From: Malacoraja senta
Lineage: Eukaryota
Length of the DNA stretch: 64,000 nucleotides
Direction: 5' to 3'
Assembly: GCA_038087875.1 (NCBI GenBank)
Contig: CM075988.1
Coordinates: forward strand, 27,654,001-27,718,000
Below the pieces are notes generated by a model that was given only the letters and a program-made list of their open reading frames with translations, made no database searches and was not told where the DNA came from. This document shows positions 1 through 64,000 of the stretch, in pieces. Position numbers and translations under genes: made by a program. Position 1 is the first letter of the stretch. Each line of letters opens with the position of its first letter.

Positions 1-560
1 ATTGAATTTTTTTTCGATTGCTGTAACCAGCTGAAAAGGAGATTGTCTTGTGCACAAGAGCTCCACTGCCCACATGATGGAGGTCCACTCACCTCATTGA
101 AGGCACATGTGCTTATTGATGTCAACCTTGAACTTCAAACTTGATTATTCATTTTCCACCATGTGGCATTGATGACTTGTTAGCAACTGCCATTCATGGA
201 AAGCATACGATTCTCTGAGTTAGTGCAAACCATATCACATTGGGCTGAAAGAAATGGGGTGAACCATTTTCCATATTAAAAGCCAAAAAAAATGAAGAAT
301 TAAATGAATTTGGCTGGAATTTGTGTTATACCTGGAATGATCATGCATCTGAATGGGTTAACTCGAAACACACTTGTTATTTGGTCCCAAGCCTCATTTG
401 TGGACCTTGTTTATAGGCCTGCCCCTTGTTAGCAGTGGAATTAAATTTCAAATAGCTCGGGTAGGTACTATAATTGAGGGGAAGTGATGATCAAGGAGGA
501 AGCTGATTCTTTGTTCAGTTAAGTGTTTATGTTAAGAATTTTTGAATGTAGATATCAATA

Positions 561-1096
561 GTAGAGTCATAGTGTAATACATTGTCGAAACAGGCCCTTC
601 GGCCCAACTCGCCCACACTGGCCAACAATGTCCCAGCTACCCTAGTCCCACTTGCTTGCGCTTGGTCCATAACCCTCCAAACCTGTCCTATCCATGTACT
701 CGTCCAACTATTTCTTAAACGATGGGATAGTCCCAGCCTCAACTACCTCCTCTGGCAGCTTGTTCCATACACCTACCACCGTCTGTGTGAAAAGGTTAAC
801 CCTCTGATTCCTATCTTTTCCCCTTCACCTTGAACCTATGTCCTCTGGTCCTCGATTCCCCTACTCTGGGTAAAAGACTCTGTGCAACTACCCGATCAAT
901 TCCTCTCATGATTTTGTATATAAGATCTCCCTGTATCCTCCTATGCTCCATGGAATTGAGACCCAGCCTACTCAACCTCTTTTATATAGTTCACAACCTC
1001 TAGTCCTGGCAACTTCCTCGTAAATCTTTTCTGACCCTTTCAAGCTTGACAATATCTTTCCTATAACATGGTGCCCAGAACTGAACACAATATTCT
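561..1096 (-). mobile_element. CR1-type LINE 3' fragment (left part, interrupted by L1)
   Basis: Reverse complement of a typical CR1 3' end and RT C-terminus; the sequence resumes at 5029 after the L1 insertion. Confidence 0.85.
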
Positions 1097-4000
1097 TTTT
1101 TTAATTTTTATTTTTCATTAATTCTTTTATTAGAAGTATTGTACAGTACAGTGATCTCAAACAAACATAAAATTATACATTTCTTGTACCACTTCTTATT
1201 TTAAACTTTAATAAGAAAAAGGATAGAAAGAGTTAGCAAAGATAGTAAGTGAGTGATTGAAAGAGTGGTCCAGGAACAGCCATAGGGACCTAAACCACAA
1301 GAAAGAGTTAAACAAAAGAGAAAAACCAAAAGAAGGAAAAATAAAAAAAAAGTAAGATAAGACAAGATAAAAGGGATGTACCTACTTCATATCTTTACAC
1401 ACCCCTCACCAGGTCCTGAAACCATTTATTATCAACATTTTGTTGCACCCTATATTTGTAATAAGTCGGTAAATGGAGACCAAATCTTTTGGAAATGGTC
1501 TGGTTTACTTGCTAAGAGGAATCTCATATCTTGTAGGTGTAACAGTTCCGACATATTAGAAATCCACATTTTTGTCGTTGGCGGGGAGCGTTTTTCCAAA
1601 ATTTCAGTATAATTTTTTTTGCCGTTATTAAGCCATAATTAAGAAAGCTCCTTTGAAACGAAGTCAGCTCCAAACTGGCTTCGATTGTTCAAAAAATGAT
1701 CAGTTCTGCATTCGGTTTCAGTTTTATTTTAAATAATTTCGTGAAAATGTCAAAGATTTCATTCCAAATTTTTGAATTTTAATACAAAAAACAAAAGAAT
1801 GTGCTATATTTGCTTCTTGGGTTAGACATTTATCACAGATAGAAGAGACATTTGGGTAAAATTTACTTATTTTAGCTTTTGAATAGTATAATCTATGTAA
1901 GATTTTGAATTGAATTAGAATGTGTCTTACGTTAATCGAGCATTTATGCACATATAACAAGTGTTTATCCCAACTCTCTTTCGAGATTTTTATAGCTAGT
2001 TCTTGTTCCCAATCTCTTCTAATCCTATCAGATGATGGTATTTCTATATTTAGGATGGTATTATACAGGTATGATATTATATTAGTTGATTCCGCTTTTA
2101 TATTCATTGTCTCGTCTAATGGGTCTGGAGACATATTTTTTGATATTCTTGTGTATATTTTTTCAAATAGTCACGTATTTGAAAATATTTAAAATATTGA
2201 TTACTACTCAAGTTGTATTTAAGTTGTAGTTGGTGAAATGTTAAAAAACCTCCATTATCATACATATCTCCAAACGTTTTAATTCCTAATCTATCCCAGT
2301 GTGTAAACGATTTATCTATCGTAGAAGGTTTAAACGAAGGATTATTCATTATAGGTGAAAGAAGCGATAGATTTCTTAATTTTAAAGTTAATTTTATTTA
2401 TTTCCAAATTCTAATTGTACTATGGATAATTGGATTTTTACTATATATTGTATTCTTCAATTTTGTTGGTGAGAGAAGGATCGCTCCTATATTAAAAGGG
2501 GAACAATCTTCTCTCTCCATTACTATCCAATCCACCTGCTGGGCCGAGTTGTCCAGCAGGTGAATCATATTTTTGACATTTGCGGCCCAGTAATAATACA
2601 AACAAATTAGGGAGTGATAATCCGCCAAATTCTTTAGGTTTGCACAAATGTCTTCTTTGAATTCTATGGGATTTATAGTCCCATATAAAATTTGTAACAT
2701 CAGCATCCAGTTTAAAACTTGACTGGAATAGATATAGAATTTGTGTTAAAAAAAAATCATTTTTATAGCATTTATTCGGCCTATTAGAGACATCGGGAGA
2801 GTTTTCCAAAATTTAATCAGTATGTTTAGATTATTGAGTAAGGGCATATAGTTTGCATTAAATAAAGATTTATATTTTCTAGTAATTTCAAATCCCAAAT
2901 ATTTGAATTTTTCTGAAGCGATTTTAAAAGGGAATTTTAACAGGTGTGTTGGGTCTTGAGGTTTTATCGTCATAATCACTTTTATTCCAATTTATTCTAT
3001 ATCCTGAAAAGGATCCAAATTCCTCTATTAGATTTAATATATTTGGTATACTGATTTATGATTTTGTAATATATAATAGTACATCATCTGCATATAATGA
3101 TATTTTATTATTTGAGTATTTTGTATTATAACCATGGATGTTCGGATGTATTCTAATACTTTCCGCTAACGGTTCTATTATAAGAGCAAATAGAGGTGAT
3201 AATGAACATCCCTGTCTATTTCCCCTTGATAATTGAAATTTCGGGGACAACATATTATTAGTTAATATTCTGGCAGTAGGCCTGTCATATAATAATTTTA
3301 CCCAAGCGATAAAATTCTCTCCCATTTGAAATTTTTGCAATACTTTAACAAGGTAATCCCATTCCACTTGATCGAATGCTTTTTCTGCGTCCAATGAAAT
3401 AATTGATAAGTCTTGTTCTTCGGTTTTATATGAGTGCATTATATTAAACAGACGTCTCAGATTATTGCATGAGTATCTATTGGGTATAAACCCCATTTGA
3501 TCCACATTTATTAATTTACTAACATATTCACTTAATCTTCTAGCTAATGTTTTCACTAATATTTTTTGATCTGTATTTAACAGCGCAATAGCTCTATAAG
3601 AACCCGGGTCTTCTAAATCTTTATCTTTTTTAGGTATAAGTGTAATCGTTGATTCAGCTAGTGTTTCTGGAAGTGTATGTTCTTTAAAAGCATATGTATA
3701 CATTTTATGTAACCGTGGTGTAATTATCTCGTAGAATCTTTTATAAAATTCATTACTAAAACCACCTGGTCCTGGTGTTTTTCTATTCTTTAATGAATTT
3801 ATTGTTTCTTCTATTTCCTTAATTGAGATTTGTGCACCTAATTCCTCTTGTTCCATCAAATTATGTTTTGGGAGATTACAATTATCCAAGAACTCTATAA
3901 CTTTAGTACTATCTGCTAACGCTTTAGATGTATATAAATTTTGATAAAATTGAGCGAATCTTTTATTAATATCCTTAGGTAGTGTTAACAATTCCCCTTT

Positions 4001-5028
4001 ATCTGATTTAATCTTTAAAATCGTATGATCTTTTTCCCGTTTTTTCAGTTGTCGGGCCAAAAGTTTGTGTGGTTTATCCCCAAATTCAAAATTTTCCTGT
4101 TTTGTAATTTGAAATAATCTTATAACATTTGCTGATAATATTTTATTTTATTTAAATTTCAATATTGTTATTTTATTATGTTTATCTATAGTTGGCTCTT
4201 TAGCGTTATCTAAATCCAATTGTCTAATTCGTTCTTCTAACTGCCTTTGTTCATTCTTATTCTTTTTGTTTAAAAAAGCTTGGTATGAGATTATAGATCC
4301 TCTAATAAATGCTTTGAAAGATTCCCATAGTAAGGTTGGTGAGATCTCTGGGGTATCATTAGTCTTGAAAAAAAGTTCCATCTGTTGTTTTAGATATATT
4401 TCCCCTTGTGGATCATTTAGGATTTGAGGATTAAACCTCCAAAACGATTAATTTAAAAAAAAAAAGGTAACGGGGAGTGATCAGAAATTGTACTATTGTG
4501 GTATTTTGGGTTCAGTGTATAGGGAATTAATTTTGTATCCACTAGGAAATAGTCGATACGTGAATAAGTTTCGTGTACCATTGAATAAAACGAGTATTCC
4601 CTTCCAACAGGGTTAGCGATCCCCCAGACATCTGTTATATTTGTATTTTTTATGTATATATTTAAGATTTCCCTGGTTTTAGATTTTGTATTACCCCTGT
4701 TCTGTTGTGAAGATTTATCCAAGTATGGATCTAAAACACAGTTAAAGTCTCCCCCAATTATCACATTTTGATAATTGAACTCTGAAATTATATTCAGGAT
4801 TTTATTAAAGAATTGGGGATTATCAAAATTAGGCGCATAAATATTTACCAAGGTAATTGGAGTAGCATGAATCTCTCCGGTAACTATGAGGTATCTCCCT
4901 TCCTTATCTATTATGATATTCTTTGATTTAAATGGTATACCTTTGCGAATAATAATTGCTGTGCCTCTAGATTTGGAAATATATGAAGATTGGTATGTTT
5001 GGCCTAACCAATTTGCCTTCAATCTAGT
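1097..5028 (-). mobile_element. 5'-truncated L1-clade LINE with frameshifted ORF2 (APE endonuclease, RT, Cys-rich C-terminus)
   Basis: ORF pieces 4453-5091 (VNIYAPN, GGDFN, YSRIDYF, SDH), 3056-4060 (SLDAEKAFD, RQGCSLSP, YADD) and 1724-2134 (CDKC...H...C); T-rich tail at ~1097; TSD TGAACACAATATTCT at 1082-1096 and 5029-5043. Confidence 0.95.
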
Positions 5029-5251
5029 TGAACACAATATTCTAAATGCGATCTCACCAATGTCTAATACAACTGCAACATGACCTCCCAACTTCTATAC
5101 TCAATACTCTGACTGATGAAGGCCAAAGTGCCAAAAGCCTTTTTGACCACCTTATCTACCTGCGACTCGACCTTCATGGAACCATGCACTTGTGCTCCTA
5201 GATCCCTCTGCTCTACAACACTACCTCAGAGGCCTCCCATTTACTGTGTAA
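5029..5251 (-). mobile_element. CR1-type LINE fragment (right part)
   Basis: Continues the 561-1096 CR1 across the TSD. Confidence 0.85.
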
Positions 5252-5743
5252 GCACATGGTTTTGACTGCTTGTATTGCACATTTTCCTGAATGTGGCCAG
5301 CCAGACAGCAATAAGGTTTAGTATTTCAAATTTGTTGGTTTTTGCAAATGCACTCACTACAGCAGATTTCAACGGTGCAATAAAACAATATCTTATTTTT
5401 AGTTTTTTATGAAATTCAAGAAGCTTGTCATATTAAGATTGCATTAGAATTTGCTTTGGGGAATGGTTATTTTTGTTGCTACTCTTAGTTTGCTGATATG
5501 TCTTAAATTTTGAATTGGCGTTATAAACTGTAGAAATCTACAGAAATTGCAACACCTAATATATGTGGCTCAAATTTTTCATACGGCTCAATAGCATGGA
5601 TCTAAATAAGCTTCTGTCAAAATAGACATTAATTCTGTCTCCCGGGCACATGTAGCCCAGACATTTGCAGGATGCGTAGAGTTTATTCCCAGCACTAAAG
5701 TGGGACGCCTTGCATTTCACTGTAGTGAATTCTGTATGCATTA

Positions 5744-6046
5744 AGGGCCTGTACGTTATTCACGAATTCTCCTTATTCACGAATTCTCCCGCGTTTTCAA
5801 ACTCGCAGAATGTTCGTAACGAGGCCTTAGGAGTCCGTGGATATATCGTAGCGACTCGTTATGCCAGCCGTAGGTACTCGGGGCTATTTTTTTTACTCAA
5901 GGACATTTTTCATCATGCTGAAAAAACGTCCCGACTTACCTGATGCCCCGAGTACCTACGAGCTATTTGAGGTTTTTCAGGCGAGTGCCCTCGAGCTTGA
6001 AGGTCGAAGACAGTTGCTGAAAAGTCGCGTTAGTGGGACAGGCCCT
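5744..6046. mobile_element. PIF/Harbinger-type MITE
   Basis: Termini AGGGCCTGT...AGTGGGACAGGCCCT; TTA on both sides (5741-5743, 6047-6049); left TIR partly lost. Confidence 0.8.
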
Positions 6047-7062
6047 TTAGGAGGAGAGAATGACAATAGTATTAATGTACAAATCATGGTAAAGTGTGAC
6101 GTGGAATGCTTGCTGCATTGTATTATTCGTTTGCGGTTATTTCTTCAGCGAATCTGACTAGCCGATTAGAATTGTGCATTAATGGCTCAGAATTTGTTGG
6201 TAAATGCTGGATTTTCCAAATGGTACCTTTGGCATTTACTCTGTTTAAATGCCATTAAGTCCTGGATTTCTGTTCACGTGTCATGAAATATATAATCACC
6301 AAATTTTACATGTCGAATACAGTGCCCACCTGTGCCATGTGTGGGGAAATCTCAAAACTGACGTTAGTGTATTGGCCCTCAGAGTCTGTGCAAGATCTGT
6401 TGCCCCAGGTTTAGTGATACTTTTGTTGCAGTGGAGAAAGTTACTTTCCACGTTATTTTAATTTTTGTTTAAGTTTTCAGTTATTTGTGTGCAGAGCTCA
6501 TTTTAATATTTTAAATTTTACTTTTACGTTCTGGGTTTGAAGATGGTCAAAGCTTTTGTGGGTGTTTCAAATTTGTGTTCTTGAAAAATCTGCTGCATTA
6601 TGATGTTGGATTTCAGGATAATTTGGACCAGCAAAACAGCCCTTTCGCCATGCTCTTGAGTGGATGTGACCCATTTGTGGCTTTTATGTCTTCAAATAGG
6701 AGGATATTGGGTTTAAATCTTACTCCAGAGTTGAGCATAACACCTCAGGTTAACATTTGAATGAGGGCTGCTGCTAAGTTCCTGATTGTGCTCTGCCATT
6801 AAACATGGTGTGAAGTCCAATGCAAAGAAGCATGCTGAGATGTTCCCATCATGTAAACTAGAACAGCTACTGTGGAATCTTATTCCAGATTAGATTTCTG
6901 AACCCATTGATTTGAATAGGCATATTATGGCTAAGAGCATAAAAGGTTAGAGCAGGTTGTTGCAATTTTAATTTTAATTTTGTTATTGCCTCAATTTTTT
7001 CGATAATTTAAATGACATAACATTTTATGACTTTTCATGTTTTTGAATGTTAAGGACCTTAA

Positions 7063-7319
7063 AGGGCCTGTCCCACTTGGCGAGTTTTTTCGGCGACTGC
7101 CGGCGTCATATCAGTGTCGCCAAAAGATTTTGAACATTTCAAAATCCAGCGGCGACAAAAAAAATGTTGCGACACTTGAAAAAACACCGCGCGTCATACG
7201 TCATCATGCCGCGTCAACGTAGCGTCATGCCGCATCACACTGCGAATTTTTCGGTGACCTGATACGTCAGTCAATGATGCCGGCAGTCGGCGAAAAAATC
7301 GCCAAGTGGGACAGGCCCT
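7063..7319. mobile_element. PIF/Harbinger-type MITE
   Basis: TIR AGGGCCTGTCCCACTTGGCGA / TCGCCAAGTGGGACAGGCCCT; TAA TSD (7060-7062, 7320-7322). Confidence 0.9.
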
Positions 7320-7382
7320 TAAGACTCTTTAAAAGGAACACTGTTTTGACAGAAGGCAAGAGGTTGGCAGCATGACTTTGCT

Positions 7383-7692
7383 ATAGGTGCTCCCCAGGTT
7401 AGGACAGCCCGACTAATGTACATCACATACATAAGAACAAGTGTTGGGAGACTGAGAGGATGAATTTGTTGGCTGCTGGGGGTCTGCAGGCATCTTCTGC
7501 CATATGGGAACACTGCTTGCAGCAATATCCAACTGACTTGAGTTAAAAGTGCTGGTATAACTACACATTGTCCTTGGTTAGCCTATATTTTTACATATAA
7601 TGGCAGGGTGGTCAGATTTGTGACTTACAAACTGTTCCGGTTATGAACAGTTCTCGGGCAAGGAACACTGTCATAACCTGTGGAGGACCTGC
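7383..7692. mobile_element. Decayed Tigger/pogo-like non-autonomous element
   Basis: Ends resemble degraded Tigger TIRs (taggtgctccccaggttaggac ... tcataacctgtggaggacctgca). Confidence 0.4.
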
Positions 7693-7899
7693 ACCTGTTT
7701 CTGGAGGAGATTTACTGGCAGAGTTTATTCTGTATGCCCAGGTCACTTGAAGATGATAGTTGAAGTAAGAGTGTTACACAGGGCAAAGCATTGCTTGGCT
7801 TTGAGATATCCGGCTACATGGTTGGTAAAATAGATTTGGACTTGTTATGTTTGAGGCTGCAGGGAACTTAAGTGGTATGGACAACGGATCTTTGGCAAT

Positions 7900-8110
7900 A
7901 TCTGGTCCTCAAATTGAAGCCATTCTGTTCTCTAAGGTGGATACAATAATATTTTTGATAAATAGCAGAAGGGTGTTTTCTGTGTTATCCTGACTAATCT
8001 GAGCCAGCATCACTAAAATACCTGCCGCTTGTGAAGAGGGCAAATTGGCAACTATACCTCATTGGCTGTAAATGTGGTGAATATTGTAAAAGGTGCTATA
8101 TGAATAGAAC
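7900..8110 (+). mobile_element. Old Deu-domain SINE fragment
   Basis: Degraded similarity to the Deu domain and its tail (aggtggatac..., catcactaaaa, cattggctgtaaa, aaaggtgctatat). Confidence 0.5.
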
Positions 8111-8198
8111 TATGTAATACACTTTGAGAGGAACTGAATTAAAAAATGACAACATGATGGTTACGTATAAATTGCACATCTGACAACTGTTAAATAGC

Positions 8199-8310
8199 AT
8201 ATTTATTTTGAAGAAGGTCTGAAGAAGGGTTTCGGCCCGAAACGTTGCCTATTTCCTTCGCTCCATAGATGCTGCCTCACCCGCTGTGTTTCTCCAGCAT
8301 TTTTGTCTAC
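8199..8310 (+). mobile_element. Solo Penelope terminal (pLTR-derived) cassette with 12-bp TSD
   Basis: CTGTTAAATAGC at 8187-8198 and 8311-8322; same cassette ends the GIY-YIG-bearing fragments elsewhere in the window. Confidence 0.85.
8215..8250 (+). ncRNA. Minimal type I hammerhead ribozyme motif
   Basis: AGGU-CUGAAGA-A-GGGU(UUCG)GCCC-GAAAC-GUU-GCCU: both core boxes, helix II with UUCG loop, 4-bp helix I, palindromic AACGUU in place of helix III. Activity is not shown by sequence. Confidence 0.75.
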
Positions 8311-9249
8311 CTGTTAAATAGCTAATGACTTCAGCAAGCTTCTTTAATACGCAGTGTTTAATTCTAGCATTGTCACAAATGTAATATAGGTTGATTAATA
8401 ACTGCAATATCCTGTCAGTGCCTTAACAATAGTGAATTATGGTTCATGTTGTTAAAATAATCATAGTGCTTTATTTGAATTGTTTTAATTTATATTTGCA
8501 TTATATTTATTTTGATCGCTACAGATTGGGAGAATAAGTTCTTTGATGCAGTGACCAGTTCTATTGTGATTATAATATGACACGGGAAAAGAGCTTGAGT
8601 TCAATGAAAGGAAGAAAGTTAAAATAGCAATATAAAAATAGAACATAATATATATATTTATTATATTATATATATATATATATATATATAGGGAATAAAA
8701 AGAGAACTTTGAGAAAGTAGTTGGCAATTTCTCATTGTAGACTTAAGATCACAGTTACAGATAACAGCAAATATGCATAAGATGAACCTTCAGTAGACCT
8801 TTTAATCAGATTTCCTTGGCATTATGCTATTTACCATTTTTGTTACAGAAAAAATTACCTTCATATGGGAACACCAATTTTCACTTCACACCAAAGAATG
8901 AGATAAAATGTAAATTTCCAAATAATTGCAATTTAGCTATTTTTAAATAATGAAAGTATTTTTGGAGATGGCAAACTGAATTAATAGACATAAGTTTCCT
9001 TCGTTGCTGAAGCAAAAATAGTTTATAACTGCACCCCCCTGTCCTCATTCATTTTTCTCAAAGTCAAGAATTTTCTACACACTTTTCTTTGCCCTATATT
9101 TCTGTTACTTTTGGGAACTTGCCTGAAGTAAAGTGCATAAATAAAATTGCAGTCATTTTTGTAGTTGTTCGGATTAGCATCGAAGTTAGATATAAAAGTT
9201 GCAAAATAAAAAAAATATGTTGTAAATATTTATATCTTGGGACACTCTT

Positions 9250-9722
9250 GGGTATAGTAGTATAGTGGCTAAGTCCCTTGACCAATAGGCAGTGTTCTGA
9301 ACCATAGGTTCCAGAGACACATATTCAAATCCCATGATAACAACTAGTGAATTTTATTTAAACTAATAAAATAAATCTGGAATGAATGAGAATCTTGACT
9401 TGGGAATGGTAAAAGTGGAGTCACTGGATTATGTTTAAAAAAATCTGCTTGATTTGTGATATTCAGGGAAGTAAATCTACTATCCTTGCATACCTGTTAA
9501 TTTATTTCATTATTGTTTAGTGTATATTTATTTTTTATTTTAATATTCCTGCAAAACTGCAAATATGTCATTGTTCTGATCCTGGTGCATAGACAATTAG
9601 ACATTCTTGACTCATGGTCTATTTGTGAATTCAAAACAGTCAGCATTTGACTCTTAACTGCCTTCTCAGTTCAGTGGCAATTGGTGATAAATGCTGGGAT
9701 TATTGGTGAAGTCCCCATCTAT
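9250..9722 (+). mobile_element. Old tRNA-headed SINE (interrupted)
   Basis: A-box-like tagtatagtggct, B-box-like attcaaatccc, body motifs aaatctggaat, agggaagtaaatct, tgactcttaactgcc. Confidence 0.55.
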
Positions 9723-9814
9723 TGTACATACAAATTAAAATGAAAATCAAATCTATAATGTTTTAGGTTCATTAGATTACATCTCAGGAGCAGACTCTGT
9801 AGTAACTAATTTGC

Positions 9815-10100
9815 ATATAGCAAGTTTCCACAAATGAAAAATGAATAATTAATCAGATAATTTGTTCCTCGGCTTGCTTTACTGAAGGAAGGCCATTGGC
9901 AAGGACACTGGGAGAACTCTGTGTTCTTTTGAGTCGTAATAGACAGAAAAGATGTTGCATAGTTAGTGCTTTTCTAAACCTCAGAACATTCCAAAGTCCT
10001 TCACAACCAACAAAATATTTTTGAAATGCAGTCATTGTAACTCTGAAATGCAGCATTCGACTTGCAGGGAACAAAATCCTACAAACAGTAATGGATTTGT
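9815..10100 (-). mobile_element. Deu-domain SINE fragments
   Basis: Reverse-complement Deu domain and tail pieces (ggacactgggagaactc; cctcagaacattccaaagtccttcacaaccaa). Confidence 0.5.
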
Positions 10101-10402
10101 TGTTTGACCAATTATTTAACCAGTCAGAAATAAATATGAAAATTCACACACAAACAACATTTATAAAATCATCATTTCAGCTCTTCCAAGAACTTTGCAC
10201 ACTATGCCTGAATGGAGATAATTAGTTAACTCTCTTTTTCAGTGTGAGTTCACTATTTTATAATAGCTGGAAGCTAGTGAGTTCAAATTCCATTCTCGGA
10301 CCTTGGACACAAAAATCTAGTGTTACTATGTTAGGGAAGAGCTGCACAATTAGACGAGATGCTGAAGTGAGGCGTCATTTGTTATTTCGGGTGGATGTAA
10401 AG

Positions 10403-11643
10403 CAGGAATCGGCAACCTTGTTCTGCATAGGGGCCAGGACGCATGACTGAGTGGATGGCGGGCCACATGGTTAAGATGGCGGCGCCTCGCGGCAGCGGCC
10501 TCTGCAGTCCGTCTGTCTTTTTTTCTTTTGTCCTGTTAAGTGTATGTTTTGGTTATAGTTTATATATTTTTAGCTGTGTGGGTGTGGGGGAAACATTTAA
10601 ATCTCTTCCTTGTACAGGGACCCGACCTTTCCCTGTCGGTTCTCCGTTGTCGTTGGGGCCTAGCACCGTGGAGCGGCCTCCAACCGGAACCGACCTGCAG
10701 ACTCACCATCGCAGAGCTGGCCGACTTCGGAGCGTGGAGAGCTGTGGTGGTGCGCGGCTGCGACCCGACTTCGGAGCTCGGAGGCTCCAGCTGCCGGCCC
10801 TGTGGACGGTAACATCGGGAGCTCGCGGGTCCCTGGTGGGAGACCGCTCCTGCAACGGCAACTTCTCCCGCCCGAATCGCGGGGTTAAAAACGACTTGGA
10901 GATGGGCCTTACATCGCCCGGTGCGACCTTAATGGCCACGGGACTTGCCATCGCCCGCCGAGAAGAATAAAGAACGGGGAGAGACAAGACTTTGCCTTCC
11001 ATCACACTGAGGAGGTGTTTGGAAATTCACTGTGATGAATGTTTATGTAAATTGTGTATCTTGGTTTTTTTCTTGTTTGTATGACTGCAGAAACGTAATT
11101 TCGTTTGAATTTAGGTTCAAATGACAATAAACAGTATCTTATCTTACTTACATGGATCCCGCCCCGGATGGCAGGCACCAAATCACGTGTTCACATAGAT
11201 CCCGCCCCTTCGGGGACAACTAGAGGCACTGCCCCTAGTTACGGGCACTCACGAACATGGCGCATCTACGGACCATTGCCTTGGCTCTGTCCTGAAGGCG
11301 GTGGCTCAAATACTCATACTCACTCATTCCCAGCCTATTGAAACCCCAATCCTGACAGTGAAGCCCAGACACGGAAGGTGCGTGGCCGTGCCGGTGGCTT
11401 TGCGCAGGATGTGGTAAGCCAGAGCTCACCGCTCGGCAGCTCCACCAATGTGGCCGCTAGCGCAGGCCTCCTTGCGTCCTTGCGTCATCGCGCCTGGGCG
11501 CCGCAGCCTCGGGCCCGGGAGGTACCGGAGATGACAGAAGTTTGCGGGCCAGATGATTACTGGGAAAAAAATACGCCTGCGGTCCGGATGATTTCGTGTT
11601 ATGGGCCGCATTCGGCCCGAGGGCCGTAGGTTGCCGATCCCTG
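10403..11643. mobile_element. Non-autonomous hAT (Charlie-like) element
   Basis: TIRs CAGGAATCGGCAACC / GGTTGCCGATCCCTG; perfect 8-bp TSD ATGTAAAG (10395-10402, 11644-11651). Confidence 0.92.
10471..11149 (+). mobile_element. GC-rich non-autonomous retroposon (SINE-like) nested in the hAT element
   Basis: 3' end tgacaataaa followed by (ATCTT)n tail; ACATGG repeated at 10465-10470 and 11150-11155; shares tgccttccatcac motif with other copies. Confidence 0.75.
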
Positions 11644-12384
11644 ATGTAAAGGATCCTATGGGACTATTTGAAATATGAACAGGAGAATTATCCATGGTTC
11701 TTGGCCAGTATTTACATGTCAATATAAATTACTAGAAATAGAGATCATCTGTCTATTTTCATAATGCTATTTATTGTATCTTGTCCACAAACTGACTGCT
11801 GTGTTGTATTTCAAAATATTTTATTGTGTGAAATGTGCTTTGGGTTGTCTTGTAAGATACTACATGGCTGAAACTTTCTCACTGCATCTCTGCACAACAG
11901 AAGATTTATGGAAGTTAGACCAAAATATGATGTAATTTCATATAATTGTAAAAATATGCATTTAATCAATCTAGCTCTTGTATACAAAATGCAAGCAATG
12001 CTGTTAAATTTGCATTCCATTCTTTTTATCAACAAAAATCTTTAATTGGCAACATGTCGTCATTAACCAAAGGATATTTGGCCTCCTGATGGATTCAGTG
12101 CTAATTGAACTACCGGTATATTTTGTCTCTGAGGGAGTTCACGTGCCAATACCCAGATACCTTTGCAGGATGGCCTACATTTTGATTGTTGTTCAAAATT
12201 TGTTCTTGGCAAATGTCCTTCAACTGTGGCAGCCTGACAAGGATATTTTGTTTTAATAGTCAGTTTGCACCAAAACATGGAGATACTGTTATATTTTCAA
12301 TGGAAGGTTAAAAGCTGTTTGCATGTTCAGATTGTATTCAACACATGGTGTATATTGATCAAATAATGCTATATCCTCTTTACA

Positions 12385-13100
12385 AAAAAGGACAAAGTGC
12401 TCGAGTAACTGGCGGTGGTGGTGGTGGGGGGGGGGGTGTGGGGAAGAAAGCTAGATGAGAGATAGGGAAACAGGACAAAGCCTGGCAAGTGTTAGATGAA
12501 AGATAGACACTTCTGGAGAGAAGGAATGGGTGAGGTTTCGGGTTGAGACCCTTATTCAGATTGATGAAGAAGTGTTAGATGGATACAGGTGACGAGGGTT
12601 TTGATAGGTTGGACAAAGGCCAGAGATGAAAAGACTGGTGAGAAAGAGATAGAAAGGTTGTGAATTGTGAAACCTGAGGAAGGAATGTAGGTGGAACGGG
12701 AAGAAGAGGGGAGAAATGGGTGCAAATCGAGGTGGGAGGAGAGAAGTGTGGGGGGGGGGACATGAAAAGTTGTCTTAAATTGTAGAATTCACTGTTCATA
12801 CCTTTTGGGTTATAAGCTAGCTAAGTGGAATATGAGGTGCAGATCCTCTACTTTGCATTGGCCTCACTTTGGCAATGGAGAAGGCCCAGGGCAGGAAGGT
12901 CAGTATGGGATGAGAAGAGGAGTTAAAATGGTTAGCAACCGGGAGGTGCGCTAGGCCTTGGCGAACTGAGCACGTGTTTGCCGAGTCTATGCTTGGTCTC
13001 ACTGATGTAAAATGGGTCGCATTGTGAACACCAGAGACAGATGAGGTCAAGGAGGTGGGCATGAACCTCTGTCTCACCTGGATTGCGAAGAGGCACATCT
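12385..13100 (-). mobile_element. Penelope-like element 3' fragment (degenerate GIY-YIG endonuclease, 3' UTR)
   Basis: Translation includes SVRQGLAHLPVANHFNSSSH; contains an extra terminal cassette at 12499-12569 flanked by AAGTGTTAGATG. Confidence 0.8.
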
Positions 13101-13124
13101 GGTCTAAATTAGATGCTTAGGTGG

Positions 13125-13915
13125 ATAGATGTTCGGCAGGTGAAACCGAGTAGCAAAAAGAGACAGCGATGTATCACTCCAGGATGAACTTGGTGCTTTC
13201 TATGCTCACTTTGAAAGGGAGAACGGTGATGTATCTTCATAAGCCCTCAGATCCCTTAAGGACACGGTTCTCGGTCTCTGATGCCGACGTCTGACGATCC
13301 TTCTTGAGGTGAACCCTGGAAAATGACTGGCCCTGGGTGTACCTAGCTGTGTTCTTACTGCCTGCACAAACCAATTAGCTGGAGTTTCTATGGACGTCAT
13401 CAACCTCTCAATACTATGGTCTGAGGTCCCCACTAGCTTTAAGAAGATATCCATAATTCCAGTGCTTTAAAAGAGCTAGGTTACATGCCCCAATGACTAC
13501 AATCCGGCAACACTTGTGTCCATTGTGATGAAGTGTTTTGAAAAGTTGGTTATGACACAAATCTACTCCTGCCATTTCTACCCATTTCAATATGTTTATC
13601 ATCATAACAGATGGATGGAGGGTGATTTTGTTGTCTTCCACTCTGTGTGGACCACTTGGACAGCAGGAATGTTGGGCTGTTGTTTATCGATTACAGCTTT
13701 GTGTTCAACACCATCACCCCTTCCAAACCTGTTGTCAAATTCAGAGAATTGTACCTCTGCTCCTCCCTATGTAATTGCATCTTCAACGTTCACACTGACC
13801 TCAATCAGTTTGAATTCGCAACAGCATCTCTTCCTCACTAACCAGGAGCACCTCAAGGCTGTGTGCTCAGTTCCCTGCTCTACAATCTCTATATCTATGA
13901 CCAGTTGTGTCTAGG
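13125..13915 (+). mobile_element. Decayed Rex1/Babar LINE RT fragment
   Basis: SIVMKCFEKLV, DHLDSRN-VGLLFIDYSFVFNTITPSK; homologous to 61240-63163. Confidence 0.8.
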
Positions 13916-14429
13916 TAAAATGGTGCTCGTATGCATATTGTTCCTTGCTTTTGGTGTCTAATGTAGATTGTCGTCCTATAAGCTGTTTGAAATGTGAGGG
14001 TCTAATTAATACATTTTATATTTAATTAGTAAACATTTTGTAATATTAAAAAATCTAAACGTTTAAAAATCTAGTTAACTTTTTAGAGGTGTCTATATGC
14101 CATACAGATGCATACCATCACAAAAAAGTATTGCCCATGGCTGTGTAGACCTTCGCTGCTCTAATGCTATCTTTAAATTTACCAAAGGTGTCACATTATT
14201 GGAAGAATAGTTAGGAGTCAAGATTAATTTGGAAGACAAGTCGGAGTCATCAGCTTAACGATGGTGGAGAGAGTCAATGTTTAAGTTCCAGGGCACACGC
14301 ATCTATGATGATCTGTTCTGGGCCCTGCACATTAATGCAATTACATAGAAAACTGTCCAATGTCCGATTTGCTCAGTATTACCCAATATTATTATCGAAC
14401 TTCTAAGTATGTATAGGATGTACTGATTG

Positions 14430-15530
14430 GTTTCTCTGCCCACTCATCTCTTCCCCTATCGAACCACTTCCTCTGCAACCCTAGGAATTGTAACATCTTT
14501 CCCTACACCATCTTCCAGGGACCGAAACAGACCTCCAGGTAAGATAGATGTAGACCCCTCTGTGAGTATTTGGTTTGCCAAGCACCTGTGCTTTTTCCAC
14601 CGTGGCCACCTTCAGTTCCCAGTTGCAAGGTATTTTAATGCCTTTTCTCATTCCAATAATGTTGTCTGACCTTGGCCACCTCCACAGCCAGGTTAAGTTC
14701 AAAAATTGACTAGTGGTACAGCACCTCATATTCTGTCTGGGCAATCCCCAACCTGATGGAATGACCATTCAATTCTTCAATTTCAGGTTATCTGCTTCCC
14801 TTCTGATTGGGTGAACATTGGGGAACATTAGAGGAAGATGACTGACTTTGGTGCCTTCCCTCACAGTGGCTAACTTTGATTCTGCTGTGTGGGGATGTTT
14901 TATGTTGAACTCTATCGTGTGTTGTGTTCTTTATTTTTATTGTATGGCTGTATGGTGACCACACATTTCACTGTGCCAACTGGCACATGTGACAAATAAA
15001 TGTATCTTGTATCTTCTGTCCCTTTCACTCTCCATCCGATTCACCCAGATTCTCTCACACAATCCTTCTCCCCAGTCCTCTAACAGCCAGTTTCTTTCCT
15101 CTCTCCCATTTATTCCACCTGCTCATTACCCATACATCAATCACACTGGGTTCCTAGCTCTTCCCCACGGTTGCTATTGGCTCACCATCGCTCCCTTATT
15201 TCGTTCCACTAACTTTTTTACCAGATTTCATAATCTGCAGCTTTGTTTTTTGTCGCCTCATCGTTTCCAGCCTCTTTCGCTATCACTGGTCTTACCAACA
15301 TCATCTGACCCTTCAGCCAATCAACTGCTCTTCTACATTTACCCATCGTTTGCTAGCTCTTGCCCCACCCCTCCCTGTTATCGCTTTAATTGGCTATCTC
15401 CCCTCTAATCTTTCAGTCTACATCTCAACATGAAAAGTTAACTGTCCATTTCGCTCCACAAACACTGCCTGGCCTGTTGAGTTCCTCCAGCAGTGTTTTT
15501 TGTGTCAAATTCCCCATTTACAGTCCCCTA
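14430..15530 (+). mobile_element. Penelope-like element 3' fragment with decayed terminal cassette
   Basis: GIY-YIG C-terminal remnants (cagcacctcatattctgtctgggc...ggaatgaccattcaattc), pyrimidine-rich UTR, terminal cassette at ~15415-15525. Confidence 0.7.
14815..15015 (+). mobile_element. SINE-like 3' fragment nested in Penelope
   Basis: tgccttccctcacagtg ... tgacaaataaa + tatcttgtatctt tail, same family as 10471-11149. Confidence 0.65.
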
Positions 15531-17449
15531 CCCTACTCATTCTCTCCTTAAATACAGACCTATCATCACTGCATTTCCTCTAAACAAGTGATTTTCTGCA
15601 TATGGTGAGAATAGATTCTAGCAAAGACTACATTATCCGGGCCATAGGAGGGAGTCAACTTTGCGGAAGACTGCAGTTAAATCAAAGAATTGAGCGATAG
15701 TTTACTTCAGTGAATGATGGCCTAAAAAGTCATTTATTACTGGGTGCTATTTTGATACTATGGCAGCACTGGAAACCACATTGATGGGGCAGCCGATTAG
15801 CAAGGTTAATGGAATCAAGAGTTTGATTTTTTTTTTAAATGGTTGTAGATTTAAAAGTGGGAGAACAATACTGAGGGATAGAAATCATTAATAAAAAGTT
15901 TACATTCAGGAAGAGAAATTGGTAATTAAGTTTGGTTGGAATAGGATCAAATGTAGGTCCCCTGGTTCATGTGGACAACCTGAAATTAAACAATCAAGAG
16001 ATGAGATGGAAGCTAGAAAAAGGAAATGGAGAACTTTGTTCCCAGTCATGCTGTAAATCTGAATCTGCTCATTATATTCCACTTTATAATGTCTTTCTAC
16101 TGAGGTTGTTAACTTTAATGTTGGCTTCATTCTTGAGAGTAAATTGGGAATTTCAGAAATGAAGTTCAACATGCAAGCAGATAACGTGCAATTAGTATAG
16201 TGACTGAGAACAAACTTTATATGCTGTTATTTCTTGCCCAGTGCAGCAAAAAACATTTGGGAGGATTTAGGTCTGTCAAGCAATAGGAAGGGAAGTAAGC
16301 GGCATATGAGTGAACAGTTTTTTCTTTGCAACTAAAAATTATCACTGAAGATGAAGGTGTAGATGGTGGGGTATGTAATCCAAGTCATTTTGTGAAGAGG
16401 AAAAGCCAGGAATTATGTTTGGATTCTCAGCCAATCATTGGATAATTAAGTGAATTAGCAGGATTGCGAAGAACAGGATTTGCTAATGCTCATATATTGT
16501 TCAGCTAAACCTGCCGACAGCTTAATGAAAGTTTCCCTCAAATATGTAATATTGCTTATCTTTTCTCTCTCTCCACAGCTGCTACCTGACCTGCATTACT
16601 GGCATTTTCTTTTTCTGTTACAACCTCTTACTATTATTATATAGGAGAAAAGATCGGGGGGGGCATAATATGGTTAAAATGAGAGCAAGAGAGAATATTT
16701 TAATATTGAAATTAATAAAAGTAAACGAGTAGATGCAGGTTAGTAGCAATGGAAAGTTCCTGATGATTGGGTGAAAAACTAGGTAGTTGGAAGTTTGACA
16801 CTGCAGTTATAAGAGATTTAAATATTTTTCTGGGAGAAGATAGTGAAGAAATAGTGGCTGTATGGAGAATGAAGCAAGGAAATGATTTGAAATTGTCTCA
16901 TTTGTAATAATTAGAATACGGGAGTAAAGGCCCCGTGACATAGTGGGAACAAAGAGCTGGCTATGATTATGGATATGGAGGAGATTGTATTCCGGGAAAA
17001 GAGGGGGAGGGTAGTGAATTCTGAGGAAGAAGATGGCTTGACGGTGCAGAAAGGTCTTTTAGATTTTTAGAAGCGGGTTTTTTGCAGGGGGGAAGCTCTA
17101 CAAATTACATCCCGTGAACAAATATCTTGCAGAAAGACAATTAGAGTAGTATGTTTACACTGATGTCGAAATCTTTCAGTGCACAAATCAGTATCATAAA
17201 AACACAGATGAGCTTAAAATAGTAAGACTGCAGTGAATATATGGTGATGCAGATGAGACTAGTTATGAGATGGGATGAAAGGTGAAGGATAGGAAAAGAT
17301 GTAACTTGCTGTCAAGCTTTAACTTTGTTAGTGTTGTTTATGAGAATGCAAAGCATTAAAAGGAAGCAAGGGGATTAGAATAACTAATAGACCTTGATGA
17401 AAGAAATTTCACAAAGAGGGGAAATTTAAAAAAAGGAAGGTGTGGTGGG

Positions 17450-17785
17450 ATCATAGAAATTAACATCACAGAGGAGGTCATTCAGTTCATTATGTCCACT
17501 CTGGATCAATAAAACGATTTACAGGTATTTAGGCTAATCCCTACTTTCCACCTTTCCATCCGTAGCCCTGAAGGTTTCGGAATGTTAAATACTAATTCTG
17601 GTGTTTTAAAAATGTATTGAGGATTTCTGCCTGCACTATCGTCATAGGCAGATAAATTCCAGACATTAGCCACTCCCTTAAATACTCTTACCATTTCTCC
17701 TAAACCTTTAGCTCCCTAGTTTATTAACTTCTCCATTGAAATAAAGTAGGTTTGAGCTGTGTTGATCTTTAATAATTTTATGCAA
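17450..17785 (-). mobile_element. Old CR1 3' fragment
   Basis: catagaaatt...ggaggtcattcag and aattccagacattagccactc are reverse CR1 3' motifs. Confidence 0.5.
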
Positions 17786-19204
17786 GTGCGCTGTCTCGGA
17801 AAGGTTGTTCAGCAGTGATCATGGATTGATAACATCACGGAGCTTGATTCAACATTATTCAACAAGGGATACGAATGATTGTAACAGTAAGAATGGTGCA
17901 TGAAAAAATGAAGATCTTGTCAAATTTGATTCTGTGCCAATTGTCTAGGTGAACACTAGCGCTGTAGTACAGGCTATGGAAGAGTCAGGTTTCATTGACA
18001 GCTTCTCAATTTCTACATTTAATTTGCATAGCAGTTGCTAGCCGTTTCACATAATAGCGCTATGATACTGTCAAGTTGAACATGTATGGAAAGAATCTAC
18101 ATTTTGGATTTGCATATGTTAAATATATTTTGTATGAAGAGGTTATCTTTAAGAACTGGTTGTTATCATGTGGTATGTTTCCAGTACATTGTTGTAGCTT
18201 GGTTGAGAGTAACTGCCTTCAATAAAGGATATTTTGTTTATGGTTTTACCTTATTTATTTGCTTATCAATGCACAGGAAGCTACAGACACTGCAGCTTCC
18301 TATTTCCTGGATAAATACAGGTGCAAAACAGATAAGATGAACTTTCTGACTTAATACAAAGGGATAGTATGGGAAGCTTCTCAATAATGTGTAACTCGTC
18401 TCAAGAGAATATCATGTTCCTGCTTACTATTGGATTACCTTGTATAAATATCCATCCTCATTTGGTAACATTCAATTTAACAATACCCCCTTAAATAGTG
18501 ACAATATATTGATGTGATTGTTTGATATTCTAGTTTTGTGTTTAAATCTACTGGTATGGTACTGAGCCATAAGGATGGGAAAGTATCAAATATTATCAAG
18601 GTGGTGAGCTAGGTGATCATTGTCTGACAATAGAAGGGTAGCTGAATGGTCCATATCAGGACAACCAGTCAACATTTCAAATTTTAGGAAGTACACAGTT
18701 CTACTTGTGTTCAGATGTCAGATGGTATAGTGTAAACAGTATTTTACTGGTTGGTTGCACAACTAACTTAACCACCTGAAAAGAGAATTAGACCAGTGTT
18801 GATTTGGAGGGGGTTTGATAGATTGCAGATAAGTTGATAGATTGCGGATAGCTTGAGGGGCCACTGAAAGAGATGGGTTCGGCTAGGACGGATTGAACCT
18901 GGAGTCGGGGGTGGTTGCTCAACATTTCCTTATGACATGGAAGGAGGCTATTTCAGCCCTGAGTCTATTCAAGGACAATGTGAAATTGAAGTTGTGCCAA
19001 TTATATTGGAGATCATGCAGTTGGGCCAGAGTCCTGGGATTGGTGGTAGTCAGAGTCATGATTGGGTGCCTAAATGATATTATCAATGAAAGGGGTGGGT
19101 TGCTGATAGAAACTAACACCAAGTAAAATTATGAAAACAAATTTCTGCAAGAAGATCCATGCATTATTCTCCCCGGCCATGTGCCTGGTAAGGTTAGATC
19201 TTAT

Positions 19205-19930
19205 TACTCATACAGTCATACAGCTTGGAAATGGGCACTTTGGCTCAACTTTCCCATTCCGACCAAAATACCCCATCTAAGCTAGTCCCATTTGGTCCTT
19301 GTCCCTCTAGACCTTTCCAATCCAAGTACCTGTCTAAGTGTCTTTTAAATGTTCTTGTACCTGCCTCAAATAGCTTCTGGCAGCTCGTTCCATATACTCA
19401 CCACCCTCTGTTTGAAAAGGTTACCCTTTGGGTTCCTATTAAATCTTTCCCCTCTCATCTTAAACCTGTGAGCTCTGGCTCTTGATTTATCCTACCTTGG
19501 GTAAAAGACTGTTTATTCACCCTATCATTCCCCTTATGTATTCAAGCACCTCTATAAGATCACCCCTTAGCCTCCTGCTGTACAAGGAATAAACTCCCAG
19601 ATTGCCCAACCTCTCCCTATAGCTCAGGCCGTCGAGTCCTGGCAACATCCTTGTAACAGTTCTCTGCACTCTGTCCAGTTTAATGCTATCTTTCATATAG
19701 CAGAGTGAAAAACTGAGTGCAATACTCCACGTGTGGCCTCAACAACATCTTGTACAACTTATTGTAACATCCGAATTTGTGTCGTCAGTGCCCTCACTGA
19801 AGGCCAATGTATCAAATGGCTTATTTACCATCCTGTTTACTTGTGATGCCATTTTCAGGGAACTACATGTGTACACCTAGACCTTTCTGCTCCACAACAC
19901 TCACCAGAGCGCTATCATTCAGCGTGAAGT
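19205..19930 (-). mobile_element. CR1-type LINE 3' fragment
   Basis: Colinear with the CR1 at 561-1096/5029-5251. Confidence 0.85.
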
Positions 19931-20089
19931 TCGCTGTGAAGAGAATGTTTTTAATTAAAATTTTCATGTAGCATTAGAAAATTGTTGTGCCACCTTTTAT
20001 CCCTTCACACTTAAAAAAAGACATCTTCAATATAAATGTTACTACGAGTAGCTAAATTGTAAATTTTGTTTTTAAACATTGGAAATAAA

Positions 20090-20680
20090 AAAACACTACA
20101 AATGTTGGAAAGCTGAAATGAAAACATAGTAGTAGAAATACTCAACAGTTCAGGCAACATTAAACAGAGAGAGAGAATTAATGTTTCAGGTTAGTAATCT
20201 TTTTTTTATCAGAAGTGGAGAAATGTGATAACAAATGTGTTTTAAGTTGCAGGGAGGGGAAAGGCTATAGATAAGGAAGGGAATGTCTGTGATAGGTGGA
20301 AACCAAGGTTGCCCAGACGACACCATGCTTCTGGAGCCAGGCCAGTTAGTTGGAGAATTGGAGGAAGAATAAATATAAACAAAATAACATTGGAACCTAA
20401 TGAAGCAGAACGATAGTAGTGGAAGTCTGAAGTAAAAGTCCGAAATATCCAGCATATCATCTACAGAGAGAAAAACTGAGTGAAGTTGGAAAACCTTGCA
20501 TCAGAACTGCCCATTCTCACAAAAAAAGGAAAAGGTGGTATCTGAAATCATTGGATTTATTACCAAGACCTGAGGGCTGCAGTGGACCCAAGGCTGAAGA
20601 TAAGATATCGTTCCTCAAATGCGTTTCTCTCTCCGGAGAATGCTAACGTATCTGTTGAATATTTGCAGCACTTGTTTTGT
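20090..20680 (-). mobile_element. Old Penelope-like fragments
   Basis: Reverse terminal-cassette remnants (aaatactcaacagttcaggcaacat) and GIY-YIG end (aagataagatatcgttcctc). Confidence 0.5.
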
Positions 20681-21586
20681 TACCATTTTAAACAGCTTTC
20701 CAATTGACTGACATTGGATCTGTTGAAGGTCAGTATCCTCTGAGAGATATCTTTTGTACATAGCAACTTGCTGGATTTGTATATATACATTTGTTCATAT
20801 TGCACAATTTCACAAATTGCTTCATTTTATTTGCTTGATGTAATCTTGTGTGTAGATTTAAAGCAAAGAGAGTGCCGCACTTCCAATGTTAAGAGTGACT
20901 GTAGTTCAGAAATACCTATATCTTGCAATGGTTTAGGTCATGCCAAGGTTGTGAAACTCAATGTATAAACGCAAGCCTTTTTGTTTAAATAGTAATTTTA
21001 GAACAAAATTATTCAGGCTATAAGTAGAATGATCTTGAATTTATAAATTACTAGACCAGGTGCGACCCATTGGGCCCCATTCCCCCAACGCAATACTCCA
21101 CCACTCACCCGTTCCCCAATGCAATCCGTTACGCCAACGCAATATTCCACCACTCACCCATAGCCCCCAACTGCGCAGGTGTGACTCATTTCCCCTCATC
21201 CCCCAGCACTCCCTCCCTCTGCTTCACCCTCCCTCTTCTTTCCCCTCCTCCTCTCCCCACTCCCTCCCTCACCTCTCCATCCCTCTCCTTTCCCCTACCC
21301 TCAGTCACTCCCTCCCTCCCTTCATAACCCCTCTACCATCCCTATCCCCTTCTCTCCTCTATCTCCCTGCTCCCCCACTACTCCCCTATCCCACTCCCCC
21401 ACTAAACACAATGTTAAAATAACATCTCTCCTCACGTTCCCCACTCACTCCCTCTCCTTACAACAATGTAACAATCTCTCTTCCACTGTGAGTCCTGTCT
21501 CCCCCACTTCCCCTCTCTCCTACAACAATGTGACAAATCTCTCATTGCACTGGGTGTTCTGTCATTTGGTAACATTGTAACAGGCA

Positions 21587-22385
21587 GGGGGGGGTGAGAG
21601 AGGGGGGGGGGTGAGAGAGGGGGGGGTGAGAGAGGGGGGGGGGTGAGAGAGGGGGGGGGGTGAGAGAGGGGGGGGGTGAGAGAGGGGGGGGGGTGAGAGA
21701 GGGGGGGTGAGAGAGGGGGGGGGTGAGAGAGGGGGGGGGGTGAGAGAGGGGGGGGTGAGAGAGGGGGGGGGGTGAGAGAGGGGGGGGGTGAGAGAGGGGG
21801 GGGGGTGAGAGAGGGGGGGGGTGAGAGAGGGGGGGGGGTGAGAGAGGGGGGGGGTGAGAGAGGGGGGGGTGAGAGAGGGGGGGGTGAGAGAGGGGGGGGG
21901 TGAGAGAGGGGGGGGGGGTGAGAGAGGGGGGGGTGAGAGAGGGGGGGGGTGAGAGAGGGGGGGGGTGAGAGAGGGGGGGGTGAGAGAGGGGGGGGGTGAG
22001 AGAGGGGGGGGGGTGAGAGAGGGGGGGTGAGAGAGGGGGGGTGAGAGAGAGGGGGGGTGAGAGAGGGGGGGGGTGAGAGAGGGGGGGGGTGAGAGAGGGG
22101 GGGGTGAGAGAGGGGGGGGTGAGAGAGGGGGGGGGGGGGTGAGAGAGGGGGGGGGTGAGAGAGAGGGGGTGGGGTGAGAGAGAGGGGGGGGGGTGAGAGA
22201 GAGGGGGGGGGTGAGAGAGAGGGGGGGGGGTGAGAGAGAGGGGGGGGGGTGAGAGAGAGGGGGGGGGTGAGAGAGGGGGGGGGGGTGAGAGAGGGGGGGG
22301 GGGTGAGAGAGGGGGGGGGGTGAGAGAGGGGGAGGGGGGTGAGAGAGGGGGGGGGTGAGAGAGGGGGGGGGGGTGAGAGAGGGGG
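21587..22385. repeat. G-rich minisatellite, (G)n-TGAGAGA units, ~800 bp
   Basis: Directly visible tandem array with variable G-run length. Confidence 0.97.
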
Positions 22386-22443
22386 AGGAGTGCGGCGGGG
22401 AGGGGCGCGGGGGCCCGATCGAGCCCAGAGCGATCTGAGGACC

Positions 22444-22475
22444 CAAAGATCCTATAGCGAGCTATAGGCTCTTTC
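22444..22475. mobile_element. 32-bp hAT-like micro-element
   Basis: CAAAGATCCTATAG-cgag-CTATAGGCTCTTTC; flanks ctgaggac(c) / ctgaagac. Confidence 0.6.
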
Positions 22476-22746
22476 CTGAAGACTGCCAAAAGCTTCCGCC
22501 AGCGTTACAGAGGATCGGGCCGGGGACACGGACATGGAGAGGAGGTCGGATAGAGAGGAGAGGGGGGGGAGAAGGTGAGAAGAGGAGGGAGGGGAGCCGA
22601 GCGAGTAAGTGGGCTGCGAACAGCGGAGAGAGACAGCACCGGCTTGACTCTCTGCAAACCGGCAGCTGAGTGAGGCAGGCGGGCAGGCGATGGGAGGGGC
22701 TGCACGGACAGCGAGAAAACTTCTTCAGCGCGTGGGCGCCTCTGAC

Positions 22747-22783
22747 CAAAGATCCTATAGTGGAGCTTGCTATAGGATCTTTG
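22747..22783. mobile_element. 37-bp hAT-like micro-element with perfect 8-bp TSD
   Basis: CAAAGATCCTATAG-tggagcttg-CTATAGGATCTTTG; CCTCTGAC at 22739-22746 and 22784-22791. Confidence 0.8.
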
Positions 22784-22807
22784 CCTCTGACCTGGCGATC
22801 TGCAGAA

Positions 22808-22845
22808 CAAAGATCCTATAGCGGAGCAGAGCTGTAGGATCTTTG
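22808..22845. mobile_element. 38-bp hAT-like micro-element
   Basis: CAAAGATCCTATAG-cggagcagag-CTGTAGGATCTTTG; flanks ctgcagaa / (tt)ctgtagaa. Confidence 0.6.
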
Positions 22846-23305
22846 TTCTGTAGAACTTTCTCGTTCTTTCTGCGCCTTTTGGGTGGGCTAACGGTATACC
22901 TCGTGGAAAACTGCGCATGTGCGTTGACAGCAGCTGCATTAATGCTGAGCGGCGGGGGGGGCCACGAGGAAAGGCATTGTGAGGTCAGCAGCTGGGCAAC
23001 CTTAATATTTTTTTAATATGTCAGTTTGGTTATAAATTTTAGTAAATATCTCGGGAAATAATTGACCAAATTTATAGAGGATTGGATTTTTGAAATCATA
23101 AGGAAAATTTCTACCAGAAGATGTGAAAATTTCACTGTTATTGTAACGTCAGCAGCTGGGCAGTGGTCAGATTTAAAAAAAAAGGTCAGATTGGTGAACA
23201 ATTTTAATAAAAAAGTCGGGAAAATAATGTACCAAATGTACAGAGGAGTGGATTTCTAAAATCACAAGGAAAATCTCTACTGAAATATGTAAAAATTTCC
23301 CCGTT

Positions 23306-24149
<844 letters not shown>

Positions 24150-24161
24150 ATATATGATATA

Positions 24162-25672
24162 CTAGACCAACTGGGAGCCGTTGGGTCCCTGTCATACGGG
24201 AGGCCTGGTCCCCCAAGGCAGTATTGGACCACTCACCCATAGCCCCCACGGGAAGCCTGGTCCCCCAACGCAACTCATTCCCCAAGGCAATATTACACAT
24301 CACTCACCCGTCTCCTCAATGCAACCCATTCCCCCAACGTAAGATTCCAGCCCTCACCCATAGCCCCCAACTGCGCAGGGGCTGCTCAGTTCGCCTTATT
24401 CAAAATGCAGTGTACTGTGACTTTAAAACCCTCCCTCCATGCTGCCAGGATTAATCAAAAAAGGGTTAGCAACATTTCTAGTGCTGACAGCCTGGCTGGA
24501 CTGAGTGTGCTGAGATTGCAACAATGTAGCAATTGTGACGTCAAAATAGCTGGACTGAGTGCCAAGATTTTAACAATGTAGCAATTGTGACATCATAGCT
24601 GCATAGTGAAATTTGTTCTTAAATCTTGACTTTTTAAGTTTAAAGATGTAAAATTTCTTGTGAATATAAGATCAATCTGAACAAAACTTTATAGGAATGC
24701 AAACGGGACAAAGGTGACCCGTTGGGCCCCTGTCGCACGAGAGGCCTAGTCCCCAACTCAACCTGTTCCCCAACACAATATTGCACCACTAACACGTAGC
24801 CCTCATGCGAGGCGTGGTCCCCCAACTCCACCCATTGCCAAATTGCTAAGATTCCAGCACTCCCCTGGCTCCTCCAGCAGTGGACTTAAAATAAAATTGC
24901 AATTGCATTTCCCCAATTGCAATACCAATTGACCCTCCCCCTGTTCTGCCAGGAGCTGGAGTAAGTGTTGTATGATGGCAACATTGTTGCAAATGTCAGG
25001 TGGAGGACTGTGATATCCCATTCAGGTGAAAAGTTGGTGGAAGCACGGAGTGTTCCTGTATTGCAACTTTGTATCGAAGTTTGTTGGAAGCTGGCAGGAA
25101 GGATTTTAACAGTAAAAATCTTGTTAAAGTTGGCTTTTTTTAAAAGCTTTTAATATCAATAATGTGAAATATAACATCAAATGTGAAGAAACTTGATACG
25201 AACGACCATGGGGGAAAAAGCAGAGTAAAATTTCTGCAAAAAATTTTGCGCTATTGTGTACCGTTTTGGCGTAGCTTCTGAGATCACAGTCAGACAGACA
25301 AACAAGTCGAGACTTTTAATAGTATAAGTTCAAGTTCACATTTATTGTCACGTGCACCAATTGATTGTACAGTGAGATTTGAGTTGCCATACAGCCATAC
25401 AAATAAAAAGAACACAATACACGACAGAATTTAACATAAACATCCACCACAGCGGAACCAGCGTTTCCTACTGTGATGGAAGGCAATAAAGTTCAGTCAT
25501 CTTCCTCGTTGTTCACCCGTGGTCGGGGCCATGAACCCTCCAGTCACCGCTACGGGTGGCCCGATGTACAGGCCCTCTCGCCGGGATGATCAAAACTCTG
25601 GCGTCGGAACAGATCGGAACACACGGCTTATAGCTTCCGAATCGGCCGCATCTTACCGGAGATATATATAGA
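24162..25672 (-). mobile_element. Non-autonomous Helitron (composite)
   Basis: 3' CTAG at 24162-24165 with hairpin gggagccgttgggtccc; 5' motif gagacttttaatagtata...tataGA matches other copies once the nested SINE is removed. Confidence 0.75.
25327..25662 (-). mobile_element. SINE-like retroposon nested in the Helitron 5' end
   Basis: Reverse tail aagttcaagttca + tttattgtca; ctgtgatggaaggcaa motif shared with 10471-11149. Confidence 0.75.
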
Positions 25673-26479
25673 TAACATATAATTAATTTAAGTATGGAAT
25701 TATCCTCTTGGTTTTGTTATAAGAAGAAAATGTAATTATGTTTAAGGTTTGAAGATCTTTGATTTATGTACATATTGGTTAAAGTAGACAGCTGTTCTGT
25801 TTAGGTTTGTGATTTCATTCTTTCCGTGGAGGATCGACAGTAACAAATTGGCTTTCTGAACAGTACATAGGATAGTGCTATCCATTGCAAATTTAATTCG
25901 TAATGGCTTGGATGTACATACGCAATGTTCCAACCATCCAGACAAGAACAAAAAGGTGATTAGATTGTGATGCATGAGAAATATTATTTGCCCACACAAA
26001 TCATTAAAGGACATGGAATGAACAGAACATTATTTCAGAAATCTATAGAAAAAGATCAGAACCAAACCTAATGAAATATGGCAAAGTAAGTCAAATGCTC
26101 TTTATAATGTTGTTTCCGTGTAATTTAAAGTAAAGGTAACTGGTACATTTCCTATATTACAATAGCAATACTATTTTAAAAATAATTAATTAATTGTCAA
26201 ATTCTTTAGAGCATCCCAATGTTGTGAAATGCAGTGTATAATTGAAGCCTTTTTGTTTTGCTACCCATGTCATTCTAGAATGTACAATCCTGAGAGCATT
26301 CAAACAAAGGCTTTGGGACAAGATAATATCTTGGCTGTAACATTATAAACCTGTCCTCCATAACAAGATGTGCCTCTGCCCGAATTGATCCAGTATCATT
26401 GCAATATTTGTGTCTCTGTGGCTATGGACAACTGCCCAGGATGACCCAATTATAAAAAAACTGGACAAATTCAATCAAG

Positions 26480-27350
26480 CTAATTACGACACAAAGTTGA
26501 TTCTTAATTGTCACTAAAATGATACAAAATGTAATTGGCAGCACTGACTCGCCAATAACCTGCTCTCCGACCAATAATCTGCTCATTGATATGCAGTTTG
26601 GATTTGGTCAGAACCTGACCCCATCACAGCCTTGGTTCAAACATGGACGAAAGAGCTGAATTTCTGACGTGAGGTTAGTGTTACCGTGCATGACAATAAT
26701 GCTGCATTTGTCTAAATATGGCAATAAAGAGATTTGGTAAATCTGAAATAAATAGGCATCAAAGGAATAAGGCCTTGGTGTTGTTTCTTACAGAAAGGAA
26801 CAGGCTGTAGTAGCTGGAGATCAGTCATTCTAGCCCCAAGATATCACTGGAGGAGCTCCAAGGCCAAAACATCTTCAGTTGTTTCTTGATCAAAGATCAA
26901 AAGTGAGAATTTTTGCTGATGTTCATTTTCATTAGCTACTCCTCTGCAAATGAATCAACCTATGCTTGAAGCAAGATCACGACGACATTTAGCTATGAGC
27001 TGATAAATGGCCAGTGACACTCATGCCACAAAACCCAATGACCATGTCCGACAGGAGATAATTCAACCATTTGCTCGGCTTTCAATGACATTGGCCCTGT
27101 GATATTCCCTCAGTGTCAACATCTTAGGGGATCACCATTAACTATAACAGTTCTACTGGACCAGCAACATTAATACTGTGGATACAAGAGCAAACCTACA
27201 GCTAGTTTCCTGTGGTGTTTAACATCCCCAAACTACTCTAAGCATGTACAGGATGCAAGTCAGGAGAGTGATGGAATACTCTTCCCTTGCAGCTCTGTTA
27301 ACTCTTAAGGGATTTGACGCATCCCAGGACAAAGCAGCCCACTTGATTTC
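26480..27350 (+). mobile_element. Old CR1/L2-group LINE RT fragment
   Basis: Degraded RT motifs (gctgcatttg, ggagctcc, tttgctgatg) with many stops. Confidence 0.55.
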
Positions 27351-27647
27351 TCGATGAGCTGACATCGACTTGATGGACTGAATGGCCCCCAATATTTGTC
27401 ATGAGGAAATTACAAATATTCGTCTGTGCGATTATACTAAATTGAAAGATGAGCTTATGAAAGAGGAGTAATATTGTCTAACTGACGAAGCCAGAATACA
27501 AATTTTGAAATCTTTCCAAATTTAAATATAAAAATTGGCAATTTTTGTTGTGCCACTTAATTTTAATTGAAAACCTTTAATTGATTATTCATCTGCAATC
27601 AAGTGAATCAAATTAGCCAACTAATTGCAGCCAAATAAGGGGGTTCT

Positions 27648-27775
27648 GATTAAGGGTTCCGACCCAAAACATCGTCTATCAATGTTCTCCAGGCACGCTG
27701 CCTGACCCGCTGAATTACTCCAGTATTTTGTAACTATTTTTTGGTATAAACCAGTATCTTCAGTTCCTTGTTATG
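27648..27775 (+). mobile_element. Solo Penelope terminal cassette, decayed hammerhead motif
   Basis: ctgattaagggttccgacccaaaacatc; flanked by ATAAGGGGGTTCT / ATAAGGAGGTTCT. Confidence 0.75.
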
Positions 27776-28848
27776 ATAAGGAGGTTCTTTTTGTTGTATT
27801 TTGCTATTTCTTTTCATCTGCCTAATCTTTTACATAAACACTGATATTCCAGTAATCAAGATTTGGTGAACTCCAGAGAATAGTTCAAAGTGCATAATGA
27901 CTTCATGTTGCAAGTAGGTTAATAATTATTAATACACATTTAGGGTATACCCAAAGTAGTGGCACTGAATGGCAATTGTAAACTCATGGTGCATATTGTT
28001 GACTACCATCACGACCTGATGGCTTTGTTTATCACAAAGATTAGCATAGGGATACCCACTCTGGGGATTTATATTAAGATCTTGTGAACCATTAGGGACT
28101 TTATGACTATCTGGTAGCATCATGGTTACCATTGCTAGTTTTATTCCAATTTTATTTATTTAACTGATTGCAAATTCCTCTCATGCCACAGCATGGTTTG
28201 AACTTGTGTCTCCAGAGCTCTTGCGTGGATTCTAGGATTGTTAGAACAAATAAGCATTATGCTAATGTGATTCTGAGTCATCTTTGGCTGTGAGGGCTCA
28301 AAGAGTACCAATCATTCCCTTGCAGCCCTAGTCAGCTTTGTCCCCACGTTTTAACTACTCAAACAGGAGTAAGCAATGGTATTAAGTTAAAATAGGTCAG
28401 ATGCACTATCAACTGAGCAAATCATGTTGCACAGAGTATCAAATTACCTTAAAGAGTTTCCGCTGAAAGATGGCGAAATTAGAAATTTAAATTCCATCTG
28501 CATCGTTGTGTGTGTTTGGTCTGCATTTCTGTAGGAACTTGTAACTGCCTGCACAAGTTGGTGCTTTGCCGGGGAATTAATGCTTTGAATGTTCCAGCTA
28601 CTTAATGTCATAGAAAAAAAACTTTTTTGGGAAAAAAAACAAATACTAGACTAAGTGGGACCCATTGGGTCCAATGTTCACACGGGAGGGCTGGTCCCCC
28701 AACGCAATATTCCACCTCTCCACCAATTCCAATATTGGTGGCCAGTGTAGGGGGGGGGGGCTATCTGGAGCGCTAGTATGGGTGTTGTGGGATGAAGGGA
28801 CTGGTTTCCAGAGGGCTAGTATGGACATTGTGGGCCGAATGGATTCTT

Positions 28849-29135
28849 GGGCTGGCAGCTCAGTGACTCAGGCCTGGTGGGCTGACAGATCAGTCACTTG
28901 GGCCTGGTGGGCTGGCAGCTCAGCCACTTGGGCCTGGTGGGCTGGCAGCTCAGTCACTGGGGCCTGGTGGGCTGGCAGCTCAGTCACTCGGGCCTGGTGG
29001 GCTGGCAGCTCAGTCACTCTGGCCTGTTGGGCTGGCAGGTCAGTCACTCGGGCCTGGTGGGCTGGCAGCTCAGTCACTCGGGCCTGGTGGGCTGGCAGCT
29101 CAGTCACTCAGGGCTGGTGGGCTGGCAGCTCAGAA
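28849..29135. repeat. 30-bp minisatellite, ~9.5 copies
   Basis: Unit ggcctggtgggctggcagctcagtcactcg. Confidence 0.95.
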
Positions 29136-29494
29136 ACTGCCAGAAATTCTGCCCAAAACAGGTGAGAGACTGTGAAAGAAGGGGGAGAGGGTGGAGAATC
29201 AATTTTAGAAATTTTTCATCTTTTTCTGAAGATCACAGCAATGAAGGAGGAAAGTCTATCCTGGCCTGGATCTCACAGGGAGCCAATGAAGGGAGGGAGA
29301 AAAATACTGGGGTGAGGTTTAATACTTGCAGGGGGAATACATACTGATGGGCCGAAGGGACCACTGGGCTAGTACAGGCCTGATGGGCACGGACCTTTTG
29401 GGCCAAAATGCTCCTCCTGGGCTAATAAGGGCATTTTGGTCGAAAAGGACTGGTTTCTCGGCTAATAGGGGCCTTGTGGGCCAAAATTAGTGGT

Positions 29495-29900
29495 TTCAGG
29501 CAGGCTAAACAACTCCATTTCATTTCAATTTCAAGCACAGGGCAGGCCAAACAACTCATTTCCATTTCTATTTCAAGCACAGGGCAGGGCAAACAATTCA
29601 TTTCCATTTCAATTTCAAGTACAGGGCAGGCCAAACAACTAATTTCCATTTCAATTTCAAGCACAGGGCAGGCCAAACAACTAATTTCCATTTCCAATTT
29701 CAAGCACAGGGCAGGCCAAACAACTCATTTCATTTTCATTTCATTTCCATTTCCATTGCAGTTTCAAGCACAGGGCAGGCCACACAGCTTATTGCATTTT
29801 CATTTCATTTCCATTTCCATTGCAGTTTCAAGCACAGGGCAGGCCAAACAGCTCATTGCATTTTCATTTCATTTCCATTTCCATTGCAGTTTCAAGAACA
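29495..29900. repeat. Minisatellite with ~42-bp unit lengthening to ~65 bp
   Basis: Unit tttcaagcacagggcaggccaaacaactcatttccatttcaa with internal CATTT expansion. Confidence 0.92.
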
Positions 29901-31640
29901 GGAAGAAAAAATAATTTTTGGGAAGAAAAAATAATTAAGAATGTGAACGAGTCAATTATTCCATTCCACAAGGAGCTATAAAGTTGTGCTTTGTGAACAA
30001 TAATTTATTGCAAGTACATTGCAGACTCACAGTTCAGTTGATTCACAGCTTAGAATCACAGTCGTGGCCTCTCCCTCGCGATCTACCAGAGTGACTGACT
30101 CGCGTCCAGGCATCCGGGGTTTTATAGTCTCTCCCCCCCCCAGGAAGGGGCGTTATCTTCATCATGGTGATTGACAGGCGAGAGGACCAATCAGCCGATC
30201 TCAAGACTTTTTAAACACTCATAACTTTTTTATTTTTCATCGATCGGAAAAATCCTCGGGGCTGCCTCGGCAGAGGAGGACTGAGTAAGATGGCCAAAAA
30301 TCATAGCGATATAGGGTAGCGTTTTTCTAAAATCAATATACAGCGCAGACAGGCAGTGGTCAAGATGAGACTTTTAGTTATATAGATGATACTTGTGACA
30401 GAGCTATGAATAAAACTATTTCGTGTATAAGATATTATGTTTACTAAAATGTTGCTTTCAATTGTTCATGCTTCTGTTTAGTACCAATATGATTTCATAC
30501 TTGGCATGTAAATTGATACTTGAAGATTTAGCTGCAATAAATGAAACATAAGGATTCAGTTTCTATGCAAAAATGAGAGTAACATTTGGGAAGAAAAAAT
30601 AATTAAGAATGTGAACGAGTCAATTATACCATTCCACAAGGAGCTATAAAATTGTACTTTGTGAACAATAATTTGAAATGTTTTACACTTTCTGCTGATG
30701 ACTGAAGAACACACGATGCCCCTTGTTAATGTTAAGGATGAGAACAAAGCATGAAAACCAAGAATAATTTGGTATTATATTTGTACCAAAATGTTTTGGT
30801 GATTTATCAATGTGAGGAATTGTACTCTAAGCCATTCACAGGTAACAAATGGATTCTGATTTTACAGATGTCCATAAGTCGATTGTTAGAAACCACACAA
30901 ATATCATAATATATCATTTTAAAAGATCAAATTTACAATAAAAGTCAGATATAGGATTTTAAAATGTTGTTCAACATTAAAACACAGCATATAGAATTTA
31001 AAATATTTTGATTTTTATGTTTGGACTCAAAATTAAGGTACAGTAAGCCCTTGTTATAACTGACCATACAATTTTAACCACCGTATTGGGGACAGTTATG
31101 AATCGACTTTTGAAGTGAATCATTTCTGTAAACTTAATGTGTGCTTTCCTATCAGCTCTCTGATTAAGAAAATGATATTTTCCAACTTCTGTTTCATACT
31201 GTACGCTTTCCCATATGCTTGTACTTGGCAAGGCTGTGGTCGATACTCAAAACACCCGACTCCGGCTCCTTGATTTCTTGTGTATCCGACTCCGACCCTG
31301 ACCCCTAGGTATAATAATTCTAAATCTGCTATGATGACATTACACAAGATGGCATTTCATAAGTACCACATGAATCATCAGGCTACCTTTTAAACCATGT
31401 ACTTAAAGTTTTGAGTCTAATGGTTGTAGCTATGCTATTGTGGCCTTTTAAAAAAATGTTTATGGAAAAAACCCATAATTCATTATGCTAAAAGAAAAAT
31501 AAATTAATGCAAGGACTATAACAAAATTTAAATTCCATTGAATTAAATAAAAATTATTTAAAAATTCTCAAGTGCAATAGAAATTAAAAGTAAACGCATA
31601 GGTAGTTAAATTTGCTATAAAAGTACATACCTAAAATCTA

Positions 31641-31808
31641 TTAATAACTTGTCCTTAGGAACAGAATTGCTTCTGCCATATCCACTTTCTTTGAAGCCCT
31701 TAAATCTGATTTAATTATTTTCAGTGCAGAGAACAGTCTCTCCACGCTGATCTGAGTAGGTGGTATGGCTGTTACTATCATAGCCGCAAATGCTACTATT
31801 TTCTGGGC
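31641..31808 (-). pseudogene. hAT transposase C-terminal dimerisation-domain fragment
   Basis: VTAIPPTQISVERLFSALKIIKSDLRAS...AILFLR. Confidence 0.85.
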
Positions 31809-31809
31809 A

Positions 31810-32606
31810 GGAAGTGACACAGCTGGCATCCTGGTGCCACCGCAACAACCTGGAGCTCAATGTTCTTAAGTCAGTGGAATTGATTGCAGACTTTAGGAGA
31901 ACTCCCCCTCCCCTCACCCCACTCACCATCAACAACACCACAGTCACATCTGTGGAGTCTTAAGTTCCGGGGAACTATCATCACCAATTACCTTAAATGG
32001 GGGGCCACCATCGACTCCAGTCAAAAAGGCACAACAGAGGATGTACTTCCTGCGGCAGCTGAGGAAGCACAATCAGCTACAGGCAATGATGGTCCAATTC
32101 TATACGGCCATCATAGAATCTGTCCTCACCACCTCCATCATGGTCTGGTTTGGCTTAGCCACCAAGCACGAAATCCGGAGGCTGCAGCGAATCGTTCGAT
32201 CAGCTGAGAAGGTTATTTGCTGCAACCTTCCATTGACGAACTGTACACTGCAAGGGAAGCGAGCGGGTAAGATCATCTCTGACCCCTCTAGCCCTGGCCA
32301 CAAACTCTTTGAATCACTTCCCTCTGGAAGGCGACTCCGGACTGTCAAAGCTGCCACAGCCAGACATAAAAACAGCTTTTTTCCACGAGTAGTAGCTCTG
32401 CTCAATAACCAAAAATCTGTAGCCTCTTTTTGCTCTGGTATTTTATGTAATTCACATGTTTAATCGATAATGTTTTATTAATGTTTAATGTTTTATGTGT
32501 CATTCCTAACTGTCACTATGTCATGTTGTCACTTGCGGGTGGAGAACCAAGGCAAATTCATTGTATGTGAAAACGTGGCCAATAAACTTATTCATTCATT
32601 CATTCA
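31810..32606 (+). mobile_element. Rex1/Babar-like LINE 3' fragment
   Basis: YFLRQLRK...FYTAIIESVLT...LPSGRRLR...NSFFP; aataaa and (TTCA)n tail. Confidence 0.85.
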
Positions 32607-33990
32607 TGAGCAGGGATGACAGGGAATTATAGACCAGTTAGCCTGACATCGGTGGTGGGGAAGATGCTGAAATCAATTATTAAAGAAGTAATAACGGCGC
32701 ATTTGGATAGTAGTGTAAGGATTGGTCCAAGACAGCATGGATTTATGAAGGGGAGATCCTGCTTGACTAATCTTCTGGAATTTTTTGAGGATGTGACAAG
32801 TAAAATGGATGAAGGAGAGCCAGTGGTTGTGGTGTATCTGGACTTTCAGGAAGCCTTTGATAAGGACCCACACAGGAGATTAGTGGGCAAAATTAGAGCA
32901 CATGGTATTGGGGGTAGGGTATTGACATTGATAGAGAATTGGTTGGCAGACAGGAAACCGAAACAAGTCCCTGTCAGAATGGCAGGCACTGGTGAGTGGA
33001 GTGCCGCAAAGCTTGGTGCTGGGGCCGCAACTATTTACAATATTTATTAATGATTTAGATGATGGAATTAAAAGTAACACTAGCAAATTTGCAGATGACA
33101 CAACGCTTGGTGGCAGTGTGAACTGTGAAGAGGATGCTAGAAGTTTTCAGGGTAACTTGGACAGGTTGAGTGAGTGGGCAGATGCATGGCAGATGCAGTA
33201 TAATGTAGATAAATGTGAGGTGATCCACTATGGCGGGCAAGAACAATTATCTCAATGGTGTCAGATTAGGAAAAAGGGAAGAGCAATGAGACCTGGGTGT
33301 CCTTGTACACCAGTCACTGAAAGTAAACATGCAGGGACAGCAGGCAGTGAAGAAAGCTGATGGCATGTTGGCCTTCATAACGAAAGGATTTGCGTATAGG
33401 AGTAAAGAGATCCTTCTGCAGTTGTACAGGGCCCTAGTGAGACCGCACCTGGAATATTGTGTACAGTTTTGGTCTCCTAATTTTAGGAAGGATATCCTTG
33501 CTATTGAGGCAGTGCAGCGCAAGTTCACGAGGTTAATCCCCGGGATGGTGGGACTGTCATGTGAGGAAAGACTGGGCTTGTATTCACTGAAATTTAGGAT
33601 GAGAGTGGATCTTATAGAAACACATAAAATTAGAAAAGGATTGGACAAGCTAGATGCAGGAAAAATATTCCCAATGTTGGGAGAGTCCAGAACCAGGGGC
33701 CACAGTCTAAGAATAAAGGGGAGTCCATTTAAAACTGAGATGAGAAAAAAATGTTTTCACCCAGCGAGTTGTGAATTTGTGGAATTCTCTGCCACAGGAG
33801 GCTAATTCACTGGATGAATTTAAAAGAGAGTTAGATAGAGCTCTTGGGGCTAGCGGAATCATGGGATATGGGGAGAAGGCAGGCACGGGTTACTGATTGT
33901 GGATCAGCCATGATCACAATGAATGGCGGTGCTGGCTCGAAAGGCCGAATGGCCTCTGCCTGCACCTATTTTCAATGTTTCTATTTTTAC
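32607..33990 (+). mobile_element. CR1 LINE, 5'-truncated, frameshifted RT
   Basis: GNYRPVSLTSVVGK, QHGFMKGRSCLTNL, KFADDT, RPHLEYCVQFW; CR1 3' hairpin and tail. Confidence 0.93.
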
Positions 33991-34039
33991 ATTCAACCTC
34001 CCAAAGTGCAGCACCTCACACTTGCTCGGTCATTAAGCC

Positions 34040-34460
34040 AGAGGTAAGGAAGGGCATTGAATATAAGTGTCAGGAAGTCATGATGCAGTTCTGTAGGACT
34101 TTAGAGGCGTCAATAGAAACATATAAAATTATAAAAGGACAGGGCAAGCTAGATGGAAGAAAAATGTTCCGAATGTTGGGGGAGTCCAGAACATGGGGCC
34201 ACAGTCTAAGAATAAAGGGGAGGCCATTTAAAACTGAGATGAGAAAAAAACCTTTTCACCCAGAGTTGTGAATTTGTGGAATTCTCTGCCACAGAAGGCA
34301 GTGGAGGCCAATTCACTGGATGAATTTGAAAGAGTTAGATAGAGCTCTTTGGGTTAGCTGAATCAAGGGGTATGGGGAGAAGGCAGACACGGGTTACTGA
34401 TTCTGGATGATCAGCCATGATCACAATCATGGCTCGAAGGGCCAAATGGCCTCCTGCACC
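34040..34460 (+). mobile_element. CR1 3' fragments (second 3' end of the same subfamily)
   Basis: 34110-34460 is similar to 33612-33985. Confidence 0.85.
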
Positions 34461-34659
34461 TATTTTCGATGTTTCTATGCCCCATCCACACTATTCTCTC
34501 TATCTATTCCTCTTAACATTTTATCCACTTGTAGGGCTTTTATGCAATAGTATTGGTGTTATTAATTTATTGATTTGTATTTATTGCATGGTATCTATGT
34601 ACATTGGGTTAATAGGCCTGTAAATCTGCACTGTAAAAATGTAATTGTTCCACTGTCGG

Positions 34660-35850
34660 TTCATATGACATCCAAGGAAAGATAGCTGAATGGATAGAAA
34701 ATTGGATTCCAGGAAGGAGGCAGAGGGTGATGGTGGAAGTTTGCTTCTCGTACTGGAGGCCTGTTACTTGTGGTGTACCTCGGGGTTCGGTGCTGGGCCC
34801 GTGACCGTCACTGTTTGACATCAATGATTTGGATGAGAACATACAGGGCAAGATTAGCAAGTTTGCTGATATACAAAAGTGGGTAGTTTTGCAGATAGTG
34901 AAGATGATTGTGAAAAATTGCAGCAGGATCATGGATTGATTGGTGGTGGGCTGAGGAATGGTTGATGGAATTTAATACAGAGAAATGTGAGGTGTTGCAT
35001 TTTGAGAAGGCTAACATGGGCAGGGCCTACACAGTGAATGGTAGGCCTCTGGGTAGTGTTGTGGAGCAGAGGGATCTAGGAGTACAGGAACATAATTCGT
35101 TGAAAGTGGCATCACAGGTAGGTGATCAAAATGGCTTTTGGCACATTGGCCTTTATCAGTCAGAGTATTGTATAGAAGTTGGGAGGTCATGTTGCAAGAC
35201 GTTGGTGAGGTCACATGTAAAGTTTTGTGTTCAATTTTGGTCACTATGTCATAGGAAAGATGTCATCAAGCTGGAAAGTGCACAAAGAAGATTTACGACA
35301 ATGTTGCCAGGTCTAGAGAGTCTGAACTATAGGGAGAGGTTGTGTAGCCATGACTATTCCTTGGAGCGCAGGAGGATGAAGCATGATGAGTAAAATCATG
35401 AGAGGAATAGATCGGGTAGATGCACAGTCTCTTGCCCACTCTACCTATTATTGTGGGTAATTGGCCTAAACGTCGCATGTGGGAGAGATGCCTGCTGTGT
35501 TTTTAAAAACAGGTTGTTTTTGTGATCAAAATTTAATTGCAGGTACATAGCTCCTTGAAGGTGGTGTCACAGGTAGACAGGGTGGTCAAGAAGGCTTTCG
35601 GTACATTGGCCTTCATCAGTCAGAGCATTGAGTATAGAGTATTGTATTTAGTTTTGGTCACCGTATTATAGGAAAGATGTTGTCAAGCTGGAAAGGGTGG
35701 GCAAGGTGGGCCAAAGGGCTTCTTTCCATGCTTTATGACTAAGAAAAAACATTGAATAAAATGAAGTAATTGGATGTTATTTGCATCATGTTCAACACGG
35801 ACATTGTGAGCCGTATGGCCTGTTCCTGTGCTGGACTGTTCTATGCTCTA
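34660..35850 (+). mobile_element. Cluster of CR1 fragments
   Basis: MEFNTEKCEVLHF, QRDLGV, CVQFWS; several 3' ends. Confidence 0.8.
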
Positions 35851-35967
35851 TTATATTCCATAACAAAGGCTATATTCTACAACAATATGCTATATTCTGT
35901 TCTATAATAACTATGATATTTATATTTGTATGCATCAATATAAATGTCATAAGTGAAAGGAATAGAA

Positions 35968-36167
35968 NNNNNNNNNNNNNNNNNNNNNNNNNNNNNNNNN
36001 NNNNNNNNNNNNNNNNNNNNNNNNNNNNNNNNNNNNNNNNNNNNNNNNNNNNNNNNNNNNNNNNNNNNNNNNNNNNNNNNNNNNNNNNNNNNNNNNNNNN
36101 NNNNNNNNNNNNNNNNNNNNNNNNNNNNNNNNNNNNNNNNNNNNNNNNNNNNNNNNNNNNNNNNNNN
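35968..36167. other. Assembly gap (200 N)
   Basis: Run of N; round size suggests a placeholder. Confidence 1.
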
Positions 36168-36789
36168 TCTTTACGCACTCCGACTCCAGCCAGCACCAAA
36201 ATTACTCCAACTCCACGACTCCAACTCCACAGCCCTGGGTACTTGGCATGGATAATTGTAACTGAATAGTACCCTGATGTTGTAGCTGGTTTCTGTCATC
36301 ATAGCCAATGATGCTCCATTCTGTTGCCATCTCTTACCATCATCTTTCATCAGCTGTTTTCCAGCTATTAATGGTTTAGCTAATTCACTGAACTAATGTG
36401 CACGTATCTGTTGCATTTTCCCTGAACTCACTGCTTTAAAGGACTTTGGATGTCGTCTTTTTTTGCTAGTGAAACTTGATATTGTGCATCAAGACATCTA
36501 TATATTTTTTAATACATTTGATCTTTGGATATCTTTTACAATTAATTCCATGGTGTCCAGTCAGCTACCTTTAATACTATAGTTGCAGGCTCATTGTATT
36601 TTAAAATGGGATCTGCTTTACTTTGTCAGATAGTTAAACCTTTGAAAGTGTAATTTTTGCAAATGTATGTCCATACTTTAATGTACATATGGCATGTATG
36701 TTATGATATGGATGGTATTTACGAATGTGATTGATTGGAGAAAGATTCACCAGAATGTTTCCTGGGATGGAATGTTTCAGGTATTTACA

Positions 36790-36928
36790 TAGGCTCTATG
36801 CCCCACAGAATCCTCGCCGATCATCGATCACCTGTTCACATCAGTTCTATGTTATCCTACTTTCCCTACACATTAGCTGCAATTTACAGAGGCCAATTAA
36901 CCTACAGACCCACATATCTTTGGTGTGA
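36790..36928 (-). mobile_element. HE1/V-SINE-like fragment
   Basis: caatttacagaggccaattaacctacagacccac...tctttgg is the reverse V-domain-like segment. Confidence 0.6.
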
Positions 36929-37100
36929 ACATTTTTATTTCCTCCACCAGGATGGGTAACTGGAGATGAGAATTAAAGTCTAGGCACATTTTTTGGATGA
37001 ATAAAAATACGGTAATTAAAATTACACTGCTGAATGAATGTGTATTTGCTGACATCATGTGGTAGTATGGTGCCATTGCACTTTCAGTTTGTTGCTCTAA

Positions 37101-37409
37101 TGGGCCTGTCCCACTTGCCGATTTTTTTTTTGGCAACTGCCGGCGATTGTCATAGTCGTAGAAGGTCGCCGAAAACCGGCAACAACCTACATCATCCTGG
37201 CAACAACCTATGACAGCACCTACATCAGGAGAAGTCAAGCTGCGCTCATTGGCGTCAAACCCACTGTCGCCGAAAATTTTTCAACATGTTGAAAATTTAG
37301 CGGTGACCAAAAAGACGCTACGACTACTCCCAGTGACGACCGGCAAACATGTGGCAACAAACTAGTCGGCTGTAGTTGCCTAAAAAATCGCCTAAGTGGG
37401 ACAGGCCCA
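37101..37409. mobile_element. PIF/Harbinger-type MITE
   Basis: TGGGCCTGTCCCACTT / AAGTGGGACAGGCCCA; TAA TSD (37098-37100, 37410-37412). Confidence 0.9.
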
Positions 37410-37436
37410 TAAGACAGAGCTTCTTAACGTATTTCA

Positions 37437-37642
37437 GTGTGGGGGGGGGGGGGGGGGGGCCGGGGGGGGGGGGGAGGGGGGGGGGCCAGGGGGGTTGTGG
37501 GGGGAGGGGGAGAGTGGTGTGGGGGGCTGTGGGAGGGGATGTGTGGGCCGGGGGGGTTGTGGGGGGAGGGAGGGGGGGGGGCGGGGATAGAATATTCCAC
37601 CACTCACCCATAGCCCGTAACTGCATAGGCGCGGCTCATTTC
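37437..37642. repeat. G-rich low-complexity tract plus a Helitron-derived module
   Basis: G runs, then aatattccaccactcacccatagccc...ctcatttc shared with 21141-21192. Confidence 0.7.
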
Positions 37643-38170
37643 TTGGCAACCAGTGCTTCCCGATATAACAAAGTAAAAAGGTGGAATTCTGGGACTTTTC
37701 TTTGATGCGAGCAGTAGCTCCTTTATGTTTCCCCATCATGACTGCAGCACCGTCTGTTGTCACAGCAACACATTTGCTCCAAGATAAATTTTCATTTTCC
37801 ATGAATTCGTCAAACTTGGAGAAAATAAATTCACCTCTAGTTTGCTCTCCGACTGGCAAGCAAAAGAGATAATGCTCGACAATTTTTTCTTTCATGAGCA
37901 CATGTGCTATTTGAAGAGAGGCAAGAAGAAGAAGTTTTTTAGTCGCAGTCGTTCCTCTTTCTTTCCTTGAGTTTTGAGGAGAGGGTACTTTGAGGAAATG
38001 GTCCTGGTATTTCCTCTTGAGATTACGTTTTTCCTTGCCCGTATCATTAACAGAGTCATCATCTGTAACATACATAACTGCATTTTTAAGTTCACCCTTC
38101 ACAAGTGACTTGTCCCCTGAACATACCTCCTCTTGAGTGCTGTCGTTTCACTTTCTTTCAGAAATGAACT
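37640..38170 (-). pseudogene. hAT Charlie/Buster-type transposase, internally deleted fragments
   Basis: EHYLFCLPV..TRGEFIF..DEFMENENLSWSKCVAVTTDGAAVMMGKHKG and N-terminal KRKYQDHFLK. Confidence 0.85.
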
Positions 38171-38278
38171 ACTTCTGCACACTCTTCCTCTAGATCTTTC
38201 CTCTTTCTTAAGGTCAACAAAGATATAGTGTCTTAATCTGCAAGCAAAGAAAAAACCCCCAGCAAATTCGAATATGTA

Positions 38279-39109
38279 CCATATTTGCCGGTGTCGAAGA
38301 CGCACCTGCGTCGAAGATGCACCCCCATTTGAGTTTCTAAATTTTGAAAAAAAGCTGGCGGGACATGATCAAGGGTTTGGTTTGGTCTGTAGAAAGGAAG
38401 ATGTGAAACTCCTTCAAGGAGGCATTGAGGACTGGGGAGTCTCCATCTTCGCCTGTCCCACATTGCGCTGTGCGGTTCAGGTTTGAGGGACGGGGACTTC
38501 CTGGCTCGGGGAGATCACATAATGGGGAGAGAGAGAGAGCCCGGGACGGAGCAGCCAGCCTTCCACCCAGTAGGTACCCGCCAACCACCGGTTGCGCCTG
38601 TGCCGAAGGTCACCATGGCTGGCTGGCGGGCAGGTCGGCAGAAGGCACTGGGGTGGTGGCCGGTTCCCCTGTCCGGTCCCGGCCACAATGCGGTGGCTCC
38701 GCGCCCGGAGTGCCGCAGCAACGGCGAGTGAGTTGCTGGCATGATCCCCGACCACCTCCTTCTCAACGCTCCTGCCCACCCCGCAACTTTACCCCTGGCG
38801 GCCCAGCCAAGTTTGCTACTTTGTGCAGCGCAGGCCGTGCTGACCCGGGCCAGACTCCCCACACGCTGTGGAAAGGAACTCTTTCTCCCCCCTCCCCCAG
38901 CGGCGCTGTCCTTTTACAGCCGCTTCCCCCTTCGCACAGTTCCAGGGTTGAAGGCGTGGAGGTTCTGTGGAGCAGTCGCTACGAGAGTGGCATTGCTCGG
39001 CCAACTCCGCTCCAAGTCTATCTTGGCTAACAACCTAACCTTTGGCCTCCAAGACGCTGATACATTTTCGGGCCTTATTTTAGGGTAAAAAATAGCCTGG
39101 GAAATACGG
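38279..39109. mobile_element. Tc2/pogo-like non-autonomous element with GC-rich interior
   Basis: TA|CCATATTTGCCGG ... CTGGGAAATACGG|TA; subterminal aagacgc repeats. Confidence 0.75.
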
Positions 39110-39658
39110 TAGTACTATTAAACAAATCTTGAAAATGATAAGGACAGCTTGTATGCATATTGCGAACAGGCAAATGCATAGGTGATAATGAAAAAAAATA
39201 CATGCAGTTTTTTTTTAATGCATCATCCACCCCGAAAAAGGTGACGCTATTAGAAGTACTTAGAAATCAGAATTTAAAACTGAAAATGCCAGCAATCAGT
39301 TAACAACTGCACCACAGAGCAAATATTTAAATAATTTTTTTAAATAATGTATGTGGATTTTGTAGCCATAACTGATATGCCAGATATACTGAGCTTAATG
39401 TTTGAACACAATGACTCACGTGCTGATCCTGCGCTACCCTGGCCGTGTCTGCAGCAGTGGTGGTGTCACCAGGGTTACCAAATCAAACTCACAAAATTCT
39501 GAAGTCGCTCGAATAGAAAATGCAGAATATTACTACAAGAAAATGGGGCAATCTAATGTTAGATTGCCTAAAGATGGGGCTCAAATCTCCTTAATATAGC
39601 TAGAATTCATGTAGCTTGATGCAAATAAGTGCTGGTAGATTGAAGTACAGTAAATATA

Positions 39659-40221
39659 TCTCTATACTTATAAAACTCTGATCTTGGATGTGTATTTATT
39701 TGTGTGATGTTCGTGTGCGTTTCACATCTCCTCGAAAACATGACGCGCTAACGGTGAAATTGTTACATATTCCGATAGAGATTTACGCCATGATGTCATA
39801 AATCTCCCTCTCTGCCCCCCCCCTCCCACTCTGCCCTCCCCCTCCCTCTCTGTCCCCCCTCCCTCTCTAGGGAGTGGTGAATTTTGGGACCTATGGGTGA
39901 GTGGTGGAGTATTGCGTTCGCGAACCAGCCCTCCCATGTGAAGCCGCGCGCCCCCCCACCCCTCAATCTCTACCCCCCTTCCTCTCCCTCTCGACCCCCC
40001 CTCCCCCTCCCTCTCCATCCCCCTCTCTAGCCACGCCTGTGCAGTTGGGGGTTATGCGTGAGTGTATAGGGCGAGGGATGGGGTCAAAGGAGCGAATGAA
40101 TAATATTCATATATCATGAGTTAGTGGGTGTGTATGAGGGGTGGTTTGTGTGTGTATGTGTGATGCCGAAGGCCGCCCCCCCCCCCCCGCAACGGGACCC
40201 AATGGGTCCCACTTGGTCTAG
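39659..40221 (+). mobile_element. Non-autonomous Helitron
   Basis: 5' TCTCTATACTTATAAAACTCTGATCTTG; perfect hairpin GGGACCC-AAT-GGGTCCC (40194-40210); CTAG 40218-40221; A|T insertion. Confidence 0.88.
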
Positions 40222-42439
40222 TATATATATATAGAACACTAATTCTAGCAGAAAAGTAGCTAAATTGGCAACACAAAGTTACAGATCAACAGTTGCCGAA
40301 GGCGATTCTCAGTGCTGCCATTTATAAATTTCTGATCCCATTAGCTCGCCTGGTCTTCCCTAAAAGATTATATTACGGTAAATTTGGGAAATATCCTGCT
40401 ATTTTGAAATTAGAAAACCATAGGTAGAGAGAAATAAACATATCAAATTTCCAGCTCCACTGCCATTAAAACCAATAAGAGCTTACTAACCACTTTAATG
40501 GCAATGCCTTTTTTAAGTATAGAAAAAATATATATAAATATCTGAATAAATTAAGTCATTCACCCTTCATTCGTCCCTCTAGTTTCATTCACCCCAAAAT
40601 AATTTCATTCGCACATGGGTGAACCATTCACCAGTTTAAGAAGCACTGCGGAGATGGCTGGCTGATCAATTTTGAGGTGCCTGCAATGCCACTATAAATT
40701 AGAACATGGGAAATGTCCTAGATTAGTCCGTTTACCCTGTTTTTATAGCGCAAGTAATATCTTCCATTTGACCTTTTGCTAGGTTAGCATGTTAGGTTAA
40801 AAAGTTGCAATTTTACACTCGTCCATGAGTAGAAGTAAGAACTGGTATATTTTGCTGTGTTGGAAATTCTTATTTGCTGTTTTCCAATAACATGTTTATG
40901 TAACTATTAATAATTATTATTCAATGGGCCCAAGTGCTTCCTGTTTTCTTCAAATCGCAATTAAGCATGGAGATTGAGGTGACAAGAGATGTTTGGTGTG
41001 ACATGACGTAAATAAAACTTTGCTAAAATGTATGCATAGCATGATGAAGTGAAAGGATTTTGAATGATCTTGGACCTTACCTTTCTTTCCTGGTCTATTT
41101 TAAATGCATATATTCTGAGTTGATTTGTTAGCAGCATGTTAAAAGGTTATGTTGATTATTTTAATGGAGAATGTCAGGGCACATGAGTAACATTTGGAAA
41201 AGGGTAGGGTGAGATTAGATATAATATAGTTACTTTTCCAGAAGCAAAGAGATGTATGGAACAAGTGGCTGAATATAATCTTTGCCATTTAAAACATGGA
41301 AAGATCTGGTCCATTTGTTTCAAAGTTAATTGAGCTGAGAAATTACACATTTTACTTTCTCCAGAGTTGCTGCTTGACATGCTGAGCATTTTCAACAGTT
41401 TCTGTTTTATTTAAGGTTTTTAGCATTTACTGTTTTTGCCTTGGTGCTCCGCTCGCAAGTAACATCGATTCTTCTCTAATTCTGAGACATTGATGTTCAT
41501 TTTTGTTACTTTCTTGCTTTGGTACTTAGGGATAAGATGCATTTTTGTTTAAAATAAATTCTAATTTAGTCTAAAATACTTAATCTTTGACATCTTTTGC
41601 TGACCCACAGCAACCTCGTAAATTCTCCCAGGCTTTTTTATGGTAACCAATCAGGTCCCTTAAAAAAAAAACTAATATTACTCTTAACTTTTGTAAGTGA
41701 TTGTGCCTTTTTACTTGGTAATTTATTCTTTAAAGTAGTATCTTTAAATATTTGCCATTGATTTTCTATTTTTCTACTTAAAGTCTAATTTCTCTAGGTG
41801 CCACAGCCAGCTAACTACTTTTTCCTATGTATTTTGCCTCATTTGAGCGAGGCACTCTTGTTTACAAATCATCTTTGTCATTGTCGACCTCTATCATGCT
41901 GTAATTAATTTTTCCCAACTGGATCCATCACTGACATTACTAACTAACCATGTCTCATTATACAAGGCAAGGTATAAAATAGTCTGTTCCATAAAATGGT
42001 GTTACACGATAAATATCTCCAGATGATTCCAATGTGCATTTTGTGAAATTATTCTCATTATTCTTGCCAGTTTGCCAAGTCGATGTGAACATTAAGAATT
42101 ATGGCATTCATTCTGGAACAGTGTCTTTATTGTTGATTAATATTGTATCCAACAGTATTGTTGCTGTTAAGAAGCCTGTAAACCACTTTCACTGTAGTTT
42201 CTTTACTCCTGTAAACACTTCACTTATTATAATTCTCCATTTCTTCCTAGCCACGTTAAATTTACCAGAAAAAAATGTGTGTCGCAGTAATGGTACTTTA
42301 AACCTTCTGACTTGTAGTAAAATTCCATCAGCTATGCTTAGCTGGGTTATTTTATTTTTCTTTTATCTTGAAAGTAGAATGAGAGAGCGAGCAGCCATTT
42401 TGAGTGGAGATAAAGCATTTTTGAAAAATCAGCAGGAGA

Positions 42440-43310
42440 GTTAAGTGAAAGGGCGGGTTTTGATTGAACGGAAGCCTATTGACCACTAAGAATGGGAGTA
42501 GGCAGAAAGTGCATGGATCCTGTGGGGCTGTTCCCCTCCACAACAGGTATGCTTCTTTAGATACTGTTTTGGGTAGGACTGGTCAGAGGAGAGCAGCAGT
42601 GGTCTGACTGTGGTGTCGGGCCTGGCTCTGAGGCAGAGCCAGGAAGGGAAAAGTCAGACAGCCTTTGTGATATGAGACCTGTTAGTTAGCAGGCAGAAAG
42701 GAGATTTTGTGGCTTGAAACAAGACTCTATGATTGTGTGTTGCATTCCTGGAGACATGGTCCAGATGCCTCTGAGTGAGTGCAGAACATTCTCAAGAGGG
42801 TGGACGAGCAGCTGGAAGTTGTTGTGCACATTGGCACAAATGACATGGATAGAAAAAGGGATGAGGTCCTGCAATGTAAATATTGGGAGTTGGGCAGAAG
42901 TTTAAAAAAATTAAAAAGCTGAGGGTAGAAATATCTGGATTACATTTGGTGCCACATGCTAGTGAGGGTAGGGATAGACAGATAGGACAAATGAATGCAT
43001 GACTCGGGAGTTGGTACAGAGGGCAGGGATTCAGATATGTAGACCATTAAGATTTCTTCTGGGGCAGAGGTGATTTGTACAGTGTGGTTGGGTTGAATCA
43101 GAACTGGAGGGGGAGCAATATCTTTGCAGGGGAGTTAGCTGGTGCTTCTCAGGGGGGGTTTAAACTAGAGAGACAGGGGGGCGGGAACCAGAGTAGTAGG
43201 TCAGAAATTGGATGGAGTGATGGGAAGGCAGAGGTTCGGACCAGTAAGTCTCAAAGGAAGAACAGGCAAGGAGAGATGAAGACAGAGGTCATGTGCTTGA
43301 ATGTGTAGGT
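42440..43310 (+). mobile_element. Decayed CR1 ORF1 (SGNH esterase-like) fragment
   Basis: gttgttgtgcacattggcacaaatgac = VVVHIGTND; upstream GD-like block; ends near ORF2 start. Confidence 0.7.
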
Positions 43311-43471
43311 CTTGATACATGTAGGCATGGAATCCTTTATTTTCAGAAGTGTTGATAATGAAATTGAACACTGCAAACATTTTTAATTCTGATTGTTTAA
43401 TGGAAGGATGGACATTGATAAAGCAGCCGAGATTGGTATGTGCCTCAGGCGCTTGCCCACTGAACTCCTAC

Positions 43472-43725
43472 AAATCACAATCACTCAATCACAATAATAC
43501 TTTATTAGCAAAGTATGTTTTGCAACATACGAGGAATGTCATTTGCTCAGTCATACAAATAAAAAGCAACGGAACACACAAAATACATTTTAACATAAAT
43601 ATCCACGACAGTGACTCCTCCGCATTCCTCACTGTGATGGAAGGCGAAAAAAAGTTCAAATCTCTTCCCTTGGCCCTCCTGCATCGAGCCCTCCGTTGAC
43701 GGGACGATCTTGACTCCTGTAGCTG
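43472..43725 (-). mobile_element. SINE-like retroposon 3' fragment
   Basis: (caatca)n reverse tail, tttattagc, cattcctcactgtgatggaaggc. Confidence 0.7.
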
Positions 43726-44043
43726 GCTTTGGACAGGATCATTGATATCTATTTTACATCTGTGCAAAGAATGACTCCAAACATTGTCTTCATGTGGAAG
43801 CCCATTGCCTGCATTTTACAGAAGGGCCGTTTAATGCTTCACATGGTTAAATGTTGTGGTTTCAATTTCACTTCTCGGCTGTTGAGCCTGATCCACTGAA
43901 GAGGGGCCAAAGAGTTTAAGCAAAACTTAAACTGAGCATCAATGACCAGGTGAGTGATTTGCTTGAGAACATTGATGACATCTAAAAAGAAATCATTCCA
44001 TCGGTGTTCCATTTGATGAATTTGGTGTTCCAAAATGATGAAT

Positions 44044-44389
44044 CTCAACCACAGTCTTTAGCAAGACTTCACGTCCATTAACATATTATTCAGCTTTCAC
44101 GATAATAATGAGAACAGTAATCTCACAAGCAATTATTCAGCTTTCTGAATTTCCCCACCGTTTTTTGGTGGGGAAATTCCTATTTCTGTATGTGGCTGCT
44201 CACAGGAATAATTATCAGATAAAATGAGAAAAAATGGTGGGGACATTCAGAAAACCGAATAATTGCTTGTGAGATTACTGTCCTCGTTATTATCATTATT
44301 ATTCTAGTAGTATTGTTCCAGCGTTTTTAAATATACTTCTATAATATGTTGCTAATGGCCGTGAAGTCTTACTAAAAACTGTGGTCGAG
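44044..44389. repeat. Long imperfect inverted repeat (foldback element)
   Basis: 44044-44166 is the reverse complement of 44229-44389 apart from an indel. Confidence 0.85.
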
Positions 44390-44964
44390 CATGTACTGTA
44401 TTCTGAAAAGAAAAGCTGTAGAACTTTGGGGACCAGAATATATATATTTTTTATTCCTTCACATGGCAATTATTTTAAATAACCTATTTCTAAATTTTAT
44501 TTTCATCATGGTTGATCCATTTGTTAAACGATATCTCTATCTAAAATAATGGAGCCTGGCTTCCTGACTTGATCATATTAGAATCAACATATTGGAATTC
44601 TGTTGGGTATCAAAAGAAATGGGTGTAACTTGGTATATATTGGGCAAGATCTTCAATAAATTGTACTTTAGTTCAGTACTATGGAATACAATGGATTGTG
44701 TGTGCATATAGCTGAGAGAGTGCAGGTAGCATTGGGATGGATTTCAATTTTGCAGCGTATGGCTTCCATGTACACTCCGATATCAATAATTATTTCTTTA
44801 CATTCAGAAAGGTTCAGATTGGCTGGATGGATTGTATTTTTATAATGGGGCAAATCTATAATGTCTAAGGGACTTCCAAACAACTTGCATTTCCTGAAGT
44901 AATGGTGATTTTTTTAAACTTTTAAAAATAGTTTGCCGATCATATCAAAATTGGTGGTATAATG

Positions 44965-47115
44965 GTCAGTGAAGGATGTTCCAGATTATATCATGATATT
45001 GATCAACTGGGAAAGTAAGTAAGGGAATAGCAGATGGAATCCAACACAGACAAGTGTGGCTTATTGCATTTTTTTAATGAAGTTAAACCAGGCCAGAACA
45101 TACAATGTGAATGGCAGGGCCCTCGTGAGTGTGTTGACCAAAGAGATCGAGTAGTACATGTACAACTTTTCCTTCCAGGCATCAAAAAATATCAGTTCAT
45201 TTAAAGTGACAACACAGATGGAAGGCAAATGACATTACCTTCATTGGCAACATTTGGAGGATTGTGTGCAGTTCTGGTCGTGACACTTTAGAAAGAATGT
45301 GATTAAGCTAGAGATGGTAGATACATAGAAAATAGGTGCAGGAGTAGGCCATTCGGCCCTTCGAGCCTGCACCGCCATTCAATATGATCATGGCTGATCA
45401 TCCAACTCAGTATCCCGTACCTGCCTTCTCTCCATACCCCCTGATCCCTTTAGCCACAAGGGCCACATCTAACTCCCTCTTAAATATAGCCAATGAACTG
45501 GCCTCAACTACCCTCTGTGGCAGAGAGTTCCAGAGATTCACCACTCTCTGTGTGAAAATGTTTTTCCTCATCTCGGTCTTAAAGGATTTCCCCCTTATCC
45601 TTAAGCTGTGACCCCTTGTCCTGGACTTCCCCAACATCGTGAACAATCTTCCTGCATCTAGCCTGTCCAACCCCATAAGAATTTTGTACGTTTCTATAAG
45701 ATCCCCTCTCAATCTCCTAAATTCTAGCGAGTATAAGCCAAGTCTATCCAGTCTTTCTTCATATGAAAGTCCTGACATCCCAGGAATCAGTCTGGTGAAC
45801 CTTATCTGCACTCCCTCTATGGCTATAATGTCCTTCCTCAGATTTGGAGACCAAAACTGGACGCAATACTCCAGGTGTGGTCTCACCAAGACCCTGTACA
45901 ACTGCAGTAGAACCTCCCTGCTCCTATACTCAAATCCTCTTGCTATGAAGGCCAACATACCATTCGCTTTCTTCACTGCCTGCTGCACCTGCATGCCTAC
46001 TTTCAATGACTGGTGTACCATGACACCCAGGTCTCGCTGCATCTCCCCATTTCCTAATCGGCCACCATTTAGATAATAGTCTGGCTTCCCGTTTTTGCCA
46101 CCAAAGTGGATAACCTCACATTTATCCACATTATACTGCATCTGCCAAACATTTGCCCACTCACCCAGCCTATCCAAGTCACCTTGCAGTCTCCTAGCAT
46201 CCTCCTCACAGCTAACACTGCCCCCCAGCTTAGTGTCATCCGCAAACTTGGAGATGTTGCTTTCAATTCCCTCGTCCAGATCATTAATATAAATTGTAAA
46301 TAGCTGGGGTCCCAGCACTGAGCCTTGCGGTACCCCACTAGTCACTGCCTGCCATTGTGAAAAGGACCCGTTTACTCCTACTCTTTGCTTCCTGTTTGCT
46401 AGCCAGTTCTCTATCCACATCAATACTGAACCCCCAATACCGTGTGATTTAAGTTTGTATCCTAATCTCTTATGTGGTACCTTGTCGAAAGCCTTCTGAA
46501 AGTCCAGATACAACACATCCACTGGTTCTCCCGTATCCACTCTACTAGTTACATCCTCGAAAAATTCTATAAGATTCGTCAGACACGATTTACCTTTCGT
46601 AAATCCATGCTGACTTTGTCCAATGATTTCACCACTTTCCAAATGTGCTGCTATCCCATCTTTAATAACTGACTCTAGCAGTTTCCCCACTACCGATAGA
46701 CTAGTTTTCATAGCAATTATGCGAGGACTGAGTTATAAAGATAGATTGGATAGGATGGGCCTATTTTCGCTGGAGCAAATGATTTATAATAAGAGGCATG
46801 GATGGGGTAAAACATTAGTCTTTTTCCTAGGATAGGGCGTCTGAAACTAGAGAGCATCGGTTTTCGGTGAGGGGAAAGTTTTAAAAGGAATTTCAAGGGC
46901 AAGTTCATACAAAAACAGATATGGAATGAGCTGCCTAAGGAGGTGGTAGAGGCAGATACAATTACAATGTTTAAAAAATACTTGGGTGAGCCGTGGGTTG
47001 GAAAGGTTTAGAGAGGTTTGTGCCAAGCGCAGGCAGATAAGAGTAGCCTAGAAGGGCATCTTGGTTGGCATGAACAATTTGGGTCGAAGGACCTGTTTCC
47101 GTGCTGTATAAATCT
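44965..47115 (+). mobile_element. Old CR1 fragment interrupted by a younger antisense CR1
   Basis: CR1 RT remnants at 44965-45320 resume at ~46700 and end with the 3' motif gaaggacctgtttccgtgctgtat. Confidence 0.75.
45320..46697 (-). mobile_element. Young 5'-truncated CR1 with uninterrupted RT C-terminal ORF
   Basis: ORF 45407-46711 has YLDFQKAFDKV, GVPQGSVLGP, KFADDTK with no stops; intact 3' UTR. Confidence 0.95.
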
Positions 47116-47314
47116 AAGAACAAACATTAGTATTTAAAGGAGAGTTAGCCATATTTTAGAACCAAAACTCTTGTCAAAGGAACCAGTGTAACATTATTAT
47201 ATTTGCTGCAATGGTACTCACTACTTTATTGATGTAGCTGGAAAAGATTAATTAAAAACATTTTGCAAGGATATTTGACTTTTAAATTTTATCCCATCTA
47301 CCTTCACTTTTAAA

Positions 47315-47515
47315 AAAAACACAGTGCTGAAGTAACTCATTCAGACATGCAGCATCTCTGGAGAATATGGATAGGTGACTTTTCCGGTTGCAATTCTTCT
47401 TCAGTCTGAATTAATGCTGCCTATCCAAGTTGTCCAGAGATGCTGCCTGATGTGCTGAGTTATTCCACCACTTTGTCTTCTTTTGTAAACCAACATTTGC
47501 AATTCCTTGTGTCTT
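47315..47515. mobile_element. Inverted pair of Penelope terminal cassettes
   Basis: Minus copy 47315-47405 abuts plus copy 47415-47515. Confidence 0.7.
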
Positions 47516-49724
47516 TACTTTAAATTTTACCTCCTTATATTCTGCTATAATTTTCCAAAGAGTATCTCATTTTGCATTTCAGTATCTTTTATTTGGAGCC
47601 TCTGAGGTACCTATTAACATAAAGTGTGCCACACGTGTTCATATTCTGAAAACTATCATAAATAAATGAATGGTCTTGGCAATGCTTTAGCATCTGAATA
47701 TATTTTCTCTGAACTAGTTCTAAATAAAATTAATATTTTTAAAACATCTTTGTTTTTAGCTGTCTTGAATAATGTTTCTTAAGATTTTTAGTTTAGAGTG
47801 CCAGTGATCAACTTTCTTTCTGTCCTTGCCTTACTGAATATTTTTTACTTTGCATGAATCCTTGATCTAATTTATTCTAGCCTTGATTATGTAAATCAGA
47901 TCAGTTTATTTATTTTGCATGAGGTTCCTGATAAAGATACATAACTGGGTTAATGTGCAATAGTTATAATATGTTTGCTATTTAAAAAGTAAGTACTGTA
48001 TATATTTCAGTTTTTGTGAAAGATGATAACTTGGCTATAAGGTGCAAATGATACAAAGACTCAATTCATTAATTGCCTATGATTGTAAAGATAGTTTGAG
48101 GCGAAATGGAAAGAGAAAAAACGTAGAAGTGTTTCATAATTGACCAATGTAAGGTAAACTCAGTGTGATCAAATTAAAAAAAAATAAAAATTCTTGGGCT
48201 TATAATGCATAATAAATTGATAAGGCAGGGAAAAGACAGCACTGACATGAATAAATCTTTACCTCCAATTTTAGATTTTGCCGTTCGACACGTTCATTGA
48301 GCAAATTGTGAGGGTCTCTTATCATTTTCTTGCTCCTTTGATTTACTACAGCAGCTGACATATCCAGCTTCATATTGTGTTTGTTGTTAATGTAGTTGTA
48401 AAGGTCACAGTGTGTTGAATATTTGCAGCTGTGAGAGAAAAAAATCTGGAATAAGAAAATAGATACTGCGACAGTTGGAAAACCTTAAGAGTGTGCATGA
48501 GGTTAGTTCGATAATTATTGAGCACAGCTATTGCTGAGTATCTTCAAATTCCCAATGAAAAGACCATGGTTAAAGGAATGGTGGATGTAGTTGTATGCCT
48601 GCAGAACTTAAGTATATACATTTCAAGATACATTGCTTCCTTACAGTAAACAAATTTGAATTTGATCATATTGTTACCATAGCTGTTCTTGGTCAGATAT
48701 GTTGGGTAGGCCACGTCATCAGTGTGGCCAACGCTAAATTGTTGAAACCTATTCTATTTTAAGCTCTGTCATGGGAAGAGATTACCACATGGAATAAAAT
48801 ATTGAAGGTTGCTCTAAGCCTTTTTGAAGAAATTAATGGTTCAGTGATGTTTTATTGTCACATGTGCAAAGTGCAAACGCGCAGCGAAATTCTTTTCTTA
48901 CAAACAATCCAGTAGAGTATTGCCATACCACCCCCGATTAGCAATTGTACAGAAATAGTCTACTGAGCCCGTATGCAAGAGGTGCCATGATTTGGCATCT
49001 TTTTCCATATCCAGTCCACGCTCCAGTTGTTAAGAGCGGTGCCCAATTCAGGCAAGCACCAGGCTGCTGCGGGCCTCCAGCCATTGTTTTCCTTGGCTGA
49101 TAAGCAACCGCAAACCTCTCCTTGCCCGACCACCTTTATGCCCCAAGTGTGCCTCCCACAGCCGGTCTTGAAGGCGCGGAAGGCACAACCCTGGTTGCTT
49201 CGCCTCTCCTACCGGCTTTGCTCATCTCCTATTGCATCCCTTCCCATTGAGGGGAACAAAGAAATTCTTGATCCCATGGGACAACTAAGAATATGAATTA
49301 TCAGTTATCTTTAAAGCCATGTGACCCCTCGCTGGTTGACTTTTTGTCAGTGAAAGCAAGTATTGCTTATTAAGAAAATTACCAAAGTGCTTAGATCATT
49401 CAAACAGTGCTTAGAAATGAACTTGGGCTGAGGGTTTTCTTCTTTGCTCTTATAAAATATCTATCTATTCAAACTAGGGTGGCTGCAACTTCAGACTGTC
49501 AGGTTGACAAGTGCAAACCATAGCATGGGAATGCAACTTAAGTTTGAAAATTGAAAACATTACACAGATGATATGATAATAATTTAAGATATGGCTACAA
49601 AATGACCAGGGCTTGAAATATATATAAATGTTGAGTTATGAACTCACTGGGAAATATATCAAAACTGGGTGAGTAACATTTCTGAATTAGGTGAATCATT
49701 TCAATGTTGAGCATGGATATGTAG

Positions 49725-50465
49725 ATAGAGAAGACTGCAGATACTGGAGTCTGGAGCAAAAAGATAAACTACTGGAAGATGTCACTGAGCCAGGCAGCAT
49801 CGGTAGAGGCAAAGGACTGGTGAAAGTTTTGGGTTGAGACCCTGTTACAGAACTGAGAATGTAGAGAGAGGATGGCCAGCATAGAGATGCAAGAGAGTGG
49901 GGTGAGACGGAGACTGGAAGAAACACGGTTATATAAATATATAGGTGATGCACAAATGGAATCAGTTAGAGAAGCTCAGCAAGTCTTGATAAAGGTGAAC
50001 TAAAGATGAGGTAACCTGGGTGGACTGTTGGAAGGAAAACGGACAGTGTGGAACCTGATACTGTGAAATTCAATTGGGAGGTTACCCAAGTGGAATATTA
50101 AGTAGTGGTGTTCTTTGAGTCTGAAGAAGGGTCTCATCCATTCTTTCTCTCCAGAGATGCTGCCTGTCCTGCTGTTACTCCAGCTTTTTGTGTCTATCCG
50201 GTTTAAACCAGCATCTGCTGTTCCTTCCTACACATTGTTCTTCTTTGCGTTTGACTTCATTATGGCAGTGGAGAAGACCGGAGACAGACGGGTCAGTATG
50301 GAAAGGGATGTTAAAATGACATGCAAGTGAAAGCTTAAGATGTCTCTTGCGAGATAGTGTAGGTTCCCATTAAAACGGTTTATAGTTGGTCTTGCCTTTG
50401 TATAAGAGGTCGCAAAGCGAGCACTGAATTCAATAGACTAGGTTGGAGGAGGATGAATGTGACGG
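49725..50465 (-). mobile_element. Penelope-like 3' fragment with an antisense cassette nested at 50116-50235
   Basis: Terminal cassette, GIY-YIG remnants; nested copy flanked by TGTTCTT. Confidence 0.7.
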
Positions 50466-50968
50466 GGGTGGTGAAGGGTCAGGTTGGGAGGGAATACATC
50501 TAGAATGAATAAACACTGGAGATTTTAATTATAATTAAGATAGAGAAAACCTTTCATCGTAATAAAAACTAAAGAATAATAGTAATTCCAAGGGGCATAC
50601 AAGCCTGCCACTAGCAGCATTGAAATTGCTAAATATAAAAATGCAGAAATTAAGCTACTTTACAGCACAGAGTGGTGTTAATTGGACTTTTTAACTAGTG
50701 TGCAGATTGGGAAGAATGGCTCACGCCAGAAATATGGTGAAAATTTGTGCTTTCATGCTAGGTTTTTTTTTGCCACATGGAAAAGGACAGGACAGATTGA
50801 ATTTAGTAATGGTATTGAGTTAAAATAGGTTGACAGCGAAGCTATGCCTAACATTTATCTCATAGCAAGTAACTTGAAGATTGTTTCATAATTTTATACT
50901 TCTCTCCTCAACCTTTCATCCTGCAGAAAAATACAAACCAAGTTTATCCAATCTCTCTTTATAGCTAA

Positions 50969-51061
50969 ACACAAAGGTTTGGAGGAACTGAGTGGGTCAG
51001 GCAGCAGCTGTGGAGGTAGTGGACAGGTGACATTTTAGGTTGGAACCCTTCTTCACACGGG
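50969..51061 (-). mobile_element. Solo Penelope terminal cassette
   Basis: Flanked by TCTCTCTTTATAGCTAA (50952-50968) / TCTCTCCTTACAGCTAA (51062-51078). Confidence 0.75.
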
Positions 51062-51149
51062 TCTCTCCTTACAGCTAATGGCTTCTAATTCAGGCAGCAT
51101 TCTGGTAAACCTCTTCTACAACAATCTAAATGAGAATAAGGAATCGTCT

Positions 51150-51650
51150 AAAAAGGACACAAAGTGATGGAGTAACTCAGCGGGTCAGGCAGCATCTCTG
51201 GAGATCTTAAGTATGTGACATATTGGGTCGGGAGCCTTCAGACTGATTGTCAGGGGGTGGGGAGTAGAAGGTGTGAGATAGGATTGAAGAGTTGCAGGTT
51301 GTGATGCCAGAGGAAGGGATGTAGGAGGAGGGGAGAAATGGTGGGAGTCCAGATGGGGCACAGGGGAGGGAGGTAGGAAGGAATAAAGGGCGGAGGGGGG
51401 AAAGAGGGAGGGGAGTTGGTTGTAAGAAGTTACTGAAAATTGTAGTTCACGCCGTTGGGATGTAAGTTACCCAAAGCAGAGTATGAGGTGCTGTTCCTCT
51501 AGTTTGCGTGTGGACTCACTCTGGCAGGACAGAAGGGGAGATAAAATGATTAGCGAACGGGAGATCCAGTAGGTCTTGGTGCACCAAGCGCAAGTGTTCA
51601 ACTGAACAGTCACTGTGTCTACACTTGGTCTAGCTGATGTATAGTCTACA
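51150..51650 (-). mobile_element. Penelope-like 3' fragment
   Basis: Terminal cassette, purine-rich UTR on plus strand, GIY-YIG end (atgaggtgctgttcctctagtttgcg). Confidence 0.8.
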
Positions 51651-52349
51651 TGGAATAGTTAAATTGTGTTAGTAATTACGACATAGGAAGGGAAAACGTC
51701 CAGACACCCCAAGGAATCTTATCAGCTTTGAAGATTGCTAAAATTATCATGTACTAAAATAACAAAGTAATGACACTTAAGTAACAAAACTCCAAAGATA
51801 AATGGTTTACATGCCATATAAAAGGTACTACCGGGAAGTTAGGAGAAACTTCTTTGGATTTTATGATCTCTAGACTCTGTTTCAAATTTCACTTTTGTTT
51901 CACATTACACTCTGGTTTTGTGATTATGCTCCCTGTTATTCTTTATCCCCCACCCTCTCACTTTCCTCCTTATTGAATATTTCTTCTCTTGCATCATCTA
52001 CATTTCATAAGAAGTTTGGAAATAATGATTGTAATTTACCTGCATGCAGTTTGACATTAATTAGGCTTGGCATATCTGTATTGCACTGATAGAAACGTTC
52101 ATTCTTTCCTGCAATAATTGTCTGTAACCAAGGAAAAGAAATCACCAGCTAAACACAAACCATGGCAGACATTGTTATGATGTCTCTAAAATATGTTAAT
52201 CTAGGCACTATTATTTAAATGTCATTTCCTGACAGTGTAATGTTTTTTACCGTTGATAAGTTTCTGTGCGATGAATTTACTTTGCATATTGCATTAATAT
52301 TCCTGACCTGTATTAGCCAATAACAAAGAGGTTGTTTAGACTGGAACAT

Positions 52350-52745
52350 TTACCTTTGGAGCATTGAGTCTTGGGAAAGTGGGGGAAGGGGAATTACTTT
52401 ATTGAGATGTTCAAGATCATGATAATGTGAACTTTATCTTTTTCCCAAAATGTAGAGAATGCTTGAACTAGAGAGCAAAGGCTTGGGTGAGAATGGAGAG
52501 ATTTAAGTGGGACATCAGGGCAACCCTTTTTCACTCAAAGGATAGTCTGTATCTGGAATAAGCTGTCAGATGAAGTTATAGAAACAGAGAAAATTATGAC
52601 TTTTGAAAGATATATGGACAGAAAGAGTTTTAGAGAGATATGGGCTAAACGCAGACAAATAGGACTAGCCTAATATGCCTACAACATAGGTGTGGACAAG
52701 GTGGGCCGAAGAGCCTGTTTCCATGCAACACTGCTTTATGACAAT
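52350..52745 (+). mobile_element. CR1 3' fragment
   Basis: ttttcactcaaagg...tggaataagctg...gggccgaagagcctgtttcc. Confidence 0.75.
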
Positions 52746-53809
52746 AAATAATGTTAAGTTAGAATTGGGAAGGAGGAACTTCGGGAAGTTTATTCTGAAA
52801 GAACGTGGTTCTGAGCAAATTGCTAGATCTGTGGGCTGACAAGTCCCTGGGTTATGATAAATTCCACCTTGGGTTAAAAAGAAATGAGTAATGAGATGAT
52901 CAATGCGTTCAATTTTACCTAATACCCTATATTTAGAAAGACACATTAAAGTGGAAAATAGCAAAAACATCTTTACTCAAAGGTGTCAGCAGAATACAGC
53001 AAAATTGTAGGTTTGTCAGCTTCTGTCATAGGGAAAATATTAAAAGCTATTATTAAAGATGTTGCACAGGGCACTTGGATAAAGTCAAGATAATATGGCA
53101 AAATCCAAATGGTTTTGTTGAAGGCTGTTTGTCCAATTTATTGCAGTTTTTTGAAGAAGTAACGTGTGTGGTGGATATTGGGGAATTAGTAGTTATAGTA
53201 TACTTGCACATTCAGAAGGCATTTCATGAGATGCTTCATCAAAGAATTTTGTATGAAATGAATGCCCATGGTGTAAAGAAGTAACATATTATCCCGGAAG
53301 GAAAGTTGGCTGATTAATTAACAGGAAGCAGAGAACAGTTATAAATGGGTGTACAACTTATTGCAGATGCTAGTATCTGGAGAAAAGAAAGAGAGATGCT
53401 GGAGGAACTCAGTACATCAGACAGCACCTGAGGAGAGAAATGGACAGTTGATGTTTCCGGTTGAGACCTTTCACCTGGACTATAAATGAATATTTTTCTT
53501 TTGTTTTGGTACTGGGGTTAGTACTGGTTCCTCAATTTATAATTTATCTAAATGACTTTCAAGATACTAAAGGAACAATTGCTGAGTTTGTTGACACAAA
53601 GATGATAGTTATGAGGAGTACTTAAGGAAACTGCAGAAGGATATAAAACTTTAGGTGAATCATAAATGGAATATTATGTGAGAAATATAAAATTGTCCAT
53701 TTTGCAGGATTATCTAAATAGTGAGATAGTGTGAAGCCTGGGATGCAGAAGGATCTGGGTGTCCCAGTGGATGCCATGCAAAAGGTGAGTGCAGGAATAA
53801 AAATAGGTA

Positions 53810-54663
53810 CTTGTGCCTGCATTGCCAGAACTCCTCAACAAGCATTAAGACTTTGTCTGTCTGGCAGAGAGCGAGAACCTCATCAGATCCATCTTGCACA
53901 GTCAGTGTCTCGCTCTCAATGCACACTGTCCTCAACATAACTGCAATGCAGAGGAGATGAATGTCTACCGCTTTGTGGACTATGCATTTGTCAAGAAGGT
54001 CTGGAAAAAGATGCAATGATCATTGTCCAAAATAGCTGTCTAATAGAGGACACTCTGTCCTACGGACTGTTCCCAGAGATATGGACTGAGACAAGCTTAA
54101 ACTGCTGCCTGAAGATCATCAACTTGGTGAAAGAGACATTTTGGTCTGCCTGAAGTTTGCTGGTCTTCTACTGCAATGAAATGTCCATAGGTGTTTGCTG
54201 TCTACTTGCACATTGCAGGCTGAAGGAATACTTGCTGAAGGCTTCTCTGCAGTTTGCTGCAGCCACGACAAAGTCTTTGCAGTGAAGATCATAAGTGATG
54301 GGAGCAGAATTAGGCTATTTGGCGCATCAAGTCTGCTCTGCCATTCAATCATGGCTGATCTATCTCCCTCCTAACCCCATTCTCCTGCCTTCTCCCCATA
54401 ACCTCTGACACCCATACAAATCAAAGCGAAGGGCCAGAGTTTATGATTCTGCTGCCACTGGATGCTGATGAGTTGGATCCTATGTAGTAGGTTCTCAAAC
54501 ATTTCATGAGTGTGTTGAAAGAGAAAACATGAGTGGCTTTGCTAATTTGTAAGTATAATTTATTGGTTTGATGGCTCAGGCATTTGATCTGAGGGCAAAA
54601 CAAATGTTAGGAACGATGTTTCCTGTATATATTTTTATGAATAAAGATTATTTTTGAAATAAA
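53810..54663 (+). mobile_element. Tx1-like (L1 group) 3' fragment
   Basis: Decayed C-terminal motifs (YGLFP, CCLKIINLVKETFWSA, LAHCRLKEYLL); ends atgaataaagattattttttgaaataaa. Confidence 0.65.
54289..54418 (-). mobile_element. Short CR1 3' end nested in the Tx1-like fragment
   Basis: ccattcaatcatggctgatcta...ctgccttctccccataacc. Confidence 0.8.
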
Positions 54664-55069
54664 GTCAGGAAAGCTAACAGATATTTTCAAGCTTGGAGAA
54701 CTGAATATACTGTAACGGTAGGGAGGTCATTCTTCAGCTACATGGACTGCGGTGAAAGTATATTCCAGGCTGATCAGCCACGATAACATTGAATGGCGGT
54801 GCTGGCTCAAAGGGCCGAATGGCCTACTCCTGCACCTATTGTTTATTGCCTACATCTGGAGTACTGCATATATTATATTGGTCTTATTTAAATATTAGGG
54901 AAGCAGTTTGGTAAAGGTTTGGGACACAGAGCTGGAATGGGTTGGTTATCTAATGTGGAATTTTGTACAGGGCAAGCTGTTATCCATTTGAATGCAAAAG
55001 TTAGAGGGGACTTGAATAAAACATACATGATTGATGGATTTTGCATCCATCGTTAAAGCAATGATGCGT

Positions 55070-55275
55070 AGAAAAATAATGCTGGAGTATCTCAGTGGGT
55101 CAGGCAGCATCTCTGGAGGACATGGAAGGTGACGTTTCAGGTCGGCATCATTCTTCAGACCCGACTTGAAACAATGCCTATTTGAAACACGACTCGAAAC
55201 AATGTCCAGAGAAGCTGCTCCAGAACGTTGTTTTTTACTCAAGATTCCCACATCTGCAGTTCCTTACGTCTCTAT
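55070..55275. mobile_element. Inverted pair of Penelope terminal cassettes
   Basis: Minus copy ending gtgacgtttcaggtc...cttcagac, then plus-oriented remnant. Confidence 0.7.
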
Positions 55276-55704
55276 CAAAGGAATGGTGCTCGCTGTTGAC
55301 TCCATTAAAAGGTGGCCACAGAATTCATGTGAGGTTGTGAGTGGCAATTTTCTGCCATTGGGTAGGTGATCCAGGATAGCAACCTCCATTGAAGATCTGT
55401 GGTGTCCATAGATGGGTTGAGCAACACCACCTCTTTTTATTGAATCTGAACAAAGAATCCCATTTGACTTGTGCCAAGTATAATCGGGAAATAAATGTAA
55501 GAATAGTTAATTCATTCTAAAATTATACTTGGGAAGTGAATTAAAGTTAGGGAAAATAGGAAAAGGAATATGGAATTCAGGAAACATGAATATCAAACAA
55601 TAGCTGTAGCGTTTTTTCATAAATTATAACTGATATTATTTGAGAGATTAAGGTTGCAGCTCATTTTGCGGGGGAACAGAGTAAATCGGACATATCTTTA
55701 CATA

Positions 55705-56272
55705 AAGATGTGTAAGAAGGAACTGCAGATGCTGGTTTAAACCGACGATAGACACAAAAAGCTGGAGGAACTCAGTGGGAGAGGCAGCATCTCTGGAGAG
55801 AAAGAATGGGTGACGTTTTGGGTCGAACCCCTTCTTCAGACTGGTTAGGGATAAGGGAAACAAGACATATAGACGGTGATGTGGAGAGATAAAGAACAAT
55901 GAATGAAATATATGCAAAAAAGTAACCATGATAAAGGAAACAGACCATTATAAGCTGTTGGGTGAAAATGAGAAGCTAGTGTGACTTGGGTGGGGGAGGG
56001 ATAGAGAGAGAGGGCTACCTGAAGTGAGAGAAATCAATATGAATACCACTGGGCTGTAAGCTGCCTAAGCAAAATATGAGATGCTGTTCCTCCAATTTGC
56101 ATTTAGCCTCCTCTGACAATGGAGGAGACCGTGGACAGAAAGGTCTGTGTAGGAATGGGAAGGAGAATTAAAATGTCCAGCAACCGGGAGATCAGGTTGG
56201 TTTACGCGGGTTGAGCGAAGGTGTTCCACGAACCGACCGCCCTGTTTGCGTTTGGTCTCACCGATGTATGTT
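55705..56272 (-). mobile_element. Penelope-like 3' fragment (GIY-YIG end, UTR, terminal cassette)
   Basis: Reverse strand reads YIGETKRKQGGRFVEHLRS...; cassette with agtctgaagaaggggttcgacccaaaacgtcaccc. Confidence 0.88.
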
Positions 56273-59200
56273 ATGTTATGTAAACTTCGGTGATATTTTA
56301 TGTTGTTGGTACAGCACCTTGATTGGCGAAAAGTTGCAGTAATTGCCAGTATATGTGCTCAGTTTTCGTATTACACGCCAGCATTGAAATTTATTAAGGC
56401 ATATGTTGAGTGAAACTGCCTGCAGTCGTATGATTTTATTGCGTGTATGTGTATTTTGCTGCAGTTCCGTCAAATATTATTACCAGCCGATGTAGGGTAT
56501 GAGTAGGCAATTTGGCTCCTTCCTCTTGAATATTCGTGTCCTTGCATGCATCTTCTGATCCTATCATGCATGAATCTTTTTGGATTTCGCCAGCAGTGAG
56601 GATACGATGGTGTTGAGTATTACCTAAAGTGTCCTGTGTGTAGAGCCTCCCGCGCTGTTTTTGTGCGCGCAGCTACAGAGGCTCGGATTTCCGCCAGTGG
56701 GAGGCACTTGATTACAAATACCCCTTCACATTCACTTGGAAAACCTCGAGCGTTGAGTCCACGGAGTGAGACCGGCCAACACTGACAAGAAGACCGTTTG
56801 TCCAGTTCTTATCTGCGCAAGTGCACTAGGTTAAAGGGTTACGGCATTCATGTTCAGTCAGTGGAAATGATTCACTGTTTCGTCAGATCTAGTTACAGGT
56901 ATCGTACAGCTTCCGTTCTAATTTTTCATGTCTTTACAACATTCCTATTTATTATAGGGGTCTGTTCCTATATATTTTTTTCAAACTTCAGTAAAAACAA
57001 GTTAATGGTGTAAAATGAATTAGTTCACTTACATAGAATGTTCTTGCTTTGGCTATGTAAATAAAATATTACTTTCTTATCGAGAATTGCCGCCATTTGA
57101 AGACGGTTGTATAAACTACGTACAAGATTTTAAGCTCCAAGCAAGTTGAATTTTTGAATTCATTAATTATAAATTGGGTCCTCAATTCTCTCTATCTCGA
57201 CAGCCACGCCTCTGTAATGTTGAACCACTCTGCGAGAGCAAGTGTCTCCAAACCTATAATGTCTGTTGTTGTAAATGTGAAATTACTAGCACAATTTACA
57301 AAATTCTGTATTTCCTTCCCTTAAAGTGTTCTGCCTTACATAATTGAGATGGAGCTGTAAAAAGGGAAGTTAATGATAGTTTTCATTTTTCCTTCTCGTA
57401 CCTTAAATACAGTAAATAAATATCACTACCAGTATGCTTTTGTAAATCACTTTTCAAAATTCAGACATCCATGTTGTTGTAATTGCAAAGTACGTCATGT
57501 ATAGTACTTTGAATACTTTTAAAATACTTCGAGACTGTTCTGTGATAGACATTGAATGTGCAACAGTTTCCTGAGGGGCATCTCGTGAATAATTGTTTCT
57601 GATTATTGTCATATGTGACAGCATGGTTTGTCAAACAACCAACCTTTTCAATGATTCCCTCCAACCCCCCAGCTACATAGCACTCCCTAAAGCAAAAGGG
57701 GGAAATTATGTGAGATGATTGCAGCTTAAAAGCATGTAGTTTAGTAATTGTTTGCCTTGAGAATTTAATGTTAAGCACCAGTATTCCATCTGTGAACCTC
57801 CACGTTTCTTTATTCTTGCCCTTTAATAAAATCTTCCACTTTGAGCTTTTAAGATACTTGTTCTAGCATGTGGTTTGGTATTAGATTTTTGATAATACAA
57901 ATGCAAATTGGTATAATTATAATCAAATGTATTGAGGTTAAAGCAAAGATATATCAGTAATGTTGGTAAGTATTTATTTTAGTTACATTTGTTACATGAT
58001 TGTTAGTGATCCTGATAATTATAAATTTGGACGAGGTGCAATGCAGATTGTGGCTATGACATCTGTCAGAACAGCATATGTTCTATTGCAGAATTTTAAA
58101 ATGGATTACAGTGTAGAGAATTTACTTTGCCTTAAGCACTTCCTAGTACATGACTTGTGATGATTCTCTGAAACCTTCTCATATACCTTCTGATTTTTAT
58201 TAGTCTAATCATTAAAACATAATATTCTCAAATATTTTTCAACCGCTTTAGACGGCTTGCTTCTCCGAAAAGGAACAGGCTACAGTGGATTAAGCACAAT
58301 TGGAGAAGAGGCTATGGGTTTTTGATTGCATAATCATCGTATATACTGCGTTCTGGGAATTAATTAGAGACAAATAGGGATGCAACAAATAGCTGAATGA
58401 TTGATTTGCATTAATTTTGAGGGATATGTATTCAGCTTTAGCATGACAAACATTTTCAATGGTAATGTTGAGAAGGTTCAGAATCATGGGGTTTGTTTCT
58501 TCTAGCATTAGACCTTTTAAACTACAAACAGGAGAAGGAGTAGAGGAGTAAAAACATGTAAATATCCACATTCTAGATGATTCTTTCTTTTTCATTACTA
58601 TTTTTGCATGTCATTCTTTTTCAAATATCCTTACGTGCATTGTCTACAGTCCACAAATGCTGCCTATTAATACTGGTTGTAGTTTATTCACATTATGTTT
58701 TAAACATTTATTTGTTGGCTTTCCAGATTAAAAATTAATCTCCTCTTTAAATGGTAGCAAGTAGTTGAATGTGATTTCAGTGATTTTGGAATTATTTTAA
58801 AATATAAAGCTGCATGTTGGTGAACCAACGTGGTATGAATCCAGAATTTGGAATTAAAGTTTCTGGGGAGATAGAATGCTCTTTATTGGTAATGCTTACA
58901 ATCCCCCAGCCTCCAAACCAGTAATTTCCATTTTGAGATAAGTTAAAATAACGTATATCCTCATGCAAGATAAGTTTATTTTGGTAAATTATCAATTCCT
59001 TGAATGTATCTTGTCCAATGAGCCTTTATTGTTCTTTCTGACTAGCTACTTGGATAGCTATTGTGGTTACGAGATATGGTCAGTTGACTGATCTGGACCT
59101 GCAAAGTTGATTCAACTATTCCAGTTTTACATCTGGATGGAGCTGATCAATTAAAATATATTTTAACTGTTTCAATTTATGATCAAGATGTTTTTCACTA

Positions 59201-59717
59201 AGATTAACAGATTAGGATGAATAATTTAAAATTGTCCTTTTGAGATTTATCTCAATATTAAATTTTATATATTGTTTGCCCAAGGAATTCTAATTGAAAG
59301 AAAACTTTTGAAAGAAAATTGAAAGAAAATTTTATTGCACAATTGATTTAAAAGATAAGAATATGATGATAAAACAACTTTAAAAAATAGTCCTCTGCTT
59401 ACTCTTGGATTAGAATTGACTGAGTCAGAAGAGGTAGCATTTATTCATTTTGTAAAATATATGCTCCTTGTCAAACTCAGTTTATCAAAATCCTTTGGGG
59501 CTGTTACAAATTCTGAAGGTGGTAGTCTAAGACTTTTTTTTCCTTACCTGGCACCATCAGCTCGGATGTGAAAAATTATGTACATTAGTACCCCACTAAA
59601 CTGCAGAGTGCTGTTTAATTATAACAATATTGAATCTACAGTCTTAACACTCGTAGCTAGGTACATTCAGGTCAACTTGAACGGTGCACTATTCTGCCAG
59701 GAACCTTTTGTGAATCC

Positions 59718-59731
59718 CTGCCCTCTGCTGG
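59718..59731 (-). promoter_or_regulatory. Candidate CTCF site
   Basis: CCAGCAGAGGGCAG matches the core consensus CCASYAGRKGGCRS at all 14 positions, in non-repeat DNA. Confidence 0.45.
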
Positions 59732-60524
59732 TGCTTCCCTGATGATGAATTGGCCTGTGACGAGTTTAGTGTTGGGTAGGTTCAGGTGAGAGATGTGGTT
59801 CCTCAGTGTTGATTATATGGGGCTCACAACTGTATTCTGATTGGCACAGCAAGAGCAGGCTGTTGTCTAGAATTGGCAGCATTCGCTCCCCGTTTTGTCA
59901 GACTGCCCCGATGCTATGACTTTCCTCATCATTACTTGTTCCATATGATTGAAGTTGCTATCATCTCTCATTGTTTAGCTGTACAGCTCTTCTCTGCCCA
60001 ATGAGTTGTTGTTACCATAGAGAAATTATAGGTGACCAGAAACGGGATCAAGTATACTCTACTTGCAGAGAGGTTGCTATCAAGAAGTTGCTCCAAAGAA
60101 GAAGAATGCTTTTTTAAAAATAATTTCATGCTTGGCCTTGCATTATGTCAAAATGCTTTATACCTAAAGTATGTTTTTAAATTATAAATACTATTGGAAA
60201 AATATGCAGTATGTATAAGGGAACACCACCACTTCAATATTCCCTTATACCTACTTAGATGCATCTTAGATGTACAAAATCCTAATTATTGTTGCTTCTT
60301 TGTTGTTTCTGGATCATTTATAAGCAAAATTGGAGATGGGTCATAAATGATGGCAACATCCACATCTTGTGGAAGAATGGCAATATAGTGGTCCATGATG
60401 CAACCTCTTAATGATTTGTTATTACTTCTCACAATGCCCTCTTAAAATAACGTGGGTGTTCTGAAAAGCTTCTTAGAAATCTCTAAAAGACTTTTTATAC
60501 TTTATCTGTAACTTTTTTTTGCTC

Positions 60525-60797
60525 GACAAAGATACAGGTGGAGTAACTCAGCGAGTTAAGCAGCATCCCTGGAGAACATGATAGGTGGAGCATAAAAAAA
60601 ATTTCAGGTCGAGAATCCTACCATTGTTGCTTCCTCCTTCCAGACAGCAACAAACTGATGCCGTCTGAATAAGTCTGGTCCGACCCAAAACGTGACCTAT
60701 CCATGTTATCCAGGGATGCTGCCTGATCCACTGCGTTACTCCAGTACTTTGCGTCTTTGTTTTGTAATCCAGCATCTGCAGTTCCTTGTTTCTACAT
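60525..60797. mobile_element. Inverted pair of Penelope terminal cassettes
   Basis: Minus copy 60525-60645 and plus copy from gtctgaataag...gacccaaaacgtgacc. Confidence 0.75.
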
Positions 60798-61244
60798 TTA
60801 TACTAATTTGCACAGTAGGTATAGTTTATTGAGCCTACAGATTTGTAAGCCTACAGTATTTTAAGGGTGATGATAACTACATTCCAGTGTTTTAATAAAC
60901 AATATAGGGAAAATGGACACAACTCCTTGATGCCATATCCGCCATCAGTGATTTCATTTTAACCTGCCTTCAGAACTTTAGCTCCATCATTTGTCACCAA
61001 TTATTTGCTGGAATGATAAAGAGCTCTACACCCAATGTTTAACATTGTATCCCCAACAGGTCATGTACAACATCAAAGCTGGCAATATGCATTTTAATTT
61101 TAACTCCAACATTTGGTTTTGGAACAATCTGCAAATTTAAACTTTGTGCTCAAATTTAACAATTAAAGTAGAACATTCAGAAAGTGGATATCCATCTCTG
61201 GAAGTGTGCCTAAAGCAGTATATGAGATGTATCTTGTATCTACA

Positions 61245-63163
61245 CTATGAGTCTGTAGACTGGGCAATGTTCAGGGACTCGGCAACGGACCTGAATGAAT
61301 ACGCCACAGTCGCTACAGACTTCATAAAGAAATGTGTGGAGGACTGCATCCCAACAAAAACCTTCCGAGTGTTTCCTAACCAGAAGCCATGGATGAACCA
61401 TGTGATCCGCATTCTTCTGAAGACCAGATTCTGGGCATTTAGGTCTGGAGATACAGAGGTCTACAAGAAGTCCAGATACGACCTTGGTAAGGCCATCAAA
61501 AAGGCCTAAAGGGACTTCTGCTCCAAGCTGGAGGATGAGACGGATGTTCGGCAACTGTGGCGGGGCTTGAATGCAATCACCTCCTATAAGGCAAAATCAG
61601 GAAGCAGCTCAAATGTCAACGAAACATCACTCCCTGACGAGCTCAATGCGTTTTATGCACGCTTTGATAGGGAGAACACTGATGTGCCTTCCCGAGCCCC
61701 CTTCGCCGTGATGGTATTTCGGTCACAGTCACAGAGGCCGACGTCAGAAGATCCTTCAGAGGGGTGAACCCTCAGAAAGCGCCTGGACCTGATGGTATAC
61801 CCGGCCATGTTCTAAAAACCTATGCGGACCAACTGGCTGGAGTTTTTACGGACAATTTCAACCTCTCACTTCTGAGGTCTGAGGTTCCCACCTGCTTTAA
61901 AAGGGCATCAATAATATCGGTGCCCAAGAAGAGCAAGGTGACGTGCCTCAATGACTATCGACAAGTGGCACTAATGTCTCTGGTGATGAAGTGCTTTGAG
62001 AGGCTGATCATGGTGCAAATCAACTCTTATCTCGACAAAAACCTGGACTCACTGCAGTTCGCTTACCGCCACAACAGATCAACGGTGGATGTGATCTCAC
62101 TGGCTCTCCACTCTGCTCTGGACCACTTGGACAACAAAAACTCATATGTCAGGCTGTTATTCATTGACTACAGCTCAGCATTTACTACCATCATCCCCTC
62201 CAAGCTGGTTACCAAGCTCTCAGATCTGGGTCTCTGTGCATCCCTCTGCAATTGGATCTTTGACTTCCTCATTCAGAGACCACAGTCTGTCTGTATTGGT
62301 GGAAATCTGTCATCCTCGATAACAATCGGCACGGGAGCACCTCAAGGCTGCGTGCTCAGCCCTCTGCTGTACTCACTCTATACTCATGACTGCGTAGCCG
62401 GACATAGTGCGGACTTCATCATCAAGTTCGCAGACGACACCACTGTTGTGGGACGTATCACTGATGGGGACGAGTCAGAGTATAGAAGTGAGATCGACCG
62501 ATTGACCAAATGGTGCCAGCACAATAACCTGGCTCTCAACACCAGCAAAACCAAGGAACTGATTGTGGACTTCGGAAGGGGTAGGATGGGGACCCACAGT
62601 CCCGTTTATATCAACGGGTCGATGGTGGAAAGGGTCAAGAACTTCAAATTCCTGGGCGTGCATATTTCCAAAGATCTCTCCTGGTCCCAGAACACTGATG
62701 CAATCATAAAGAAAGCACATCAGCGCCTCTACTTCCTGAGAAGATTACGGAGAGTCGGTATGTCAAGGAGGACTCTCTCGAACCTCTACAGGTGCACAGT
62801 AGAGAGCATGCTGACCGGTTGCATCGTGGCTTGGTACGGCAACCTGAATGACCAGGAGCGGAAAAGGCTGCAAAAATTTGCAAACACTGCCCAGTCCATC
62901 ATCGGATCTGACCTCCCTACCATTGAGGGGATCTATTGCAGTCGTTGCCTCAAAAAGGCTGCCAGCATCATCAAGGACCCGTACCATCCTGGCCACACAC
63001 TCATCTCTCCGCTGCCATCAGGTAGAAGGTACAGGTGCCTGCAACATCAAGGTTCAGGAACAGCTACTTCCCCACAGCCATCAGACTATTAAACACAACT
63101 TCAAACAAACTGTGAACTATAACTGCCTATTGCACGTTATCTGTTTATTTATTTGTGTATATA
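61245..63163 (+). mobile_element. Rex1/Babar LINE, 5'-truncated, RT largely open
   Basis: ORF 61764-63092: LNDYRQVAL, LFIDYSSAF, GAPQGCVLSP, KFADDT; stop and frameshift upstream. Confidence 0.93.
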
Positions 63164-64000
63164 CAGTGGCTTGCAAAAGTTTTCATACCCCTTCCACATT
63201 TTGTCACGTTACAACCACAAACGTAAATGTATTTTATAGGGATTTTATGTGATAGACCAACACAAAGTGGTGCATAATTGTGAAGTGGAAGGAAAATGAT
63301 ACATGGTTTTCAAATTTTTTGAACAAATAAAAAACTGAAAAGTGTCGCGTGCAAAAGTATTCAGCCCCCCTGAGTCAATACTTTGTAGAACCACCTTTCG
63401 CTGCAATTACAGCTGCAAGTCTTTTGGGGTATGTCTCTACCAGCTTTGCACATCACAATGTTTGCCCATTCTTCTTTGCAAAATAGCTCAAGCTCAGTCA
63501 GATTGGATGGAGAGCGTCTGTGAACAGTAATTTTCAAGTCTTGCCAGAGATTCTCAATTGGATTTAGGTCTGGACTTTGACTGGGCCATTCTAACACATG
63601 AATATGCTTTGATCTAAACCATTCCATTGTAGCTCTGGCTGTATGTTTAGGGTCGTTGTCCTGCTGGAAGGTGAACCTCCGCCCCAGTCTCAAGTCTTTT
63701 GCAGACTCTAACAGGTTTTCTTCCAAGATTGCCCTGTATTTGGCTCCATCCATCTTCCCATCAACTCTGACCAGCTTCCCTGTCCCTGCTGAAGAAAAGC
63801 ACCCCCACAGAATGATGCAGCCACCACCATGTTTCACAGTGGGGATGGTGTGTTCAGGGTGATGTGCAGTGTTAGGTTTCCGCCACACATAGCATTTTGC
63901 ATTTAGGCCAAAAACTTCAATTTTGGTCTCATCTGACCAGAGCACCTTCCTCCACATGTTTGCTGTGTCCCCCACATGGCTTGTGGCAAACTGCAAACGT
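63164..64000 (-). mobile_element. Tc1-family transposon (continues beyond window)
   Basis: TA|CAGTGGCTTGCAAAAGT terminus; inner repeat gtgcaaaagtattcagcccc at ~63349. Confidence 0.95.
63361..63996 (-). pseudogene. Tc1 DD34E transposase catalytic region, frameshifted near C-terminus
   Basis: [25 protein letters not shown] with 34 residues between the second D and E; frame lost after WANI. Confidence 0.92.

What the first reader, a model, noticed from the sequence alone, without database searches (positions are those of the whole stretch)
8215..8250. Intact-looking minimal hammerhead ribozyme in a solo retro-cassette
Seen: CUGAAGA and GAAAC core boxes, helix II GGGU/GCCC closed by UUCG, helix I AGGU/GCCU, a GUU triplet, and the palindrome AACGUU replacing helix III. 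Established: Penelope-like elements carry minimal type I hammerheads lacking helix III that are thought to work as dimers through such palindromes. Inference: this is the best-preserved copy here and could self-cleave if transcribed.
Basis: partly seen in the sequence, partly recalled or inferred. Interest (0 to 1): 0.7.

Follow-up and report, generated by a model that had tools for sequence, protein, structure and literature searches.

The report
Penelope retrotransposon stub with minimal hammerhead
This 112-base insert is one of more than ten thousand near-identical short end-pieces of a Penelope-type jumping gene and carries an already described kind of minimal self-cutting RNA motif, which looks unusually complete here only because bases likely added during insertion lengthen one of its stems, and which is predicted not to cut on its own; it is ordinary.

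Summary
The motif is real: all named elements lie at 8215-8250, it passes the published minimal-hammerhead descriptor and is the only descriptor hit in the window. It sits in a 112-nt insert with a 12-bp target-site duplication, the leader of a Penelope-like element with RT and GIY-YIG. Its 33-nt core occurs 10,406 times exactly. Core boxes, helix II and the ACGU palindrome hold across subfamilies; helix I does not. The family form has 2 bp (63 of 101 sampled copies; 3 reach 4 or more). This copy's AGGU strand comes from bases added at the 5' junction. A splicing origin was tested and rejected. With its flanks the hammerhead fold has about 4% predicted probability, no partner copy is near, and copy 5' ends do not pile up at the cleavage site (4 of 295). 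Cleavage was not tested and no RNA run was available. Verdict: a new member of a known kind, most likely an inert passenger. The scan reported the same kind of stub in at least five other genomes.

The parts
8187..8198 (+). left copy of 12-bp target-site duplication
   Evidence: only exact repeat of 7 nt or more between the two flanks
8199..8216 (+). 5' junction bases not in the parent at this place; 8209-8217 repeats 8220-8228 and supplies A8215 and G8216 of the helix I 5' strand
   Evidence: parents read C-rich tract + CAG here; head duplications of period 10, 11 and 12 recur genome-wide; in organism B 8204-8216 also matches a 13-nt stretch about 170 nt further down the parent
8217..8310 (+). 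family-derived cassette: leader of the Penelope-like element from its usual 5' edge to the first of two usual 3' ends
8215..8218 (+). helix I 5' strand (only 8217-8218 are family sequence)
8219..8226 (+). core box C3-A9 plus the extra A before helix II
   Evidence: kept in the five clusters of 7 or more copies; extra nucleotide described in PMC4209133
8227..8238 (+). helix II, 4 bp, 4-nt loop
   Evidence: stem kept (last pair U-A or U-G) while the loop varies between subfamilies
8239..8246 (+). GAAA box, ACGU palindrome (dimer helix III, 8242-8245), GUU triplet; predicted cleavage after 8246
   Evidence: triplet GUC in older, GUU in this subfamily
8247..8250 (+). helix I 3' strand
8311..8322 (+). 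right copy of the 12-bp target-site duplication

Best explanation
The feature is the hammerhead motif in the leader of a Penelope-like retrotransposon, carried in a 112-nt solo copy that likely arose when the element's reverse transcriptase primed inside the first 95 nt of its own uncut RNA and ran off the 5' end, and it is likely an inert passenger at this locus. Shown: the insert has a 12-bp target-site duplication; the same sequence is the 5' leader and the 3' end of long copies that encode RT, a Cys linker and GIY-YIG; copies end at two sites about 41 nt apart and start at the front edge of the motif, not at its cleavage site; the family's helix I has 2 bp and this copy's has 4 because of bases at the 5' junction. 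Inferred: transcription starts at the initiator-like TCAGT just before the core; internal priming (by analogy with the anole element PAc); the junction bases were copied by a re-priming jump of the RT; in the parent the motif would cut only as a dimer of the two leader copies some 4 kb apart and with help from protein; this solo copy lacks a partner and is predicted to misfold.
For: TSD; 9-17-nt flanking repeats in 17 of the 30 best relatives. Parent: RVT_1 E 3.6e-6 and GIY-YIG E 4.1e-4 on ORF pieces of L215, both under Pfam's cut-off; YIDD and CX4CxxC visible; cassette about 290 nt upstream of the N-terminal query in 23 of 30 loci, many of which are one amplified insertion; ATG about 164 nt after the core's start. 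Abundance: 10,406 exact 33-mers; 295 profile hits in 799 kb of evenly spaced samples. Ends: 158 of 295 start at -3 to +1 (the profile begins at -3, so long copies count there), 4 of 295 at +29 to +31; 10 of the 30 best relatives carry the 41-nt tail, the PLE signature of PMC11167929. Helix I: 0, 1, 2, 3, 4, 5 contiguous bp in 10, 18, 63, 7, 2, 1 of 101 copies; 940 exact young copies have GG upstream against 10,406 in all. Head duplications of several periods, tandem duplications reaching past the motif (542 matches) and a 33-nt array (L218). Folding: helix probabilities 0.04 in the cassette, 0.02 with flanks; active dimer -14.9 against -27.2 kcal/mol for the best dimer of the 36-mer. Papers: min-HHR monomer inactive and dimer weak (PMC4209133); PAc hammerhead needs protein, is dispensable for insertion in vitro, and no reads end at its site (PMC11167929).
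Against: No cleavage assay and no RNA data, so inertness and the start site are inferred. The isolated 36-mer does favour the hammerhead fold (helix pair probabilities 0.67-0.92) and this copy passes the descriptor that the family form fails. Thermodynamic folding ignores protein help and tertiary contacts, and it also gives low helix II probabilities (0-0.19) for five other copies, so it may under-call the whole family. The cap-G sign is mixed: G before AGTCTG in 27 of 100 tandem rows against 4 A and 3 T (hand count), but A 50, G 35, T 15 in 100 bulk rows (hand count). The insertion is shared with organism B, which allows but does not show retention. No empty site was seen.
Confidence: 0.85

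Rival explanations
1. This copy is a working ribozyme: the 4-bp helix I lets it cut as an intermolecular dimer with any of the thousands of sister RNAs when a host transcript runs through it.
For: Core intact, descriptor passed; GUU is listed among cleavable NUH triplets (PMC3138052, passages); partners are abundant in the genome; the insert is present in a second organism and 8207-8236 shows no listed difference there (30 nt at about 3% flank divergence is not significant).
Against: Competing hairpin 8229-8243 hides the GAAAC box and the best dimer is a mispaired duplex; no loop-loop tertiary contact; published dimers of this class cut weakly (PMC4209133); no host gene was identified (0 Pfam hits other than LINE pieces and one weak DUF in 87 frames).
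Confidence: 0.1
2. The cassette is a self-propagating non-LTR retrozyme: it is cut out by its hammerheads, circularised and reverse-transcribed in trans.
For: Non-LTR retrozymes are reported as PLE derivatives, also in one cartilaginous fish (bioRxiv 10.64898/2026.07.22.740005, passages); tandem head duplications exist.
Against: It is a monomer; its ends are the parent's leader ends, not the cleavage site; the sequence continues into the ORF in long copies; junctions in tandem copies are spread over many positions.
Confidence: 0.04
3. The AGGU strand is made by splicing: an 11-nt exon (CAG|...AAGG|GT) of the 5' leader is joined to the 3' leader with the ORF removed as an intron, switching the ribozyme on.
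For: The 11-mer is bounded by a pyrimidine tract + CAG and by GT; an intron end maps to helix I in D. virilis Penelope (PMC4209133); 48 exact 11+11 junctions exist.
Against: Period 11 is a minority: 33 period-10, 17 period-11, 24 period-12 and 26 other in the first 100 of 1,383 rows (hand count); a second, stronger donor near the ATG gave 7 matches, 5 of them chance flanks and 2 from one insertion.
Confidence: 0.03
4. The motif is a chance match.
For: Fold energy is not unusual (z 0.23); no Rfam match.
Against: 0 of 400 simulations give an equal hit; it lies in a PLE leader and subfamilies keep core, stem and palindrome while the loop changes.
Confidence: 0.01

Closest known systems
Minimal type I hammerheads (min-HHR) of metazoan Penelope-like elements (Cervera and De la Pena 2014, PMC4209133; main text parts 1-2 of 4 and the descriptor passage of one supplement read)
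   Same: CUGANGA and GAAANNUH boxes, extra nucleotide before G10.1, G10.1-C11.1 pair, palindromic 15.2-16.2, no helix III, most copies solo
   Different: Family helix I is 2 bp, under the descriptor's minimum of 3 (the paper notes 2 bp for D. virilis); copy number is far above the 4,000-9,000 it gives for coelacanth and frog
Anolis PAc Poseidon element (Frangieh et al. 2024, PMC11167929; parts 1-2 of 4 read)
   Same: Hammerhead in the leader, two 3' ends 30-40 nt apart, uncut RNA as template
   Different: Here the linker has CX4CxxC (Neptune type by PMC8557442, passages) and the ORF appears to start about 164 nt after the core, not at stem II; nothing tested in vitro
Solo pLTRs with TSD of rotifer Penelope elements (PMC3846280, passages)
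   Same: Solo and inverted terminal pieces, optional tail, 8-10-bp TSD
   Different: Much shorter unit that starts at the motif's edge; TSD 9-17 bp
Animal non-LTR retrozymes (bioRxiv 10.64898/2026.07.22.740005; part 1 of 5 and passages read)
   Same: Type I hammerhead in a short non-coding PLE derivative
   Different: Defined there as tandem units each with a complete motif; this is a monomer whose ends are not set by cleavage

Membership tests
PLE minimal hammerhead (min-HHR) | core boxes CUGANGA (+ optional N10) and GAAANNUH | tested here: met
PLE minimal hammerhead (min-HHR) | helix II 3-7 bp with G10.1-C11.1, loop 3-10 nt | tested here: met
   4 bp, 4-nt loop; kept across subfamilies
PLE minimal hammerhead (min-HHR) | helix I of 3-7 bp, in this copy | tested here: met
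   4 bp
PLE minimal hammerhead (min-HHR) | helix I of 3-7 bp, in the family form | tested here: not met
   2 bp in 63 of 101 copies and 23 of 33 core-intact copies; 5 descriptor hits in 799 kb
PLE minimal hammerhead (min-HHR) | palindromic 15.1-16.1 in place of helix III | tested here: met
   ACGU, majority in the five clusters of 7 or more copies
PLE minimal hammerhead (min-HHR) | self-cleavage as dimer | not testable with these tools
   needs an in vitro assay; predicted energies are unfavourable
EN+ Penelope-like element (parent) | RT followed by C-terminal GIY-YIG | tested here: met
   (both hits under the Pfam cut-off, on broken ORF pieces); motifs
EN+ Penelope-like element (parent) | pseudo-LTR: same sequence at both ends, inverted and tandem forms, optional tail | tested here: met
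Neptune clade | CX2-5CxxC linker between RT and EN | tested here: met
   CX4CxxC in L215; definition from PMC8557442 passages
Neptune clade | placement in an RT tree | not tested
   no reference RTs were fetched
non-LTR retrozyme | two or more tandem units each with a complete hammerhead | tested here: not met
   single unit between TSDs
non-LTR retrozyme | circular RNA intermediate | not testable with these tools
   no RNA run listed
Rfam hammerhead families | covariance-model match | tested here: not met

The most novel reading that the evidence does not exclude
In this family the ribozyme is crippled in its genomic form (2-bp helix I), and telomerase-like re-priming by the Penelope reverse transcriptase at the RNA's 5' end rebuilds it: short head repeats complete helix I in a few per cent of insertions, and longer ones place two motifs 30-45 nt apart, giving hundreds of new dimer-ready ribozymes. 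This would be a visible route by which retrozymes are born from Penelope stubs, and this copy would be one active product.
Probability: 0.12. Interest if true: 0.6.

Novelty: new member of a known kind. Interest (0 to 1): 0.2.

Why it matters
As a single locus it matters little: it is one of more than 10,000 identical cores of a described class. The family-level data have some value: copies begin upstream of the cleavage site and almost never at it, which extends to a second vertebrate element the report that uncut RNA is the template for Penelope insertion, and the family's 2-bp helix I falls below the published search descriptor, so descriptor counts would miss most copies in such genomes. 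It also warns that a solo copy can look like a better ribozyme than its parent through junction bases.

Tried and rejected
Splicing of an 11-nt exon as the source of helix I: rejected. Splicing from the AAG|GTATG site near the ATG to the CAG acceptor: 7 matches, one insertion with true leader homology, and it would still give 2 bp. L215 as a full-length element starting at its upstream cassette: rejected, that cassette is a separate insertion in a satellite; true 5' leaders were found. AAGG upstream as a marker of head duplication: 31 of 40 sampled hits match only those 4 nt and are mostly flank or TSD. Cap-derived G as proof of the start site: inconclusive. Jumps onto a cleaved 3' end as genomic evidence of cleavage: about 16-18 of 100 tandem junctions fall at or next to the site, but TCA microhomology spans it; inconclusive (hand count). 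TATA-like box upstream: 5 of 25 parent-like upstream stretches, no clear signal. Core against spacer conservation among copies, 0.88 against 0.82, is confounded by 5' truncation and subfamily mixture and is not used. Expression: no RNA holder listed. Empty site: none seen; both organisms carry the insert. Host gene: none identified. Rfam: nothing. A constrained dimer fold failed to run, so dimer energies are for the bare hammerhead pairs only and are fair only for the 36-mer. Lunse et al. 2017 on dimer cleavage is not held (seen only as a reference and summary in PMC6765202 passages). One supplement file of PMC4209133 could not be searched and may list cartilaginous fish.

Full report
Observation. 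In 400 Markov simulations of the window 1 hit had both helices of at least 3 bp and none had both of 4 bp. The published RNAmotif descriptor hits the window once, here. Thirteen or so other family copies in the window are 68-85% alike and damaged or truncated. Rfam gives nothing. The bare 36-mer folds as drawn, but not more stably than shuffles.

The cassette. The motif lies in a 112-nt insert, 8199-8310, between two copies of a 12-bp repeat. The genome search returned 1,387 candidates of which 40 were scored; 17 of the 30 fetched have 9-17-nt flanking repeats, and 10 carry a further 41-nt tail. The 33-mer 8218-8250 occurs 10,406 times exactly. A profile finds 295 copies in 799 kb taken at even steps from the six largest contigs, which extrapolates roughly to several hundred thousand. 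Contigs of a second organism span both junctions, so the insertion predates their split; flanks differ by about 3%. An identical copy 23.9 kb upstream belongs to a 23.7-kb block repeated at 99.8% across a 200-N gap, most likely the second haplotype assembled in tandem (inference). That the host is a cartilaginous fish is a recalled resemblance, not tested.

The parent. Long relatives run upstream into a C-rich tract and an ORF with YIDD, a CX4CxxC linker and a GIY-YIG-like end (Pfam RVT_1 E 3.6e-6 and GIY-YIG E 4.1e-4, both under the curated cut-offs). Searching with the N-terminal region, 23 of 30 loci have the cassette about 290 nt upstream on the same strand (many are one amplified insertion, so fewer independent events), and the sequence runs on from the tail to an ATG about 164 nt after the core's first base. 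The cassette is therefore the element's leader, present at both ends as a pseudo-LTR. By the linker it is Neptune-type (PMC8557442, passages); no tree was built.

How solo copies likely form. Starts cluster at the motif's front edge: 158 of 295 at -3 to +1, with the caveat that the profile begins at -3, and 4 of 295 at +29 to +31 around the cleavage site. The commonest loose ends in four sequencing runs also fall before 8217 and behind 8311-8312. Frangieh et al. (PMC11167929, parts 1-2 of 4) show for the anole element that reverse transcription starts at two internal sites that define the tail, that the hammerhead needs protein, that it is dispensable for insertion in vitro and that no reads end at its site. 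By analogy, priming about 94 or 135 nt into an uncut transcript that starts at the initiator-like TCAGT (motif name recalled) gives these stubs. The start site is inferred; the cap-G sign is mixed (27 G, 4 A, 3 T among 100 tandem rows; 35 G, 50 A, 15 T among 100 rows; hand counts).

What is conserved. Clustering 168 of 214 anchored copies (46 dropped as 5'-truncated) on their 3' part gave six groups; the three large older or mixed groups of 33, 57 and 34 copies, the young group of 34 and a group of 7 keep CUGAAGA, the extra A, GGGU/RCCC and the CGU of the palindrome, while the loop varies (CCCG, CUCG, UUCG), the triplet is GUC or GUU, and U-A pairs become U-G in both helices; the group of 7 has a decayed G12 and the group of 3 is degenerate. 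These are one-sided changes; no two-sided compensatory change was seen. The parent has CAGU upstream: 72,942 exact matches with YCAG against 1,201 with AAGG. Contiguous helix I pairs number 0, 1, 2, 3, 4, 5 in 10, 18, 63, 7, 2, 1 of 101 copies; none of 33 core-intact copies reaches 4; 940 young copies have GG upstream against 10,406 (the patterns differ by one base at the 3' end). The family form fails the descriptor's 3-bp minimum; a 2-bp helix I is also described for D. virilis (PMC4209133).

Where this copy's helix I comes from. Bases 8209-8217 repeat 8220-8228. I first suspected splicing, as the 11-mer is bounded by CAG and GT and 48 exact 11+11 junctions exist. The test failed: of the first 100 of 1,383 head repeats, 33 have period 10, 17 period 11, 24 period 12 and 26 other spacers (hand count). 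Longer head duplications (542 matches, spread junctions) and a 33-nt array of about 15 units (L218; the same back-jump is seen at high depth in runs X2-X4) point to re-priming by the RT. A second source is possible: in organism B 8204-8216 matches 13 nt lying about 170 nt further down the parent. Either way the bases are a junction product. A stronger donor near the ATG gave 7 matches, one real insertion.

Would it cut? Not tested. For: intact core; GUU is listed as cleavable (PMC3138052, passages; that it is slower than GUC is recalled); pair probabilities 0.67-0.92 in the bare 36-mer. Against: with flanks the probabilities drop to 0.04 or 0.02 because 8229-8243 forms a hairpin over the GAAAC box, and the best dimer of the 36-mer (-27.2) is a mispaired duplex, well below the double hammerhead (-14.9 kcal/mol); five other copies also fold away from the hammerhead (helix II 0-0.19), so the model may under-call a protein-assisted RNA; the published monomer was inactive and dimers weak (PMC4209133); no same-strand partner lies near; no host gene was found. 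No RNA run was listed, which is no evidence either way.

Comparison and novelty. It works like, and this copy formally qualifies as, a Penelope minimal hammerhead; it is not a retrozyme by the tandem definition (bioRxiv 10.64898/2026.07.22.740005, part 1 of 5 and passages; that study includes one cartilaginous fish). Five literature searches returned no paper on junction repeats completing helix I or on this family; most subscription papers, Lunse et al. 2017 among them, are not held, and one supplement of PMC4209133 could not be searched. PMC6765202, PMC6155905 and PMC3846280 were seen as passages only. The scan's earlier notes describe the same kind of stub in at least five other genomes; they agree with a reading I had recorded before opening them and are not independent support.

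Verdict. Observation confirmed; interpretation partly supported; new member of a known kind; interest 0.2.

Noticed in passing
window -2997 to 20723 against G000:C12:27627103-27650802: A 23.7-kb block, this finding included, is repeated head to tail at 99.8% identity across a 200-N gap; likely a false duplication of haplotypes in the assembly.
   Followed up: partly
L218 (oriented) 5890-6390: About 15 tandem units of a 33-nt piece of the leader (helix II to just past the cleavage site, without the CUGAAGA box) at the inverted 5' junction of a solo copy; the same back-jump 8259 to 8227 appears at high depth in runs X2-X4. Looks like repeated re-priming by the RT.
   Followed up: partly
G000, pattern: 542 exact tandem junctions place a second leader 0-14 nt after a first motif's triplet; 27 of the first 100 have an extra G before AGTCTG, as a copied cap would give.
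   Followed up: partly
L263/L264 (G000:C4:79.90 Mb): One inverted insertion in which the leader, up to the AAG|GTATG site next to the ATG, is joined directly to a second leader at CAG|; fits either a spliced RNA lacking the ORF or a jump on 2-nt microhomology.
   Followed up: partly
L237-L241, L243, L247-L251, L253, L255: Long Penelope copies on many small contigs share up to 1.5 kb of the same non-PLE upstream flank at 94-100%: one insertion amplified inside a larger repeat.
   Followed up: no
window 12514-12566, 15450-15503, 27645-27729, 47349-47478, 49792-49854, 50119-50196, 50980-51203, 53396-53439, 55068-55161, 55749-55841, 60525-60750: Older, damaged copies of the same cassette, some as inverted pairs.
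   Followed up: partly
window 1724-5094, - strand: Broken LINE with endonuclease (PF03372, PF14529) and RT (PF00078, E 8.9e-28) pieces.
   Followed up: no
window 21587-22385, 23309-24149, 28848-29133, 29499-29902: Tandem arrays: 16-17-nt G-rich unit x48, (AC)n of 840 bp, 30-nt unit x9.5, 42- and 64-nt units.
   Followed up: no
window 32648-33983 and 45318-46697: Two inverted copies, about 80% alike, of a 1.3-kb interspersed repeat, probably a LINE 3' part.
   Followed up: no
L215 1210-1905: Two cassettes of the young subfamily lie in or beside one satellite of about 38 nt, one with a clear TSD.
   Followed up: no
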